Assembly (NCBI GenBank): GCA_030609365.1
Contig: JAUWCJ010000001.1
Coordinates: 1,266-65,265 of the forward strand
Length of the DNA stretch: 64,000 nucleotides
Direction of reading: 5' to 3'
Origin: Candidatus Eiseniibacteriota bacterium
GTDB lineage: Bacteria; Joyebacterota; Joyebacteria; Joyebacterales; Joyebacteraceae
Part shown: piece by piece, positions 1 to 64,000 of the stretch
Layout: every line of letters starts with the position of its first letter
Numbering within the stretch: the stretch's first letter is position 1
Program-made: the position numbers and the translations under genes
Notes under the pieces: model-generated
What the model was told of the DNA's origin: nothing
Databases searched by the model: none
What the model saw: the letters and a program-made list of their open reading frames with translations, nothing else

Positions 1-941
1 CGAATATCGCCCCCATCAGAGCGCTCACGGGAGTTCTTTCCAGCACAGGACTCCGCGCACTTCTGTCTAGAGTGCGTGCTTTTGGACCGGACGTCGTCGT
101 TTGCTCCTACATATGGGCCGCCCCCATCGTTTCCCGCATCAAGGAACTCGGCATCCCGGTCGTCTACGACTGCAACGACCTCCACACGGAGTTCTACCCT
201 GCCTGCCCGGATGCCGCGGAGCGCGTCTTCCGGGATCTCGTCGCCGGCGCCACGGAGGTCGTATCGTCGTCCGAGCGCCTGCAAGAGGTGTGCGGGCGGG
301 GGACGGTCGTGGGGAACGGGGTAGATCTGGGAATCTTCACGGGGAAACGCGAGGGACCGCTCCCGGCGCTCATCGCTAAGAGCCCGGTCGGTGACTGCGC
401 TCAGCTGGTCGCCTACGTGGGGTCGGTCGACGGCCGGATCGACTTCGACGTTCTGGAAGCTCTGGCGGGGGCGCTGTCCGATCTACAGACGAGGACGGGT
501 GTCGTGTGCATCGGGAGGGTGTTCGAGGGAGCCAGGGCGAAGGCAGAGGCTCTCGTCGGGAAGCACCCGGAGCACATTGCCTTCACGGGCCGCGTTCCCT
601 ATGAGGAGCTGCCTGCGTACCTCTCTCACGCCGCGGTCGGGATCGCACCGTTCGTACTGGACGAGAGAACGCGGGCAATCAACCCGAACAAGCTCTACAT
701 GTACGCGGCGATGGAACAGAACATCGTGTCGACCCCCTTCTCGGCGGACATCAGGGAGCATGAGGACCTCATCTTCATCGCCGACGGTCCAGACTCCTTC
801 GCATCGGCCGTCAAACAAGCGCTCGGTGACGAGGAACGCCGCCGAGCGGTGAGAGATCGTATCGCCGTCCCCAACAGCTGGGACGAGAAGACACGGGCGT
901 TTCTGAGAGTGCTTGCCCGTATAGCAAGCGGGGGACGCTAG
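1..941 (+). CDS. Glycosyltransferase family 1 (GT4-type), 5'-truncated at window edge
   Basis: The reading frame is open from nt 3 with no upstream stop, so the gene starts outside the window. Translation shows GT-B C-terminal Rossmann-like motifs (..AYVGSVDGRIDFDVL.., ..GIAPFVLDERTRAINPNKLYMYAAME..) typical of group 1 glycosyltransferases. Confidence 0.6.
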   Translation, partial: NIAPIRALTGVLSSTGLRALLSRVRAFGPDVVVCSYIWAAPIVSRIKELGIPVVYDCNDLHTEFYPACPDAAERVFRDLVAGATEVVSSSERLQEVCGRGTVVGNGVDLGIFTGKREGPLPALIAKSPVGDCAQLVAYVGSVDGRIDFDVLEALAGALSDLQTRTGVVCIGRVFEGARAKAEALVGKHPEHIAFTGRVPYEELPAYLSHAAVGIAPFVLDERTRAINPNKLYMYAAMEQNIVSTPFSADIREHEDLIFIADGPDSFASAVKQALGDEERRRAVRDRIAVPNSWDEKTRAFLRVLARIASGGR

Positions 942-1033
942 GAGGAACAAGCCTCCCTGCGTCCCCACGCCTTGGGGCAACCACCCCACACGCCTCCTCT
1001 CACATCACCGGGTTCCCCGCAAATCCAACCTCT

Positions 1034-1603
1034 CTACTCACCTTCTGCCTGGTCCACCGAACCGACGACGACCTTCCCGGCCGGCCGCTCCATCTCGGAC
1101 GAGTCCGCTGGTTCAAGGCCGCCGGCCTCACGCCGCAGGTCGGGATCGGCATCTCCCGTCCCTCTCGCCGCGCAGGGCGCGAGGTAGAAGGTCAGCATCT
1201 CCGACGGGTAATGGTAGGACAGTTCGATGTCGTAGCGTTCGGAGCAGTACCCTTGCGCATAGACGACGACCCTGAAGTCCCTGTACTCGCCGCCACCGCG
1301 CCCGTCGTAGTAGAGATAGCCGCCCGAGACCACGGTGTAGCCGGCGGGATTCACCGGCCATAGCCCGCGGTAATCCCAGCTCCACCAATCCCTCACATAG
1401 AGCTCGACCTCGGCCCACGGTATCGGCATCCCCGTGTAGTGGTCGAGCGCGTATACGTGCAGCGTCGCCATGCGGGGCGGCGGGGTGTTGCAGTAAGGGT
1501 CCTGGATGCAGACAATGCATCCGGACAGCATCATGGGTATGATCAGAAGCAGAACGCCAGCGGTAAAGGATCGTCTCCGGGATACTCTCGCAGTTGGCCT
1601 CAT
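1034..1603 (-). CDS. Hypothetical lipoprotein (signal peptide with lipobox LSGC)
   Basis: N-terminus MRPTARVSRRRSFTAGVLLLIIPMMLSGC has a basic n-region, a hydrophobic core and a Cys lipobox. There is no recognisable catalytic motif. It overlaps the upstream gene by 4 nt. Confidence 0.45.
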   Translation of the reverse strand: MRPTARVSRRRSFTAGVLLLIIPMMLSGCIVCIQDPYCNTPPPRMATLHVYALDHYTGMPIPWAEVELYVRDWWSWDYRGLWPVNPAGYTVVSGGYLYYDGRGGGEYRDFRVVVYAQGYCSERYDIELSYHYPSEMLTFYLAPCAARGTGDADPDLRREAGGLEPADSSEMERPAGKVVVGSVDQAEGE

Positions 1604-2847
1604 GGTCCGGACCTCCTAACCCTCACGTCGAACTCTATCCACTTCATCCGGGGCACCTGCCAGTGCTTGGTCGGGGCCACGCTGTAGCCGACCACCTCCA
1701 CCTCGACCCTGACGCTCCCCCATTGCCTGACGTAGACCCTGCCCCGCGAAGGCGCCTCGCCGTGGTCTCCCTCGATATCGATGCGAAAGATCACGTCGTC
1801 ACCCCAGTGGTTCTTCATCGACAGACGCCCGACTATCTCGGTGGGGTCACCCTTCGAGCTCTCGACGCAGTCGATCTCGATCGCCGCGTCGGTGGGTCCC
1901 ATGTTGAACCCGCAGGAGTACCGGTCGGAGCTCTTCTTCATCTTGAAACGGTCGTGGAGGATCACACGGTCTCCGCCGTCCCGCCAGTGACCGTTGTCGT
2001 ACCGGTCGTCGTACCAGTCGTCGTACCGGTCATCGTTGCTCCAGTATCCACCGTCGTTGTTTCGTCCGTCGTCGCGCCAGTGTCCGCCGCCGTACCAACC
2101 GCCCCCGGCAACGTAGAACGATACCGAGGCACACGACCAACGCTCCGGCTGGTTGTGCCACTGAGGTGGCACGGGCCAGCGGCCCGGTCCGACGGTCACG
2201 CGGCCATGCCATCCCGGCGGGGGGGATCCACCGGGACGGCCGACCACTACACTCCCTCCATTCGGATGATGCCGGGGGATCCAGGCACCGCCCGAGCCAC
2301 TGGGCCAGGGGGTTTCGTGGGCGCATGCTACCAGCGTCTCAACGCCTCCCATCCCAGCGATTCTGAGGGAGTATCTCCGGCTCTCCGGAATCCTGTACGT
2401 GCGTCCCGGACTCACAAAGGTAGAACCGGACCACCTGCTCGGATATATGGTGCTCACCCGCCCGTCGGGCGAGTAGTCGAGAATCGTGACGAAACACGGA
2501 CGGTCGACGCGGAAGTACACCCACAGACGCTCGCCCGGGTAGTAGGTTGACCATTCTCCGCGGTCGACCCACATGCGAACCCTCGGGGCGGAAGCGTGCT
2601 GCGACGGATGCCCGTCACCCCAACCACTCCAGTGCGGCGGCTCCGGCGTGACGACGATCCTTTCCTGTCTGGCGCCTTCTTCGACGGGCCTGGGCTCTTC
2701 ACCCATCGGCCTGTCTTCCTTCATCACGTCCGCGGCCGGCGCGAGCTGTGTCGTCGCGACGAGCACGAGCGCGGCTGTCAGGACAAAGAGCGCCACGAGG
2801 ACAGTTCGCCACCTGTCAATCGATATCGCACGGGTCATGACTGCCAC
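1600..2847 (-). CDS. Secreted DUF4384-like protein with D/Y/W-rich internal repeat
   Basis: It has an N-terminal TM/signal segment. A segment YYPGERLWVYFRVDRPCFVTILDYSPDGRVSTIYP resembles the DUF4384 core. The low-complexity stretch DDRYDDWYDDRYDNG is encoded by tandem gtcgtcgtacc repeats at ~1985-2035. Confidence 0.5.
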   Translation of the reverse strand: MAVMTRAISIDRWRTVLVALFVLTAALVLVATTQLAPAADVMKEDRPMGEEPRPVEEGARQERIVVTPEPPHWSGWGDGHPSQHASAPRVRMWVDRGEWSTYYPGERLWVYFRVDRPCFVTILDYSPDGRVSTIYPSRWSGSTFVSPGRTYRIPESRRYSLRIAGMGGVETLVACAHETPWPSGSGGAWIPRHHPNGGSVVVGRPGGSPPPGWHGRVTVGPGRWPVPPQWHNQPERWSCASVSFYVAGGGWYGGGHWRDDGRNNDGGYWSNDDRYDDWYDDRYDNGHWRDGGDRVILHDRFKMKKSSDRYSCGFNMGPTDAAIEIDCVESSKGDPTEIVGRLSMKNHWGDDVIFRIDIEGDHGEAPSRGRVYVRQWGSVRVEVEVVGYSVAPTKHWQVPRMKWIEFDVRVRRSGP

Positions 2848-2954
2848 CTCCTGTCATCTGCCGGAGCGCCCTCTCGTTGGAAGCTAAACTTCTCAGGTGC
2901 TCCCCGGCTGTTTGTCCACGCGGCAAACTTAGACGCCGCGCCCTGCCCTCTATT

Positions 2955-2992
2955 CAGCAAACAGAAACGGCCGGGCTCAGAAGCCCGACCGT
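2955..2992 (-). terminator. Candidate intrinsic terminator for CDS 3068..3589
   Basis: Hairpin GGCCGGGCT-CAGA-AGCCCGACC at 2969-2990. On the plus strand it is preceded by an A-rich run (aaacagaaa), which is U-rich downstream on the minus strand. Confidence 0.3.
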
Positions 2993-3067
2993 GAGATGGC
3001 ATCGTGTATTCAGCTGCGCTACTTATGAAACACCCGCCGCTTCTGAGAAGCGACTGAGGAGGATCCT

Positions 3068-3589
3068 CTACCCGCGCGCCGAGAGCGCGAGAACCAGAAC
3101 TCCCGCACGTATCGGGGGTCCGCCAAGAAGCACTGTCCCACCGTTCTTCAGGCGTATCTTCGTTCGCAGGATCACGTCGCGCTCAGGGGTCGCCCGTCCC
3201 TGTCCGCCCTTTCCGCGTGGTACCTCGCGGAAGAGGGTCACCAGCATCTCTATCATGTCCGAGCCGTCGCGGCCAAGTTGTTGTGGTGCGATCTCGATGG
3301 AGAAATGCTCGGGAAGTCCGAAGACTGTCGCGTCACTGAACTGAACGACGGCGCGGTCTTTGCTGAGAAACGTGTAGCTGTCGTATGCGAAGAGAGACGT
3401 GAGGTTCTTCGAGAAGGGCCCCAGCCGCGGGTCCAGCTCGACGGGCGCCTCGCCGCGTTCCGAGGCGGGACGCTTGGCGGCGACAATCGATGTCACCTCC
3501 ACCACTATCTCACGAGATGATGCGGCCGACGCCGGCGCTGCGAGTGTCATGAGCAGCGCTATGGAGCAGACGATAACAGTCGTCCTCAT
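3068..3589 (-). CDS. Hypothetical periplasmic protein downstream of ECF sigma/anti-sigma pair
   Basis: The ORF extends to 3655, but the start at MRTTVIVCSIALLMTLAAPASAAS (nt 3589) gives a clean signal peptide and avoids overlap with the anti-sigma gene. No known domain was recognised. Confidence 0.45.
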   Translation of the reverse strand: MRTTVIVCSIALLMTLAAPASAASSREIVVEVTSIVAAKRPASERGEAPVELDPRLGPFSKNLTSLFAYDSYTFLSKDRAVVQFSDATVFGLPEHFSIEIAPQQLGRDGSDMIEMLVTLFREVPRGKGGQGRATPERDVILRTKIRLKNGGTVLLGGPPIRAGVLVLALSARG

Positions 3590-3620
3590 GTGCCTCCCCG
3601 AAGTCCGGTCCTGCTTCGAG

Positions 3621-4175
3621 CTACTTCGCCCCCGGACCCTCTCCGCGAATGCCACCCTCGACCTCTTCCGAGAACACCCAGATCACCGTCATCTCGGGGT
3701 CCTGAGAGGAGAAGAACATCGGCGTATACCCAGCGGCGAGGCTCTCGATACTGTCGACTATGCACTCGTTGCTCGCCGCAGCCGTCTCGCCGTGCCACGG
3801 TCCAATACCGAGAGGCCCGACGCTCAGGATCACGAAGAGAGCCACGACACACGCGGCCGCGACGGCGTAGGCGCGCCTCCGCACGGGAGCGTAGACGGGT
3901 CTGGCCTCCCGGACTCTCGCTACGCGCCGCGAGTCCCGGTCGACATCATCCAGCCCGAGCTTGAGCTCGTTCCGGAACTGAGCCCACCTGTCGTTCGAGA
4001 CGGCGGGCGCCCCGTGGCTCTTCAGGATTCTATCAGACGCACGAATCGAGTCAAGCTCGCTCGCGCAGGCCTCACAGCGCTCAACATGCGCTTCGACCTT
4101 GCGCTTGAGCCTCTCAGGCAGTTCCCCGTCGGCGAACGCCGTCAGGTATCGTTCGAATCTACATGGCCTTCTCAT
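3621..4175 (-). CDS. Anti-sigma factor, zf-HC2 type, single-pass membrane
   Basis: N-terminus has C5, the FADGEL motif and H-x3-C-x2-C (HVERCEAC), matching the putative zinc-finger anti-sigma signature. A hydrophobic segment AYAVAAACVVALFVILSVGPL follows. It sits 3 nt downstream of the ECF sigma gene. Confidence 0.6.
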   Translation of the reverse strand: MRRPCRFERYLTAFADGELPERLKRKVEAHVERCEACASELDSIRASDRILKSHGAPAVSNDRWAQFRNELKLGLDDVDRDSRRVARVREARPVYAPVRRRAYAVAAACVVALFVILSVGPLGIGPWHGETAAASNECIVDSIESLAAGYTPMFFSSQDPEMTVIWVFSEEVEGGIRGEGPGAK

Positions 4176-4178
4176 TAT

Positions 4179-4823
4179 CTAGGCGTCCTCCGCCCCTCCT
4201 TCCGACACGGACCGACCACCCTGGACGTAGGGTGCAAGCATCGCTCTCAGTTTCTTCCTCGCGTAGTGCAGGCGCGACATCACCGTTCCGATCGAACAGC
4301 CGACGATATCCGCGATCTCTTTGTAAGAGAGTCCCTCTATCTCGTACAGGACGAACACGGACTTGTGATATTCGGGCAGGAGATCGACGGCCTTCTGGAT
4401 CTGTTCTCCCAGTTCCGACGACAGAGCGTCGGCTCCAGGTTCCCGCGGCAGACTGGCCACGATCGGCTCGCTGCCCGCATACTCAGCTACCTCTTCCGGA
4501 ACCGCCAGTGAATCGACCGAGCGAGCTTTCTTCCTCGTGTAGTCGATGCACGTGTTCATCGTGATCCGATAGAGCCAGGTCGAGAAACTCGACTTCCCTC
4601 TGAAGCTCTTGATCCCGCGATAGGCGCGAATGAACGCGTTCTGTGAGAGGTCCAGTGCGAGATCCGGATCCTTGGCGAACCTGTAGGCAACCGCGTAGAC
4701 GATGTCCTTGTGGCGTTCGACCAGATAGTCGAAGGCCTCGCGATCGCCTGCCTGGGCGTCCCGCACCTTCTCGAGATCGACCTCCTTGGGGTCTCGTTGC
4801 TCCTTGGGGTCTCGCTCAGGCAT
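4179..4823 (-). CDS. RNA polymerase ECF-type sigma-70 factor
   Basis: Sigma-70 region 2 (..FDYLVERHKDIVYAVAYRF..AFIRAYRGIKSFRG..FSTWLYRITMNTCIDY..) and region 4 HTH (..LSYKEIADIVGCSIGTVMSRLHYARKKLR..) are present. Confidence 0.85.
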   Translation of the reverse strand: MPERDPKEQRDPKEVDLEKVRDAQAGDREAFDYLVERHKDIVYAVAYRFAKDPDLALDLSQNAFIRAYRGIKSFRGKSSFSTWLYRITMNTCIDYTRKKARSVDSLAVPEEVAEYAGSEPIVASLPREPGADALSSELGEQIQKAVDLLPEYHKSVFVLYEIEGLSYKEIADIVGCSIGTVMSRLHYARKKLRAMLAPYVQGGRSVSEGGAEDA

Positions 4824-4905
4824 CTTGCCTCGCCGGGTAGTCTGACGGGTTCGCTTGCACAGTATTCACTTCAAGGCCGGTTCGCGCGGGATTCGGCCGT
4901 CTCCA

Positions 4906-4938
4906 GGACGTTTCCCGCTCCACTCGGGGACGTTCCCC
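4906..4938 (-). promoter_or_regulatory. Direct repeat GGGAA(A)CGTCC x2 (minus-strand reading) upstream of the ECF sigma operon
   Basis: Two 10-11 nt repeats (plus strand GGACGTTTCCC 4906-4916, GGACGTTCCC 4928-4937) lie 22 nt apart in the 118-nt gap upstream of the sigma gene. They resemble ECF-type GGAAC/CGTC elements, but the spacing does not fit a canonical -35/-10. Confidence 0.25.
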
Positions 4939-4941
4939 GCC

Positions 4942-6297
4942 CTAGATGCGGATGTCACCGAACTCGCGGAGCTTCGAGGTCACCGTCTCCTGGATCTCAG
5001 CAAGACGCTCCTCGGTCCGCGCCTCGAAGCGCATGACGATAACGGGCTGCGTGTTCGACGCCCTGACCAGGCCCCAACCATCGCCGAAGAGGATCCTGAC
5101 TCCGTCCACGTCGATCACGTCGTAGTTGGCCGTGAAATACTCCACGGCCTGCTCGACCATCCTGAACTTCGTCGCGTCGTCGGATATCTCGCCGCGGATC
5201 TCCGGTGTCGAGTAGTAGCTCGGTAGCGTCGCGACCATCTCGGACAGCGACTTGTCGCTTCGTGACAACATCTGGAGGATCCGGCACGAGGCGTAGACGG
5301 CGTCGTCGATGTTGTAGTAGCCGGAGGCTAAGACCATGTGGCCGCTCATTTCTCCGCCCAGTGGAGCGCCGCTGTCGCTCATCTTCTTCTTCAGATGAGA
5401 GTGCCCGGTCCTCCACATGACGGGTGTGCCGCCGTGGGCCTCGATGTCCTCCACCAGCGCCTGCGAGCACTTGACGTCGAAGACTATCTCGGCTGGGCCC
5501 TCGGCGAGGACCTCGCGCGCGAGCAACGCGAGCATCTTGTCGGCGAAGACGACGTCCCCGTTCTCGTCGACCACACCGACCCTGTCGGCGTCGCCGTCGT
5601 AGCCGATGCCGATGTCGGCGCCGTGCTCCTTCACCGCGGCGATGAGGTCCGTGATGTACTCCAGGACGGTCGGGTCCGGATGATGGTTGGGAAACGTGCC
5701 GTCCGGCTCACAGAAGAGAGGGATGACCTCACATCCAAGACTGGACAGAATGTCGACGGCCACGAGGCTTCCGCATCCGTTGCCACAGTCGGCCACGACC
5801 CTAAGCGGCCTCTCGAGCTTGATGCGTTCGCGCACGGCGTCCTTGTATTGCCCGATGATGTCGGAGGACGAGCACGTCCCCTCCCCCGTCTCAAAGTCGC
5901 CGCTCTCGATGATCTTGCGGATCTTCTGGATCTCTTCCCCGTAGACCGAGTCACGACCCAGGTTGAGCTTGAAGCCGTTCATGTCCGGCGGATTGTGGCT
6001 GCCGGTTATCATCAGGGAACCGTCCACCGGGAGAACATAGAGGCTGTAGTAGAGCACGGGCGTCGGCACGGTCCCGATATCGACGACGTCGAGGCCGGCC
6101 GAGAGCGCTCCCTCTATGATGAGAGCGCGGAACCTCTCGGTGGAGAGGCGTACGTCCCCGCCAAGCGACATGCTCTTGCCGCCGTGGCGCAGAACGTATG
6201 TCGCGAACCCCCTGCCTATGTCCCTCACGACGTCGTCGGTGAGGTCCTTGTCCACGACGCCTCTGATGTCGTACTCCCGGAAGATGTAACTCTGCAT
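4942..6297 (-). CDS. Phosphomannomutase/phosphoglucomutase (alpha-D-phosphohexomutase family)
   Basis: Active-site loop ITGSHNPPDMNGFK and a full-length ~450 aa four-domain architecture with Mg-binding and sugar-binding motifs. Confidence 0.85.
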   Translation of the reverse strand: MQSYIFREYDIRGVVDKDLTDDVVRDIGRGFATYVLRHGGKSMSLGGDVRLSTERFRALIIEGALSAGLDVVDIGTVPTPVLYYSLYVLPVDGSLMITGSHNPPDMNGFKLNLGRDSVYGEEIQKIRKIIESGDFETGEGTCSSSDIIGQYKDAVRERIKLERPLRVVADCGNGCGSLVAVDILSSLGCEVIPLFCEPDGTFPNHHPDPTVLEYITDLIAAVKEHGADIGIGYDGDADRVGVVDENGDVVFADKMLALLAREVLAEGPAEIVFDVKCSQALVEDIEAHGGTPVMWRTGHSHLKKKMSDSGAPLGGEMSGHMVLASGYYNIDDAVYASCRILQMLSRSDKSLSEMVATLPSYYSTPEIRGEISDDATKFRMVEQAVEYFTANYDVIDVDGVRILFGDGWGLVRASNTQPVIVMRFEARTEERLAEIQETVTSKLREFGDIRI

Positions 6298-6369
6298 CGC
6301 TTCCCCCTTCGGATCACTGATGTAGCTTGTGGACCGGCCGTCGAGTCTGACGCCGGGGCGCTGGGCTGG

Positions 6370-7002
6370 CTATGGCTCGCGTGGTGGCTCCAGGGACGAT
6401 TCCCTGTCGGTTGATTTCCCGAGCGAACGCCGCAGGCTCGACCACCAGGCCTCGCCCTGGCGGCTCTCGAACTCGAGCACGAACTGGGCGGCACCACCCA
6501 TGCGAACGCGCACCCGTCTGAGCGCCGGCGTCGACGTCTCTAAAAGATACACATCGAGGACCGCGACGTCAGAGTCGGCCGAACGCAGAAACACGAATCT
6601 CATCGGATTCCGCCGGCCACCTCTGTCGATGACGTAGAGAGCGGCACGCGTAAGACGGACGTCCGCTTGGACCGAGCCGCGAGCGCCGTCTGTGAGCTTC
6701 ACCTTGACGTCCTCTTCCTTCCGAAGGACGCCCTCGGTCCGCGCGCGGTGCTCCCACTCTTCACGGGCGGCTCTTGCCTTTTTCCTCCGTATCAGTTCCG
6801 ACACGACGGCAAAGAGCGGCGCAAAGAGATACGGCAAGCTCTTCCCGAACTTGCCGAGATCCAGTTCGGGGAGGTGGATGGACAGCCCGCTGATCGACAA
6901 TCCTGCGAAGTCGGAACTGACCGCAATTCTATAGACGATGTAGCCAACCACAAGCGCGGCCAGCACCACGTACGCCCAGCGTTCATCTCTCTCGTGACTC
7001 AA
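6370..7002 (-). CDS. Hypothetical membrane protein
   Basis: Two predicted TM helices (YVVLAALVVGYIVY.., LPYLFAPLFAVVSELI) followed by a soluble domain. No recognised motif. Confidence 0.4.
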   Translation of the reverse strand: MSHERDERWAYVVLAALVVGYIVYRIAVSSDFAGLSISGLSIHLPELDLGKFGKSLPYLFAPLFAVVSELIRRKKARAAREEWEHRARTEGVLRKEEDVKVKLTDGARGSVQADVRLTRAALYVIDRGGRRNPMRFVFLRSADSDVAVLDVYLLETSTPALRRVRVRMGGAAQFVLEFESRQGEAWWSSLRRSLGKSTDRESSLEPPREP

Positions 7003-7045
7003 GCTCCGCTCCTCACGGGAACCGTGCCGAGCATTCGGAACGGCG

Positions 7046-8029
7046 TCAGTCCAGCGCCGTTCCGATCTTGTCCCTGACCTCCCGCATTGTCTCCTGTGCG
7101 ATCGGCCTCGCGCGGTCCGCTCCCGCCCTCAGGATATCTCGCACATCGGAAGGCTTCGCCAGAAGCTCGATGCGTCTCTCTCGCACGGGAGCGACCGTCT
7201 CCTGGATGTGCGCTGCGACGATCTTCTTGCAGTCGACACAGCCGATGCCGGCGGAGCGGCAGCCTTCCGCGCAGTGAGCCATTTCCTCGGGTGTAGAGAA
7301 GATCTTGTGATACGCGTAGATGTTGCAGACCTCGGGGTCGCCCGGGTCGGTTCGTCGCATCCTCGCCGGATCGGTGACGGCGGTGGCGAGCTTCTTCGAT
7401 ATCTCCTCGTCCGTGTCGTCGAGGTAGATGCAGTTGCCTAAGCTCTTGCTCATTTTGTTGGCGCCGTCGGTGCCCACGATCTTGGCGCCCACCGACAGAA
7501 CCTCGGCCGGCTCCGGAAACGTCTCGCCGAATACCGAGTTGAAACGCCGCGCCATCTCGCGCGTAAACTCGAGGTGCGGAACCTGGTCCTCTCCCACGGG
7601 CACGATCTCGGACTTGTACAACAGTATGTCCGCGGCCATGAGGACGGGGTAACCGAAGAGACCCATGTTGACGTTGTCCGGGTTCTGCCTGACCTTGTCC
7701 TTGAAGGTCGGGATCCGGGACAGCCGTCCCATGGGCGTGATACAGTTCAATATCCACGCGAGTTCGACGTGCTCCAGAACCAGCGACTGGAGCATGATGA
7801 TCGACCTCTCAGGGTCGAGCCCGGCTGCCAGGTAGCTCGCCGCCGCATCGAGGACACGCACCGGCATGTCCTTGGGGTCGTACCTGACCGTCATCCCGTG
7901 GAAGTCGACGATGCCGAAGACGGGCTCGTACGAATCCTGAAGCGTTACCCACTGCTTGATAGCCCCGAAGTAGTTGCCGATGTGGAGCCTGCCGCTCGGT
8001 TGTATCCCGCTGAAGAAGTGCTTTCTCAT
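7046..8029 (-). CDS. trpS: Tryptophan--tRNA ligase
   Basis: Class I aaRS HIGH-type motif (GRLHIGNYFGA) and KMSKS motif (ANKMSKSLGN). The 327-aa length is typical of bacterial TrpS. Confidence 0.9.
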   Translation of the reverse strand: MRKHFFSGIQPSGRLHIGNYFGAIKQWVTLQDSYEPVFGIVDFHGMTVRYDPKDMPVRVLDAAASYLAAGLDPERSIIMLQSLVLEHVELAWILNCITPMGRLSRIPTFKDKVRQNPDNVNMGLFGYPVLMAADILLYKSEIVPVGEDQVPHLEFTREMARRFNSVFGETFPEPAEVLSVGAKIVGTDGANKMSKSLGNCIYLDDTDEEISKKLATAVTDPARMRRTDPGDPEVCNIYAYHKIFSTPEEMAHCAEGCRSAGIGCVDCKKIVAAHIQETVAPVRERRIELLAKPSDVRDILRAGADRARPIAQETMREVRDKIGTALD

Positions 8030-8172
8030 TGTGTCTCCAGATGTCGTGAAGTTGGCTTGCGGCCGCCAGCCGTGGCCCGGCCGCGCAACATCCGCCTATG
8101 CTAGCATGCGCGTACCCGCCCGTTCAACCTGACTGGCGCTGGCTGTCTGGCGCTGGCGCGGTGTTCCCGCCG

Positions 8173-10467
8173 TCATTCACCCTCGGGGAGGTTCAGGGCG
8201 CGGAGCCGCCCGCGGGCCTCGTCTGATACGGGATTCGCAGCGAGTGCGGCCTCGTACGCCCGGACGGCGGCGGCCGTGTCCCCCCTGGCCTCGTGAAGAC
8301 GGCCCGTTGCCAGCAGAATCTCCTCATCAAAATTCAGCCGCGCTTCGTCGCCGGCCACGAGTTCCCTGGCCAGGTCGATGCTGCTCTGTGCCTCGTCCAG
8401 TCGCCCGAGCTCCGCGAGCGCTCGCGCGCGCCGGATGTGCCCGGTCGGGTCGGAGGGCTTCGCCTCTACGTAGACATCGATGTGCGTGATCGCCGTGGCG
8501 AAGCCGCCCGAGCGAAGATGGAACCCGGCGGCCTCGAACCTGGCGTCGATGTTGGTCGGGTCAAGCACGATGGCTCTGTCCATCGCCTCAAGGCCGTCCG
8601 CGAGACGCCCGTGCCGCACGAGGGCCAGGGCGTAAGCGTGCGCGAAGGAGGCGTTGCCCGGCTCAAGGGCGGCGGCGGCGCCGAACTCGTCTACCGCGGC
8701 GCCCCAGTCACCGGAAGCGGTCGCCTCCGCTCCCAGCGCGATGTGCATGCCCGCGAGCTCTGCCCGGTTCACCTTGGGTATCAGGTGGCGTCCGTCGATC
8801 GCCACGTGTATCGGCTCGGCATCGGTTCGGATCTCGAAAGACTGGTGCGACGACTCGATGACTATCGTCTCGTCGTATGCCCAGCCTCCGAGGTCTATGG
8901 TTATCGGGAGCGGAGTGTGGAACGGCTCGCCCTCCTGCCGGATGAGCCCGCGCACCAGGTAGGTGCCGTCTCCGACGGGCGTTGTTTCATACTCGATGGC
9001 ATACGACGGCAGGTCGCTTCTCGACACCCACTCGTAGAAGAACCAGTCGAGGTCGTGCCCGTACTCTTCCTCAAGCGCCTGCACAAATTCGTTGAGGCCT
9101 ACGGACTGTCCGCCGTGCCCAGAGGCGACCGACCTGAGCGCCGCGCAGTACGCGTCCTGTCCTACCACGGACTCAAGTATCTCGAAGACCGCAGAACCCT
9201 TGCCTCCGCAGATGCGACCGTCGGAAGACGCGCCGGGGCCAAGACAATCGAGCAGCGGAACGCCCCTGCCCGAATCTCGCACGGCCCTCATGTACTGCGC
9301 CCGTCTCAGTCCTCTCAGTCGCTCCGCACCGTCCTCGTCACCAGTGGCGTCAAGCCACGCCGCTTCCGCCTGAGTCGCCAGACCTGCGGACACGAACTGA
9401 CCGGGGTCTATCCAGAAGCTCCACCAGCTGTGCGACACCCCCGACACGACCTTGCTCAGCGGCATGTCCAGCGGAGAGCCCGGCTGCCCGCCGCTCTGGA
9501 CAACGACCAGGCCGGGGCCGATCACAACGGCCGTGGGCCGGCCCGGATCTGCCGGCAGCCGGACAACGTTGAGCCACTCGTACGGATATGCGCCGAAGCA
9601 CGTTTCGAGAAAGCGGAGGAGTTCGATCAGCTCAGACGGCACCGAAGACGGGGGCCTCTGCCATCCGTCAGCGCCCGTTCCCGCCGCGCCATCGACGGAG
9701 AGCGTGTGGCTCCCGAAGAACACGTCTCCCACTACCGTCAGTGAGCTCTCGAGCCTGCCAACGACGACACCGGCGCGTGTGACGGGCGTTGGCACATCCC
9801 ATACATCACCGTCGGTGCAGGTCTCAGCTCCGGCGAGCGACGGAGCCATGCCGGCTAAGGTGCCGCTGACCACGCTGGAGTAGCCGGAAGGATATCGAAC
9901 CTCCACACGAAGCCGGGACGGATCTCGCGCATTCGATACAGGGTACCAGTGAAAATCTGGACCGAGCACGACGACGTCGTCGCTCACCAGGGCGCCATCG
10001 GCCGGCGCGAGCTGCCCTTCGTAGGTCAGCTTCATCTCGCGCGGGAAGGTCGGTGCGCTCGCGGGAGCGAATACTTCGAGGACGTCCCCCACCCGCGTGT
10101 GCAGCAGCGTGTCACCGCGGGCATCGTGGACGGTCAGCACGCGGAGGCCCTCGTCGAGCAACAGCAGGACGTGGTCGCGCGGCGACTCTATCCAGAGCCG
10201 GCTCTCCCCCGAGAGCCACCGGGCCTGCGGATCGATGCAGACTGAGATCTCCTGTCTGATGATGTCTTGCTCTTGCAGAGCCCGCTGTGTCGCGTCGAGC
10301 CGCGCCTGGTCGACGGCGAACAGTGTCTGGACAGCCCTAGACACGTGTGCCCTGGCGGCGTCATCCGTGTCGGCGGCCAGCGCGGCGCCGGAGGGCGTAA
10401 GCGGCGCGCAGAGGGCCGCGGCCAGGACGGCGACTAAGCAGATGGCGTATCGGTGTACCCTGTGCAC
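8173..10467 (-). CDS. Secreted protein with C-terminal TPR repeats (N-terminal domain unassigned)
   Basis: The longest ORF reaches 10587 but would overlap the divergent nifU gene. The GTG at 10467 yields a good signal peptide (HRVHRYAICLVAVLAAALCAPLTPSGAALA). The C-terminal ~230 aa are TPR-like helical repeats. No HExxH motif is present, so M1 peptidase was not assigned. Confidence 0.5.
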   Translation of the reverse strand: MHRVHRYAICLVAVLAAALCAPLTPSGAALAADTDDAARAHVSRAVQTLFAVDQARLDATQRALQEQDIIRQEISVCIDPQARWLSGESRLWIESPRDHVLLLLDEGLRVLTVHDARGDTLLHTRVGDVLEVFAPASAPTFPREMKLTYEGQLAPADGALVSDDVVVLGPDFHWYPVSNARDPSRLRVEVRYPSGYSSVVSGTLAGMAPSLAGAETCTDGDVWDVPTPVTRAGVVVGRLESSLTVVGDVFFGSHTLSVDGAAGTGADGWQRPPSSVPSELIELLRFLETCFGAYPYEWLNVVRLPADPGRPTAVVIGPGLVVVQSGGQPGSPLDMPLSKVVSGVSHSWWSFWIDPGQFVSAGLATQAEAAWLDATGDEDGAERLRGLRRAQYMRAVRDSGRGVPLLDCLGPGASSDGRICGGKGSAVFEILESVVGQDAYCAALRSVASGHGGQSVGLNEFVQALEEEYGHDLDWFFYEWVSRSDLPSYAIEYETTPVGDGTYLVRGLIRQEGEPFHTPLPITIDLGGWAYDETIVIESSHQSFEIRTDAEPIHVAIDGRHLIPKVNRAELAGMHIALGAEATASGDWGAAVDEFGAAAALEPGNASFAHAYALALVRHGRLADGLEAMDRAIVLDPTNIDARFEAAGFHLRSGGFATAITHIDVYVEAKPSDPTGHIRRARALAELGRLDEAQSSIDLARELVAGDEARLNFDEEILLATGRLHEARGDTAAAVRAYEAALAANPVSDEARGRLRALNLPEGE

Positions 10468-10510
10468 ATGAATCTCCGTGTCTGGGCGGAGCTGCGTATA
10501 CCACCTTCTC

Positions 10511-10539
10511 TTGACCCGAAGCGCCCGGAATACTATCAT
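10511..10539 (+). promoter_or_regulatory. Sigma-70-like promoter for nifU (TTGACC-17-TATCAT)
   Basis: -35 TTGACC at 10511-10516, a 17-nt spacer, and -10 TATCAT at 10534-10539. It lies 35 nt upstream of the ATG, with AAAGGGAG as RBS. Confidence 0.45.
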
Positions 10540-10574
10540 ATTTGAATAGTCGAACGGAAAGGGAGTAGTTAGAG

Positions 10575-10982
10575 ATGGCACCAGCATACAGTGAGAAGGT
10601 CCTGGACCACTTCAGAAACCCGCGGAACGTGGGCGAGCTGGAGAACCCGGACGGCGTCGGGGTCGAGGGTAACCCCGTGTGTGGCGACCTCATGGAGATA
10701 CAGATTCACGTCGAGGACGACCGCATCACCGACATCAGATTCAAGACGTTCGGATGCGGCTCTGCTATCGCCACCAGCAGCATGGTCACAGAACTTGCCA
10801 AGGGCAAGACCCTCGACGAGGCCCTCGAGATCACGCGGCAGACCGTCGCGGACGAGCTGGACGGCCTTCCGGAGCAGAAAATGCATTGTTCGAACCTCGC
10901 GGCCGACGCGCTTCACAAGGCCATCGAGGACTACCGGAGGAAGCAGGCCCCGAAGCAATCCGGGGGCTCGTCCGACGCCTAG
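10575..10982 (+). CDS. nifU: Fe-S cluster assembly scaffold protein, NifU/IscU N-terminal-domain type
   Basis: Conserved Cys ligands in ..NPVCGDLM.., ..FKTFGCGSAIATSS.. and ..MHCSNLAADAL... The 135-aa size is typical. Confidence 0.85.
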   Translation: MAPAYSEKVLDHFRNPRNVGELENPDGVGVEGNPVCGDLMEIQIHVEDDRITDIRFKTFGCGSAIATSSMVTELAKGKTLDEALEITRQTVADELDGLPEQKMHCSNLAADALHKAIEDYRRKQAPKQSGGSSDA

Positions 10983-11040
10983 GCGCAGGTCTCGGACACC
11001 CAGGCACGGCCTCGATAGCGAATAGTATCTGTAGGGTTCG

Positions 11041-11068
11041 CGCGGCTCCCATAGATGGGGGCCGCGCA
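11041..11068 (+). terminator. Candidate terminator hairpin downstream of nifU
   Basis: GCGCGGCTCCCAT-AG-ATGGGGGCCGCGC forms a near-perfect 11-13 bp stem. The downstream T-run is weak (ggtttcc). Confidence 0.35.
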
Positions 11069-11166
11069 TTGCGTACCGGTTTCCTGTTGACAGAGAGAGT
11101 GGTCCTGTCGTAGTCGGTGTTCACAGGTGATTATTCCGCACGCGCGCCACAATCAAGGAGGGCAGG

Positions 11167-11493
11167 ATGCAGGACGCACCCCAAGTGACTCCGCAGGGCG
11201 AAGTGCAGCCAGCTCCCACGACTTCACCGATGAAGCCGCATCGTGGAGGGGCGATTCTCGCACTCGGCATCATCGGGATCGTGGTCTGCTTCATCACGGG
11301 CATCATCGCCTGGGTGATGGGCTCGAGCGACCTCAAGGAGATGGACGCCGGGATCAGGGACAAGAGCGGCTACTCGCTGACGAAGGCCGGGATGATCTGC
11401 GGGATCATCGGTGTGATCCTGTCGGTCCTCTCTATCTTCTGGGTGGTATTCGTCGTCGGTCTGTCCAGCGTGCTCGGAGCCGTGGGCGCCTAG
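11167..11493 (+). CDS. DUF4190-like small membrane protein
   Basis: Two hydrophobic helices with Gly-rich GIIGIVVCFITGIIAWVMG / GMICGIIGVILSVLSIF and a Pro/Thr-rich N-terminus. Confidence 0.5.
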   Translation: MQDAPQVTPQGEVQPAPTTSPMKPHRGGAILALGIIGIVVCFITGIIAWVMGSSDLKEMDAGIRDKSGYSLTKAGMICGIIGVILSVLSIFWVVFVVGLSSVLGAVGA

Positions 11494-11503
11494 GCGCGGA
11501 GCA

Positions 11504-11923
11504 TTGAGACTGACGTTCATCAGAGGACAGCCCGCGTTCCCGGTGCCGCGCGCGGCGCTCCTGACGGGAGCCTTGCTGCTCGGACTCGGCATCGTAGCGG
11601 CCGCGCTGCCCGGAATAGAAGATGGCCCCGTCGTCTGCCCATTCAGGGCGGTGACGGGGCTTCCCTGTCCCACGTGCGGCCTGACAAGGGTCGCTCACTC
11701 GCTCATGCGCCGCGACCTCGGCGGAGCGCTCGCCATCAATCCGTTCGACACGCTCTTCTTTCTCGTCGCGGTGCCGCTCTTCACCGGGCTGTGGGTGGCG
11801 AATCTGGCGGGCGGGTTCGCCGTCCGGATCTCGATGTCACGGGCGGAACGGCGGGTCGCCTGGGCGCTTCTCGTGGCCGCGGCGCTCGCCAACTGGGCCT
11901 ACGTTCTCATGACCCACCGCTAG
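11504..11923 (+). CDS. DUF2752-like membrane protein
   Basis: Motif CPFRAVTGLPCPTCGLTR (CPxxxxTGxxCPxCGxTR) followed by TM segments. The start codon is 10 nt after the DUF4190 gene. Confidence 0.5.
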   Translation: MRLTFIRGQPAFPVPRAALLTGALLLGLGIVAAALPGIEDGPVVCPFRAVTGLPCPTCGLTRVAHSLMRRDLGGALAINPFDTLFFLVAVPLFTGLWVANLAGGFAVRISMSRAERRVAWALLVAAALANWAYVLMTHR

Positions 11924-11933
11924 GGCGCCGTCG

Positions 11934-14282
11934 CTAGGGCGTCTTTCCACCGTAGAGCTCGCGATAGACCTCCGAGTACAGAAACACGCGCCTGACGTAG
12001 TCGATGGTCTGCGAGTACCCGATGTCCTCGACGAACACGTCGCTGTCGCGCTCACCCCCGTACCCCCACCACCGCTCGGACGCGTCGGGTCCACCATTGT
12101 AGGCCGCCAGCGCCCTCACGACGTCACCGTCGAACTGGTCGAGCTGCACGGAGAGATACTCCGTCCCGAAGCGGATGTTGGTCTCAGGGTCAAGCAGATG
12201 GGCGGTCCTGAACCCGCGGTGTCCGAGCCTTCTCGCGACCCATCTGCCCGTGGTGGGCATGATCTGCGAGAGTCCGCGGGCGCCGACCCACGAGACGGCG
12301 TCGGGCTCGAACAGGCTTTCCTGTCTTATGAGCGAGTACTCAATATGGGGATCGATGCCCCTCTCGGCGCACTCGCGCTCGATGATGTCCCCGAAGTGCG
12401 TCGGACAGATGCGCTTCCGCAGGTAGACCGGCGCGTCGCTCAACTCCTCGGCCGGGGACATGGCCAGGATCCTCTCCGCAAGCAGGATCGCGCGCTTATG
12501 CAGGCCGACACGCTCACAGTAATCGACGAGGATATCAAGAGAGCGCGGGTCTCTGCCGACCACATCCATGAGATGGGTCAGTTCGGTCAGGGCCGCGCTT
12601 CGCATGTGAAGGGCCTGAAGCGCGTCGGCCCGTCTGAAGGCCGGCTCACTGTAGATGCTCTGTCTGAGCGCCACCCTGCCCACGGGGAAGTAGACCTCAT
12701 CGTACCACTCCGCCAGCCATGCGGCGAAGTCAAGTGCCTCGCCTCCCCACATCGCCGGGCGCGCATGGCGGTAGGTCGCTTCTGCGCGCGCGGGTCTGCG
12801 GCTCGCCGCCCTCCCGCCGTGCGACAGCTCTCCGTGCCCGAGTTCTCGGAGACGCGCGCGCGCGCGTGCCCCATAGTAGGAATCTCTCGCTGCCTCCACC
12901 GCTTCGACGTAGGTCGAGACGGCATCGTCCGCCCCGGAGAGACGCTCTCTGCACTTGCCCGACCAGAAGAGAGCGCGAGCCTCATTCTCACCTGATCCCG
13001 AGGCGAAGATGTCCGCGAACACGACCGCCGCCCCAGAGTAGTCCTTCTGCTTGTAGAGGCACAGACCCGCCCGGAAGAGCGCGTCGCCGGCCCGCGCAGA
13101 CGTTGAGTAGGCACCGACGATACGTCGAAACTCGTCGCCTGCCTCCTCCCATCTCCCCTTCTCTTCAAGGAGCCTGGCCTTCTCCCAGAGCAACTCAGGG
13201 GCGGCCTCTCTGAGGGGGTTCTCCACGGCGAATCGCTCGTAGGTGGCCAGACTCTCCTCCAGCTTGCCGCTCGCGCGGAGGCAGTAGGCGAGCTTCGACC
13301 ACGCCAGGTCGTAATACTCGGCATCGGGTCCGAACTCCGTCGCGTCCTCGTATTCCCTGGCCGCCGTTCTGAAGTTGCCGAGGCGCTGATGGCTTCGTCC
13401 CAGGAAGTAGCTCGCTTCGTGCTCGAACTCCTTCCGCTCGTCGTGGCGGATGTAGTAGGTGAAGAACTCGGCGGAGTCGTTGTAGAGCTTGCGGTTGTAG
13501 AGAACCAGCCCCTGATGGTACCTGTCGGTGAACGCCCGCGAGATCTTGCGCCCTCTCTTGAGCGCGTCGTGGGAGTGTCGAGACCTGGGGAAATCTTCGA
13601 CCGCGGTCGCGTAGCTTCGACTGGCCGCGTCCTCGTCGCCTCTCTTCTCGTAGGCGCGGGCCATCCTGTAGTGCGCAAGTGCGCGCTCGTCGTAGCTTTC
13701 CGCCGCAGCGAGAAAGAGCCGATACCACTGCAGCGCCATATCGTAGTCGTCTGCCTCTTCGTAGAGCCCCGCGAGCTTGAGGATGGCAGGCGCGTCGAAC
13801 GCGGTGTCTACACCATCGTCGATGACGGTGCGAAGCTCCTCCATCGCGAGATCGGGCTGGTCCATTCCAGCGTGACACGCCGCCAGGCGGAGTCGGACGA
13901 GGTCCTCGACCTCACTGAGCTCCGTCAGTGAGAGGGAGTAACCGACGAGCGCGGGCTCCCACTCCTCCAGATACTCGTGCGACCGTGCCATCAGGAAGAG
14001 GCTCCGGGCAGCGAGATCAACGAAGTACGCCGCCGGCGAAGCGCCGGCGTTTGACTCTATGGCATCTATCGTCAGTGCGTAGAGGTCGGCCGCGTCGCCA
14101 TAGTTCCCATGGCTGAAGCGCACATCCGCCTCAGAGAACAGCGAGTCCGCGCGGGCGCGCCAGGACGCGTGCGCCGGCACGCCGGATAGCAGAGCCACGA
14201 GCACAAGGACGGCGACCGCGCAGATGGTCGATGGCGAGGAGCGGGCTCTCGTCGTGACGATGGGTCGAAGGCGTCTTCTCAT
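11934..14282 (-). CDS. slt: Soluble lytic murein transglycosylase (Slt70-like, TPR-rich N-domain + SLT catalytic domain)
   Basis: C-terminal SLT motifs ESLFEPDAVSWVGARGLSQIMP (catalytic Glu) and AYNGGP. There is an N-terminal signal peptide and a long superhelical TPR-like region. Confidence 0.8.
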   Translation of the reverse strand: MRRRLRPIVTTRARSSPSTICAVAVLVLVALLSGVPAHASWRARADSLFSEADVRFSHGNYGDAADLYALTIDAIESNAGASPAAYFVDLAARSLFLMARSHEYLEEWEPALVGYSLSLTELSEVEDLVRLRLAACHAGMDQPDLAMEELRTVIDDGVDTAFDAPAILKLAGLYEEADDYDMALQWYRLFLAAAESYDERALAHYRMARAYEKRGDEDAASRSYATAVEDFPRSRHSHDALKRGRKISRAFTDRYHQGLVLYNRKLYNDSAEFFTYYIRHDERKEFEHEASYFLGRSHQRLGNFRTAAREYEDATEFGPDAEYYDLAWSKLAYCLRASGKLEESLATYERFAVENPLREAAPELLWEKARLLEEKGRWEEAGDEFRRIVGAYSTSARAGDALFRAGLCLYKQKDYSGAAVVFADIFASGSGENEARALFWSGKCRERLSGADDAVSTYVEAVEAARDSYYGARARARLRELGHGELSHGGRAASRRPARAEATYRHARPAMWGGEALDFAAWLAEWYDEVYFPVGRVALRQSIYSEPAFRRADALQALHMRSAALTELTHLMDVVGRDPRSLDILVDYCERVGLHKRAILLAERILAMSPAEELSDAPVYLRKRICPTHFGDIIERECAERGIDPHIEYSLIRQESLFEPDAVSWVGARGLSQIMPTTGRWVARRLGHRGFRTAHLLDPETNIRFGTEYLSVQLDQFDGDVVRALAAYNGGPDASERWWGYGGERDSDVFVEDIGYSQTIDYVRRVFLYSEVYRELYGGKTP

Positions 14283-14289
14283 GTCGTTC

Positions 14290-16065
14290 CTAAGGCTCCT
14301 CGTGATGTCGGCTGTCGTCCAGACCCAGAAGAGCTGCGACGTCGCCCGCGGTACTGGCGGCGACGGCTTCGTTCGCCAGTGAGACGGCGGTGTCCAGATC
14401 GACGTCCCTGATCGCCTTCTTCGTCGCGGGCAGTCGGCCGTTGGAGACGCTGAACTCCCGCAGCCCGAGACCGATCAGAAGCGGAACGTAGGCGGGCGTG
14501 CCGGCCATCTCCCCGCACAGGGAGATGGGCTTCCCCGCCGAGGCGGCGCCTTCGACGGATCGCGCAATGAGGGCGAGCACAGAGGGGTCGTGTGGCCTGT
14601 AGAGACGGCTCACGTACGAGCTGCCGCGATCGACGGCGAGCGTATACTGCACGAGATCGTTCGTCCCTATGCTCAGGAAGTCACACTCCGCGGCGAGGCG
14701 GTCGGCAACCATCGCCGCCGACGGTATCTCTATCATTGCGCCGGCCTCGATGTTCTCGTCGAAAGCGACGCCTTCACTCCTGAGCTGGCCCTTCGCCTCG
14801 TCCAGCCTCCCGAGCGCCTGACGCAGCTCGTCCACCGAGGAGATCATGGGCACCAGAATACGAACGGCTCCATGGGCGCTCGCGCGGAGGATCGCCCTGA
14901 ACTGAGCCAGCAGGAGGTCCGGGCGATCGAGAAGCACGCGCGTCGAACGGTAGCCGAGGTTGGGGTTGTGCTCGCGAAACGGGTTCTCGGAACCGACGAA
15001 CTTGTCGCCTCCGACGTCCAGCGTTCTGATGGTGACCGGCTTGCCGGCCATGGGCTCGACCGCTTCTCGGTACGCCGCGAACTGTGCGTCCTCGTCCAGG
15101 AACAGATTCGCCGACATGAATATCATCTCACTGCGAAGAAGCCCGATGCCGTCGGCGCCCAGCTCCGCGGCCTGCCTGGCTTCATCGCCCGACGCGATGT
15201 TGCTCATGAGCGCTATCTCTGTCCCATCGCGCGTGACCGACGGAAGCTCCAGGACCGAAGCCAGCTCGTGGCGCTCCCGGATCTCCTCCTCGCGCATGCT
15301 CTCGTAGCGCGCCCGGGTGTCGGTGGACGGATCGACGATGGCCACGCCCAGGGCGCCGTCCAGTGCGATGAGCTCTCCCGTGCGGACCCTCTCGAGGATT
15401 CCTGCGACCCCGGCCATCGCAGGGACGCCGAGCGAGCGAGCCAGGATCGCCGCGTGCGACTCCGTGCCCCCGAGCTCGGTGACGAACCCCAGTATCCGTC
15501 CTCGGTCCATCGAGGCGGTGTCGCTCGCCCTGAGTTCCCTCGCGACCAAGATCATGGGCTGCGACAGCGGGCAGTGCGCCCAGACTCCGAGCATCCGCTC
15601 GATGACACGCTGTCCGATGTCGCTGACGTCGTAGGCCCGGTCGCGCAGATAGCGGTCATCCGCGGACGAGAGGACCGCCGTCACGCGCTTCATCTCCTCG
15701 GCGACGGCCGCCTCGGCGTTGACGTGGCTGTTTCTGATGATGTCGAGAATCGCCTCGAGTATCGACGGGTCCTCGAGGATCATCGAGTGCGCCAGGAATA
15801 CGTCACCTTCGCCCTGACCCAGTTGCTTAGACACGTGCCTGGCGTCGCGAAGGAGCTCCGTCTTAACCAGCGCGACGGCGTCGCGAAGCCGCGCGATCTC
15901 GCCGTCTACCTCGGAAGCGTCGATCGTGCGCACCTCGACCTCGTCCAGGATGTCACCGTAGACGAATGCCGGGGCCATCGCGATGCCGGGTGAGACCGGT
16001 GTGCCGTGCAGAACGACACGGTCCTCGGTGTCAGGCGTTTCACTGCCGCGTGAGTTCACTGACAT
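14290..16065 (-). CDS. ptsI: Phosphoenolpyruvate--protein phosphotransferase (PTS enzyme I)
   Basis: PEP-utilizing enzyme phospho-His region (..GGTESHAAILARSLGVPAMAG..) and a C-terminal PEP-binding TIM-barrel with ISLCGEMAG. No HPr or EII genes are present in the window. Confidence 0.85.
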   Translation of the reverse strand: MSVNSRGSETPDTEDRVVLHGTPVSPGIAMAPAFVYGDILDEVEVRTIDASEVDGEIARLRDAVALVKTELLRDARHVSKQLGQGEGDVFLAHSMILEDPSILEAILDIIRNSHVNAEAAVAEEMKRVTAVLSSADDRYLRDRAYDVSDIGQRVIERMLGVWAHCPLSQPMILVARELRASDTASMDRGRILGFVTELGGTESHAAILARSLGVPAMAGVAGILERVRTGELIALDGALGVAIVDPSTDTRARYESMREEEIRERHELASVLELPSVTRDGTEIALMSNIASGDEARQAAELGADGIGLLRSEMIFMSANLFLDEDAQFAAYREAVEPMAGKPVTIRTLDVGGDKFVGSENPFREHNPNLGYRSTRVLLDRPDLLLAQFRAILRASAHGAVRILVPMISSVDELRQALGRLDEAKGQLRSEGVAFDENIEAGAMIEIPSAAMVADRLAAECDFLSIGTNDLVQYTLAVDRGSSYVSRLYRPHDPSVLALIARSVEGAASAGKPISLCGEMAGTPAYVPLLIGLGLREFSVSNGRLPATKKAIRDVDLDTAVSLANEAVAASTAGDVAALLGLDDSRHHEEP

Positions 16066-16110
16066 TGCCTCTTCCTCAGATCGTCGCGTGACGACGAGCC
16101 TATGGACGCC

Positions 16111-17490
16111 CTAAGACCGGACCTTCTTCAACGCCTGGAGGGCCGCCATCGCGACCGGGTCCCAAACGGGTGAGAAGGGCGGAGCATAGCTCATGTCGAT
16201 GTCCGCGAGGTCTCTGACCGTCATCTTCGCGTGGAGCGCCGCAGCGATCGTGTCGATCCGCTTCCCCGCTCCTTCTCTTCCGATGATCTGACCGCCGAGC
16301 AGTCGCCCGCCATCGGGCTCGAAGACCAGTTTGACGTGAACCGCCCCGGCGCCCGGATATGCGTGCGCCTTCGAGAGGGACCTGATCCGGATGGAAGTCG
16401 CCGCCAGCCCCTCTTTGGATGCCGCGCGTTCAGTCAGACCCGTCTGCGCAGCCTCGAGATCGAACACCTTCGCGATGTTCGTCCCTGCGACGCCCCCGAA
16501 CCGGGCGCTGCCCCCGACCGCGTTCTCGCCGGCGAGCTTGCCCTGCTTGTTCGCAGTGGTGCCCAGCGGGATCCACACCGGCCGGCCCGTAACCACGTGA
16601 TTCGCCTCGGAGCAGTCCCCGGCGGCAAGAACGGAAGGCTCGCTCGTCACTTGGCGCGCATCCACCTTGATGGCCCCAGTGGCGCCCAGCTCCACGCCGG
16701 CCGCTGTGGCCAGCCCCACGGCGGGGCGGACGCCGACGGACACCAGCGCGAGGTCGGCCTCGAGCCTCTGCCCTCCTGCCAGCACATAGCCCAGCCCTGA
16801 GGAGCCGTCTCGCGGCTCGAACCCCTCGACGCTCGTCTCCTTCCGCACGCTCACTCCCTTGGCAAGAAGCTCGCGCTCCACCAGCTCGCTCATGTCGGGA
16901 TCGAACGTCGGCAGAACCGTCGGAAGCAGCTCGATGACGGTGACCGTGATGCCCCGTGACGCGAGCGCCTCGGCCATCTCAAGACCGATGTAGCCCGCTC
17001 CCACGATCGTCGCTTTCTTGATGCCGCCCGATTCCACCCGCTCGCGCAGACGCTCTCCGTCCGCCAGCGTACGAAGCGTGGCCACTCCGGGGATGTCGAT
17101 CCCGGGGAGCGGCGGCTTCACGGCCACGGCGCCGGTCCCGAGCACCAGGGCATCGAACGAGAGACTGGCGTCCCCCCCGTCGGGTCCCTGGAACGTCACT
17201 GTCCGGCCGACCGGGTCCAGAGCCGCCACGGGGGTATTGAGCCGGATGTCCATGTGCCGCTCGTTCCGGAAGAAGTCCGCTTCGTACTGGACCAATTCCT
17301 CCCTGCTCGGGATCAGACCGGACACGAAGTACGGGAGGAGGCACGCGCTGTACGACACGTCTCCGCCCTTTTCGAACACGACGATCTCGACGTCCGGTCG
17401 GAGACGTCTCGCACGGCTCGCAGCGCTCATACCGGCCGCGACGCCTCCAACCACGACCAGTCGTCCTCCCTCTCGCATCGCGGGTGGCAT
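16111..17490 (-). CDS. FAD-dependent pyridine nucleotide-disulfide oxidoreductase (CoA-disulfide reductase / NADH oxidase family)
   Basis: N-terminal FAD fold VVVGGVAAGMSAASRARRL, a single redox Cys in SYSACLLPYF (the CoADR/Nox SxxxC(G)LPY signature), a second GxGxxG (IVGAGYIGLE), and a C-terminal dimerisation domain. Confidence 0.8.
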   Translation of the reverse strand: MPPAMREGGRLVVVGGVAAGMSAASRARRLRPDVEIVVFEKGGDVSYSACLLPYFVSGLIPSREELVQYEADFFRNERHMDIRLNTPVAALDPVGRTVTFQGPDGGDASLSFDALVLGTGAVAVKPPLPGIDIPGVATLRTLADGERLRERVESGGIKKATIVGAGYIGLEMAEALASRGITVTVIELLPTVLPTFDPDMSELVERELLAKGVSVRKETSVEGFEPRDGSSGLGYVLAGGQRLEADLALVSVGVRPAVGLATAAGVELGATGAIKVDARQVTSEPSVLAAGDCSEANHVVTGRPVWIPLGTTANKQGKLAGENAVGGSARFGGVAGTNIAKVFDLEAAQTGLTERAASKEGLAATSIRIRSLSKAHAYPGAGAVHVKLVFEPDGGRLLGGQIIGREGAGKRIDTIAAALHAKMTVRDLADIDMSYAPPFSPVWDPVAMAALQALKKVRS

Positions 17491-17648
17491 GCGGTCCCTG
17501 CCTTTCTGTGGTTCTGCTGACGTTCGATGCCGCCGCGGCGGACTTCACTACGTTCAAACGAGTAGCACATCGGGCCCCCGTCTGCAATACCGGCGGCTGC
17601 TGGGCCTAAGCGCAACGATGTGAGTTGTGATTCCGCAGCAAGCTGAAG

Positions 17649-17897
17649 CTACTCGTCGCACTCCTGGCACGCCTTGATCGCGGCGCGCAGACGCTCGTGG
17701 ACGTCCTTGGGAAGGACCTTCCCGCAGGTCTGTCTGTGCAGGATGATCGTGCGCTCGAACGTGTGGACGAGCGCCTGTGCCTTCTCGCAGTGCTCGATGT
17801 GCAGCATGAACTCGACCTCGAGTTCGGCATCAAGCTCACCGTCGAAGTGTTCCGAGAGGCACTGAACGAACTTCTTGCAGTCGTCTACGTGTGACAC
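17649..17897 (-). CDS. Small cytoplasmic Cys/His-rich anti-sigma factor (zf-HC2/RsrA-like, divergent)
   Basis: The 82-aa protein has no TM segment. It carries C7, C13, the FDGELD motif (as in YLDGEL), HIEHC and a C-terminal CQEC. It resembles ZAS anti-sigma factors, but the second Cys of H-x3-C-x2-C is Ala. Confidence 0.5.
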   Translation of the reverse strand: MSHVDDCKKFVQCLSEHFDGELDAELEVEFMLHIEHCEKAQALVHTFERTIILHRQTCGKVLPKDVHERLRAAIKACQECDE

Positions 17898-18020
17898 CGG
17901 CCTGCGGTCCTTTCGCTCGACTGCCCGTCGCCGTCGCCGACCGGCCCTGATGACCGGCCGGCAACAGCGTGGATATCCCTGTGGAGCTTACTGCGAATCT
18001 CTCTTGTGAGAGGACCCGGA

Positions 18021-19964
18021 CTACTGAACGGGTTCGTCCTCCGAACGTCCGCCCATGTGCTTCGCCAGGAACCTCTCCGCGTCACCATAGAACCTAAGCC
18101 TGTTCTCAGGCTTGGCAAACCCGTGCCCCTCATCCTCGAAGACGATGTACCCGACCTCGAGGCCGTTGGCCTTCATAGCCTCGACGAACTGGTCGGACTC
18201 CGCCTGCACGACGCGCACGTCGTTGGCGCCCTGCGCGACGAGCATGGGGATCTTCACCTGGTCGACGCTGAACAGAGGTGAACGTGATCTCAGGAATTCC
18301 TCTTCCGTCCTCGGGTCGCCCACCCGCTTGTACATCATCTCGATCATCGTGCTCCAGTAGGGCGGGATCGTTTCGAGGAAGCTGATGAGATTGCTGGGCC
18401 CCATCATCGGAATGGCACAGCAGAAGAGGTCGGGCGTGAAGGTCGCGCCGGCGAGCGCCGCGTAACCACCGTACGATGCGCCGTAGATGGCGATGCGCTC
18501 GGGATCGGCGATGCCCTTGTCGATGGCCCAGTTGACGGCGTCGGTGAGGTCGTTCTGCATCGTGCCGCCCCACTCTTTGTCACCGGCGTTCAGGAACTCC
18601 TTGCCGTAGCCCGTCGAGCCGCGGAAGTTCACCTGCAGGCAGACGTAGCCACGGTTCGCCAGCCACTGCGCCTCGGGGTTGTAACCCCAGTTATCTCTGG
18701 CCCAGGGACCGCCGTGAACGTTCAGGACCAGCGGTAAATTCCGCCGCGCCACGCCCGAAGGATAGGTGATGTAGCCGTGGATGGTGAGTCCGTCGCGCGA
18801 CGTGAACGAGATGGGCTCGATGGGCACCAAGTTGTAGCCCTCGAGGTCCGGCTTGTGCACGAAGAGGAACGTGCCCTCCTTCGTGTTGCGGTCGTAGCTG
18901 TAGAACGGCACCGGGCCGTCGTCCTTGCTGAAAGCCACGATCCAGGTGTCGTAGTCGTTGTCGTAGCTCGTGATACTGAAGTCGCCGCTGTCCAGCTTCT
19001 CTATCGCCGCGAAGTCGTCCGCGACGGCGTCGTCCAGGATCTTCCACTCGTTCTTGGCCTTCGTGAACGCCACGGCCTCTATCTCGTAGGTGTCCGGATT
19101 GACCATGACGTCGCTGACGTCGTAGATCGGGTCCTCGGCCATGATCGTAAGCTCGCGCGTCTCGAGGTCCAGCCTGACGAGACGGCCCGTGTTGGCGTTT
19201 CGCGAGTCGATCATGTACAGCGATCCGCCGTCCTTGGTGAAGGCGAGCGGACTGCTGACCATGTTGTCCTCGTCGCCCCACGTGATGAGCGTCTCCCACG
19301 TAGCGGCGGCGGGATCCTCACGATAGAGCAGCTTGGTGTCGCCCGTCGGTCCCATAGCGAGCGCCCCACGAACGTCGAGGTTGAAGTCCGTGATCCATCC
19401 GAGGATGTTCCCGGGGTTCCTGGCCACGAGTGTGAGTTCGCCCGTGTCCAGCTCGAGACGGTAGACGTCGTGAAGGCGAGGGTCCTGTTGGTTCATCGAG
19501 ATGACCATCGTGTTCGGGTGGTGCTTGCTGTAGTCCAGGACTCGGACCTGCACGCCCTCGAAGGGCGTGAGCTCGCTGACCTCCCCGCTCTCAATGTTCA
19601 CGGAGTAGAGAAGCCAGTTCTCGTCGCCGCCGGCGTCCTGTAGATAGATGATGTGGTTGCTGTCCTGAGCCCAGAAGAAACGGAACACACCGCGGTTGTC
19701 GTCGTGCGTCACCGCGCGGTCGTCGTCCTCGCCTATGGTCTTGACCCAGACGTTGAGCACGTCATCGACGGGAGCGATGTATGACATCAGCTCGCCGCTC
19801 GGAGATATCCTCGCGCGGGCTCTCTCGGGGTTGCCAAAGAGGATGGTGCGGGGAATCAACTCCACATCACCGCCGCCACCGCACGACGTCAACAAGACGG
19901 CGGCGCCGACGAGAATCACGGCGGCAAGAACAACTGCCACGGGTCCTACGTGCTTCTTGTTCAT
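18021..19964 (-). CDS. S9 family serine peptidase (prolyl oligopeptidase/dipeptidyl-peptidase type), secreted
   Basis: Signal peptide MNKKHVGPVAVVLAAVILVGAAVLLTSC, an N-terminal beta-propeller region and a C-terminal alpha/beta hydrolase with nucleophile elbow GASYGGY. Asp and His regions follow (..VAQGANDVRV.., ..EDEGHGF..). Confidence 0.85.
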   Translation of the reverse strand: MNKKHVGPVAVVLAAVILVGAAVLLTSCGGGGDVELIPRTILFGNPERARARISPSGELMSYIAPVDDVLNVWVKTIGEDDDRAVTHDDNRGVFRFFWAQDSNHIIYLQDAGGDENWLLYSVNIESGEVSELTPFEGVQVRVLDYSKHHPNTMVISMNQQDPRLHDVYRLELDTGELTLVARNPGNILGWITDFNLDVRGALAMGPTGDTKLLYREDPAAATWETLITWGDEDNMVSSPLAFTKDGGSLYMIDSRNANTGRLVRLDLETRELTIMAEDPIYDVSDVMVNPDTYEIEAVAFTKAKNEWKILDDAVADDFAAIEKLDSGDFSITSYDNDYDTWIVAFSKDDGPVPFYSYDRNTKEGTFLFVHKPDLEGYNLVPIEPISFTSRDGLTIHGYITYPSGVARRNLPLVLNVHGGPWARDNWGYNPEAQWLANRGYVCLQVNFRGSTGYGKEFLNAGDKEWGGTMQNDLTDAVNWAIDKGIADPERIAIYGASYGGYAALAGATFTPDLFCCAIPMMGPSNLISFLETIPPYWSTMIEMMYKRVGDPRTEEEFLRSRSPLFSVDQVKIPMLVAQGANDVRVVQAESDQFVEAMKANGLEVGYIVFEDEGHGFAKPENRLRFYGDAERFLAKHMGGRSEDEPVQ

Positions 19965-20007
19965 CTTCCCTCCCTGCAGCTAAACATGGGTTCTAAGGAC
20001 CGACCGC

Positions 20008-20694
20008 TCAGGACCTGCCGTTCATCCGAGCGGCGACCTCATCCGCTTCAGTTCCGTGGTCGAAGTAGCTCGACAGTCTTTGTCTCAAGAACAGACGCGC
20101 CCGGTGAAGCCTCGACTTCACCGCGGGGATGGAGAGCCCCAGCGCGTCAGCGGTGTCGTTCGTCGAGAGACCGTGCACGTCTCGCATGAGGAAGACGATG
20201 CGGTTGTCCGGGTCGAGCTCGTTGACGTGCCGCACGAGCACGTCGGAGAGCTCGTTGTTCATCACATCAGCGCGGGGATCGTTCGTCCAGTCGGCCAGGT
20301 CCCTGCTGACGTCGCCCTCTTCCAGCTCTACGGGCTGATCCAGGGAAACGGTGTCCAGCTTCTTCTTGCGGAGCCTCATCAGGCTTTCGTTGTAGGCGAT
20401 CCGGTACAGCCACGTTGAGAAACGCGCCTCCTCGCGGAACCCCGGCAGTGCCTTGAACGCCTTGATGAATACTTCCTGAAGGCAGTCCTCGGCGTCCTCC
20501 TGGTTCCCGAGCATCTTGAGACACAGCCCGTAGATCTTGGCCTCGTTCCGCTCCACGAGTTCCCCGAACGCGTCGGCGTCTCCCGCCTTGGCGCTCCGGA
20601 CCAGTTCGTTGTCGGAAGGAAGCTTCTGGGCCGTCATGTCGGCTCCCGAAGACGTGACCGAGTAAAGGAACGTCCGGCTACCACCGGCGGTCAT
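20008..20694 (-). CDS. RNA polymerase ECF-type sigma-70 factor
   Basis: Region 2 (..FGELVERNEAKIYGLCLKMLGN..DCLQEVFIKAFKALPGF..FSTWLYRIAYNESL..) and region 4 (..VHGLSTNDTADALGLSIPAVKSRLHRARLFLR..). Confidence 0.85.
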   Translation of the reverse strand: MTAGGSRTFLYSVTSSGADMTAQKLPSDNELVRSAKAGDADAFGELVERNEAKIYGLCLKMLGNQEDAEDCLQEVFIKAFKALPGFREEARFSTWLYRIAYNESLMRLRKKKLDTVSLDQPVELEEGDVSRDLADWTNDPRADVMNNELSDVLVRHVNELDPDNRIVFLMRDVHGLSTNDTADALGLSIPAVKSRLHRARLFLRQRLSSYFDHGTEADEVAARMNGRS

Positions 20695-20703
20695 GGCCGG
20701 TGG

Positions 20704-21183
20704 TCAGTACCAGTCTCCGCCGATCGCGCGCGTTCCGAACTCCTCGCGCGCGATCTGGGCAACGAGTCGGGGCACCGCGTCTGCAACGACGTCCGACTCG
20801 ATCGTGTCTCCCGGGCTCTCGCCGAGCTCTATCGCGTAGATGGATATCTCCAGCGGGATACCGATATCCTTTGCGCCCTCCAGGTGGACGGTCGCGCTGT
20901 ACTCCGTGTCGCCACGACCCTGGGCTCGAGGAACGAGATCCAGATCGGACAGCCCCAGCTTCCTCAGTTCCCCGACGTCGCCTTCGCCGTTCCTGATGCA
21001 GTCCACGACCACGACCTTGTGATAGCCGGCCGCGATCTCGAAGAGGTCCATCGCCGTGTCGTACGCCTCAACGATATCGACATCCGGATCCGCGAGCATG
21101 GTGTACAGACCGCGCGCCACCTCCAGCCCGACGCGCTGGCCCACGAACCCCTGACTACCAAGCCCCAGGATGAGAGTTCTCAT
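20704..21183 (-). CDS. Hydrogenase maturation protease homolog (HybD/HycI/FrhD family, peptidase A31-like)
   Basis: It aligns by eye with E. coli HybD: MRTLILGLGSQGFVGQRVGLEVARGL vs MRILVLGVGNILLTDEAIGVRIVEAL. The conserved Asp (VVVVDCI) and His (ATVHLEG) are present, but the first metal ligand Glu is Gln. There is no hydrogenase large subunit in the window. Confidence 0.55.
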   Translation of the reverse strand: MRTLILGLGSQGFVGQRVGLEVARGLYTMLADPDVDIVEAYDTAMDLFEIAAGYHKVVVVDCIRNGEGDVGELRKLGLSDLDLVPRAQGRGDTEYSATVHLEGAKDIGIPLEISIYAIELGESPGDTIESDVVADAVPRLVAQIAREEFGTRAIGGDWY

Positions 21184-21232
21184 CGTCCTCCGCCCCTACC
21201 TTGTGACACGCCGGCCTACTACCGCCGGTTGC

Positions 21233-22861
21233 CTACGCCAGAAGTTCTATCTTTCTCTCTACCGTCGCGGCGCGTCTGTACTCCGGCAGCAACATCGGCG
21301 AGACATTCGTCGGCTCGACGCCCGCCGCTTTCAGAGCCGCATGGTAGTTCTTCAGATGATCGAGACCGAGGCCACCAGCGGTCTTGATGCCCGCCGCCTG
21401 GGCCGCGGCAGCCACTCCGGCCCGCCGCCCAAAGACTACCACGTCCAGGAGCGAGTTGCCCATGAGCCGGTTAGTGCCGTGTATGCCGCCCGCGACCTCG
21501 CCGGCCGCATAGAGGCCGGGAACGGGCGTTTCGCACCGCTCGTTGATCTCGAGGCCACCGTTCTGGTAATGCTGCGTCGGGTAGATGAGAATCGGGTGCT
21601 TCGCCATGTCGATCCCGAACCGCTCGTACTGGCGGTACATCGCCGGGACGCGCGCCTTGACGGCGCCCTCGCCGAGCTTCTTCTCAATGACGACGGTGTC
21701 CAGCCACACGGCGGGCTGACCGGACGGCGTGACAACGCCCTTCTTTCGTCCCAGGCACTCGCGAATGACGGCCGCCGCCTCGACGTCTCTGGTCTCCAGC
21801 TCGTAGACGAACCGGTCGCCTTCCGTGTTCGTGATCTGACCACCGATGCTCCGGACCTTCTCGGTCACAAGAAGACCGAGGATCTGCTCGGGATAGGCCG
21901 CGCCCGTCGGGTGGTACTGGATCGTGTCGAGGTACTGGAGGGGTGCGCCCACCCGATAGCCAAGCACGAGCCCGTCGGCCGTGGCGCCGTAGTGATTCGA
22001 GGTCGGAAAGCCCATGACGTGAAGCCGCCCACCACCGCCGGTAGCCAGGATCGTTGTCTTCGCCCTGACGATGAGATACTCCTGCGTCTCCATATTGTAG
22101 AGGACCGCGCCCGTCACTCTGTCGCCGTCGGTCAGAAGCTCGTAGACGGCGGCGAACTCCACCAGCGGGACGTCACGGTTGAGCATCTCGTCCTTGAGTG
22201 TCTTCATTATCTCACCACCCGTGAAGTCGCGCGCGGCGTGCATCCTCTTTCTGGAGGTGCCTCCGCCGTGGATGGTGATCATGGTGCCGTCGCTCTCCTT
22301 GTCGAACATCACGCCGAGCTTCTCGAGCCAGGCGAGCGCTTCGGGAGCGTCCATGACGAGCGCCTTCGCCAACTCGGGGTCGTTCTTGTAGTGCCCGCCG
22401 CCCAGAACGTCGAGGTAGTGGATCGCGGGGGAATCGTTGGGCTTGTCGGCACCCTGGATGCCGCCCTGCGCCATGACGGTGTTGGAATCGCCCAGGCGCA
22501 GCTTAGTGACCACAAGCACGTTGGCGCCCTGCTCCTGCGCCACGAGCGCCGCGGCCGCACCGGCGCCGCCGCCACCCACGATCAGAACGTCCACGTCGAA
22601 GTCGACCTTCGAGAGATCGAACCCGTCCGGATCCAGCCCGCTGTAGGCCTCGAAGACCCTGGCGTACTCGGTGGGCGTGCGCTCGCCCTTTGACGGACCG
22701 ACTCTCAGCTCACTGAAGACCTCATCCTTGTAGTCCGGATGGAAGCCCTCGAGGAGTTCCTGCTTGGCGTCAGCGGAGAGAAGCGGGAACTCCTCGTCCA
22801 GCCTCCGCTCGCGCGTCGCTTCGACACGCTTGATCAGCTCGAGCAATTCCGGTGTGTACAA
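21233..22861 (-). CDS. Succinate dehydrogenase/fumarate reductase flavoprotein-subunit-like (SdhA/FrdA/TfrA family)
   Basis: N-terminal FAD fold VDVLIVGGGGAGAAAALVAQEQGANV, FAD-binding/capping domain motifs (..HYGATADG.., ..RLMGNSLLD..), ~540 aa. It is adjacent to an Fe-S subunit gene. Confidence 0.8.
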   Translation of the reverse strand: MYTPELLELIKRVEATRERRLDEEFPLLSADAKQELLEGFHPDYKDEVFSELRVGPSKGERTPTEYARVFEAYSGLDPDGFDLSKVDFDVDVLIVGGGGAGAAAALVAQEQGANVLVVTKLRLGDSNTVMAQGGIQGADKPNDSPAIHYLDVLGGGHYKNDPELAKALVMDAPEALAWLEKLGVMFDKESDGTMITIHGGGTSRKRMHAARDFTGGEIMKTLKDEMLNRDVPLVEFAAVYELLTDGDRVTGAVLYNMETQEYLIVRAKTTILATGGGGRLHVMGFPTSNHYGATADGLVLGYRVGAPLQYLDTIQYHPTGAAYPEQILGLLVTEKVRSIGGQITNTEGDRFVYELETRDVEAAAVIRECLGRKKGVVTPSGQPAVWLDTVVIEKKLGEGAVKARVPAMYRQYERFGIDMAKHPILIYPTQHYQNGGLEINERCETPVPGLYAAGEVAGGIHGTNRLMGNSLLDVVVFGRRAGVAAAAQAAGIKTAGGLGLDHLKNYHAALKAAGVEPTNVSPMLLPEYRRAATVERKIELLA

Positions 22862-22871
22862 CTCGTGCCCC

Positions 22872-23555
22872 CTAGCCTCTCGGCTCCATGTCTCGGTTGT
22901 TGTAGAGCTCGGCCAGGTCGGCCTGCTTCATCTTCGTCAACTTGTCCATCTCATCGTTGAACGTGCCGTCCGCCATCTCCTTGAGCCGGTCCTTCAGGTG
23001 CGGCGCCTCGGCGGCTACGTGACGCGAGTAGAGCCTGCGGCACAGAAGCGCGACCTGATACTGCACGATCTCCGCGGGACATCTCGAAGCGCAGAGCCCG
23101 CAGAGGATGCAGTCGAAGGAGAGGTCGGCGGCCTTTGCGATGTCGCCCCTGAGCGCGGCCTGGATGTACTCCATGACCTCGATGTCCTGAGGACAGGCCT
23201 TCGTGCACGTGTTGCAGGAGAGACAGCGGAAGACCTCCGGGTAGAGCGAGAGTATCGCATCGGCGGTCGGTTTCAGGTCCTCGATGTCGTAGGTCGCCTT
23301 GTTGCCCGGGAAGAACGGGATCTCGGCGAGGTACATCTCGTCCTGCACGACCTCCTGACAGGCGAGGCCGACCTTGAGACGGTAGTCGTCCTTTGTTCGG
23401 TAGACGGTTCCGCAGGCGCCGCAGAACGCTCCCCTGCACCCGCAGCCCCTCACGAACCGGTAGCCCGCGTACTCCATGGCCTTCATGATGGTGAGGTCGC
23501 CGGGGACCTCGTAAGGCTTGCCCATCACGTAGATGGTCACCATCTGTTCTGCCAT
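22872..23555 (-). CDS. Succinate dehydrogenase/fumarate reductase iron-sulfur-subunit-like (2Fe-2S + two 4Fe-4S motifs)
   Basis: C-x4-C-x2-C (CRGAFCGAC) 2Fe-2S motif plus two CxxCxxCxxxCP motifs (CLSCNTCTKACP, CILCGLCASRCP). Confidence 0.75.
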   Translation of the reverse strand: MAEQMVTIYVMGKPYEVPGDLTIMKAMEYAGYRFVRGCGCRGAFCGACGTVYRTKDDYRLKVGLACQEVVQDEMYLAEIPFFPGNKATYDIEDLKPTADAILSLYPEVFRCLSCNTCTKACPQDIEVMEYIQAALRGDIAKAADLSFDCILCGLCASRCPAEIVQYQVALLCRRLYSRHVAAEAPHLKDRLKEMADGTFNDEMDKLTKMKQADLAELYNNRDMEPRG

Positions 23556-23641
23556 CGTAGCTTCTCCCCCTTGTTTCCAGTCGGGACGTGGTCGCCGTCC
23601 GCGGACCGGCCGCCCGAGCCTTCGGGAACCGACCGTGTAGT

Positions 23642-24067
23642 CTAGGCGACCTTCTCCTGTTCCTTCAAGCCGAGCTCCAGAGACCCGAGCTCCTTGATCG
23701 TATCGACGAAATCGGACATCACGTGGACCAGCTTCTCTCCCTCGGCAGCGGAGATCCAGTCGAGCTGCAGACGCTCAGGATCTATGCCCACGTCCTCAAG
23801 CGTGCGCTTGAGGAACTGAACGCGGCGCATGGTCTTGTGGTTCCCCTCCTCGTAGTGACAGTCGCCGGGATGGCAGCCGCCGACGAGCACGCCGTCGGCA
23901 CCTTCCCGAAACGCCCAGAGGACGTGCTGAGGGTCGATGCGCCCCGTGCAGTTGACTCGCACGACCACGCCGTTCGGCGGGTACTGTTTCCGCGAGGTGC
24001 CGGCGAGGTCCGCGCCGGCGTACGTGCACCACTTGCAGAAGAAACAGACGATTCTCGGTTCGAACAT
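23642..24067 (-). CDS. mvhD: Methyl-viologen-reducing hydrogenase delta-subunit-like protein (MvhD)
   Basis: Motifs CFFCKWCTYAGAD, ..VNCTGRIDP.. and GADGVLVGGCHPGDCHYEEGN match the MvhD family. Its start lies 1 nt after the HdrA stop. Confidence 0.8.
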   Translation of the reverse strand: MFEPRIVCFFCKWCTYAGADLAGTSRKQYPPNGVVVRVNCTGRIDPQHVLWAFREGADGVLVGGCHPGDCHYEEGNHKTMRRVQFLKRTLEDVGIDPERLQLDWISAAEGEKLVHVMSDFVDTIKELGSLELGLKEQEKVA

Positions 24068-24068
24068 G

Positions 24069-26033
24069 TCAGACCTCCAGAGCGGCCGAGACCATTTTGT
24101 AGAGTTGCTCGTCCGTCAGGTTCTTCTGCTGAGCAGAGCCGGACGGGCAGGCGGCGATACACGCTCCGCAGCCCTCGCAGATCGCTTCCTTGATGCGTGC
24201 GACTTTCTTCTCGTCATCGAATTCCGCCGCGTCGTATGGACAGACCGAGATGCACACACGGCACCCGGCGCACGTGTCCTCGTCGATCACGGCGATAACC
24301 GGCTCGCGGTGGTACTCGGTCTCCGCGAAGAGAGCGGCGACCTTGCTCGCGGCGGCCGACGCCTGCGCGACGGACTCCGGAATGTCCTTGGGCCCCTGGG
24401 CCGAGCCCGCGAGATAGAACCCCGGTGTGAGGCTCTCTACGGGCCGAAGCTTCGGGTGCGCCTCGGACAGGAAGCCCCACTCGTCCGTGTGGATCTTGAG
24501 CATGCTGGCGAGCTTCGCGGCGGCCTCGTTCGGAACGGTGGCCAGGCCGAGCACGGCCATGTCAGCCGCGATCTCGATCTTCCTGCCGGAGAGTGTGTCG
24601 ACTCCCCAAACCATGACACGCCCGTCCTCCTCGAAGATCTTCGAGACCTTGCCGCGGATGTAGAGGACGTCGTCCTCCTCGGCCGCGCGGGTGTAGAATT
24701 CCTCGTAGCCCTTTCCGCCCGTCCGGACGTCCATGTAGAAGACGTACGCCTGGCCGTCGTGGACCTTGTGCCTATAGAGCATGGCGTGCTTCGTGAGATA
24801 CATGCAGCAGATCTTGGAGCAGTACGGCAGGTGGTTTTCGGTGTCCCTCGAGCCGCAGCAGGTCAGGAACACGACCTCGGAAGGTACTTCGCCGTCGGAG
24901 GGTCGCAGGACTTCTCCTCCGGTCGGGCCGGACGCCGAGAGCATCCTCTCGAACTGGAGGCTTGTGATGACGTCGGCGTACTTCCCGCCACCGTACTCGC
25001 CCAGGTTCTCAATCGGGTAGAGATCGTAGCCTGTGGCAACAATGATGGCCCCGACCTCCTCCTCAATGAACTCGTCCTTCTGCTCGTAGTCGATGCAGTC
25101 GAGAGGACAGACCTTCGCGCAGATACCGCATTTCCCGTCCTTGAGGAAGTAGGTGCAGTGCTCGGCATCGAGGACCGGTTTGTTCGGCACCGCCTGCGGG
25201 AAGGGAGTGTAGATGGCCTTGCGGTCGGCCAGCTGTTCGTCGAACTCGGACGGCGTCTTGGCCGGGCACTTCTCCACGCACAGACCGCAACCGGTGCAGA
25301 CGTCGCGATTGACGTAGGCGGCCTTCTTCCTGATCTTGACCTTGAAGTTGCCGACGTAGCCGCTGACGTCGTCAACCTCCGAGTAGGTCATGAGCCTAAT
25401 CTTCGGGTGCTGCGCGACCTCGACCATCTTGGGGGTCATGATGCACTGCGAACAGTCGAGCGTCGGGAAGGTCTCGGAGAGCTGCGCCATGTGGCCGCCG
25501 ATGGACGCCGACTTCTCGACGAGAATGACCTCGTGCCCCGCGTTGGCAACGTCGAGCGCCGCCTGGATCCCCGCAATGCCGCCACCCACCACCAGAGCCC
25601 GGGGGGTCATGGGTACTGATATGGGCTCGAGCGCTTCGTCGAGCCGGGCCTTCTCTATCATCACCTTGATGGTTCTGATGGCCTTGCTTGTCGCCGCTTC
25701 CTTGTCGCCCTGATGCACCCAGCTGCACTGCTCGCGGATGTTGGCGATCTCGACCTGATACTGGTTCATCCCCGCCGTCATCCCCGCCCGCCTGAACGTC
25801 GCCTCGTGAAGGGTCGGCGAACACGCCGCCACGATCACGCCGGTCAGGTTGTGCTTCTTGATGGCATCCTTCACCAGGTTCTGACCGGGATCGGAGCACA
25901 TGTAGGTGTAGTCGGTGGAGTAGGCCACTCCCGGATAGTCGGCCAGCTCCTCCGCCACACGCTTGACGTCCACCACGCCGGCGATGTTGGTCCCGCAGTG
26001 GCAAACGAAGACCCCAATGCGTTCTTCCATCAC
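24069..26033 (-). CDS. hdrA: Heterodisulfide reductase subunit A (HdrA, FAD/Fe-S)
   Basis: N-terminal GVFVCHCGTNIAG signature, a FAD-binding GxGxxG (VVGGGIAGIQAAL), multiple CxxCxxCxxxCP ferredoxin motifs, 654 aa. Confidence 0.85.
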   Translation of the reverse strand: MMEERIGVFVCHCGTNIAGVVDVKRVAEELADYPGVAYSTDYTYMCSDPGQNLVKDAIKKHNLTGVIVAACSPTLHEATFRRAGMTAGMNQYQVEIANIREQCSWVHQGDKEAATSKAIRTIKVMIEKARLDEALEPISVPMTPRALVVGGGIAGIQAALDVANAGHEVILVEKSASIGGHMAQLSETFPTLDCSQCIMTPKMVEVAQHPKIRLMTYSEVDDVSGYVGNFKVKIRKKAAYVNRDVCTGCGLCVEKCPAKTPSEFDEQLADRKAIYTPFPQAVPNKPVLDAEHCTYFLKDGKCGICAKVCPLDCIDYEQKDEFIEEEVGAIIVATGYDLYPIENLGEYGGGKYADVITSLQFERMLSASGPTGGEVLRPSDGEVPSEVVFLTCCGSRDTENHLPYCSKICCMYLTKHAMLYRHKVHDGQAYVFYMDVRTGGKGYEEFYTRAAEEDDVLYIRGKVSKIFEEDGRVMVWGVDTLSGRKIEIAADMAVLGLATVPNEAAAKLASMLKIHTDEWGFLSEAHPKLRPVESLTPGFYLAGSAQGPKDIPESVAQASAAASKVAALFAETEYHREPVIAVIDEDTCAGCRVCISVCPYDAAEFDDEKKVARIKEAICEGCGACIAACPSGSAQQKNLTDEQLYKMVSAALEV

Positions 26034-26039
26034 GCCTCC

Positions 26040-26966
26040 CTAAAACAGACTCTTCTCCGCCAGAACGGGTAGCGGGTCCACGGAGTTGTCAGTGAAGTCC
26101 AGGTGCTTCTTGTCAATGCCCAGTGCAATCCCCAGAAGCTGTGTGAAGTAGACCACCGGGACACGACTGAACCCCTTGACGCGCTCGGCCATCTTCTCCT
26201 GATGCCTGTCGAGATTATAGCGGCAGAGCGGGCAGGTCGTGACGATGATGTCGGCGTTGCGTTTGAGCGCGGAGACGACGACGTTCTGTGAGCATGACAC
26301 TGCCAGCTCCTCGTCGTTGACGACCTGGAACCCCCCGCAGCACTCTGTCTTCATCGGGAAATCGACCGCTTCGCATCCGAGCGTCTCGAGGAATTCCTCG
26401 AAGATCGTGGGCTGCTCGGGGTCGTCGAACTTCATCTCGTTCTTGGGGCGAAGCAACATGCACCCGTAGTAGGGCGCCACCTTGAGACCTTCGAGCTTCT
26501 TCGTCACGGCGGAGGCGACTTTGTCGTAGCCGACCACATCGCGCAGCATCTCGATGTAGTGGAGAACCTCCACCTGCCCCTCGTAGTCCTCGTGCGTGTA
26601 GCTCTCTACCTTCTTGCGCGCCTCGGTGTCCGCGCGGAGAAACAGGTTAGTCTTGTCCCTCTTGTCCTCGTCGTCGCGCATCACGTTGTTGCAGCGCTTG
26701 AGAACGTTGTAGCAGAAGGAGCACAGCGTGACGACCTTGTCGCCTAGCCGGGACGCGTAGGACAGGTTCCTTACCCCTGCCAGGACGTCCATCACGCTGT
26801 CGGTCACGAGCGGGTACACGGCGCCGCAGCAGGTCCAGATGGCGAGTTCCTCGAGCTCGACGCCCAGGGCCAAAGCACATTCTCTTGCGGATGTGTCGAA
26901 GTCTCGTGCCCTCTCGTGAAGCGTACAGCCCGGGTAGTACGGGATCTTCATCTCTTTCTCCGGCAC
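26040..26966 (-). CDS. hdrB: Heterodisulfide reductase subunit B-like (two CCG domains)
   Basis: Two Cys-rich CCG-domain signatures: YYPGCTL..WTCCGAVY and YYGCMLLRP..TECCGGF. Confidence 0.8.
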   Translation of the reverse strand: MPEKEMKIPYYPGCTLHERARDFDTSARECALALGVELEELAIWTCCGAVYPLVTDSVMDVLAGVRNLSYASRLGDKVVTLCSFCYNVLKRCNNVMRDDEDKRDKTNLFLRADTEARKKVESYTHEDYEGQVEVLHYIEMLRDVVGYDKVASAVTKKLEGLKVAPYYGCMLLRPKNEMKFDDPEQPTIFEEFLETLGCEAVDFPMKTECCGGFQVVNDEELAVSCSQNVVVSALKRNADIIVTTCPLCRYNLDRHQEKMAERVKGFSRVPVVYFTQLLGIALGIDKKHLDFTDNSVDPLPVLAEKSLF

Positions 26967-26969
26967 GGT

Positions 26970-27413
26970 CTATCCGTTCAGCTTCCTCAATGCCCCGACC
27001 ACACCCATCTGCGGCGCATCCGACATCATCACCTTCGTCAACCCGTCCGCGTCGACCTTCGGTGTCGCGAGCCGGATCCGCAGGACGATGGCCCTCAGCG
27101 CGTCACAGATGCTCGAGAACTCGACGCCCTTCGGGCACCTAGACGCGCATTGCAGACACGACGCGCACGTCCATATGGTCTTCGAACTCAGAACCTCGTC
27201 AATCTGGCCGAGCTGAAGAAGCCTGATGACCTCACTCGGGATTATGTCCATCTCTTCGACGACGGGACACCCGGCCGAGCACCTGCCGCACTGGTAGCAA
27301 GCAAGGATGCTCTGCCCGGAGAGCGTTTCCACCCGGTCGATGGCCTCGTCCTTGACCATGCCCGCGGTGAGCCTGAGTCTCATCGATACCTCCAGGGTAC
27401 AGCTATAGACCAA
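26970..27413 (-). CDS. hdrC: Heterodisulfide reductase subunit C-like (2x4Fe-4S)
   Basis: CYQCGRCSAGCP and CASCLQCASRCP motifs, ~147 aa. The true start may be the internal Met (MRLRL..). The gap to hdrB is 3 nt. Confidence 0.75.
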   Translation of the reverse strand: MVYSCTLEVSMRLRLTAGMVKDEAIDRVETLSGQSILACYQCGRCSAGCPVVEEMDIIPSEVIRLLQLGQIDEVLSSKTIWTCASCLQCASRCPKGVEFSSICDALRAIVLRIRLATPKVDADGLTKVMMSDAPQMGVVGALRKLNG

Positions 27414-27680
27414 TTCGACCGGCCCCGGCCGCTGCTCACGCGATGGGGTCGTTCAAAGCGCCAGCTGCCTGTCAGAGCCGCGTCAGCGCGGTCGGTCGGT
27501 ACGAAAACCAGTCACCGCAACGTCAGCGGTCGGCGCGGCGGTGACATGTCGGTTGGATACTCTACTATGGAGCGCGCCACGAGTCAACCGCTTTCGGCCG
27601 CAAAACCCCACGAAAACGGCACATTTCTGCCCGAACAGCCGTGGACCACGCTCGTCCGCACGGCAGCCCGGAGGCGGGCA

Positions 27681-27709
27681 TCGACAGCACGATGGCCGCG
27701 CTGTATAAT
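27681..27709 (+). promoter_or_regulatory. Sigma-70-like promoter TCGACA-17-TATAAT for the beta-helix secreted protein gene
   Basis: -35 TCGACA at 27681-27686, a 17-nt spacer and a perfect -10 TATAAT at 27704-27709. RBS AAGGAGAGGAGG is at 27717-27728 and the ATG at 27737. Confidence 0.5.
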
Positions 27710-27736
27710 TTTAGCAAGGAGAGGAGGCGTGTCACG

Positions 27737-28798
27737 ATGCGAATGAGACTGCAGTGTTGTGCATTGCTTCTGCTTGCCACCCTGCCGGCCGCCGTCTGTG
27801 CCGGAGTCATCGTCGTCGACCCCGTGGGTGGCGGCGACTACGACAACATACCCGAGGCCATGTTCCACGGTACGGCTGACGACACGGTGCTCGTGTTGCC
27901 GGGCTTCTACGAGGTGGAGACGGGCATTCCTTACCCGTGGCCCATCCTCCTGACGGCCGACAGCCCCGCGCTCGTCAGCCAGGGAGGTGCTGCGCTGACG
28001 CTCATTTTCGGCAACGGTCTGATGCCGGCCCTCGACGTACGGGACGATACGTTCGGCGCGCGGGCCTTCATAGCAGGATTCACGTTCCAGTGGCTGGAGA
28101 CGCCGCTGGACTGGGGCTATCCGACGAGCGGGACCGTCTACTTCACGGACAACATCGTGAAGGGGTGCGAGACGGGAGTGGACGTCCGCATGGGTGAAGG
28201 GCTGGTCGCCAGAAACCTTATCGAGGGACCGGGCACCTACGGGATCCAGACCGGGCACTTCGAGGGCGTGATAGAGGACAACGAGGTGCACGGGTTCAAG
28301 GACGGCATCACGGGCGCGGACGGGAACACGGTGATACAGCGAAACCACATCCACGACAACGGGATCAGCGGTGTGGCGGGGTTCAACGACTGCATCGCCA
28401 TCGACAATGTCGTTGAGGACAACGGCTGGGCCGGGTTCAGCATCTCGTTCGACGCCCACCTGACGGGCAACGTCATCCGTGGCAACGGCACGGGCATCAA
28501 CTTCTGGGGTGGACCGCACAACGGGTTCCTGAACGGGAACGACATCTACGACAACGCGGAGTTCGCCGTGCACTCATACTGCGAAGAGCACATCCCCGTC
28601 CCGCCCGACTTCGACGCCACCATGAACTGGTGGGGTACAACCGACCCGGACGAAATCGCGGCGAGCATCGACGACTGCCACGACAGCATGTGGTCGGCCG
28701 TATGTTTCGTCGTCGAGCCGTGGTGCACGGCGCCCGGGTGCGACCCCACGCCCGCCGAGCTGTCGAGCTGGGGCGCGATCAAGGCTCTGTATAGATGA
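27737..28798 (+). CDS. Secreted right-handed parallel beta-helix repeat protein ending in SWGAIKALYR tag
   Basis: The start at MRMRLQCCALLLLATLPAAVCAG (signal peptide) is preferred to the longer ORF start at 27641. Repeated N-x-I-x-x-N / GxxG beta-helix turns run from NIVKGCETGVDV to GNDIYDNAEF, with an NWWGTTDPDEIAASIDD motif. The extreme C-terminus is ELSSWGAIKALYR. Confidence 0.6.
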   Translation: MRMRLQCCALLLLATLPAAVCAGVIVVDPVGGGDYDNIPEAMFHGTADDTVLVLPGFYEVETGIPYPWPILLTADSPALVSQGGAALTLIFGNGLMPALDVRDDTFGARAFIAGFTFQWLETPLDWGYPTSGTVYFTDNIVKGCETGVDVRMGEGLVARNLIEGPGTYGIQTGHFEGVIEDNEVHGFKDGITGADGNTVIQRNHIHDNGISGVAGFNDCIAIDNVVEDNGWAGFSISFDAHLTGNVIRGNGTGINFWGGPHNGFLNGNDIYDNAEFAVHSYCEEHIPVPPDFDATMNWWGTTDPDEIAASIDDCHDSMWSAVCFVVEPWCTAPGCDPTPAELSSWGAIKALYR

Positions 28799-29784
28799 TG
28801 GCAGAAGAACGGATCAGAAATGGATCGGCCGAGCCGGGGCTGAAACCCCGGCTCGGCGTCAGTACCTGTCTCCTGGGCGAGAACGTCCGCTACGACGGCA
28901 CGGAGAAGAGCGACCCGATCCTGCTTGGGGCGTTCGGAGACGCCGTTGAATGGGTGCCCATCTGCCCCGAGGTCGAGTGCGGCATGACCGTGCCCAGAGA
29001 CCCGATGCACCTGGCCGACGACCCGGACTCTCCGAGGCTCGTGACGACGGCCACGGGCGAGGACCAGACGGGGCGCATGCAGACGTGGATGCGGTCCCGT
29101 CTCGACGAGCTCGCCGGCTGTGACCCCTGGGGATTCGTGCTGAAGAGCAGATCACCCAGCTGCGGGCGGAGCGCTGTGCCGGTGCTGGACTCGACGGGCG
29201 CGCCGGCGGGCGAGGCCGCCGGGCTCTTCGCCGCCGCAGTCGCCGTGCGCTTCCCGCTGTTGCCGGTCGCGGACGAGAGCAGTCTGCGTGACGACTCGAT
29301 GTGGGACAACTTCATCGAGCGTCTCTTCTGCCTGAAGAGATACCGCGACTCCATGCAGCCGGAGGGGAGCCGCGAATCGCTGGTCGCGTTCCACGCCGCG
29401 CATGAGCTTCAGCTCATGGCGCACGACCGGGACGTTCTCCATGAGATGGAGGAACTGGTGGCGCGCTCGAGGAAGCTCCCACTGGATGAACTCTCTGCCA
29501 GATACGAGGAGCTCCTGACGACGGCGATGGAGTTCGTGGCCACCCCGGCGCAGAGTGCCGACGCTTTCCTGCACGCCCTGGGCCTCCTCGAGCGCTACAT
29601 GAACCCCGGCGAGAGGCAGGATGCGCTCGAGCTCATTGAGGAGCACCGCGGCGGGCGCGTCCCCTTGACCGTTCCCACGAAGCTCCTCGGGCGCTACATC
29701 CAGAAGTACCGCGTGGAGCACCTCGCCACTCAGTCCTGTTTCGCCTCGCACCCCAACGAACTGAAACTGCGAAATCGCTCCTGA
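28795..29784 (+). CDS. DUF523 (TudS-like) + DUF1722 fusion protein (YbgA family)
   Basis: N-terminal LGVSTCLLGENVRYDG..ILLGAFGDAVEWVPICPEVECGM matches DUF523 (Cys-rich 4Fe-4S site). The C-terminal helical half (..LVAFHAAHELQLMAH..) matches DUF1722. Confidence 0.65.
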   Translation: MMAEERIRNGSAEPGLKPRLGVSTCLLGENVRYDGTEKSDPILLGAFGDAVEWVPICPEVECGMTVPRDPMHLADDPDSPRLVTTATGEDQTGRMQTWMRSRLDELAGCDPWGFVLKSRSPSCGRSAVPVLDSTGAPAGEAAGLFAAAVAVRFPLLPVADESSLRDDSMWDNFIERLFCLKRYRDSMQPEGSRESLVAFHAAHELQLMAHDRDVLHEMEELVARSRKLPLDELSARYEELLTTAMEFVATPAQSADAFLHALGLLERYMNPGERQDALELIEEHRGGRVPLTVPTKLLGRYIQKYRVEHLATQSCFASHPNELKLRNRS

Positions 29785-29864
29785 ATCCGGCTCTGGCGCG
29801 GACGCGGGGCAACACAAGACGGCGCGCACAGGCGGCGCGGCCGGAGGAAGCGGAGTGACGCACC

Positions 29865-30650
29865 ATGGGCGAACTCGAGGTCAGGGAACTCAGGTCCGGC
29901 GAGGAATCACTATGGCTCGGGTCTGATGCGGAAGGCGGGCCCGGTGCGGACGGCGAATCCGAGAAGCTCACCAAGTTCCGCCGCTTGTTCGAGGAGCGGT
30001 CCTCGCAGGACCCCCGCTCGTTTCTCGTGGCACTCGACGGGCCACGCGCCGCCGGGCGACTGAAGGGACTCTTCCTCAGCGACAAGCTCTACTTCGTCCA
30101 GGAACTCCACTGCGCGGAGGGTCTCCCCTGCAGCGTGGTCGAGGACGCGCTTGCGAGCTTCCTCGGTGACTCGTTCTCGCGCGACGGCATCGGGATCCTG
30201 AGCTGGGACCGGACGAAGAGCGCGGAGACCAACGCCGCGCTCGAGCGCGCGGGGCTTCTGATCGAGAAGAAGAAGGTGTTCGTTGCTCGCGGCCTGAAGG
30301 GTGACCTCCCCCGGCCCGGGACGCACTTCGCGTTCCGGACGCTTGCAGAGGCCGGGAAGGACGAGTTCCTGCCCGTGATGACGGAGGCCGCGGCTACGGG
30401 CGGGCCCTGCACGCCTCGGGGCTTTCGATGCTCGCTGAGCGCGGCGTCACACGGTACGTGGGCTCCACCGACACGCGGAACGGCCCGATGCTCAAGGTCT
30501 TCGAAGCGAACGGATGCCCGCAGACCGGCATACAGCGCTTCTACAAGCCCCCCGCCCGGTAGCGGCGGCGCACCGGACCGATTCTCGTTCGCGGTAGCAG
30601 CGGCAGTGTGCCCGATTCTCCTTTTGACTGCAGGCAAGCTCTCCCTATAG
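29865..30650 (+). CDS. GNAT-like acetyltransferase candidate, probably frameshifted near 30400-30430
   Basis: The first ~180 aa read as a protein (..ALERAGLLIEKKKVFVARGL..). After ~30420 the called frame becomes low-complexity. The +2 frame gives a clean GNAT-like C-terminus ..LAERGVTRYVGSTDTRNGPMLKVFEANGCPQTGIQRFYKPPAR* ending at 30562. Confidence 0.35.
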   Translation: MGELEVRELRSGEESLWLGSDAEGGPGADGESEKLTKFRRLFEERSSQDPRSFLVALDGPRAAGRLKGLFLSDKLYFVQELHCAEGLPCSVVEDALASFLGDSFSRDGIGILSWDRTKSAETNAALERAGLLIEKKKVFVARGLKGDLPRPGTHFAFRTLAEAGKDEFLPVMTEAAATGGPCTPRGFRCSLSAASHGTWAPPTRGTARCSRSSKRTDARRPAYSASTSPPPGSGGAPDRFSFAVAAAVCPILLLTAGKLSL

Positions 30651-30702
30651 AGTCATCTCTACGTATAGTCATCTCCATCATGGAGTCGTCTTCACTGACG
30701 AC
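30624..30702 (+). promoter_or_regulatory. Promoter-like TTGACT-16-TATAGA plus operator-like repeats upstream of the XDH-family operon
   Basis: -35 TTGACT at 30624-30629 and -10 TATAGA at 30646-30651. Direct repeats TATAGAGTCATCTC (30646-30659) and TATAGTCATCTCC (30664-30676). Palindrome TCCATCATGGA (30674-30684). Inverted repeat GTCGTC-N6-GACGAC (30685-30702). The region is AT-rich for this genome. Confidence 0.4.
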
Positions 30703-30739
30703 ATCCTGTCCTCCGGAGAACCGCTCCCGACGAGGTGAA

Positions 30740-33085
30740 ATGAGCAAGCGAGAGATTCAGGATGGTCCGCCCGAGAGGGACCGCACCGCGGCGGTCGGCG
30801 CGCCGGTCAAGCGCGTTGACGCGTCCGACAAGGTCACCGGACGGGCCGTCTATCTGGACGACATGGTCATGCCCGGCGTCCTGCACGCCGCGCTGGTCTT
30901 CCCCGGGTGCGCCCACGCGGTGCTCAGAGGGGTGGACGCGTCGGCCGCGAGGTCGATGGCTGGCGTGCGTTCCGTCCTGACAGCCGACGACATCCCCGGA
31001 GAGAATCAGGTCGGCGTCATCGATACCGATCAGCCGCTTCTTCCCTTCGACAGGATAAGATACGAAGGAGACGCCGTGGCCGTCGTTGTGGCCGAGACGG
31101 CGGTGCTGGCACGCGAGGCGGCGGACGCCGTGTCCGTCGACCTGACGGAACTGCCGGGCGTCTTCGACGCCGTCCGTGCGATGGAGCCGGACGCGCCGCT
31201 CGTTCACGAGAGCGGGAACGTTTTCCTCCACGACAAGGTCAGGAAGGGCGATGTCGACGCCGGGTTCGATGCGGCCGACATCATAGTGGAGCGCGAGTTC
31301 CGCACCCACCACCAGGAACACTGCTACCTCGAGCCTCTGGCGGCGCTCGCTGTACCTGCGGACAACGGGTCGATGACGGTCTACGGGACGATGCAGTGCC
31401 CGTTCTACGTGCAGAAGGCCGTGGCCGATGTGCTGGGGCTTCCACTCGCATCCGTCCGCGTCATCCAGACCGTCACGGGCGGTGGGTTCGGTGGGAAGGA
31501 GGATGTACCCAGCGAGATTTGTGCGTGCGCGGCGCTCGCCGCGTGGAAGACGGGAAGCGCGGTCAAGCTCGTCTACTCCCGGGAAGAGGATTTCCTCCGC
31601 TCGAGCAAGCGCCATCCCATGCGCGTGACGTTCAAGCTGGGCGCCAAGCGCGACGGCACGTTCACGGCCGCGAAGATTCGCGCGGTCGCGGATGGCGGAG
31701 CCTACACGACACTGTCCCCGGTCGTCGTGTTCCGCGCGGCCGCGCACGCGACGGGCCCCTACGAGATCCCGAATGTCTGGACAGACGTCTACGGCGTCTA
31801 CACCAACCGCCAGACGGCGGGCGCATTCAGGGGGTTCGGGCAACCTCAGGTCATCTTCGCCAACGAATCGGTCATAGACGAGGTGGCCGACGCCATCGGG
31901 ATGGACCCCGTGGACATCCGTCTCAAGAACTGCCTGGACGTCGGGAAGCGGACGGCGACGAACCAGCTTCTGACAGAGAGCGTGGGGCTGAGAGAGACGC
32001 TTGAACTCGCACGGGAGCTCTCGGGATGGGACGGGAAGCGGGCGGCGCAGGGAGGACGCGGCGGCGAACAACCGGGACGCGCATCGGACGCTCGCGACCA
32101 CATCAAGCGCGGCATCGGGGTCGGGTCCATCTATTACGGTGTCAGCCTGGGCGCGAAGGGACTGGCGCTCGACGGGTCCGGCGCCCACATCAACGTCTAC
32201 CGCGACGGCTCGGTCAGGATCGGCGTGGGCGGCACAGAGATGGGACAGGGCCTCCTGACCGTACTCGCACAGATCGCGGCCGACAGTCTCGGCGTGCCGG
32301 TCGGCTTCGTTCACGTCGAACGCGCGGACACGAGCGTCGTCCCGGACAGCGGCCCGAGCGTCGCTTCGCGGACCACACTCATGACTGGAAACGCCGTGAT
32401 CGACGCCGCGCGGAAGCTTAGGACCGTCATGGGAGAGGTCGCGGCCGACAGTCTGGGGCTCGACCCGAGCGAGATCGAGTTCGATGGTGGTACCGTCGGT
32501 TCAGCAGAGAAGAACGTGACCTTCGCGGAGCTCGCCGAGCAGTGTTGGGTGAGAAACGTCAGCACGGCCGCCGACGGCTGGTACGCCGCACCCGAGTCCA
32601 CGTTCGACGAGAACGGCCAGGGTGACGCCTACGCCGTCTACTCGTACGCGACACACGTAGCGGAGATTGAAGTGGACACGGAGACCGGACGGGTAACGGT
32701 CGTGAGGATCACGGCCGCGCACGACGTCGGGCGAGTGATGAACCCCGTGACGCTCGAGGGGCAGATAGAGGGAGGCGTGCTGCAGGGCATCGGGATGGCG
32801 CTCTACGAGCAGATGAAGAGCAAGGGCGGAGCGGTCGTGACGCCGGACTTCTCCACCTACATCATCCCCACGGCGATGGACACGCCGGCGATCCGGACCG
32901 TGTTCGTCGAGGATCCCTATTCGAAAGGTCCCTTCGGCGCGAAGGGCATCGGCGAGACTCCGGCCATGCCGGGAGCCGTTGCCGTGGCGAATGCCGTGTC
33001 CAATGCGCTCGGCGTGCGATTCCACGAGCTGCCCCTGACCCCTGAGCGCGTCAGGCGGGCGGTGTCTGAGAGGAAGAATTCATGA
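30740..33085 (+). CDS. Xanthine dehydrogenase/aldehyde oxidase family molybdopterin-binding subunit (orphan large subunit)
   Basis: The start at MSKREIQ.. (RBS GAGGTGA 5 nt upstream) is preferred over the ORF start at 30608. Ald_Xan_dh hammerhead and MoCo-binding domain motifs are present (..KRVDASDKVTGRAVYLDDM.., ..QTVTGGGFGGKED.., ..GVSLGAKG.., ..IEGGVLQGIGMALYE..). It has no signal/Tat motif, no N-terminal 2Fe-2S domain and no adjacent small or FAD subunit genes. Confidence 0.85.
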   Translation: MSKREIQDGPPERDRTAAVGAPVKRVDASDKVTGRAVYLDDMVMPGVLHAALVFPGCAHAVLRGVDASAARSMAGVRSVLTADDIPGENQVGVIDTDQPLLPFDRIRYEGDAVAVVVAETAVLAREAADAVSVDLTELPGVFDAVRAMEPDAPLVHESGNVFLHDKVRKGDVDAGFDAADIIVEREFRTHHQEHCYLEPLAALAVPADNGSMTVYGTMQCPFYVQKAVADVLGLPLASVRVIQTVTGGGFGGKEDVPSEICACAALAAWKTGSAVKLVYSREEDFLRSSKRHPMRVTFKLGAKRDGTFTAAKIRAVADGGAYTTLSPVVVFRAAAHATGPYEIPNVWTDVYGVYTNRQTAGAFRGFGQPQVIFANESVIDEVADAIGMDPVDIRLKNCLDVGKRTATNQLLTESVGLRETLELARELSGWDGKRAAQGGRGGEQPGRASDARDHIKRGIGVGSIYYGVSLGAKGLALDGSGAHINVYRDGSVRIGVGGTEMGQGLLTVLAQIAADSLGVPVGFVHVERADTSVVPDSGPSVASRTTLMTGNAVIDAARKLRTVMGEVAADSLGLDPSEIEFDGGTVGSAEKNVTFAELAEQCWVRNVSTAADGWYAAPESTFDENGQGDAYAVYSYATHVAEIEVDTETGRVTVVRITAAHDVGRVMNPVTLEGQIEGGVLQGIGMALYEQMKSKGGAVVTPDFSTYIIPTAMDTPAIRTVFVEDPYSKGPFGAKGIGETPAMPGAVAVANAVSNALGVRFHELPLTPERVRRAVSERKNS

Positions 33086-35082
33086 GATGCCACGCAGGAC
33101 CGTCCGCACCGTTGCTGACGCTCCTCATGCTCGCCGTGGCGCTCGCTGCCGCGACCGCCACGGCGAGCGAGTCTCCGGATGCAGGAAACCATGGCAGCGC
33201 CGAGTACCTGCCCATGCGAGATTCGTCCAAGCTCCTCGCTGCCTCGCCGTCCGCCGGCGTGATGGAGGAGGCTCTGCGAGCTCTCGCCCTCACGCGTGAC
33301 GACCTCTCGTTCCGGACGGACTACGCCGACCAGCCGGATTCGTTCCGGATAGCCGTGGTCGACCGGCTGCTCGCGCGCCCTCTCGAGACGGAGAGCTACG
33401 TCGCAGGGTTCGCGGATGAGATCTGCGCCATCGCCTCTCTGGAGGGACTCGTGGGCATCTGCGCCCGCGACCTCGATCTGATCATCGATGAACCGACGCG
33501 CGTCGAACCAACGGAGCCCATGGAACCCAAGTCGATCGGACCGACCGCGCTCGATGTGCTGCTGCCCGCGATGAGTGAGGCCGCGGGGCTGATCGCCACG
33601 GCGTTCGATGGCCTGTCGGAGGAGCAGCGGCGGTTCGTGGCGCTTCACGCGCCGTCGATCCTGGACGAGGAAGAGTTCGACCCGGACCGGCCGATCGACG
33701 AACGGGACCGCGAGGCCGAGGAGGAAGAGGCGCTCGCGGACGAGCTCCTCCGCATTGCCAGTCTCGTTGACTACGATCGTCTGGCGGCCGCGGGCGCCGT
33801 GATAGCGCGAGCGGTTGACAGCTCCATCCCGCTCCTGGTGGACGACCCGATGAACCTCCCGAGAACGCATACCGACTACGAGCTCGAGAGGACGGCTTCC
33901 TCGTGGCTGGCCTCGGGCGACGTCCTGAACATCATGGAGACAGAGGCAGGGACCGTGATCATCGGGGGGCCGGGACGTACCACATATAGAGGGGGCGTCG
34001 CGCTCATCATCGATGTCGGCGGCGACGACGTATACGTGGGCGACGTGGCAGCGGCCCTGAGGGATCTTCCCGTGTCCATCGTGATAGACCTCTCCGGCGA
34101 CGACATCTACCGCGGTGACACGCACTCGCTGGGCGCGGGGTTCATGGGTGTAGGCGTGCTCGCGGATCTCGAGGGTGACGATGTTTACACCGCAGGAGAC
34201 TTCTCGCTGGGTGCGGGTCTGTTCGGGGTCGGGATTCTGGTGGACGCAGCGGGCAACGACAGCTACTCGGGCGACACGTGCACCGAGGGCGCCGGCGCGT
34301 TCGGCATCGGAGTCCACCGGGACAAGGGCGGCAACGACAGCTATAACGCCGCGCTCTTCTCGCAGGCTTTCGGGTTCGTCGGAGGCGCGGGGCTGCTGCA
34401 CGATGTGGCAGGGAACGACGTCTACTTCGCTGGAGGGAAGTACACCGACGAGATACGGTACTTCGACCACTACATCAGCCTCTCACAAGGATTCGGGTTC
34501 GGCTGGCGGCCCGACGCCTCCGGTGGCATCGGGATCCTCATCGACGAGGCCGGGAACGATGTCTACGTCTCCGATATATTCGGCCAGGGTTCAAGCTACT
34601 GGTTCGCGGTCGGGGGGCTGGTCGACTACAGCGGGAACGACCAGTACGTCTCCTACCAGTACGCCCAGGGCGCGGGCACTCACATCACGGTCGCCGCACT
34701 GATCGACTGCGACGGCGATGACAACTACGTGTCGAAGGGCGTGTCGCAGGGGTGTGGCCACGATCTTGCCGTAGGCATCCTGCACGACCTGGCCGGTGAC
34801 GACAGCTACACCTGCCACGACCTCTCCCAGGCCGCCGGAAACGCCAACGGCATCGGGATCCTGATGGACGACGCGGGCAACGACGCGTACTCGGTCCGGA
34901 ACCCGAACAACACACACGGGTATGGGAACCTCCGGCGCGACTATGGGAGCATCGGCGTCTTCCTGGACTGCGGTGGCGCCGACTCCTACTCCGGCAGAGG
35001 AGCGGACGGCACGTGGTGGACCGGGAGCATGCACGGCATCGGGGTCGATGAGGAGAAGGCGTTGGGAGGTGGTGCTGAATGA
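33082..35082 (+). CDS. Secreted protein with ~12 tandem ~26-aa GxGxhxDxxGNDxY repeats (predicted beta-helix/beta-roll-like)
   Basis: Signal peptide MRCHAGPSAPLLTLLMLAVALAAATATA. Residues ~305-655 are repeats such as VSIVIDLSGDDIYRGDTHSLGAGFMG, VGVLADLEGDDVYTAGDFSLGAGLFG and VGILVDAAGNDSYSGDTCTEGAGAFG. The start overlaps the XDH stop (ATGA). Confidence 0.6.
   Translation: MRCHAGPSAPLLTLLMLAVALAAATATASESPDAGNHGSAEYLPMRDSSKLLAASPSAGVMEEALRALALTRDDLSFRTDYADQPDSFRIAVVDRLLARPLETESYVAGFADEICAIASLEGLVGICARDLDLIIDEPTRVEPTEPMEPKSIGPTALDVLLPAMSEAAGLIATAFDGLSEEQRRFVALHAPSILDEEEFDPDRPIDERDREAEEEEALADELLRIASLVDYDRLAAAGAVIARAVDSSIPLLVDDPMNLPRTHTDYELERTASSWLASGDVLNIMETEAGTVIIGGPGRTTYRGGVALIIDVGGDDVYVGDVAAALRDLPVSIVIDLSGDDIYRGDTHSLGAGFMGVGVLADLEGDDVYTAGDFSLGAGLFGVGILVDAAGNDSYSGDTCTEGAGAFGIGVHRDKGGNDSYNAALFSQAFGFVGGAGLLHDVAGNDVYFAGGKYTDEIRYFDHYISLSQGFGFGWRPDASGGIGILIDEAGNDVYVSDIFGQGSSYWFAVGGLVDYSGNDQYVSYQYAQGAGTHITVAALIDCDGDDNYVSKGVSQGCGHDLAVGILHDLAGDDSYTCHDLSQAAGNANGIGILMDDAGNDAYSVRNPNNTHGYGNLRRDYGSIGVFLDCGGADSYSGRGADGTWWTGSMHGIGVDEEKALGGGAE
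33994..35050 (+). repeat. In-frame tandem repeat array (about 12 units of ~78 nt) encoding the GNDxY repeats
   Basis: The periodicity is visible in the translation: each unit is hydrophobic-G-h-L-h-D-x-x-G-(N/D)-D-x-Y followed by a Gly-rich linker. The units have diverged at the nucleotide level, so they are not recent duplicates. Confidence 0.5.
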
Positions 35083-36110
35083 GAACCTTCGGTACTGTCC
35101 TTCTTCTGCTCGTTCTGATGGCCGGACCCGCCGTCTCCCAGAATGTGGGTGCGGAGGTTGAGACGGAGGTCGCTGAGTCCGACACGGCCGAGCTCGCGGA
35201 GCTCACGCCCGTGGAGCTGTTTCTGCGGGCGTCCTCGTCGGCGCTCCAGTTCGAGCACATGCGCGAGCCGTCCCGGTGCATCCTGGTATCGAACCACGAG
35301 GAGTCGCTCCCCTATCTCGTCACCCGGCTCGACACGGACGACGCGAGGGAGCGGCACGCGCTGGAGGACATCCTTGTCAGGATCGGCACCGCGGCCGCCG
35401 ATCCGGTCATAGAGGCGTTCCTGTTCGAGGCCGGGAGAACGGAGACAACTCGCGGCGCCAGGCTGGCGGCGGCGGTGCTGGGCAAAATCGGTGATGCCCG
35501 CGCCGTGGGCCCGCTCGCCTCCGTCCACGACCATCACGACTGGAAGGTGCGCGGGGCCATCGGCGGAGCGCTCGGCAGGATCGGCACGGCCGAGACGGTT
35601 CATCCTCTAGTTTCACTTCTCCTGGACGAGAACGAGGCGGTCAGGAAGAGCGCGGCCGTCGGTCTGAGGCGCGTCGCCGTACGCGCCCGTGACGACGAGG
35701 CGCCGGACCACGACGCGGCCAAGGCCCTCGACGCGGACGTCATCGAATCGCTCGCGCGTGCCCTCGGGGATCCCAGCTACGCGGTGAGATACAGCTCGGC
35801 CGATGCGCTTGCCCGCATAGGTGAGACGGCGCTGCCGCTCCTGTTTGAGATCGGTGAGGGCGGGGCGGCCGAGGCTCGATTGATGGCGCTTCGGGCCGCC
35901 GGCAAAGTCGGCTCTCGTAGGGCTCTCAAGCCGCTGGTGAGAGCGCTCAAGGACTCCGACTGGGCGGTGCGGGCGCACGCCGCAGCCGCCATCGGAACGA
36001 TCGGAGCAGACAAGCGGAGCCGTCGAGCGCTGGAGCGTCTGGTCGCTTCCGACCCCCATCCGTTCGTCGTCGCATCGGCCGCCGCCGCACTCGACTCGGA
36101 AGACCGCTAG
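35079..36110 (+). CDS. Secreted HEAT-repeat protein (PBS-lyase HEAT-like repeats)
   Basis: Signal peptide MRTFGTVLLLLVLMAGPAVSQ. Repeated ~30-aa units carry ..D/E..VR..A..ALG.IG... (e.g. DWKVRGAIGGALGRIG, NEAVRKSAAVGLRRVA, SYAVRYSSADALARIG, DWAVRAHAAAAIGTIG). The start overlaps the upstream stop (ATGA). Confidence 0.65.
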   Translation: MRTFGTVLLLLVLMAGPAVSQNVGAEVETEVAESDTAELAELTPVELFLRASSSALQFEHMREPSRCILVSNHEESLPYLVTRLDTDDARERHALEDILVRIGTAAADPVIEAFLFEAGRTETTRGARLAAAVLGKIGDARAVGPLASVHDHHDWKVRGAIGGALGRIGTAETVHPLVSLLLDENEAVRKSAAVGLRRVAVRARDDEAPDHDAAKALDADVIESLARALGDPSYAVRYSSADALARIGETALPLLFEIGEGGAAEARLMALRAAGKVGSRRALKPLVRALKDSDWAVRAHAAAAIGTIGADKRSRRALERLVASDPHPFVVASAAAALDSEDR

Positions 36111-38182
36111 CCTCCGCTGCGGGCGGCCATGAGCTCCCGCAGACGGGCCAGGTTGGCCGCGATGCCGGGGTCGTTCGGGCTCAGACGCCTGGCCTCCTCC
36201 AGTTCGCGCAGCGCCTCTTCGTAGCGTCCGGCCATTGCCAGGATGACACCGAGGTCATGCCGCGCCTGTGCATAGGTCGGGTCTATCTCGACGGCACGAG
36301 CGTACGCTCCGGCCGCCTCCGGGAGCCTCCCGGTCTCCTCGAACACCCTGCCGAGCGCGTCCCACGCCTCTGTGAATCGAGGATCGGCCATCACCGCGCA
36401 CTTGAGGTGGTACTCCGCCCGCTCGAGGTCGCCCTCCTGCGCCAACACCAGGCTCAGGTTCATGTGCGCCTGCTCCGTGTACTGGTCGAGAGCGATCGCT
36501 TCCTCGAACCACGCCTTCGCCTCCGCGACCTCTCCCCGCCCGAGCAGGAAGCTCCCGATGTTGTTCCGAACGGACGCGAGGCTCGAGTCCTTCTCGGCCG
36601 ATGACAGATACGCGGAGAGCGCCTCGTCGCTGCGACCCAGCTCTTCGAGCGCCAGGCCCATGCTGTTGTACGCCTTTGCGTATCCGGGCGATATCTCTAT
36701 GGCGCGGCGGTACTCCCTCACGGCGTTCTCGTACATCCCCTGCGCAGCACTGGCGCGCCCGAGGGTCATGTGCGTCTGAGCGCGGTCTCCCACGTGTGTG
36801 TCGTAGAAATCGTGGTTCACGAAAAGCCCTATCCCGGCGAGCGCCAGCAGCGCGACTGCGAGTTCCTTCACCCTGCCTCGCGCCGCGAGTCCGCACAGCC
36901 TGAGAACGGCCGCCGACGCAAACAGGAGGAGAAACGGAACAAGCGGCAACCTGAAGCGGGCGTTGACGAAGAACAGGAGGACGCCCGCCGTGTAGGACAG
37001 AACGAAGAGCATGGCGAGCGTGGCTGCCTTGTTCCTCCGTGCGGTGAAGAACATGCCGAGCACGGCCAGCGGCGCCATGATTCCGAAGTTGAGCCACCTG
37101 AGCCAACGGAACACCGGTGACATACGACCGAAGAAGTAGATGTCCTTGTTGTTGGCCAGCTCATAGCTGTCCCAGAAGAGCACGAACTTCCGGACGTAGA
37201 GCCTGGCAGCGGCCCCGGGGTTTCCGAGGAGAAACTCCCTTCCCCTCCCGTACCAGAAGCCCGATACCTCGCTCGGCTTCAGATCGCGCCCCAGCTGGGA
37301 TTCCGCTATCCGAACGGCGTCCTCGTTCTCCCATGACTCCCCGAGCACCGGCAGCACCGCCGACGCGCCGTCCGACGCGGAGTTGTTCCCGATGAAGAAG
37401 TTGATGCCGCCCTGAGACGCGATGGGAACGAAGTCCCGCTCGACGGCGTAGTTCCGCAGCGTCACGGGAAGAATCACCGCAGCGACACCGAGCACGACGA
37501 CCGCGAACCGCGCCGCACCCGCCTTGAACGCCGCCGGAAGTTCCACCGGCGCGCCGGCTTCGCCGGAGGTGCTTCGCGCCCGCCACCACATCCAGCAGAA
37601 CAGCGCCGGCAGGAACACGAGAACACTGGGGCGCGCGATGCCGGATATCCCCATCACGGCTCCCGCCGCGAACCAGCGTCCGCGGCCCGGTGACTCGTCC
37701 GCGCGCAGAAGCGCGCTCATCAACAGGACGTCGAGGAGCACTACCAGCGAAACAATCAGAAGCTCGTTGCTGAAGTAGAGGAACAGCGGATAGAGAGCGG
37801 CGACGGCCGCTCCCAACAACGCCTCCCTCTCTCCGAACATGCGCCTGCCGAGGAAGTACACGGCAACCGGAGTCAGGGCCGTGCAGGTCGCCTGCACAAG
37901 GCGCGCCGCCTGCAGGCTCTCCCCGAGTACCGAGAAGACGAGACCGAGGAGGTACGGATAGAGCGGCGCTCTGAAGAACACCGTGCTCCCCAGCCAGTCG
38001 CCCGCCGCGAGCGCCCTGGCCCACTCCACGTGGTACAGCTCATCCAGTATCGGGAAGCCCGCGAGCGGGCTCCCGCGCAGGTGAAGCACGTACACGAACC
38101 GGAGCACCCACGCTACTGCAAAGATGACTCCCGCCCTCAGAAGCAGCCTCTTCCGGATCTCCGCGTCGCGTTTCGGGACCAA
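36107..38182 (-). CDS. GT-C membrane glycosyltransferase (PMT_2/ArnT-like, GT39/83 family) with C-terminal TPR repeats
   Basis: N-terminal polytopic region begins DELYHVEWARALAAGDW..FFRAPLYPYLLGLVFSVLG..RLVQATCTALTPVAVYFLGRRMFG, typical of PMT_2/ArnT-family glycosyltransferases with ~10+ TM helices. The C-terminal ~250 aa are TPR repeats. Confidence 0.7.
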   Translation of the reverse strand: MVPKRDAEIRKRLLLRAGVIFAVAWVLRFVYVLHLRGSPLAGFPILDELYHVEWARALAAGDWLGSTVFFRAPLYPYLLGLVFSVLGESLQAARLVQATCTALTPVAVYFLGRRMFGEREALLGAAVAALYPLFLYFSNELLIVSLVVLLDVLLMSALLRADESPGRGRWFAAGAVMGISGIARPSVLVFLPALFCWMWWRARSTSGEAGAPVELPAAFKAGAARFAVVVLGVAAVILPVTLRNYAVERDFVPIASQGGINFFIGNNSASDGASAVLPVLGESWENEDAVRIAESQLGRDLKPSEVSGFWYGRGREFLLGNPGAAARLYVRKFVLFWDSYELANNKDIYFFGRMSPVFRWLRWLNFGIMAPLAVLGMFFTARRNKAATLAMLFVLSYTAGVLLFFVNARFRLPLVPFLLLFASAAVLRLCGLAARGRVKELAVALLALAGIGLFVNHDFYDTHVGDRAQTHMTLGRASAAQGMYENAVREYRRAIEISPGYAKAYNSMGLALEELGRSDEALSAYLSSAEKDSSLASVRNNIGSFLLGRGEVAEAKAWFEEAIALDQYTEQAHMNLSLVLAQEGDLERAEYHLKCAVMADPRFTEAWDALGRVFEETGRLPEAAGAYARAVEIDPTYAQARHDLGVILAMAGRYEEALRELEEARRLSPNDPGIAANLARLRELMAARSGG

Positions 38183-38742
38183 TGGACCTCCATCTCTGAG
38201 GTGCGCTCACGGCCTCATAACAGCGCTTCGTCAAGATTATTTGCGCTCGTCCACTCGCGTGCGGAGCGAACGCAGAACCTATCCTAGCGGAAACAGGCCG
38301 CGACACAAAGCAAGCATGCCAAGCCCGACGCCCTGCGTAGACGGCGTCAAAGCGACATTACGGCGATATGGGGCAATTGGCCTGAATCCCTCGCACACCG
38401 CATCGAGACAGGAAAACACCGTCTGACTTCCTGCTCAACTTGTCTCAACATGTGCGCTTTGTACGAAAAACTCATTGACCCGGAGGCGGGGATGCTATAG
38501 ACTACTAGTCGAACTACGGGAGATTATCACCAAGCACATGCGAGCGTGATTGTGTGTCGCCTGGGCTCACACGAGTTCAGGTGGCAAGTGTGTGCAGGTG
38601 CCGAGTCGGGGGCCGGCATCTTCACCGTGCATCCGCGTCGACTGATGATGCAGCAGTGCTTGGTGGTGAAGCAACATCTGGCTACTGGTCAATTCGAAGT
38701 GAAGCAGAGAGTAACTCACAAGAAGGAAAGGAGACGGACGGC

Positions 38743-39405
38743 ATGAAAAGGCTAACGTTTGCAGCTGTTGTGCTGGCGTTCGCGCTCCTCGTTGTGCAGA
38801 CCGCCGCGGCCGACGATTCGTACATGATCGGCATGCAGGGAGTCGGCAGCCTGATGAAGAGTCCCGTTGTCTACAGCGGGAGCTTCATGTGGGGTCTCGT
38901 TGGTTCGTGGGAGATCACGCTCGACGACTCCATGTGGCCCGGCGAGGCAGACAGCACCGCGAGGTTCGACTACATATGGGACAACTTCTTCGCCGACCAC
39001 TACATCGACACGACGGGTGCGGAGAGCTGGACCGGTTACTTCGATGGCGCGACACTGATGGCGGCTCCGCGCTTCCGGTTTGACACCATCTCTCCGGTAG
39101 GCGCGATCGAGGGCGACATCACCTTCTCGATTCTCGTGCGCGACTGGTACGCGGACGGGATACTGTCGCAGCAGGAAAAGCATCACAACCTGAACCTGAG
39201 TGCGACGCTCAGTCTGAATCCGAGCCTCGGCGAGGGCTATTTCGAGAATATGTGCGGGCACGGTTCGGTCAGCTCGGGCAACTTCAACTTCCATAACCCA
39301 CCGCTGGACGACAACCTGCAGATAGTCGGACAGATCCAGACCTACACTTGCCCCAGCCCGGTGGAAGAGACGACCTGGGGCGCGATGAAGGCGCTGTTCA
39401 GGTAG
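38743..39405 (+). CDS. Secreted protein, paralog 1 of a tandem pair, ending in TWGAMKALFR tag
   Basis: The start at MKRLTFAAVVLAFALLVVQTAAADD (RBS AGGAAAGGAG) is preferred to the ORF start at 38554. It shares SPVVYSGS.., GSWEITLDD..WP, YIWDN and GYFDG with the downstream paralog. The C-terminus is EETTWGAMKALFR. Confidence 0.55.
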   Translation: MKRLTFAAVVLAFALLVVQTAAADDSYMIGMQGVGSLMKSPVVYSGSFMWGLVGSWEITLDDSMWPGEADSTARFDYIWDNFFADHYIDTTGAESWTGYFDGATLMAAPRFRFDTISPVGAIEGDITFSILVRDWYADGILSQQEKHHNLNLSATLSLNPSLGEGYFENMCGHGSVSSGNFNFHNPPLDDNLQIVGQIQTYTCPSPVEETTWGAMKALFR

Positions 39406-39484
39406 GCAGGCGGCGAAACCGATACAGGTAATCGAGAGAGTGTTCGAGTAACAGCCCGAAAGGGCGAGGCCAAAGGAGAGGACA

Positions 39485-40132
39485 ATGCGCGCACTTCTGA
39501 TAGTTTTGGCTGTTGCGGCCCTTGCAACTGCGGCCTACGGCCAGGAGACGTTTGTTTGGTTCTACGGCGCGGGAACGGGCGACTTCATGGACAGCCCCGT
39601 GGTCTTCGGCGGCGCCATGGATCCCGGCGGTGACATAGAGCTCGGATCGTGGTCAATCACGATCCCGGACGACGGTTGGCCCACTGACCCGGTCGACCGG
39701 TCCACCTACATCTGGAACACGTACTACGCGCCGAACTACACACCCGGCAACCCGAGCTTCTGGAAGGGCTACTTCGACACAGAGCACGGTGCACCCGACA
39801 TGAACGCTCTGTTGATCGTCGACGACACGAACGGCGGCGTCATGACCGGTATCTGCTCCGTTGAGATCCAGGTTCAGGATCTGAACAACAACGGCGTGCT
39901 CGACGAGGGCGAGTTCTGCAGCGGCAGCCTTTCCGGTCTCGTCATCATCATCCGGGACGGCACGGGCGTGTACGACGGCATGTGCGGAACGGGCAACTAC
40001 TTCGGCAGCTACATCAAGGACTGCCCGCTCACGACCGAGACCTGGAACTTCGGTATGTATCTCTGGCTCGAGGACTGCACCACGCCGGTCGAGGACGCGA
40101 CCTGGGGCGCCATCAAGGCCCTGTATCAGTAG
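39485..40132 (+). CDS. Secreted protein, paralog 2 of a tandem pair, ending in TWGAIKALYQ tag
   Basis: Signal peptide MRALLIVLAVAALATAAYG. Motifs SPVVFGGA.., GSWSITIPDDGWP, YIWNT and GYFDT match the upstream paralog. The C-terminus is EDATWGAIKALYQ. Confidence 0.6.
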   Translation: MRALLIVLAVAALATAAYGQETFVWFYGAGTGDFMDSPVVFGGAMDPGGDIELGSWSITIPDDGWPTDPVDRSTYIWNTYYAPNYTPGNPSFWKGYFDTEHGAPDMNALLIVDDTNGGVMTGICSVEIQVQDLNNNGVLDEGEFCSGSLSGLVIIIRDGTGVYDGMCGTGNYFGSYIKDCPLTTETWNFGMYLWLEDCTTPVEDATWGAIKALYQ

Positions 40133-40266
40133 TTCGGATTTCGCGAGCACCAGGAGCACCCGGCCCGCGATATACCTGACACGAGTCCTCGTACTGCGGT
40201 GCGGGGACTCGTCAGATGAATCAGGGTAGCGTGGCAGGTGCTCTGCAAACAGGAACAACGATACAG

Positions 40267-43200
40267 ATGATCTTTCGAAGCGGGAGGCGTGCGGGGCGCT
40301 CCGCAGCTTGGATGCTCATCGCCGTCCTCCTTGCAGGCGCAATCGGCAGCACCCTGTTTACGGCAGCAGCCCAAGCAGAGCGACGAGCGCCTGCACCAAC
40401 GACCATAGCGCTCACGAGCGCGGACACCCATCAAGCTGGCGTCGCCAACGCGCGCCAGCTTCTGTCTTGTCTTGCCCAACGGGATGACGACTCCGACGGT
40501 ATATCAAGAAGACTTGTTGCGCTCCCCGACTGCAATGGCGCGATAGTGGAAGCCGTTGTTCTCTCGGGCCTCCGCCTGTCACAGGACGAGGCAGCGGAAC
40601 TCGCATGGGTACAGGACATCGCCAGGATCAGAGAGCAGACGGTCGCCGTGGTCGCCATCGACTCAGACGCTGTTCGCTCCGAGCAGGCACGGCTCGGTCT
40701 TCCGGACGGCATCGAGATAGTCGTCGCTCCCGAGGGGGCGCGTGGACCGGTCTCGAAGAACACTGGTCCCTTCACGGGTGTCTGCGAGAGCGCAATCCTC
40801 AACTACGATGCGTCCGGCAACCAAGCCCCGAGGTGGGCGCCGCCCTCGTCCGCCGCGAAGCGGCGCGGTGGCGTGACCTACTGCTACTCGGTGGAGGACT
40901 GCGCGTCGGCCGGCATCGACCTGCTCGTCGTCGTCGCGGATGAGCTTCACTACTCGCCGGTTCTGCAGGCGTTCGCGAATCACCACTCGTCGTACCTGGG
41001 ACTTAACATCGGCGTCGTGGGCACCTCCGCTCTGGCGGAGCTTGCTCCTGAGGCTCTGCGCGGATTCATCCAGGACGTGTACGAAACACAGTCGGCGGCG
41101 CATTTCGGGGACGGACACCTGGGCTTCGTCATCCTCGTGGGCGACGCATATGCCGACGACAACACCACGGTAATGATCCCTACATACGACGGCTACGGTG
41201 GGACGGAGGTGGCGTCCGACCACTACTATGCGTGCGTCAGCGGAGACGATGACTTCGAAGACGTCATGATAGGTCGCCTCTCGGTGGGCAACGTGAACGA
41301 GCTGGTGGCCATCGTCGGCAAGTGCGCAAACTACATGCCCATGCCCAGTGGAGAGCCGTGGACCGAGAGCACTCTCCTTGTCGCGGGGCTCTTCTACACG
41401 ATCAAGGACGACTACGTCACGCTGTTCGACGAGTACGAGGAACTCATGCCGGACGGCTGGCCGATCGACCGGATCTACAGACACGACTACGCGAACGACC
41501 ATCTCTGCTCGCTGGACGTGGTTGAGGCCTTCAACGAGGGTCACCTGATAGTCAACTACGCGGGGGACGGATGGATCTCGTCCTGGTATCGGGTGATGGA
41601 CACCACGGACATCCCGCTCATGGACAACGGCGACCGTCTTCCCATCGTGCTGTCGATGGCGTGTATGACCGGATGGTACGACAACACGACGGAGATCGAC
41701 CCGAACGGCTCCTACGACTGCTTCGCCGAGCAGATAGTCAACACATCGGGGAGGGGCGCCATCGCGTGCCTGGCGGCGCCGCGCGCCAGCGACGGCGGCA
41801 TGTTCCGTACGCTGACCAAGAGCATCTACCGTGCCGTGTTCACAGAGAACAGCGTCTTCCTCGGCGAGACCGTGGCCCTAGCGAAGCTCCTCCACCTTCA
41901 GGACGGCGGGAGCGTCGATTACCCCCGCCACTTCAACCTCTTCGGGGACCCGGCGCTCATCTACAGATGGGATACGGCACCGACAGACGCGCCTGAACTC
42001 GTCGTGAGACCACACGAGGTCGTGACAGCTCCCGAACTTCCGGCGATCGGTGACAATCTGACGGTCGAGATGACCGTGAGGAACACGAGCACCCTGATGG
42101 CCACTGACGTGCTGCTCCGCGTGACGGACGTCTCTGCAGCGGGCTCCTATTCCCAGGACATCTTCATTCCTTCGATCAGCGACTGGTCGTCCGAGACCGT
42201 GACGGCCGTGATTCCCGCGCTCGCAGGCGGATGGCACATGCTCGACGTTACGGTCGATCCGAACGGGACCATCGACGAGATAGACGAGGACAACAACACG
42301 GTCACCCTTGATATCTACGCCTATCCGCACGTGGTCGGATTCCCGGCGGACGCGGGCCCCGATGTCTTCGGACCTTGCATCGCGCGCCTCAACGGAACGG
42401 AAACGCACATTCTCCTTATGGAAGGCGATGCGGTTGTTCGCGCGCTCGATTCGTCCGGTCATACCGTGTGGGTCACCGACCCGGCGACGGCCCCGGCCAA
42501 CTACGGGCCGGAGATCGCCCCGGCCGTGGGAGATCTCGACAACGACGGCATCAATGAGGTCGTGGCCACCAGGCGAATGGGTCTCTCGGCGTTCGATTCG
42601 GAAGGACAGGTTCTCTGGGATCTCATCACGGACGACCCGGTCGGCTCCCCCGTGCTGGCCGACGCGGACACGGACGGTGATCTCGACGTCATCCTCGCAA
42701 CGAAGATGTTCTTTGGAGGAGGCTCGGCGATAATCGCGGTCGACGAGAACGGGACGCTGATCTGGTCCTACTCGCTGCCCTCGGGTGACCCGACCAGCGC
42801 GACCCCCGCGGTCGGCGACTTCGATCTGGACGGAATCACCGACTTCGTCTTCGGTACGCTCGGAGGGAAGGTGGGCGCCGCTTCGTGCTCGCAAACCCCG
42901 CCGGTCGAGCTGTGGCCTGCCGTCCAGCTGGGCGCGCACGCCATTGATGTTCTGGGACTTGCCGACCTCGATAACGACGGCATGCTCGAGATCGCCGCCA
43001 TCGGTGGCAGCGTGTACGCCCTGAACACTGAGGACGGCACAGAGAGCTGGACGGTCGCCCTGGACACTACCGCGGTGGCGCTGGCCATCGGTGATATCGA
43101 CTCCGATGGAGTCGCTGACGTTGTGACCGGGACCGCGGCAGGAACGATCTACGCACTCAAGAACGGTGTCGAGATCTGGACCTCCCCGCTTTCCTCGAAG

Positions 43201-54167: not shown

Positions 54168-54938
54168 GTGATGTCAGGCTGGAGAATGGTCATCGACCTC
54201 ATCGACATGGCGATCGTTGCGTTCGTCGTGTACCACCTGCTCCTCCTGCTCCGCGGAAGACGCGCGATGCAGATGCTGACGTCGCTCTTCGTGATCGTCG
54301 TCATCGGGTTCGTCGCGCGCTGGCTCCAGTTCGACGCCTTGAACTGGCTCATGTCCGGACTCAAGGGTATCTGGGCCGTCATCTTCGTGATCCTGTTCCA
54401 GGACGACCTCAGAAGGCTGCTTGGCCAGGTCGGACAGAGCCGCTTCCTGAGGCCGCTCGTCAAGCTCGAGGAGCATGAGGCGATAGAGGCCATCGTGGCC
54501 GCTTCGAAGACGCTGTCGCAGAAGAACACGGGGGCACTCATGGTCATCGAGCGCTCCGCCAGGCTCTCCAACTACTACCAGACCGGCGTCCAGCTGAATG
54601 CCCCAGTCGTTTCGACTCTGCTGGAGTCGATCTTCACGCCGCTCACGCCTCTGCACGACGGAGCCGCCATCATCAGCAGCAACCAGATCGTCGCGGCGCG
54701 CTGCACTCTCCCTCTCTCACAGAATCCGTATTTCGTCCACACTCTTGGGACACGTCACCGGGCCGCCGTCGGCCTGACGGAGGAGACCGACGCCGTCGTG
54801 GTCGTCGTCTCAGAGGAAACCGGGGAAATATCGCTCGCGCTCGCCGGGCAGATATCAAGAGGCCTCTCCGCCAGCGCATTGAAGGAAAGACTCGTGCAGC
54901 TTCTGAGACCGGCAACGACTGAAGGAACGGGAAACTAG
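54168..54938 (+). CDS. cdaA: Diadenylate cyclase (c-di-AMP synthase, CdaA/DacA type)
   Basis: Three N-terminal TM helices, then a DisA_N/DAC domain with HDGAAIIS, TRHRAAVGLTEETDAVVVVVSEETGEISLA. Confidence 0.8.
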   Translation: MMSGWRMVIDLIDMAIVAFVVYHLLLLLRGRRAMQMLTSLFVIVVIGFVARWLQFDALNWLMSGLKGIWAVIFVILFQDDLRRLLGQVGQSRFLRPLVKLEEHEAIEAIVAASKTLSQKNTGALMVIERSARLSNYYQTGVQLNAPVVSTLLESIFTPLTPLHDGAAIISSNQIVAARCTLPLSQNPYFVHTLGTRHRAAVGLTEETDAVVVVVSEETGEISLALAGQISRGLSASALKERLVQLLRPATTEGTGN

Positions 54939-54948
54939 AGGAGACCTG

Positions 54949-57642
54949 ATGTACGACCACGAGAGAACGAATCGCATCATCGCTTGGGCAGTCGGAGCCT
55001 TCGCCCTCATCATGTACCTTGCAACCACCGCGCCCGTTGTCGCGTTCTGGGACAACGGGGAGTTCATCGCGGTCGGTTATACGCTCGGCGTCGGCCATCC
55101 ACCCGGTTCTCCGATCTACACGCTGATCTCAAGACTGTTCTCCATCCTTCCGTTCGCCAATCCGGCTCAGGCAGTCAACTTCGAGTCTGTGGTCTCCGCT
55201 GCACTGGCGCTCGTCTTCTTCTACCTCGCAATCGCGAAGATGACCAAACGATGGGAAGGCCCGGTAAGGAGCTTCCAGGATGGACTTCCCACCTACGTAG
55301 CCGGAATCACCGCATGTCTGTTCGCAGGATTCTCGTTCAGCTTCTGGGAGAACGCGCTCGAGGCTGAGGTGTACGCCACCAACATGCTCGTGATGGCAGC
55401 GTCGCTCTGGCTGATCCTGAGATGGTCGGAGGTCCGCGAGGAGCCCCGGGACAGACGGTACCTGTACCTGATCATGTACTTGCTGTCCGTGGGGATCGGG
55501 ATCCATATGGGCAGTCTGCTGTGGGCGCCCGGCATCCTGCTCTTCATGATCCTCTTCGAGAGGAACTACCTCGGGGTCATATTCCTCGGACTGCCGCTGC
55601 TCATGGGCTTCGTTCTTCTTTCGAAGGGCATGGACTGGTACAGGGGACCGCTGGGTCTCTGGCTGATGTGGATCGCCGTAACGGTCTTCTATGCGACACC
55701 GGCGCTCTGGCCCGAGCAGAAGAAGGTCAAGGGGAAGCGCGCGAAGGACCCGAAGAGGCATCCCGCCGTCTTGCCCTCGTGGCTGCTGATAGGGCTGTCT
55801 GTCGTGGGCGCTGTTCTGCTCTTCGCCACGTCGTCGGCGCACGGCGGCGGAGCGGGGGTCTGGTATGTCGGGTGCGCGGCGGTGTCGGCGGCGGCCATCT
55901 ACTTCTTCGTCCACCTGCTCCGCAAGGGCGTGATCGACAGGCCAGAGATCCCCGCCAGGATGGTCCTGGGAACTGTGGCCCTGGCAGTCATCGCACTCTC
56001 GGTGCACGCCTATCTCCTCATACGGGCACGCCTCAATCCCGCCATCAACGAGTCCGACCCTGACACGTGGGGCAAGGTCTTAGACGTGATGAGGCGCAAG
56101 CAGTACGAGCCGATGAGGTTCTTCCCGCGGAGGACGCCGTTCAGCAATCAGTTCAAGATCCTCTGGGGGTACTTCCGCAACCAGTTCCCGGTGTTCCCCC
56201 CCACCCTCTGGTTCGCATCGGTTCCGCCGTTCCTCCTCGCGATCTGGGGCGCCATTATGCACCTCAAGCGCGACCGAAGGACCGCGGCCATGATGCTTGT
56301 CGGCTTCGCCGTGGCGTCCGTCGCGCTTCTCTTCTACCTCAATATCTCCGACCACGAGGTCAGGAGCCGCGAGTACTTCTGGGTGCCGTCCTACGTCGGC
56401 CTTGCCATCTGGATGGGGATAGGCTCCGGGGCGATCATTCGGTGGGCAAAGAAGATGGGAAGTGCCTACCGCAATCTCATGGTGGCGGCACTTGTGCTGT
56501 TCGCGGTCATGCCCATCGTCATGCATTACCACACACTGGACAGAAGCGAGAACAAGGTCGCGTACTACTACGCCTGGAACATGATCAACTTCCTCGAAGA
56601 GGATGCCATCATCATCACGAATGGGGACAACGACACGTTCCCTCTCTGGTATCTCCAGCAGGTCGAGGGCATACGCACTGACGTAGACATCGTCAATCTC
56701 TCGCTGATACAGATCAACTGGTACATCGAGCAACTCAAGGACCGTGAAGTGCCGATGAGCTTCTCCTACGACGAGATCGAGCGGATGACGCCCTATTGGA
56801 CGCGCGACGCCGACACCGGTGAGTTGAAGCTGATCACGCTGAGGGACATCACGCTCCACGACATCATCAGGGAGAACAACTGGGGCAGGCCCATCTACTT
56901 CGCCGTCACCGTAGATGACTTCATGGGCTACTACGACAACCTGGAGCTGGAAGGAATGGTCTTCCGTCTCAAGCCGGAGGCGGGACGCCACATGATCAAC
57001 GTCGAGAAGACGTACGAGAACTGCTTCGAGAACTACAGATACGACAGTCTCGTTGACGTCGACGACGGCTGGAGGGTCATGGACGAGATCTACAAGCCTC
57101 CGACGACAGCCCGTCTGGTGACCAACTACGCCGCCGGGTTCTCGCGCCTGGGGTTCAAGGCGATGCAGACGGCTCCGGTGAACGCGGACGAGGCGGTCCG
57201 CCTCTACACCCTGGCTCTGAAGTTCGCTCCGCGCTATGGGCCGGCTCTGAACGGACTCATTGCCATCTACGCCGTCCACATGATGCAGCCTGAGAAGGCG
57301 CTTCCGCTGGCAGAGAAACTGCTGGAGGCCCAGCCCGATCGCATCGAGACGTGGGTGAGATACGGTGGGGTCCACTTGATGATCGGCGAGAGAATTGAAA
57401 GAAGCGGCGACAACGCGAAAGCGCTGGCGCACTTCGAGGAAGCCGTGCGCGCCTACGAACATGCCCTCAGCCAGGAGCCGGACAGACGCGAACTCTACCC
57501 GCCGCTTCTCTCGATGTATCGGAGGCTGGGCAGGACCCGAGAGCTCAATAGTCTGCTGGACCTGTGGGGAAGGTACGCACCGGAGGAGCTTCAGGACCTG
57601 ATGGAGGCCGGTGCGGGACGGGACCTCAACCGCGGAGAATGA
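54949..57642 (+). CDS. DUF2723/TMEM260-like GT-C fold membrane protein with C-terminal TPR-like region
   Basis: Polytopic N-terminal ~500 aa with FWDNGEFIAVGYTLGVGHPPGSPIY, reminiscent of the DUF2723 (TMEM260-like predicted protein O-mannosyltransferase) family. The C-terminal soluble ~350 aa contain TPR-like helical repeats. The assignment is from motif memory, not a search. Confidence 0.5.
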   Translation: MYDHERTNRIIAWAVGAFALIMYLATTAPVVAFWDNGEFIAVGYTLGVGHPPGSPIYTLISRLFSILPFANPAQAVNFESVVSAALALVFFYLAIAKMTKRWEGPVRSFQDGLPTYVAGITACLFAGFSFSFWENALEAEVYATNMLVMAASLWLILRWSEVREEPRDRRYLYLIMYLLSVGIGIHMGSLLWAPGILLFMILFERNYLGVIFLGLPLLMGFVLLSKGMDWYRGPLGLWLMWIAVTVFYATPALWPEQKKVKGKRAKDPKRHPAVLPSWLLIGLSVVGAVLLFATSSAHGGGAGVWYVGCAAVSAAAIYFFVHLLRKGVIDRPEIPARMVLGTVALAVIALSVHAYLLIRARLNPAINESDPDTWGKVLDVMRRKQYEPMRFFPRRTPFSNQFKILWGYFRNQFPVFPPTLWFASVPPFLLAIWGAIMHLKRDRRTAAMMLVGFAVASVALLFYLNISDHEVRSREYFWVPSYVGLAIWMGIGSGAIIRWAKKMGSAYRNLMVAALVLFAVMPIVMHYHTLDRSENKVAYYYAWNMINFLEEDAIIITNGDNDTFPLWYLQQVEGIRTDVDIVNLSLIQINWYIEQLKDREVPMSFSYDEIERMTPYWTRDADTGELKLITLRDITLHDIIRENNWGRPIYFAVTVDDFMGYYDNLELEGMVFRLKPEAGRHMINVEKTYENCFENYRYDSLVDVDDGWRVMDEIYKPPTTARLVTNYAAGFSRLGFKAMQTAPVNADEAVRLYTLALKFAPRYGPALNGLIAIYAVHMMQPEKALPLAEKLLEAQPDRIETWVRYGGVHLMIGERIERSGDNAKALAHFEEAVRAYEHALSQEPDRRELYPPLLSMYRRLGRTRELNSLLDLWGRYAPEELQDLMEAGAGRDLNRGE

Positions 57643-60283
57643 CCGAGGCCGGTCCGTCCTCCGCGGTCAGGTACTCCCCGGCGACGCGCACCACGTCGTC
57701 GTTGGTGATCCCTCTAACGATGCCAGGAAGTCTTTCGACGTACTCGTAGCCCATCCCCGCCACCTCAGCAACGCCGTAGCTTGCGGCTCTCACGGCGCCC
57801 CGCTGCATGGAGATCTCGAGCATCCCGGCGAGGTATCGCCGCCCTCTGTCCAGCTCATCCCCTGAGAGCCCATCCCGCGACAGGCTTGAGAGCTCCGAGG
57901 TGAACGTGCTGACGGCGGTCTCCTCCTGACCCGGCGGTGTCGTCACGTACCCGACGAGCGCTCCTCCCTCACGGCCCGGAACAGGCATCGCTCTGACGCT
58001 GTAGGCGAACGGCGGACGTTCGCGCAACGCCCGCCAAAGCCTCCCTCCCATCATCGTCAGCGTGCTGGACACCACGTGCATCGTCGCCGAGTCCCGCGTT
58101 CCTATCCGAGCCCCCCGGAAGCCCACGGCAACCGAGGACTGCCCCTTCCGCTCCAGTGGCTCGTCGATCCGGCCTCGAGGTCGCGGCGCGTCCCACGCGC
58201 CCCCTCCCTCCGCGGGCGCGCCGGGGAGTGCGGCGAGCGCCAGCTCGAGTTCGTCCGCCGCCCTCCGGGCTGAGACATCCCCGCTCACGCAGGCGAAGAG
58301 ATTCCCCGCCGAGAACCGCTGCGAATGCCACTCGCCGGTACTCTCGCCCGACATAGCTGAGAGCGTCTCTCCAGTCCCGGCGATCGGACGGCCGTAGGGA
58401 TGGCCCGGGAAAAGCAACGGCACCAGTCGCCGCATCGTCCTGCGGAAGGGATGGTCCTCGGCCTCTCCCAATTCCGCAAGAGCCTCGGCACGCACGGCGT
58501 CGAAGTCAGCGACACTGAGTGCCGGGCGCACCACGGTCTCGCACAGGACTCCGAGCGCCTCTCTTAGATACTTCGACAGGACAGTCGCGCCCGCGCCGAA
58601 GCCGTCGCGGTCGACCGAGACAGATATGCCGCTGCCCAAACCCTCGATGTCATCGGCCAGCCTGTCCGCGGACCGCGAGACAGTTCCTCTGAGCATGTGC
58701 TTCAGTGTGAGGTTCGTAACGCCCAGCAGCGAATCCGGCTCGTCACGAAATCCTCCACGGAATCCCAGCGCCACTGAGACGAGCGGGAGATACGTCGATT
58801 CTCTGACAACGAGAGTGGCGCCGTTTGAGAGCGTCCTCCGCGAGCACGTGGCCTCCGGGGTCTCCCGCACGATCAGGGGCCTCGCGAACCTCGCGCTCCC
58901 GTCCCATGCCACCGGCGTCTCTCCCAGCAGTTGTTCCGCGACGCGGCTGCTGCCGGACAGCGCGGCGGAGACAAGAACGTCCGGGCTCTCCTTGGCGGCG
59001 CTGCTTCCCTCGGGCACGTAGGCGACCATCGCAGCGCTCTCGGCGTCCAGGTAGTCGTTGGCCGCTCGCATAACATCGTCAGGTGTCACCGCGGCCAGCC
59101 GATCGACGTACTCCTCGGCGTATCTGTGATCTCCCATCGTCTCGAAGAAACCCAGGTTCATTGCCATGGTCTCGACGGTCTCGTGCTCCAGGAGGTACCC
59201 TGCCTCGAGTCGTCTTACGCTCTTCACCATCTCGTCCAGGCCGACAGGCGCGCTCTGCAGCCGGCGAATCTCCCCGAACAGCCCCTCGACGATCCTGGCA
59301 GGCGATGCCCCGCTCGTCCCGACGGCATGCACCGCGACAATGCCTACGTCCCTGTGTGCAACGACAGACGCGCTGACGTCGGACACAAGGCCCGAGGAGG
59401 TCTGCAGTGACTTGCGGAGACGGCTGCTTCTTCCGAGTCCGAGCAGCCCACAGAGCACATCCAGAACGGGTATGTCGTGGTCGCGCACGGGAGGCGCCCC
59501 GAAGCCCACGACCAGATACGGCTGGCGAAGGTGCCCGGCGAGAACAGAAGAGGCGGGAGTCCACACTGGGCGACTGCCGGGGCCTTCCTTCCGAACACCG
59601 CCGACGCTCGCGAGCTTTCGACCGCTGTCCGTCGCACTCCCGTGTTCTCGATCGCTGTCCGTCGCCTCCGCAAGCTCACGAGCTCGGGCAATGACCTCCT
59701 CCGCGTCCACATCTCCCAGAACCACCTGCACCATGTTCCCCGGGACGTAGCGCGCGCGGAAGTAGTCAGACAGAGCGACGCCATCGATGACAGCCAGGGT
59801 CTCCTCGGTGCCGACGATACGGCGTCCGTACCCGCTGTCCGGGAAGGCCGTCTCCATCAGACGGCGCCAGACGAACCTCGACGGATTGAGCTCGGACATC
59901 TTCATTTCCTCGACGATGACCGATCGCTCGCTGTCGACCTCCGCCTCCGCGAAGACCGGGGCCCGCAGGGTCTCCACCTGAGCCTCGAGAATCTCACACC
60001 AGTTGCGCGCCGGCACCACTTGATAGAACGCGGTGTGATCGCATCCGGTTGCCGCGTTGAGATACCCACCGGCTTCCTGGACCGTCCGGGTCAGCAAGCC
60101 CTGCGGGTCGCCCTCTCGGCCCTTCAGCAGCATGTGTTCGAGGAAGTGGGAGACGCCGGCGAGCTCTGCGGACTCGTCGGCAGAACCGGTCCCGACCCAC
60201 AGGTTCAGGGCCACAACCGGCGCGACGTGCACCTCCTCCACCAGGAGGGTCGTCCCGTTCGGAAGGATCTCACTTACAACCAT
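57626..60283 (-). CDS. M16 family (insulinase/pitrilysin-like) zinc peptidase, tandem double-domain
   Basis: Inverted zinc motif HxxEH in GVSHFLEHMLLKG near the N-terminus. The 885 aa fit two M16 active/inactive domain pairs. Confidence 0.8.
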   Translation of the reverse strand: MVVSEILPNGTTLLVEEVHVAPVVALNLWVGTGSADESAELAGVSHFLEHMLLKGREGDPQGLLTRTVQEAGGYLNAATGCDHTAFYQVVPARNWCEILEAQVETLRAPVFAEAEVDSERSVIVEEMKMSELNPSRFVWRRLMETAFPDSGYGRRIVGTEETLAVIDGVALSDYFRARYVPGNMVQVVLGDVDAEEVIARARELAEATDSDREHGSATDSGRKLASVGGVRKEGPGSRPVWTPASSVLAGHLRQPYLVVGFGAPPVRDHDIPVLDVLCGLLGLGRSSRLRKSLQTSSGLVSDVSASVVAHRDVGIVAVHAVGTSGASPARIVEGLFGEIRRLQSAPVGLDEMVKSVRRLEAGYLLEHETVETMAMNLGFFETMGDHRYAEEYVDRLAAVTPDDVMRAANDYLDAESAAMVAYVPEGSSAAKESPDVLVSAALSGSSRVAEQLLGETPVAWDGSARFARPLIVRETPEATCSRRTLSNGATLVVRESTYLPLVSVALGFRGGFRDEPDSLLGVTNLTLKHMLRGTVSRSADRLADDIEGLGSGISVSVDRDGFGAGATVLSKYLREALGVLCETVVRPALSVADFDAVRAEALAELGEAEDHPFRRTMRRLVPLLFPGHPYGRPIAGTGETLSAMSGESTGEWHSQRFSAGNLFACVSGDVSARRAADELELALAALPGAPAEGGGAWDAPRPRGRIDEPLERKGQSSVAVGFRGARIGTRDSATMHVVSSTLTMMGGRLWRALRERPPFAYSVRAMPVPGREGGALVGYVTTPPGQEETAVSTFTSELSSLSRDGLSGDELDRGRRYLAGMLEISMQRGAVRAASYGVAEVAGMGYEYVERLPGIVRGITNDDVVRVAGEYLTAEDGPASVILRG

Positions 60284-60364
60284 GGCGTCTTCCGGTGAAG
60301 CGGGCCATCGGTGGTCAGGGAGGCCGGCCGGTCCATCCGCAGCCTGGCTACGAGCGCGTTCATT

Positions 60365-62029
60365 CTAGAGTTCACGGAAGCCCATCGACGCCTCCACGAG
60401 TGCGGGTTGGATGCTCCCGATGTCGAGCAGCTCGTCGTGAAACGTCTTGAGGTCGAACGCGCTGCCGGCGCGGGCCTCGTACCGCTCTCGTATGTTCAGG
60501 ATGGCGAGCTTGCCGACGAGGTAGCTCGATGGCTGCGTCGGATTGGCCGTGTAGCGCTTGACCTCGGCGGTCGCGTTGATCCGCTCGAGCGATACCTCGG
60601 ACATCATGAACTCAATGGCGTCCTCAATGGTCATCTCTCCGAGCTGCAGCCCGACGTCCACGACCACGCGGGCGGCACGCCAGAGCGTCTCCTTCAGCTG
60701 CCCGAGGCGTGTCTTCGCACTGGAGTAGAAGCCCGCATCCTTCATCATCTCTTCACAGTAGAGCGCCCACCCCTCGATGAAGACCGTATTCCACAGAACC
60801 TTCCGGACCTTGCGGCGGCCAAGATTGGCCCGGACGAGCTGCAGGTGGTGTCCCGGGTACGCCTCGTGGAGCGCAATGATGGGAATGGTGTGGACGCTGT
60901 GGCCGCGGAGCTGCTTCTCCTGCTCCTCGGGCGACAAACTGCCATCTATGGGCGTGACGTAGAAGAGCCCCCGCTGTTTCTTCTCAAAAGGTCCAGCCGG
61001 ATGGTAGGCAGCGAACGGGAGGATCGTCCTCAGGAAGACAGGAGTGTCAATCACTTCGAGCTCCTCACCCTCCGCGACGGTGACAAGATCGTGTTTGAGG
61101 ACGAACTCTCTCGCCCTTGCCATCTCGGAGGCGTAGTGCTGCCGCAGCCCACCCGCGGGCGGATGCTCGCACTTGAGGTCGTCCATGATCTCGTGTGACG
61201 TCCTGCCGGGATCGATCTCCCGAGCGACGTCATCCATCTTCTCCCGTATCTCCGCCAGCATGCTCCGGCCGAGCTCCCTGAGCTCAGCGCTGTCCATACC
61301 GAGCATGTGGTACTCGCGCAGAAGCCACTCGTAGTTCTCCTGACCGACGTGGAAGGGAACGCCCGAACCTTCTGCCATCGCACCGAGGTAGTCCGCGGCC
61401 CCACCGAATGCCTCAGCCGCGGCCGCGCTCGCCCTTTCCAGATCGGTCCGAAGTGATGGCACCTCCTCCGCGATTCCCGGTACCACCGCACTGACGAACC
61501 CCACTCCCCCCCTGGCAATCTCGGCTCCGATAGTTGCGAACACGCCCGGCGACTGCTTGATGTTCTCACGCATCGCCCTGAGGACGCCCGGGATCTGCTC
61601 GAGTCTGCCGAGAAGCGAGCGAGCGCGGTCCGGCAGCGGAGCGAAGTCACCGAGGACAAGTTCGTTGCACCCGGAGAGCGCCGTCGCAACATACTCGGAG
61701 GGTTTCAGCTCGTGCGTGCGGAGCTTCTCGTGCTCGAACACGGAGCGTCTCAGCGAGGCCCGAAGCGCCGCCGCATCAATCCCGGCGTCGACCCCCTCGT
61801 CATCCAGAGAGAGAGCCTCGAGCTCCGAAAGGAGTCCCTTCAGATGGCCGTTCTTCTCCTGCTGGGCAGCAGGCGAGAACTCGCCCAGTTCGGCGTCGTG
61901 ATCGTGCACACCCAGGAATGTCGCGAGAACCGGGTAGTCGGCAATCAGCGTGCTCACATAGCTGTCGATCACCCTGTCGAGTGCGGCGCTCATAGGACCT
62001 CCCGTGCCGTTGGAGATTCCGGCTGTCAC
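60365..62029 (-). CDS. DUF885 family protein (metalloprotein-like, HEAYPGHHLQ motif)
   Basis: ~550 aa with the family-characteristic HE..PGHH.Q motif (LHEAYPGHHLQL). Confidence 0.6.
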   Translation of the reverse strand: MTAGISNGTGGPMSAALDRVIDSYVSTLIADYPVLATFLGVHDHDAELGEFSPAAQQEKNGHLKGLLSELEALSLDDEGVDAGIDAAALRASLRRSVFEHEKLRTHELKPSEYVATALSGCNELVLGDFAPLPDRARSLLGRLEQIPGVLRAMRENIKQSPGVFATIGAEIARGGVGFVSAVVPGIAEEVPSLRTDLERASAAAAEAFGGAADYLGAMAEGSGVPFHVGQENYEWLLREYHMLGMDSAELRELGRSMLAEIREKMDDVAREIDPGRTSHEIMDDLKCEHPPAGGLRQHYASEMARAREFVLKHDLVTVAEGEELEVIDTPVFLRTILPFAAYHPAGPFEKKQRGLFYVTPIDGSLSPEEQEKQLRGHSVHTIPIIALHEAYPGHHLQLVRANLGRRKVRKVLWNTVFIEGWALYCEEMMKDAGFYSSAKTRLGQLKETLWRAARVVVDVGLQLGEMTIEDAIEFMMSEVSLERINATAEVKRYTANPTQPSSYLVGKLAILNIRERYEARAGSAFDLKTFHDELLDIGSIQPALVEASMGFREL

Positions 62030-62680
62030 GCGTGTGGACCCGTCGCAGTTGGATTGTCACACAGGAGGACCATGTGCTCAAGACGATTTGCCGCGGTAGA
62101 CGGCGGCTCCGAGCCCAAGGATCATTGCGCATTCTGCGAGGCTACCTGCCAGCGAGTGCAGCAGCTGCCTTCGTGCGGTCGAGCAGATTACCGGGAACGA
62201 TGCGCTCCTCTGCCGTCCTCCCGAGACCCGGTGCGTCAGGACGCCCCTCGCGGTAGAGGCCGGCTCGAGCGTCGGCTCCAGCGCAAATCGAATGTTCGCC
62301 GAGAGAGTGGAGTTCAACCTTGCGAGGTCGGCTGGATCGACGGGACCGACGATGTGATGGCCCACGGGTCGAGCCCTTGCCGGCCGACCGGAAGACCTGT
62401 GTGCTGAGGTTGCCCGTCCCACTGCATGCCCGTCCAATTCTGCGGGTTCACTGGCAGGGCCTCGGGGCCTGGCCAGGCGCGCCCAGCATCATCACCACCA
62501 CACCACACCGGCTCCTCCGCACGAGCCGGCGCCGCCTACCAGTCCCCTCACCCCACGTGATACGTTCCTGCGAGGTGCTTTCAGAGCAACCGGCATGCCA
62601 CCGCGTGCCTCGCGCGTTCGGAGCCGCCCCCGCCCCGCGCAACCTCGCATCCCATCACCACCTGGAGCGGTCCGCCCCAC

Positions 62681-62724
62681 AAACAGAAGCGGAGCCCCGC
62701 CGCACAAGCGGGGCCCCGCCGTGA
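62681..62724 (-). terminator. Candidate intrinsic terminator for CDS 62740..63732
   Basis: Hairpin GGAGCCCCGC-cgcacaa-GCGGGGCCCC at 62691-62717. On the minus strand it is followed by cuucuguuugug (U-rich). Confidence 0.35.
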
Positions 62725-62739
62725 ATTTGGTTGACGGCT

Positions 62740-63732
62740 TCAGATGTGACGAGCGCGCCGCCTCGCCGCATACGCCTCGAGGACGATACCGAGCTTCCTG
62801 AGGATGGTCGCCAGTCGCATTGCCTCCGCAAGCCCGTTTCTAGCGCTTCTCTCCATCAATTCCGCAACGCGGCTGCCGTCGGCCTTCTCTGTCTCCGCCG
62901 TGATTATCCTGTCGGCCGCCTTGAGCGCCGCCTCCGCGTCTTCTCTTCTCTTCTCGAGCGGCCCGACGGCCTGTTCGGCGACCTGCGCCATAGTGCGGGC
63001 CGCGTCTCTCAGTCCGTTGACGGCTCTGGCGAGAGAGGCCTCATCAACGGACGGACGCGCCACCTCATCGACGACGGCATCTGCCAGAAGCTCTGTCTCC
63101 CGAGCGAGCGACCCCAGTGACTTGATCCTGGCCGCCGCGTCACTCGACGGACGGTTGCCGGACGCCCCTCTGGCCACGTCTCCGACGAGCCCGCGCGCCT
63201 CACCCAGACACCCGGCGACCTTCCGGAGTATGGCGATCTCTGCGGCGGCGCCCTCGCGGAGCTCTTTGAGGGAAACGAGGAGCTCGTGCGAAGACCTCAT
63301 GATCTCCGGAGCAGTGCGTTCGAGCTCCTCGATGACATCCTTGCTCGATGTGAGTTCGGACCGTGTGTTCGTGGAATCCCTGAGAAGCACCACGAGGCTG
63401 TTGATCTCGTCGTTCAGCTGTCCCAGCTCGTCCGTGCGAGTGAGTTCCGACAGCACACCCGTGTCGCCATGGCGCGCGACGTAGCAGGCGCGGATGAGAC
63501 GCCGGACCGCTCTGACGAGCGTGTTCCCCCACACCGCGGCAGCAACGAGGGACAGGGCAAGCATGCCCCCCAACACCAGCTGGACCGTCCCCGGGCTCGC
63601 GCCTCCGACGTACATCGCGAAGAGCACGAGGTCCTGTAGAACGAGGGCCGCGCCTATCAGGAGCACGACCTTGACCTCGATACTGGGACCGGAACGCTCC
63701 ATCAGGTCTTCCTTGAAGAGACGAGAGAACAC
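62740..63732 (-). CDS. Hypothetical membrane-anchored coiled-coil protein (HAMP/sensor-like)
   Basis: Two N-terminal TM helices (VVLLIGAALVLQDLVLFAMYV, LVLGGMLALSLVAAAVWG) followed by a long Ala/Leu/Glu/Arg-rich helical region. No output domain is recognised. Confidence 0.4.
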   Translation of the reverse strand: MFSRLFKEDLMERSGPSIEVKVVLLIGAALVLQDLVLFAMYVGGASPGTVQLVLGGMLALSLVAAAVWGNTLVRAVRRLIRACYVARHGDTGVLSELTRTDELGQLNDEINSLVVLLRDSTNTRSELTSSKDVIEELERTAPEIMRSSHELLVSLKELREGAAAEIAILRKVAGCLGEARGLVGDVARGASGNRPSSDAAARIKSLGSLARETELLADAVVDEVARPSVDEASLARAVNGLRDAARTMAQVAEQAVGPLEKRREDAEAALKAADRIITAETEKADGSRVAELMERSARNGLAEAMRLATILRKLGIVLEAYAARRRARHI

Positions 63733-63889
63733 GCGTGCTCAGAGCATGCATGACACGCACACCTGCGTGTGTGCACGAGATACTCCTCTATACGGACTCA
63801 CGATTCTGCAAGTAGCATGCCAGTAGGTCGCCGGCCGGGGACTCCCCCGCCGGGGGCGTTTCCGCCCCTAGTGCGGGTTTCCCGGCTTC

Positions 63890-64000
63890 TCAGCCCAATT
63901 CGTAGAGCTTGGGCCTGCGGTCGCCGAGGACGTCGTTGACGTCGGTGATCGCCTTGTTGCGGGCCAGCATCGGGTCGATCTCGACTACGAACACACCCTC
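63890..64000 (-). CDS. 3' end of an unidentified CDS running off the window
   Basis: The reverse strand translates to ..EGVFVVEIDPMLARNKAITDVNDVLGDRRPKLYELG* with the stop at 63890-63892. The frame is open to the window edge. Confidence 0.35.
   Translation of the reverse strand, partial: EGVFVVEIDPMLARNKAITDVNDVLGDRRPKLYELG

Follow-up and report, generated by a model that had tools for sequence, protein, structure and literature searches.

The intergenic region analysed here lies on the forward strand of a 64-kb stretch of DNA from Candidatus Eiseniibacteriota (64,000 nucleotides, hereafter the window), where it separates the remains of a GNAT acetyltransferase gene from a transcription unit of three genes that are found in the same order in loci L160–L170 and in which adjacent genes overlap by 4 nt (Table 1). 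The product of the first is a Mo-binding subunit of the xanthine-dehydrogenase family. Its best NCBIfam match, to NF043082, reaches 570 bits where 780 are required, and all 13 of its NCBIfam matches fall below the equivalog cut-offs that would identify it as XdhA, PucD or XdhB. Moreover, no adjacent genes for [2Fe–2S] or FAD subunits are present, the downstream genes being one without a Pfam match and one with HEAT repeats, while a regular-expression search for Fe–S and FAD subunit motifs in the six-frame translations of the window returned nothing, which is a weak negative. The name "XDH operon" used in the first-pass annotation is thus misleading, since the genes for a single Mo-binding subunit, a secreted repeat protein and a HEAT-repeat protein do not make up an operon of the xdhABC type.

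The left border of the region is a pseudogene. A tblastn search with the L160 ortholog, which is intact and 314 aa long, recovers residues 1–187 in one frame and residues 257–314 in another, residues 188–256 being missing, and Pfam detects no domain in the GNAT ORF of the window but Acetyltransf_1 in its orthologs. An older tandem duplication of about 35 nt, absent from the first-pass annotation, occupies positions 30557–30625, its second copy abutting the −35 element described below; it is also found in L001, L016, L160–165 and L172.

Table 1. Features of the intergenic region and of the operon downstream, in window coordinates.
Feature	Position	Strand	Basis
GNAT acetyltransferase pseudogene, left border of the intergenic region, TAG stop 30560–30562	29865–30562	+	tblastn
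Older ~35-nt tandem duplication, CGGTAGCGGCGGC...CCGATTCTCGTT / CGGTAGCAGCGGC...CCGATTCTCCTT	30557–30591 / 30592–30625	+	repeat families, spacing 34–35
Conserved −35 block, GATTCTCCTTTTGACTGC	30614–30631	+	invariant or near-invariant columns in ortholog alignment A1
−10 hexamer, TAGAGT	30648–30653	+	promoter scan; 18 nt after −35
Repeat copy 1, TAGAGTCATCTCTACG: −10, discriminator, probable start site	30648–30663	+	consensus search, ortholog census
Repeat copy 2, TATAGTCATCTCCATCA: intact −10-like hexamer TATAGT	30664–30680	+	repeat search, consensus search, census
Palindrome CTCCAT-C-ATGGAG at the copy 2/copy 3 junction	30673–30685	.	inverted-repeat listing
Repeat copy 3, TGGAGTCGTCTTCAC: degenerate hexamer (A2 to G)	30681–30695	+	consensus search, census
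Inverted repeat GTCGTC-N6-GACGAC	30685–30702	.	window and L159 only
Conserved start-site-proximal element, CACTGACGACA (consensus CACTGACCACA)	30693–30703	+	ortholog identity
Distal leader, not conserved	30704–30731	+	29–39% identity to 1-copy relatives
Shine–Dalgarno GAGGTGA (30732–30738) and start codon ATG 30740	30732–30742	+	ortholog conservation
Three-gene transcription unit served by the promoter	30740–36110	+	ORFs, domain searches; same order in L160–L170
Mo-binding subunit, xanthine-dehydrogenase family	30740–33085	+	Pfam family-level domains
Secreted GNDxY-repeat protein, 666 aa	33082–35082	+	no Pfam match
HEAT-repeat protein	35079–36110	+	Pfam

The right border depends on the start codon of the Mo gene, for which two positions had been considered, and the choice of ATG 30740 over GTG 30608 made in the first-pass annotation holds. 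This ATG is kept in all 16 sequences compared, preceded by a Shine–Dalgarno sequence in the form GAGGTG or GGAG. It is true that the frame stays open from 30608 to 33085 and that a further ATG, at 30680, is in frame with ATG 30740, as would be expected if 30608–30739 encoded an N-terminal extension of the Mo enzyme. However, the orthologs differ by indels of 16, 17 and 33 nt that destroy any frame upstream of 30740, neither GTG 30608 nor ATG 30680 has a Shine–Dalgarno sequence, the homologs of the Mo protein (768–788 aa) align from residue 1, and the Pfam and NCBIfam domains start at residues 19–33 counted from ATG 30740. A coding function of this region can therefore be set aside almost with certainty.

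As had been claimed, the leader is AT-rich relative to its surroundings (G+C content of 48% in the core, 30620–30710, versus 64% in the whole window) and contains a promoter, a site of the sigma-70 type kept in 31 orthologous loci. The −35 hexamer, TTGACT (30624–30629), matches the consensus at five of six positions and is invariant in the ortholog alignment; the block containing it occurs once in the window and is kept with either GNAT or TudS as the upstream gene. The −10 hexamer had been read as TATAGA (30646–30651), at a spacing of 16 nt. Although this string is present, it lies 2 nt too far upstream, the true −10 being TAGAGT at 18 nt; TATAGA is excluded by L156, which reads TTTAGAGT, and by the 17-nt spacer of L079. 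TAGAGT serves as the first-copy −10 in 20 of 21 distinct orthologous sequences, matches TATAAT at four of six positions including the key A2 and T6, and recurs in more distant orthologs as TTGACT-17-TAGAGT. A promoter scan found two sites in 1.5 kb against 0.1 expected, the best being TTGACT-18-TAGAGT, and the extended string TTGACT-N17/18-TAGAGTC is present once in each of the 31 Eisenbacteria loci, always upstream of the Mo gene, and the other 143 loci fetched lack it. In the window, six sites fit the broader pattern TTGACN-16..19-TANNNT (1.1 expected), each with a long ORF starting downstream on the same strand, and this appears to be a promoter type used by this organism. Three other candidates were rejected or not found in the region: an ECF-type promoter built on the CGTC motifs lacks, as judged by eye, an AAC-type −35 at the right distance, a 14-bp near-palindrome over the −35 (TTGACTGCAGGCAA) is not kept in L012, L003 and L079, and a scan for intrinsic terminators or attenuators gave none.

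Comparison with relatives that carry a single copy of the −10 region distinguishes the constrained from the drifting parts of this leader. The promoter block is 70–86% identical to these relatives, versus 46–57% at four-fold synonymous sites, and the hexamers are constrained relative to neutral sites. By ortholog comparison, purifying selection acts on the −35 block ATTCTCCTTTTGACTGC, the −10 TAGAGT (30648–30653) and the 11-nt element CACTGACCACA, which is identical at 8–10 of its 11 positions in 1-copy relatives whose synonymous sites are 46–57% identical; the leader outside these three elements drifts at or below the synonymous-site rate. Among the fetched loci, CACTGACCACA is found upstream of this Mo gene only. 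Nevertheless, the promoter is dispensable to the Mo gene, since it is missing from some relatives: a deletion removed it from L002, and GNAT abuts the Mo gene in L082, L085 and L087.

Transcription probably starts near A30661, as this position lies at the usual distance of 7–8 nt after the −10 and within a conserved CAC that fits the Y-R-Y start-site motif (PMC7876045). The leader would then measure about 79 nt and end in the Shine–Dalgarno sequence GAGGTGA followed by ATG 30740. Counted from such a start, CACTGACCACA would span roughly +33 to +43 in the window, against roughly +1 to +11 in relatives with a single copy. The discriminator and CACTGACCACA are constrained beyond the strict needs of a minimal promoter, so that an additional factor or a role at the RNA level may be involved there.

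A module of 16–17 nt, made up of the −10, the discriminator and the start site, is present in three head-to-tail copies. The unit consensus derived from the orthologs has only three matches in the 64 kb, all adjacent (30648–30662, 30664–30678 and 30681–30695). Direct repeats overlapping the −10 had already been described, and both TATAGAGTCATCTC (30646–30659) and TATAGTCATCTCC (30664–30676) are indeed present, but the copies number three rather than two. The orthologous loci have one, two or three copies, with the promoter hexamers kept and the downstream units decaying. The distance from the −10 to the start codon grows in step, the leader after the −10 measuring 46–54 nt with one copy (8 sequences), 69–71 nt with two (10 sequences) and 86–87 nt with three (the window, L159 and L172). 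In the alignment, whose gaps span 17 and 33 columns, copy 2 of the window falls in the 17-column gap of the 2-copy orthologs, and copy 3 corresponds by homology to the second copy of the 2-copy relatives and to the third of L172. The hexamers of downstream copies often read TAGAGC, CAGAGT, CAGAAT, AGGAGC or TGGAGT.

Because the 3-copy state recurs in independent assemblies (L159 and L172), it is not an assembly artefact. Chance statistics are less telling, since 1.3% of shuffles and 5.8% of window tiles equal or surpass the 12-nt direct repeat; it is the indel pattern of the orthologs, together with the consensus search, that demonstrates the repeat. Tandem Repeats Finder, at a minimum score of 30, called no array, the copies being too short and too diverged for it. 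Copy number does not simply track the gene tree, as the coding region of the window is nearer to 2-copy L016 and its upstream region nearer to 3-copy L172, which cannot be explained without gain, loss or recombination. Regarding the sample, a metagenome scan contributed only about 10 more Eisenbacteria loci, most extra orthologs coming from exact-protein look-ups, and a scan of viral contigs with the single-copy consensus gave no matches.

Both symmetric elements noticed earlier are real as strings, yet neither is conserved. The perfect palindrome TCCATCATGGA (30674–30684) has an odd length, with 5+1+5 nt around a central C, and extends to 30673–30685. It lies at the junction of copies 2 and 3, creates the in-frame ATG 30680, which has no Shine–Dalgarno sequence, and is confined to 3-copy strains, being absent from 1- and 2-copy orthologs; L172 reads CTCCA-CCTA-TGGAG at this junction. 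The inverted repeat GTCGTC-N6-GACGAC is likewise present, but the orthologs read GTCGTyyCCACTGACCAC, with GACCAC in place of GACGAC and hence a mismatch in the stem, and the symmetry apparently stems from a C-to-G change inside the conserved CACTGACCACA. The region is not enriched over chance in inverted repeats with arms of 5 or 6 bp (p ~0.07–0.11 against shuffles, with 15–17% of window tiles equalling the region). The density of symmetric elements, which had been taken as a control signal, thus comes down to lineage-specific products of a junction and a point mutation at chance level. A long-range inverted repeat (CGATTCTCC / GGAGAACCG) was also rejected, because the first arm precedes the probable start and the second varies among orthologs.

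These observations bear directly on the two regulatory readings proposed in the first-pass annotation. Control of the operon by a repressor or activator bound to repeated AGTCrTCTCC units, or to palindromes over the −10 and the start site, would be in line with several observations: the discriminator and CACTGACCACA are conserved beyond the level of synonymous sites; a repressor bound to these elements would stand in the way of RNA polymerase; the −35 contains TGACT, which is paired with an AGTCA after the −10 in an invariant inverted repeat of 5 bp; and the true xdh operons of Streptomyces are repressed by the TetR-family regulator XdhR (PMC6627660). However, close relatives have from one to three units, the downstream ones decaying; sites spaced 16–17 bp apart would face opposite sides of the helix; the TGACT/AGTCA pair falls on the promoter hexamers themselves; neither palindrome is conserved, and the conserved 11-mer has no dyad partner. 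No dyad-symmetric site of the kind expected of a TetR- or XdhR-like operator is kept in the orthologous promoters. No second occurrence of the motifs turned up in the window or in the fetched flanking DNA, which amounts to about 1.5 Mb: searched with the −35 block, the repeat unit, AGTCATCTC and CACTGACCACA, the window and all fetched loci gave the site itself or chance-level matches. Furthermore, no gene for a DNA-binding protein is adjacent at any of the 16 loci with gene calls, which bears out the earlier statement that no regulator gene is adjacent; the neighbours are NosD-like, TudS/DUF1722, thioredoxin-domain, GNAT, repeat and HEAT proteins, none of them an adjacent or divergent regulator. 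An operator array is consequently unlikely. Still less can be said for a structured regulatory leader, be it a riboswitch, a thermosensor or a hairpin sequestering the Shine–Dalgarno sequence through the palindromes and the anti-SD-like UCAUCUC repeats. UCAUCUC can pair, as read from the sequence, with GAGGUGA, one G–U pair included, and the fragment 30655–30760 folds at z = −1.8, but this borderline value is gone once the leader is taken from the probable start. The leader is no more stable than shuffled sequence, z-scores of the leaders of 14 orthologs taken in this way ranging from −0.5 to +1.4. A covariance search of 30300–31000 against Rfam gave nothing at E ≤ 10, and RNAalifold on the orthologs predicted no leader pairs, no compensatory changes and no GTCGTC/GACGAC hairpin. 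Moreover, 1-copy relatives have only about 40–48 nt of leader, and its distal part is unconserved. The structured-leader reading is thus largely refuted, and the chance that it is right is very slight.

A third reading gives the extra copies a role in early elongation, in that sigma still attached to RNA polymerase would re-engage a −10-like hexamer within the first ~10–40 nt and cause a promoter-proximal pause, the number and integrity of the transcribed hexamers tuning output. This idea builds on the ordinary-promoter explanation and does not exclude it. [quoted passage not shown] In the window, the hexamer of copy 2, TATAGT (30664–30669), keeps A2 and T6 on the non-template strand and would lie at about +4 to +9 of the transcript; the extra-copy hexamer is TAGAGT in L016, L165 and L172. 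In most relatives, however, this hexamer is degenerate: most 2-copy relatives have lost A2 or T6 in the second one (TAGAGC in four, in addition to AGGAGC), which argues that a pause element is not being maintained and, if anything, is being removed. The pausing reading is hence improbable, and the same doubt attaches to the wider proposal that the module is a cassette of variable copy number tuning the Mo-enzyme operon, either through pausing or through the shift of CACTGACCACA by 16 or 33 nt from the start. If such a cassette did exist, copies would be gained and lost by Eisenbacteria strains as an adaptation and not neutrally, and the shifted CACTGACCACA could be a site for a factor or an RNA-end site.

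The explanation that we consider probable is an ordinary, strongly conserved promoter of the sigma-70/sigma-A type with a short leader, serving the three-gene Mo operon and carrying a tandem duplication of variable copy number. RNA polymerase holoenzyme would recognise TTGACT (30624–30629) and TAGAGT (30648–30653), 18 bp apart, and start transcription near A30661, giving the leader of about 79 nt. The copies of the 16–17-nt module would have arisen through tandem duplication, presumably of the slipped-strand type. The first copy would be the working one, as it has the only workable distance to the −35 and the only hexamer intact across lineages, and the downstream copies would be transcribed as decaying extra leader with little or no function. 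One palindrome would then be the junction of copies 2 and 3, and the other the outcome of a point change in CACTGACCACA.

Several known systems provide a frame for this explanation. The canonical sigma-70/sigma-A promoter (−35 TTGACA, 17 ± 1 bp, −10 TATAAT) is resembled in the 5/6 match of the −35, A2 and T6 of the −10, the spacer of 17–18 bp, the Y-R-Y at the expected start and the conserved position some 80 nt before an ATG with a Shine–Dalgarno sequence. It differs in the 4/6 match of TAGAGT, the conserved ATTCTCCTT directly upstream of the −35, the conserved CACTGACCACA at the start and the tandem repetition of the −10/discriminator/start module. Slipped-strand mispairing is associated with short tandem promoter repeats of variable copy number, as in phase-variable loci. 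The present copies share with those repeats the head-to-tail order, the whole-unit differences and the nearby deletions bounded by microhomology (L015), whereas the unit of 16–17 nt and the mere one to three diverged copies set them apart from hypermutable tracts of homopolymer or short units, and nothing points to on/off switching by the copies. The pause elements of lambda PR' and E. coli G1d (PMC7876045, PMC9191641) also place a second −10-like hexamer in the first ~10 nt; here, however, it derives from the duplicated −10 of the promoter itself and is not maintained across relatives, and any pausing is putative. Finally, XdhR, of the TetR family, controls xdhABC in Streptomyces and Agrobacterium (PMC6627660), and the likeness lies in the xanthine-dehydrogenase family of the target gene, while the present locus, in a different phylum, has no xdhR-like neighbour, palindromic operator or xdhABC subunit set.

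The region reveals no new regulatory mechanism, and its main use is the correction of the annotation, by which the start codon of the Mo enzyme is fixed and the "XDH operon" label is replaced. To our knowledge, Candidatus Eisenbacteria is a phylum without cultured members or mapped promoters, and the comparison provides it with a well-supported putative promoter consensus, TTGACy, 17–18 bp, TAnnnT, of which the window has five further examples. Moreover, the series of one, two and three copies would be a natural example of the duplication of a core-promoter module followed by the decay of redundant −10 elements, and it advises caution, since dense repeats and palindromes beside a promoter can be by-products of duplication.

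The gene for a Mo-binding subunit of the xanthine-dehydrogenase family (Mo gene) is preceded by a conserved sigma-70-type promoter, whose -10, discriminator, and start site form a tandem repeat of variable copy number; at the sequence level, the element matches the definitions of both a sigma-70-type promoter and a short tandem duplication. The source is Candidatus Eisenbacteria-like, its nearest proteins and loci all coming from Eisenbacteria MAGs. Upstream regions were gathered from 16 Eisenbacteria loci of species-representative genomes, about 10 from metagenomes, and 16 via exact-protein look-ups, and 16 non-identical sequences were aligned (A1). Three islands are conserved in A1, namely ATTCTCCTTTTGACTGC, TCTCCyTATAGAGTCGT, and CACTGACCACA, together with the Shine–Dalgarno sequence (SD) and the ATG, and the gaps are clean (17 and 33 columns). 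The first-pass annotation had read TTGACT, 16 nt, and TATAGA as promoter-like hexamers; these strings are present on reading 30200-31000 and a promoter here stands, whereas TATAGA does not hold as the -10. The promoter scan preferred TAGAGT at 18-nt spacing, the invariant hexamer across orthologs is T-A-(G)-A-G-T, the relatives L156 and L079 have TTTAGAGT in the -10 region and a 17-nt spacer, respectively, and distant orthologs (65–74% protein identity) have TTGACT-17-TAGAGTCGG. Therefore, TATAGA is ruled out and the -10 is TAGAGT. The exact TTGACT-N17/18-TAGAGTC occurs once in each of 31 Eisenbacteria loci, always immediately 5' of the Mo gene, and in 0 of 143 other fetched loci.

Constraint was assessed as identity of the window to single-copy relatives, which is 46–57% at four-fold synonymous sites of the Mo gene, 29–39% in the distal leader, and 70–86% in the promoter block, with 8–10 of 11 positions identical in CACTGACCACA. 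Selection therefore acts on the promoter and this start-site-proximal 11-mer and spares the remaining leader. In the whole window, TTGACN-16..19-TANNNT occurs six times against 1.1 expected (six were reached in 1 of 100 shuffles), each site having a same-strand long ORF that starts downstream. Judging from such motifs, the organism evidently uses canonical sigma-70-type promoters.

Coordinates of features in the window
Feature	Position	Remark
GNAT acetyltransferase pseudogene	29865-30562	
Tandem duplication, ~35 nt	30557-30591 / 30592-30625	found by repeat search
Low-G+C core	30620-30710	48% G+C (window, 64%)
-35 TTGACT	30624-30629	
TATAGA	30646-30651	rejected as -10
Direct repeat TATAGAGTCATCTC	30646-30659	
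Direct repeat TATAGTCATCTCC	30664-30676	
Repeat units, copies 1, 2, 3	30648, 30664, 30681 (starts)	
Palindrome TCCATCATGGA	30674-30684	odd-length, 5+1+5
Extended palindrome CTCCAT-C-ATGGAG	30673-30685	
GTCGTC-N6-GACGAC	30685-30702	
SD GAGGTGA	30732-30738	
Mo gene	30740-33085	781 aa; ATG start
Secreted-protein gene	33082-35082	666 aa; 4-nt overlap with Mo gene
HEAT-repeat gene	35079-36110	4-nt overlap with secreted-protein gene
Further promoter candidates, TTGACy-16/17-TAnnnT	10511, 38475, 48715 (+); 27587, 4054 (-)	
Predicted secreted proteins sharing a C-terminal motif	27641-28798, 38554-39405, 39485-40132	

The preference of the first-pass annotation for the ATG at 30740 over the ORF caller's GTG at 30608 is borne out by several lines of evidence that exclude the GTG. 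All 16 aligned sequences keep the SD and the ATG, the GTG frame traverses the promoter and upstream frames are broken by 16-, 17-, and 33-nt indels among orthologs, homologs of 768–788 aa align from residue 1, and domain models start at residues 19–33 of the ATG product. Another ATG, at 30680, was created at a repeat junction, lacks an SD, and was also rejected.

Both direct repeats are present as quoted in that annotation. With dinucleotide shuffles and tiles of the same window as chance controls, a 12-nt direct repeat is modestly unusual (reached by 1.3% of shuffles and 5.8% of tiles). The unit, with the consensus TAGAGTCGTCTCCAC in single-copy relatives, contains the -10 hexamer, a 6–7-nt discriminator, and CAC at the expected transcription start; at ≤3 mismatches, the 64-kb window holds only three matches, which are adjacent. 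In a census of 21 sequences, one copy goes with a leader of 46–54 nt after the -10 (L012/L168, L003, L014, L079, L080, L156, L170, and L174), two copies with 69–71 nt (L001, L165, L015, L016/L160-164, L166, L167, L169, L171, and L173), and three with 86–87 nt (the window, L159, and L172). Since L159 is an independent assembly, identical to the window over the repeat and different upstream, and L172 is a diverged three-copy locus, an assembly error is excluded. In 20 of the 21 sequences, copy 1 has TAGAGT as its hexamer, and downstream hexamers are often damaged at critical positions (TAGAGC in four sequences, CAGAGT, CAGAAT, AGGAGC, and TGGAGT), as expected if the -10 function rests on copy 1 alone, no other copy being suitably spaced from the -35. 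Copy numbers do not simply follow the gene tree: across 30441-33116, most of the window Mo gene is closer to two-copy L016, whereas the 150-nt stretch preceding the promoter is closer to three-copy L172 (92% vs 83% for L016). Loss, regain, or recombination must therefore have occurred, and this mosaic similarity suggests either recombination near the promoter or repeated copy gain and loss.

The holoenzyme would recognize TTGACT and the first TAGAGT, and transcription would start near A30661, 7–8 nt past the -10, in a Y-R-Y context such as that described for E. coli (PMC7876045). Copies 2 and 3 would then be transcribed as 33 additional leader nucleotides, the duplications probably arising from slipped-strand mispairing and being neutral or nearly so. 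As a secondary possibility, a transcribed -10-like hexamer could cause sigma-dependent promoter-proximal pausing of the kind known from E. coli and from lambda PR' (PMC7876045, PMC9191641); an intact hexamer does lie at about +4 to +9 in the window (TATAGT) and in L016, L165, and L172 (TAGAGT), but it has decayed in most relatives, which argues against maintenance by selection, and it is improbable that copy number acts as an expression or pausing dial. The strong conservation of the discriminator and CACTGACCACA, in turn, may have to do with the choice of start site or with promoter escape; it could also mark an element that stabilizes the 5' end, or a factor site that is not palindromic.

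Control by an operator or a structured 5' UTR had also been proposed. Both palindromes are present as quoted, and inverted repeats with 5- or 6-bp arms are not unusual (p ~0.07–0.11 against dinucleotide shuffles, equalled in 15–17% of window tiles). CTCCAT-C-ATGGAG straddles the boundary of copies 2 and 3, joining the unit end CTCCA to a mutated next-unit start, TGGAG; the same junction in L172 reads CTCCA-CCTA-TGGAG, and one- and two-copy relatives have nothing comparable. The ortholog counterpart of GTCGTC-N6-GACGAC is GTCGTyyCCACTGACCAC, and a single C-to-G change within CACTGACCACA completes the stem only in the window and L159. Thus, the orthologous upstream regions contain no conserved dyad, and the element does not qualify as a conserved palindromic operator of the TetR/XdhR kind (PMC6627660). 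The leader likewise does not resemble an Rfam cis-regulatory RNA, with no match even at E ≤ 10. RNAalifold predicted no pair within it, solely pairing the invariant -35 TGACT with AGTCA after the -10, without covariation; its folding energy from the inferred start to CDS +20 is no better than shuffles in 14 of 14 orthologs (z -0.5 to +1.4), and in one-copy relatives it is only about 40–48 nt long. These results lend no support to a riboswitch or to a conserved, structured leader. A distant clade (~72% protein identity; L004:5874-5893, L005, L007, L011, and L013) keeps TTGACT-17-TAGAGTCGG with a different leader, which opens with a conserved hairpin, GGCCTCTC-TCCG-GAGGGGCC (8-bp stem, UCCG loop), that could be a 5' stabilizing stem-loop.

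Further slippage or deletion scars are found in the neighbourhood. Compared with an intact 314-aa ortholog, the upstream GNAT gene has lost residues 188–256 and its N- and C-terminal remnants lie in different frames, hence the spurious ORF extending to 30650 in the ORF list. L160-L165, L167, and L170 carry an intact GNAT gene, whereas L166, L169, and L002 have none. In L082, L085, and L087 (70–72% identity), the GNAT stop directly adjoins the Mo gene's SD and start, with no promoter in between; the pairing is therefore old, and it may reflect a functional link. The second, older duplication (~35 nt) takes in the stop codon of GNAT as well as the CCGATTCTCsTT block immediately 5' of the -35, and is common to L001, L016, L160-165, and L172. 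In L015:1168-1190, the GNAT 3' end and intergenic DNA were deleted between two GTGCCCG microhomologies, and L002:5780-6000 has lost the promoter entirely, together with the end of a TudS-like gene, repeated GGCACAGGGA motifs remaining before the SD.

The label "XDH operon" was an over-reading. The Mo protein carries Ald_Xan_dh_C, MoCoBD_1, and MoCoBD_2 domains and reaches no NCBIfam equivalog at its curated cut-off (best XdhA, 570 vs 780 bits); a regex search, a weak negative, found no [2Fe-2S] or FAD subunit signatures anywhere in the window, and the downstream genes encode a secreted protein and a HEAT-repeat protein, so that the locus is not of the xdhABC type. Through the 4-nt overlaps, the Mo gene is translationally coupled to the secreted-protein gene, whose product has about nine GNDxY/GDDxY repeats and matches neither Pfam nor NCBIfam, and then to the HEAT-repeat gene; synteny of the three genes extends across Eisenbacteria loci. 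Three other predicted secreted proteins end in a common motif, (S/T)WGA(I/M)KAL(Y/F)(R/Q), which matches no NCBIfam sorting-signal model and may be a C-terminal tag, specific to the lineage, for sorting or anchoring.

Overall, the strings noted in the first-pass annotation are real and their reading as operator or structured leader is unsupported; the element is an ordinary, well-conserved promoter with a lineage-specific triplication. Its value lies mainly in annotation, in that the start codon and operon description are corrected, the GNAT pseudogene is recognized, and a promoter consensus becomes available for an uncultured phylum, the Mo promoter and the five extra candidate sites forming a first set of promoters for this Eisenbacteria genome.

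Follow-up and report, generated by a model that had tools for sequence, protein, structure and literature searches.

PDB entry 3p4g, the atypical one-sided Ca2+ β-roll of the Marinomonas primoryensis RTX adhesin, depicts region IV (RIV) of MpIBP, also called MpAFP. On the strength of structure models, this Ca2+-bound antifreeze β-roll is the nearest known analogue of the repeat protein described here. The units recovered from 3p4g read h-D-x-G-T-G-N-D-x-h-Y-h. The MpIBP RIV unit comprises 19 residues (XGTGND-XUXU-GGXUXG-XUX), with Ca2+ bound along one edge only and Asp residues bridging the ions (PMC6891781). RTX nonapeptides of the type GGxGxDxUx provide two turns per 18 residues. The repeat class presented below, a previously undescribed solenoid unit of 26-27 residues with one RTX-like Asp/Gly turn per coil, widens the design space between the two-sided RTX rolls, the one-sided 19-residue MpIBP roll and the three-sided β-helices.

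The protein is encoded in a stretch of 64,000 nucleotides from a Candidatus Eiseniibacteriota bacterium (contig JAUWCJ010000001.1), the whole of which is referred to as the window. Its open reading frame extends exactly from 33082 to 35082 on the + strand. The start of the gene shares a 4-nt overlap with the stop of an upstream MoCoBD gene, and its stop overlaps, likewise by 4 nt, with a HEAT gene that begins there and is translationally coupled to it. A 517-aa antisense ORF (32917..34470) is rejected as a high-GC artefact, since thousands of homologues support the + frame. The locus comprises the following features.

33082..35082, + strand: whole gene, 666-aa exported repeat protein (ORF list; homologues or clusters, at least 1,580 and 4,297 in number)
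33082..33168, + strand: signal peptide, aa 1-29, with n-region, hydrophobic core and cleavage between A-T-A and S-E (read by eye)
33211..33906, + strand: acidic all-helical N-domain, aa ~44-275 (alignment, structure model, charge)
33985..35049, + strand: predicted twelve-coil parallel β-solenoid, aa 302-656 (repeat units, logo, DSSP of the model, fold matches)
Coils 1-6 of the solenoid: aa 302-326, 327-352, 353-378, 379-404, 405-431 and 432-478, the last with a 20-aa insertion
Coils 7-12 of the solenoid: aa 479-505, 506-532, 533-559, 560-586, 587-619 and 620-656
34363..34764, + strand: most conserved surface, aa 428-561, formed by the long arcs of coils 5-10 (conservation over 150 cluster representatives)
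35079..36110, + strand: partner gene, 343-aa HEAT-repeat protein (HEAT_2 6e-33, natural fusions, loci counts)

Read by eye, the N-terminus (MRCHAGPSAPLLTLLMLAVALAAATATA, followed by SE after the cleavage site) is a Sec signal peptide, in line with an earlier note on this DNA which had taken the protein to be secreted. The N-termini of 14 diverse family members examined in the same way are signal-peptide-like as well. In the structure model a helix spans aa 9-26, inside the signal-peptide region. The N-domain is strongly acidic (net charge -32 over aa 30-275) and harbors, close to its start, the conserved motif D-L-x-F-R-x-D-Y-x-D-x-D-S-F-R-L...P, outside of which it is weakly conserved (mean identity 0.31).

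Within the repeat region, which consists of 20% Gly and 12% Asp, the motif G-[N/D/A]-D-x-Y is found twelve times, at aa 314, 339, 365, 391, 417, 444, 491, 518, 545, 572, 599 and 632, with successive spacings of 25, 26, 26, 26, 27, 47, 27, 27, 27, 27 and 33 residues. In 20,000 shuffles of this region the motif occurs 0.13 times on average and three times at most. The unit consensus is x-x-(F/G)-G-h-G-h-L-h-D-x-x-G-(N/D)-D-x-Y-x-(A/S/G)-x4-Q-G-x. A logo built from 504 units (12 coils in each of 42 homologues) gives a core of D(-3) 100%, G(0) 100%, N/D(+1) 86%, D(+2) 100% and Y(+4) 99%, flanked by G(-7) 75%, L(-5) 75%, Q(+11) 45% and G(+12) 61%. Both the roughly 26-residue consensus and the dozen or so repeats built around an invariant G(N/D)DxY core, as the earlier note had read them, are reproduced. 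Across the family, spacings of 27 residues (716 cases) and 26 residues (321 cases) dominate, the coil number never exceeds twelve and two insertions in the solenoid recur at the same sizes. Apart from a trivial 12-bp array, the gene contains no tandem repeat at the DNA level; the units are therefore old and diverged.

Structure prediction yields confident solenoids both for the protein (pTM 0.84) and for a natural fusion that is 64% identical to it (pTM 0.79). In both models one unit of 26-27 residues forms one rung of the predicted parallel β-solenoid, which supports the suggestion of the earlier note that the period fits one rung of a β-helix. In each predicted coil one long strand (h-G-h-L-h) is followed by a tight turn of the form D-x-x-G-(N/D)-D, then by a short strand with the pattern x-Y-x-(A/S/G) and by a long arc that has Q-G at its end. 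According to DSSP, the first strand covers -8..-3, the second +2..+5, and a short third strand lies around +13/-12. The net charge of the solenoid is -36, compared with a family median of -27 (range -47 to -14).

The top fold match of the model is 3p4g, so that MpIBP RIV represents the closest fold, at a Foldseek E-value against the PDB (0.076) that is not significant. As in MpIBP RIV (PMC6891781), twelve coils follow each other continuously, but G-N-D-x-(h/Y) is the only part of the unit common to both. The period is 26-27 instead of 19 residues, the turn lacks the G-T/G-G first half of the MpIBP Ca2+ turn, and in the register of 3p4g the Asp and the Tyr are each displaced by one residue on either side of G-N-D. 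The non-Ca loop of MpIBP corresponds to an arc that is about 7 residues longer and carries a Gln ladder. Alignment to 3p4g with hhalign gives no indication of homology (probability 0.1-0.2%; E 0.5 for the family profile and 0.31 for the unit profile), and 3p4g is not retrieved by the unit profile in a search of the PDB. The two also differ in their biological setting: the family protein possesses an N-terminal Sec signal, is conserved as a single-copy orthologue and has a HEAT partner, whereas MpIBP RIV is a module of a giant adhesin exported by a T1SS. Furthermore, the conserved face of the family is formed by the arcs and not by the Ca2+ edge, while MpIBP binds ice by its Ca2+-turn face.

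With RTX proteins in general, the family shares the G-x-D-x-U core of turn and strand, the richness in Gly and Asp and, in all likelihood, the principle that folding follows export and depends on cations (PMC6891781). There is, however, one turn per 26-27 residues in place of the nonapeptide pair, and the description in the earlier note, of repeats longer than RTX nonapeptides that follow the same G/D turn logic, holds. HemolysinCabind (PF00353) matches neither the protein at E≤1 nor the 42 aligned members at E≤0.1. An N-terminal Sec-type signal is present and a C-terminal T1SS signal presumably absent, and no ABC, MFP or TolC genes, and hence no T1SS neighbours, occur among the genes annotated over 24-46 kb.

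Right-handed parallel β-helix structures share the solenoid fold with the model at 4-12% identity. The comparators comprised pectate-lyase-like proteins, PbH1, Beta_helix (PF13229), NosD (PF05048), PL6 lyases, the AlgG/AlgE4 epimerases, tailspikes and autotransporter passengers such as TibA, UpaB and EtpA. In contrast to the family, none of these β-helix proteins carries an invariant D-x-x-G-N/D-D-x-Y turn in every coil. PbH1, PF13229 and PF05048 match neither the protein nor the 42 aligned members; two other proteins of the window are picked up by PF13229 and PF05048 in these scans. An hhalign comparison with the NosD-like protein of the window yields no match. FG-GAP (PF01839, PF13517) gives no match to the protein, which is predicted to be a solenoid and not a propeller, and is detected by the same library in the neighbouring C25 peptidase.

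The family is large, comprising at least 4,297 clusters (50% identity) and at least 560 species genomes, and its orthologues are one-to-one at 43-95% identity, yet its members are named nothing beyond "hypothetical protein". It is near-universal in several uncultured phyla; this distribution, together with the fixed architecture and the sharply conserved surface, suggests a core function in the cell envelope. Searches of Pfam and NCBIfam with the protein return no match at E≤1, those of Pfam with all 42 aligned members return noise only (E≤0.1), and a PDB sequence search with the protein gives no match. Whole-family and single-unit profiles run against PDB sequences likewise retrieve no RTX or other repeat family. 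The earlier note had been unable to assign the repeats to RTX, PbH1, FG-GAP or a known DUF; a confident HMM match to an existing repeat family, which would have spoken against it, was searched for and is absent. Nothing relevant on the motif, or on a solenoid-HEAT pair in these phyla, was found in the literature, and homologue searches together with a genome scan gave MAGs only and no cultured host. The family is still without a Pfam, NCBIfam or PDB representative and is well suited to be defined as a new repeat family in Pfam/InterPro and, with its partner, as a solenoid-HEAT domain pair.

The downstream partner has a signal peptide of its own (…PAVSQ, with cleavage before N) and belongs to the HEAT repeat (PF13646/PF02985), scoring 113.4 bits for HEAT_2 and 63.8 bits for HEAT against gathering cut-offs of 27.7 and 23.5 bits, respectively; the partner at locus L001 reaches 136.1 bits. 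In fold comparison the HEAT part resembles CpcE/F and YibA. It is related in repeat type to the PBS-lyase-type HEAT proteins (CpcE/CpcF, NblB, E. coli YibA), but is exported and tied to a β-solenoid instead of phycobiliproteins, and it scores 65.9 bits, well short of their NCBIfam equivalog cut-off of 330 bits. The pairing is conserved across phyla, the HEAT partner being adjacent or fused in 74 of the 78 loci with room downstream. Natural solenoid-HEAT fusions occur in many lineages and measure 850-1,030 aa, and among the top 150 cluster representatives roughly every second protein is of fusion length.

Fusions at the N-terminus, either with PDZ domains or with an M14 carboxypeptidase lipoprotein, are genuine and occur in only about 5 of the 150 representatives; they suggest that the substrate in the envelope contains peptide. 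A RibD fusion (P0203) is rejected as a gene-call read-through because the internal signal peptide is retained. Comparison of neighbourhoods across lineages reveals no conserved operon beyond the HEAT gene that gives a functional handle. The upstream MoCoBD gene (Eisenbacteria), an upstream TatC gene (19 loci), downstream RNase H-like and HDOD genes (about 13 loci) and the PhzF, patatin-Omp85, GT4 and GT-C/TPR neighbours are lineage-specific and were discarded as functional clues. BLAST 'cluster 1' of the neighbours mixes TPR proteins with sigma-54 regulators and is therefore not one orthologous group. A role in anti-phage defence was also rejected, as PADLOC has no match for the solenoid protein and only generic HEAT matches for its partner.

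The most conserved surface of the protein is formed by the long arcs of coils 5-10. It harbors a Gln ladder (Q428, Q469, Q502, Q529 and Q556) as well as R476, Y506, W507, Y527, H534, H560 and D561, these residues of the patch being identical in at least 97% or at least 90% of the 150 cluster representatives. Identity in the arcs of coils 7-10 amounts to 0.68-0.79, compared with 0.53-0.60 for the core of strands and turns. The same arcs of coils 5-10 are the least confidently modelled parts, with pLDDT values below 50 in both models. Judged by this conservation, the patch is a candidate ligand-binding or active site. Conservation of C558 extends over the set of Eisenbacteria and Zixibacteria but not over the 150 representatives, and the idea of a catalytic Cys-His dyad C558/H560 is thereby weakened.

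The reading that we favour, and hold to be slightly better than an even bet, is that of a Sec-exported, most likely periplasmic, Ca2+-type solenoid which works with its HEAT partner as an obligate pair on an envelope polymer. The periplasm rather than the surface is the most likely location, given that a signal peptide is present and no signal for a T9SS or T1SS is apparent. Stacking of the turns would align the two invariant Asp positions D(-3) and D(+2) as ladders along one edge of the solenoid, with the invariant Tyr presumably at the inward-facing 'U' position. Since stacked carboxylates in a negatively charged solenoid should need counter-cations, the ladders may coordinate Ca2+ ions in a row that links each coil to the next, in the manner of MpIBP RIV and RTX rolls, and the solenoid would become rigid only once exported. 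The working surface would be the opposite face, where the arcs of coils 5-10, which bear the Gln ladder together with the invariant Arg, His, Asp, Tyr and Trp residues, probably bind or process an extended envelope polymer (peptide, peptidoglycan or glycan). The exported HEAT protein encoded directly downstream would act as the obligate partner.

This has to be weighed against a β-helix enzyme, i.e. a polysaccharide lyase, epimerase, hydrolase or peptidoglycan-active protein, with the His/Asp/Arg/Tyr/Trp arc patch as active site and the Asp/Gly turns serving fold stability or holding a catalytic Ca2+ as in PL1, PL6 and PL9 lyases. R476, H534, H560, D561, Y506, W507 and Y527 are invariant and of the kinds such enzymes use, conservation is higher in the arcs than in the scaffold, three lineages have GT-C/TPR and GT4 glycosyltransferases in the neighbourhood and an M14 carboxypeptidase fusion exists. 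However, these glycosyltransferase neighbours are not universal, HMM similarity to PL, GH, Beta_helix or NosD models is absent, 4-12% identity to β-helix enzymes is typical of generic β-helix superposition, the top analogue 3p4g is non-enzymatic and C558 beside H560 is not conserved family-wide, so that an enzyme of this kind seems somewhat unlikely. The invariant H534, H560 and D561, joined in the Eisenbacteria and Zixibacteria set by C558, could alternatively belong to a periplasmic, NosD-like chaperone or carrier for a metal other than Ca, whose arcs, with His/Asp and in some lineages also Cys, would take up Cu, Zn, Fe or sulfur species and pass these on to a client that the HEAT protein holds. 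The resemblance of the partner to E/F-type bilin-lyase solenoids, which hold cofactor and client, and the poor modelling of the arcs without a ligand are in keeping with this. Only three potential metal ligands are invariant, though, C558 is not universal, NosD HMMs do not match and neither a NosFY-type ABC transporter nor a metalloenzyme client is conserved nearby, which renders such a carrier quite improbable.

An RTX-type or MpIBP-type surface protein exported by a T1SS, with the repeats as adhesive or ice-binding face, would account for the top fold match to 3p4g, the common G-N-D-x-hydrophobic turn and the twelve continuous coils. We nevertheless consider it highly improbable, given a period of 26-27 and not 18 or 19 residues, no HemolysinCabind match at E≤1, hhalign results without homology, a Sec signal at the N-terminus where a T1SS signal would be expected at the C-terminus, and no ABC, MFP or TolC genes in the neighbourhood annotated over 24-46 kb. 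Its fixed coil number and one-to-one orthologues (43-95% identity) contrast with fast-evolving adhesins of variable copy number, and its conserved surface lies on the arcs, not on the face of Ca2+ turns with which MpIBP binds ice. That the protein has no specific function, being a chance Gly/Asp-rich repeat or a mis-called ORF in high-GC DNA, could appeal to the long antisense ORF overlapping the gene and to the biased composition. Against twelve motifs where shuffling gives 0.13, thousands of homologues with position-specific invariant residues, confident structure models and a conserved gene pairing, this has a negligible chance and is regarded as already refuted.

A more far-reaching version of the envelope reading, which we put forward as a speculation and believe to be improbable as a whole, regards solenoid and HEAT protein as an unrecognised envelope machine that would be near-universal in several uncultured phyla (Zixibacteria, Eisenbacteria, WOR-3, TA06 and related FCB-group phyla). 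A Ca2+-rigidified new repeat class would here carry, at the arc patch of coils 5-10, a new catalytic or recognition site acting on peptidoglycan stem peptides or another extended polymer, the HEAT protein would serve as substrate clamp or adaptor, and individual lineages would have elaborated the pathway by the fusions to PDZ domains and to the M14 carboxypeptidase. For the genomes concerned, D-x-x-G-(N/D)-D-x-Y at a spacing of 26-27 residues constitutes a simple annotation marker.

The gene of the repeat protein spans exactly the coordinates of the earlier note:

33082..35082 (+), repeat-protein ORF, 666 aa

Between residues 314 and 632 there are twelve copies of the motif G-[N/D/A]-D-x-Y, matching the approximately twelve repeats with a G(N/D)DxY core noted earlier. 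Successive copies are 25-27 residues apart, save in two longer units (47 and 33 residues). When the region is shuffled 20,000 times, the motif count averages 0.13 and reaches 3 at most, as against twelve observed, and an artefact is extremely improbable. A logo of 504 units (12 coils in 42 homologues; positions numbered from the motif glycine) reproduces the consensus, with D(-3), G(0) and D(+2) at 100%, Y(+4) at 99% and N/D(+1) at 86%, flanked by G(-7) and L(-5) at 75% each, Q(+11) at 45% and G(+12) at 61%. Tandem Repeats Finder detects no DNA-level repeat in the gene, and the units are therefore ancient and diverged. A Sec-type signal peptide is legible at the N-terminus, as in 14 of 14 diverse family N-termini examined, in agreement with the secretion proposed earlier. 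A 517-aa antisense ORF over the gene was dismissed as a high-GC artefact.

The view that the repeat lies outside described families is borne out by the Pfam, NCBIfam and PDB libraries (Pfam to 2025, NCBIfam June 2026, PDB 2026). The protein matches no Pfam-A or NCBIfam family at E<=1, so that the match to an existing repeat family named beforehand as the refuting outcome was not found there; Pfam scans of all 42 aligned members give nothing above noise, phmmer finds no PDB sequence at E<=10, and PADLOC returns no match. Against the PDB, the family profile yields only compositional matches to the helical N-terminal domain, and a 26-column single-unit profile (best E = 1) retrieves neither RTX proteins nor 3p4g, region IV of MpIBP. 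Since other proteins of the window do match Beta_helix, NosD and FG-GAP in the same libraries, these negatives are meaningful.

The AlphaFold2 model, computed from the 42-sequence alignment (pLDDT 79.5, pTM 0.84), depicts a helical domain at residues ~48-270 and, after it, a beta-solenoid (~277-656). One unit makes up one coil, as anticipated by the proposal of one beta-helix rung per period, with a long strand (-8 to -3), a short strand (+2 to +5) and, near +13/-12, a third strand that is very short. The 3p4g domain folds as an atypical beta-roll whose twelve 19-residue repeats, XGTGND-XUXU-GGXUXG-XUX, follow one another without a break; one edge only binds Ca2+ and the ions are bridged by Asp (PMC6891781). 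Its sequence, retrieved by means of a synthetic consensus, has the pattern h-D-x-G-T-G-N-D-x-h-Y-h. Our D-x-x-G-N/D-D maps onto its Ca2+ turn, in keeping with the RTX-like turn logic suggested before, and x-Y-x-(A/S/G) onto its XUXU, whereas in place of GGXUXG stands the arc ending in Q-G, ~7 residues longer. The register is off by one residue on each side of G-N-D and hhalign detects no homology between the repeat family and 3p4g (probability 0.1-0.2%); judged from these sequence comparisons, the likeness is therefore one of design, outside the MpIBP family.

Conservation points to where the protein probably does its work. In 150 diverse representatives, besides the D/G/D/Y ladders, Q428, Q469, G470, G474, R476, Q502, Y506, W507, Y527, Q529, G530, H534, G557, H560 and D561 reach at least 97% identity and Q556 at least 90%, while C558 is not universal. 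The arcs of coils 7-10 (0.68-0.79) are more conserved than the strand/turn core (0.53-0.60); those of coils 1-2 and the N-domain vary freely (0.28-0.36 and 0.31). The conserved arcs have pLDDT below 50 in both predicted models, which would fit a conformation set by an unmodelled ion, ligand or partner. The solenoid is highly acidic, with a net charge of -36 (family median -27, range -47 to -14), as would suit two stacked Asp ladders requiring a dozen or so divalent cations.

Large and taxonomically coherent, the family represents a new version of a known fold type. Searched with a profile, 1.84 billion cluster representatives yield 4,297 clusters at E<=1e-3 (2,281 at E<=1e-30), and word-indexed searches yield at least 1,580-2,252 proteins, named 'hypothetical protein' throughout or, for fusions, 'HEAT repeat'. 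At least 560 loci in GTDB species genomes belong to Candidatus Eisenbacteria, Zixibacteria, TA06, WOR-3, Stahlbacteria and MAGs labelled Ignavibacteria, Gemmatimonadota or Calditrichota; no cultured host was seen among the homologues and loci listed. The window is eisenbacterial too, with 92-93% identity to loci L005-L007. Among 145 representatives of at least 600 aa, counted by strict D..G.D.Y coils, none exceeds twelve coils (the mode being 11-12), the predominant spacings are 27 (716 cases) and 26 (321), and the 47- and 33-residue units reappear at identical sizes. By this count the architecture is fixed, unlike adhesin repeats of variable copy number.

The sole universal neighbour across 83 loci is a HEAT-repeat protein, whose gene here overlaps the repeat-gene stop codon:

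35079..36110 (+), exported HEAT-repeat protein (HEAT_2, 6e-33)

Of the 78 loci with room downstream, 74 have it on the same strand no more than 2.5 kb away, and the pairing is kept in lineages at 45% identity despite otherwise different surroundings. Four loci (L038, L051, L067, L082) show no detectable HEAT partner in the 2.5 kb that follow. A ~113-146-aa protein (neighbour cluster 36) directly follows the solenoid gene at L038, L051 and also L043, and may be an alternative or degenerate partner. Roughly half of the top 150 representatives have the length of a fusion (850-1,030 aa); C-terminal HEAT repeats are present in 6/6 matches of this length from one homologue search and in 3/3 such representatives scanned. 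Rare N-terminal fusions to PDZ (four representatives, one also with an Ntn-hydrolase domain) and to an M14 carboxypeptidase lipoprotein (one) are genuine, their junctions lacking a second signal peptide; a RibD fusion was dismissed as a read-through artefact.

Other neighbours (MoCoBD, TatC, RNase H-like, HDOD, PhzF, patatin-Omp85, GT-C/TPR) are confined to particular lineages. At 19 loci (L001/L027/L030-L032 etc.; Zixibacteria and MAGs labelled Ignavibacteria) the solenoid-gene start overlaps the tatC stop within a conserved housekeeping block: CutA1, SAM hydroxide adenosyltransferase-like, dCMP deaminase, NrdR, TatC, solenoid, HEAT, DNA glycosylase, M50 peptidase and DUF4292 LolB-like protein. 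As family proteins lack twin-arginine motifs, the Tat link is probably positional only. In the solenoid family and the HEAT partner, many signal peptides terminate in A-Q or S-Q (…FSVFAQ/ED, …PAVSQ/N; window 35079-35150). This resembles the 'Q-rule' described for Bacteroidota, in which cleavage by signal peptidase I leaves an N-terminal pyroglutamate, and would fit FCB-group affiliation.

Taken together, we favour with moderate confidence an exported solenoid of a new repeat class that would be rigidified by Ca2+, display a conserved polar and aromatic stripe and act with the HEAT-repeat protein in the cell envelope. Fold and family definition are highly probable, Ca2+ binding is a reasonable supposition, and a peptide or peptidoglycan as ligand is a tentative suggestion. 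Among the rival readings, a beta-helix enzyme is a doubtful assignment. A NosD-like metal carrier is distinctly improbable. A NosD-like beta-helix protein is encoded separately in the window, and hhalign finds no relationship between it and the repeat family:

27641-28798 (+), NosD-like beta-helix protein, 385 aa (PF05048, 1e-8)

A true RTX-type adhesin or an ice binder is very improbable.

Further features noted in the window are as follows:

24069-26966 (-), HdrA-like FAD/4Fe-4S protein (653 aa) and adjoining CCG-domain (HdrB-like) protein
28795-29784 (+), 2-thiouracil desulfurase + DUF1722 gene
30608-33085 (+), xanthine-dehydrogenase-family molybdopterin subunit (MoCoBD_1/2, Ald_Xan_dh_C)
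36107-38182 (-), membrane protein, 691 aa: N-terminal PMT_2 (GT-C glycosyltransferase), C-terminal TPR repeats
38554-39405 and 39485-40132 (+), adjacent paralogues, 283 and 215 aa, without Pfam match
40216-44835 (+), multidomain protein, 1,539 aa: Peptidase_C25 (1.6e-54), CARDB, FG-GAP/beta-propeller, Beta_helix/NosD-like, C-terminal FlgD_ig
48793-48869 (+), tRNA-Met (CAT), sole tRNA within the window

The 24069-26966 pair suggests a heterodisulfide-reductase-type module. The molybdopterin-subunit stop overlaps the repeat-gene start, a pairing conserved in Eisenbacteria only (cluster 7, 18 loci); the GTG start listed for the subunit probably lies too far upstream, since the Pfam match begins at aa 77 and a sigma-70-like site (30624-30653) lies within the extension. 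The GT-C/TPR gene is convergent with the HEAT gene, overlapping its end by 4 nt, and in two other lineages (L036/L037/L044/L046/L054; L058/L066/L077/L081) similar GT-C/TPR or TMEM260-like genes lie no more than a few genes from the solenoid-HEAT pair, an association that is loose and possibly coincidental. The 1,539-aa protein has the look of a secreted, gingipain-like protease bearing a T9SS-type C-terminal domain; synteny of its gene is retained at most eisenbacterial loci (cluster 4, 19 loci), and the tandem paralogues are kept upstream of it in Eisenbacteria (cluster 11, 13 loci).
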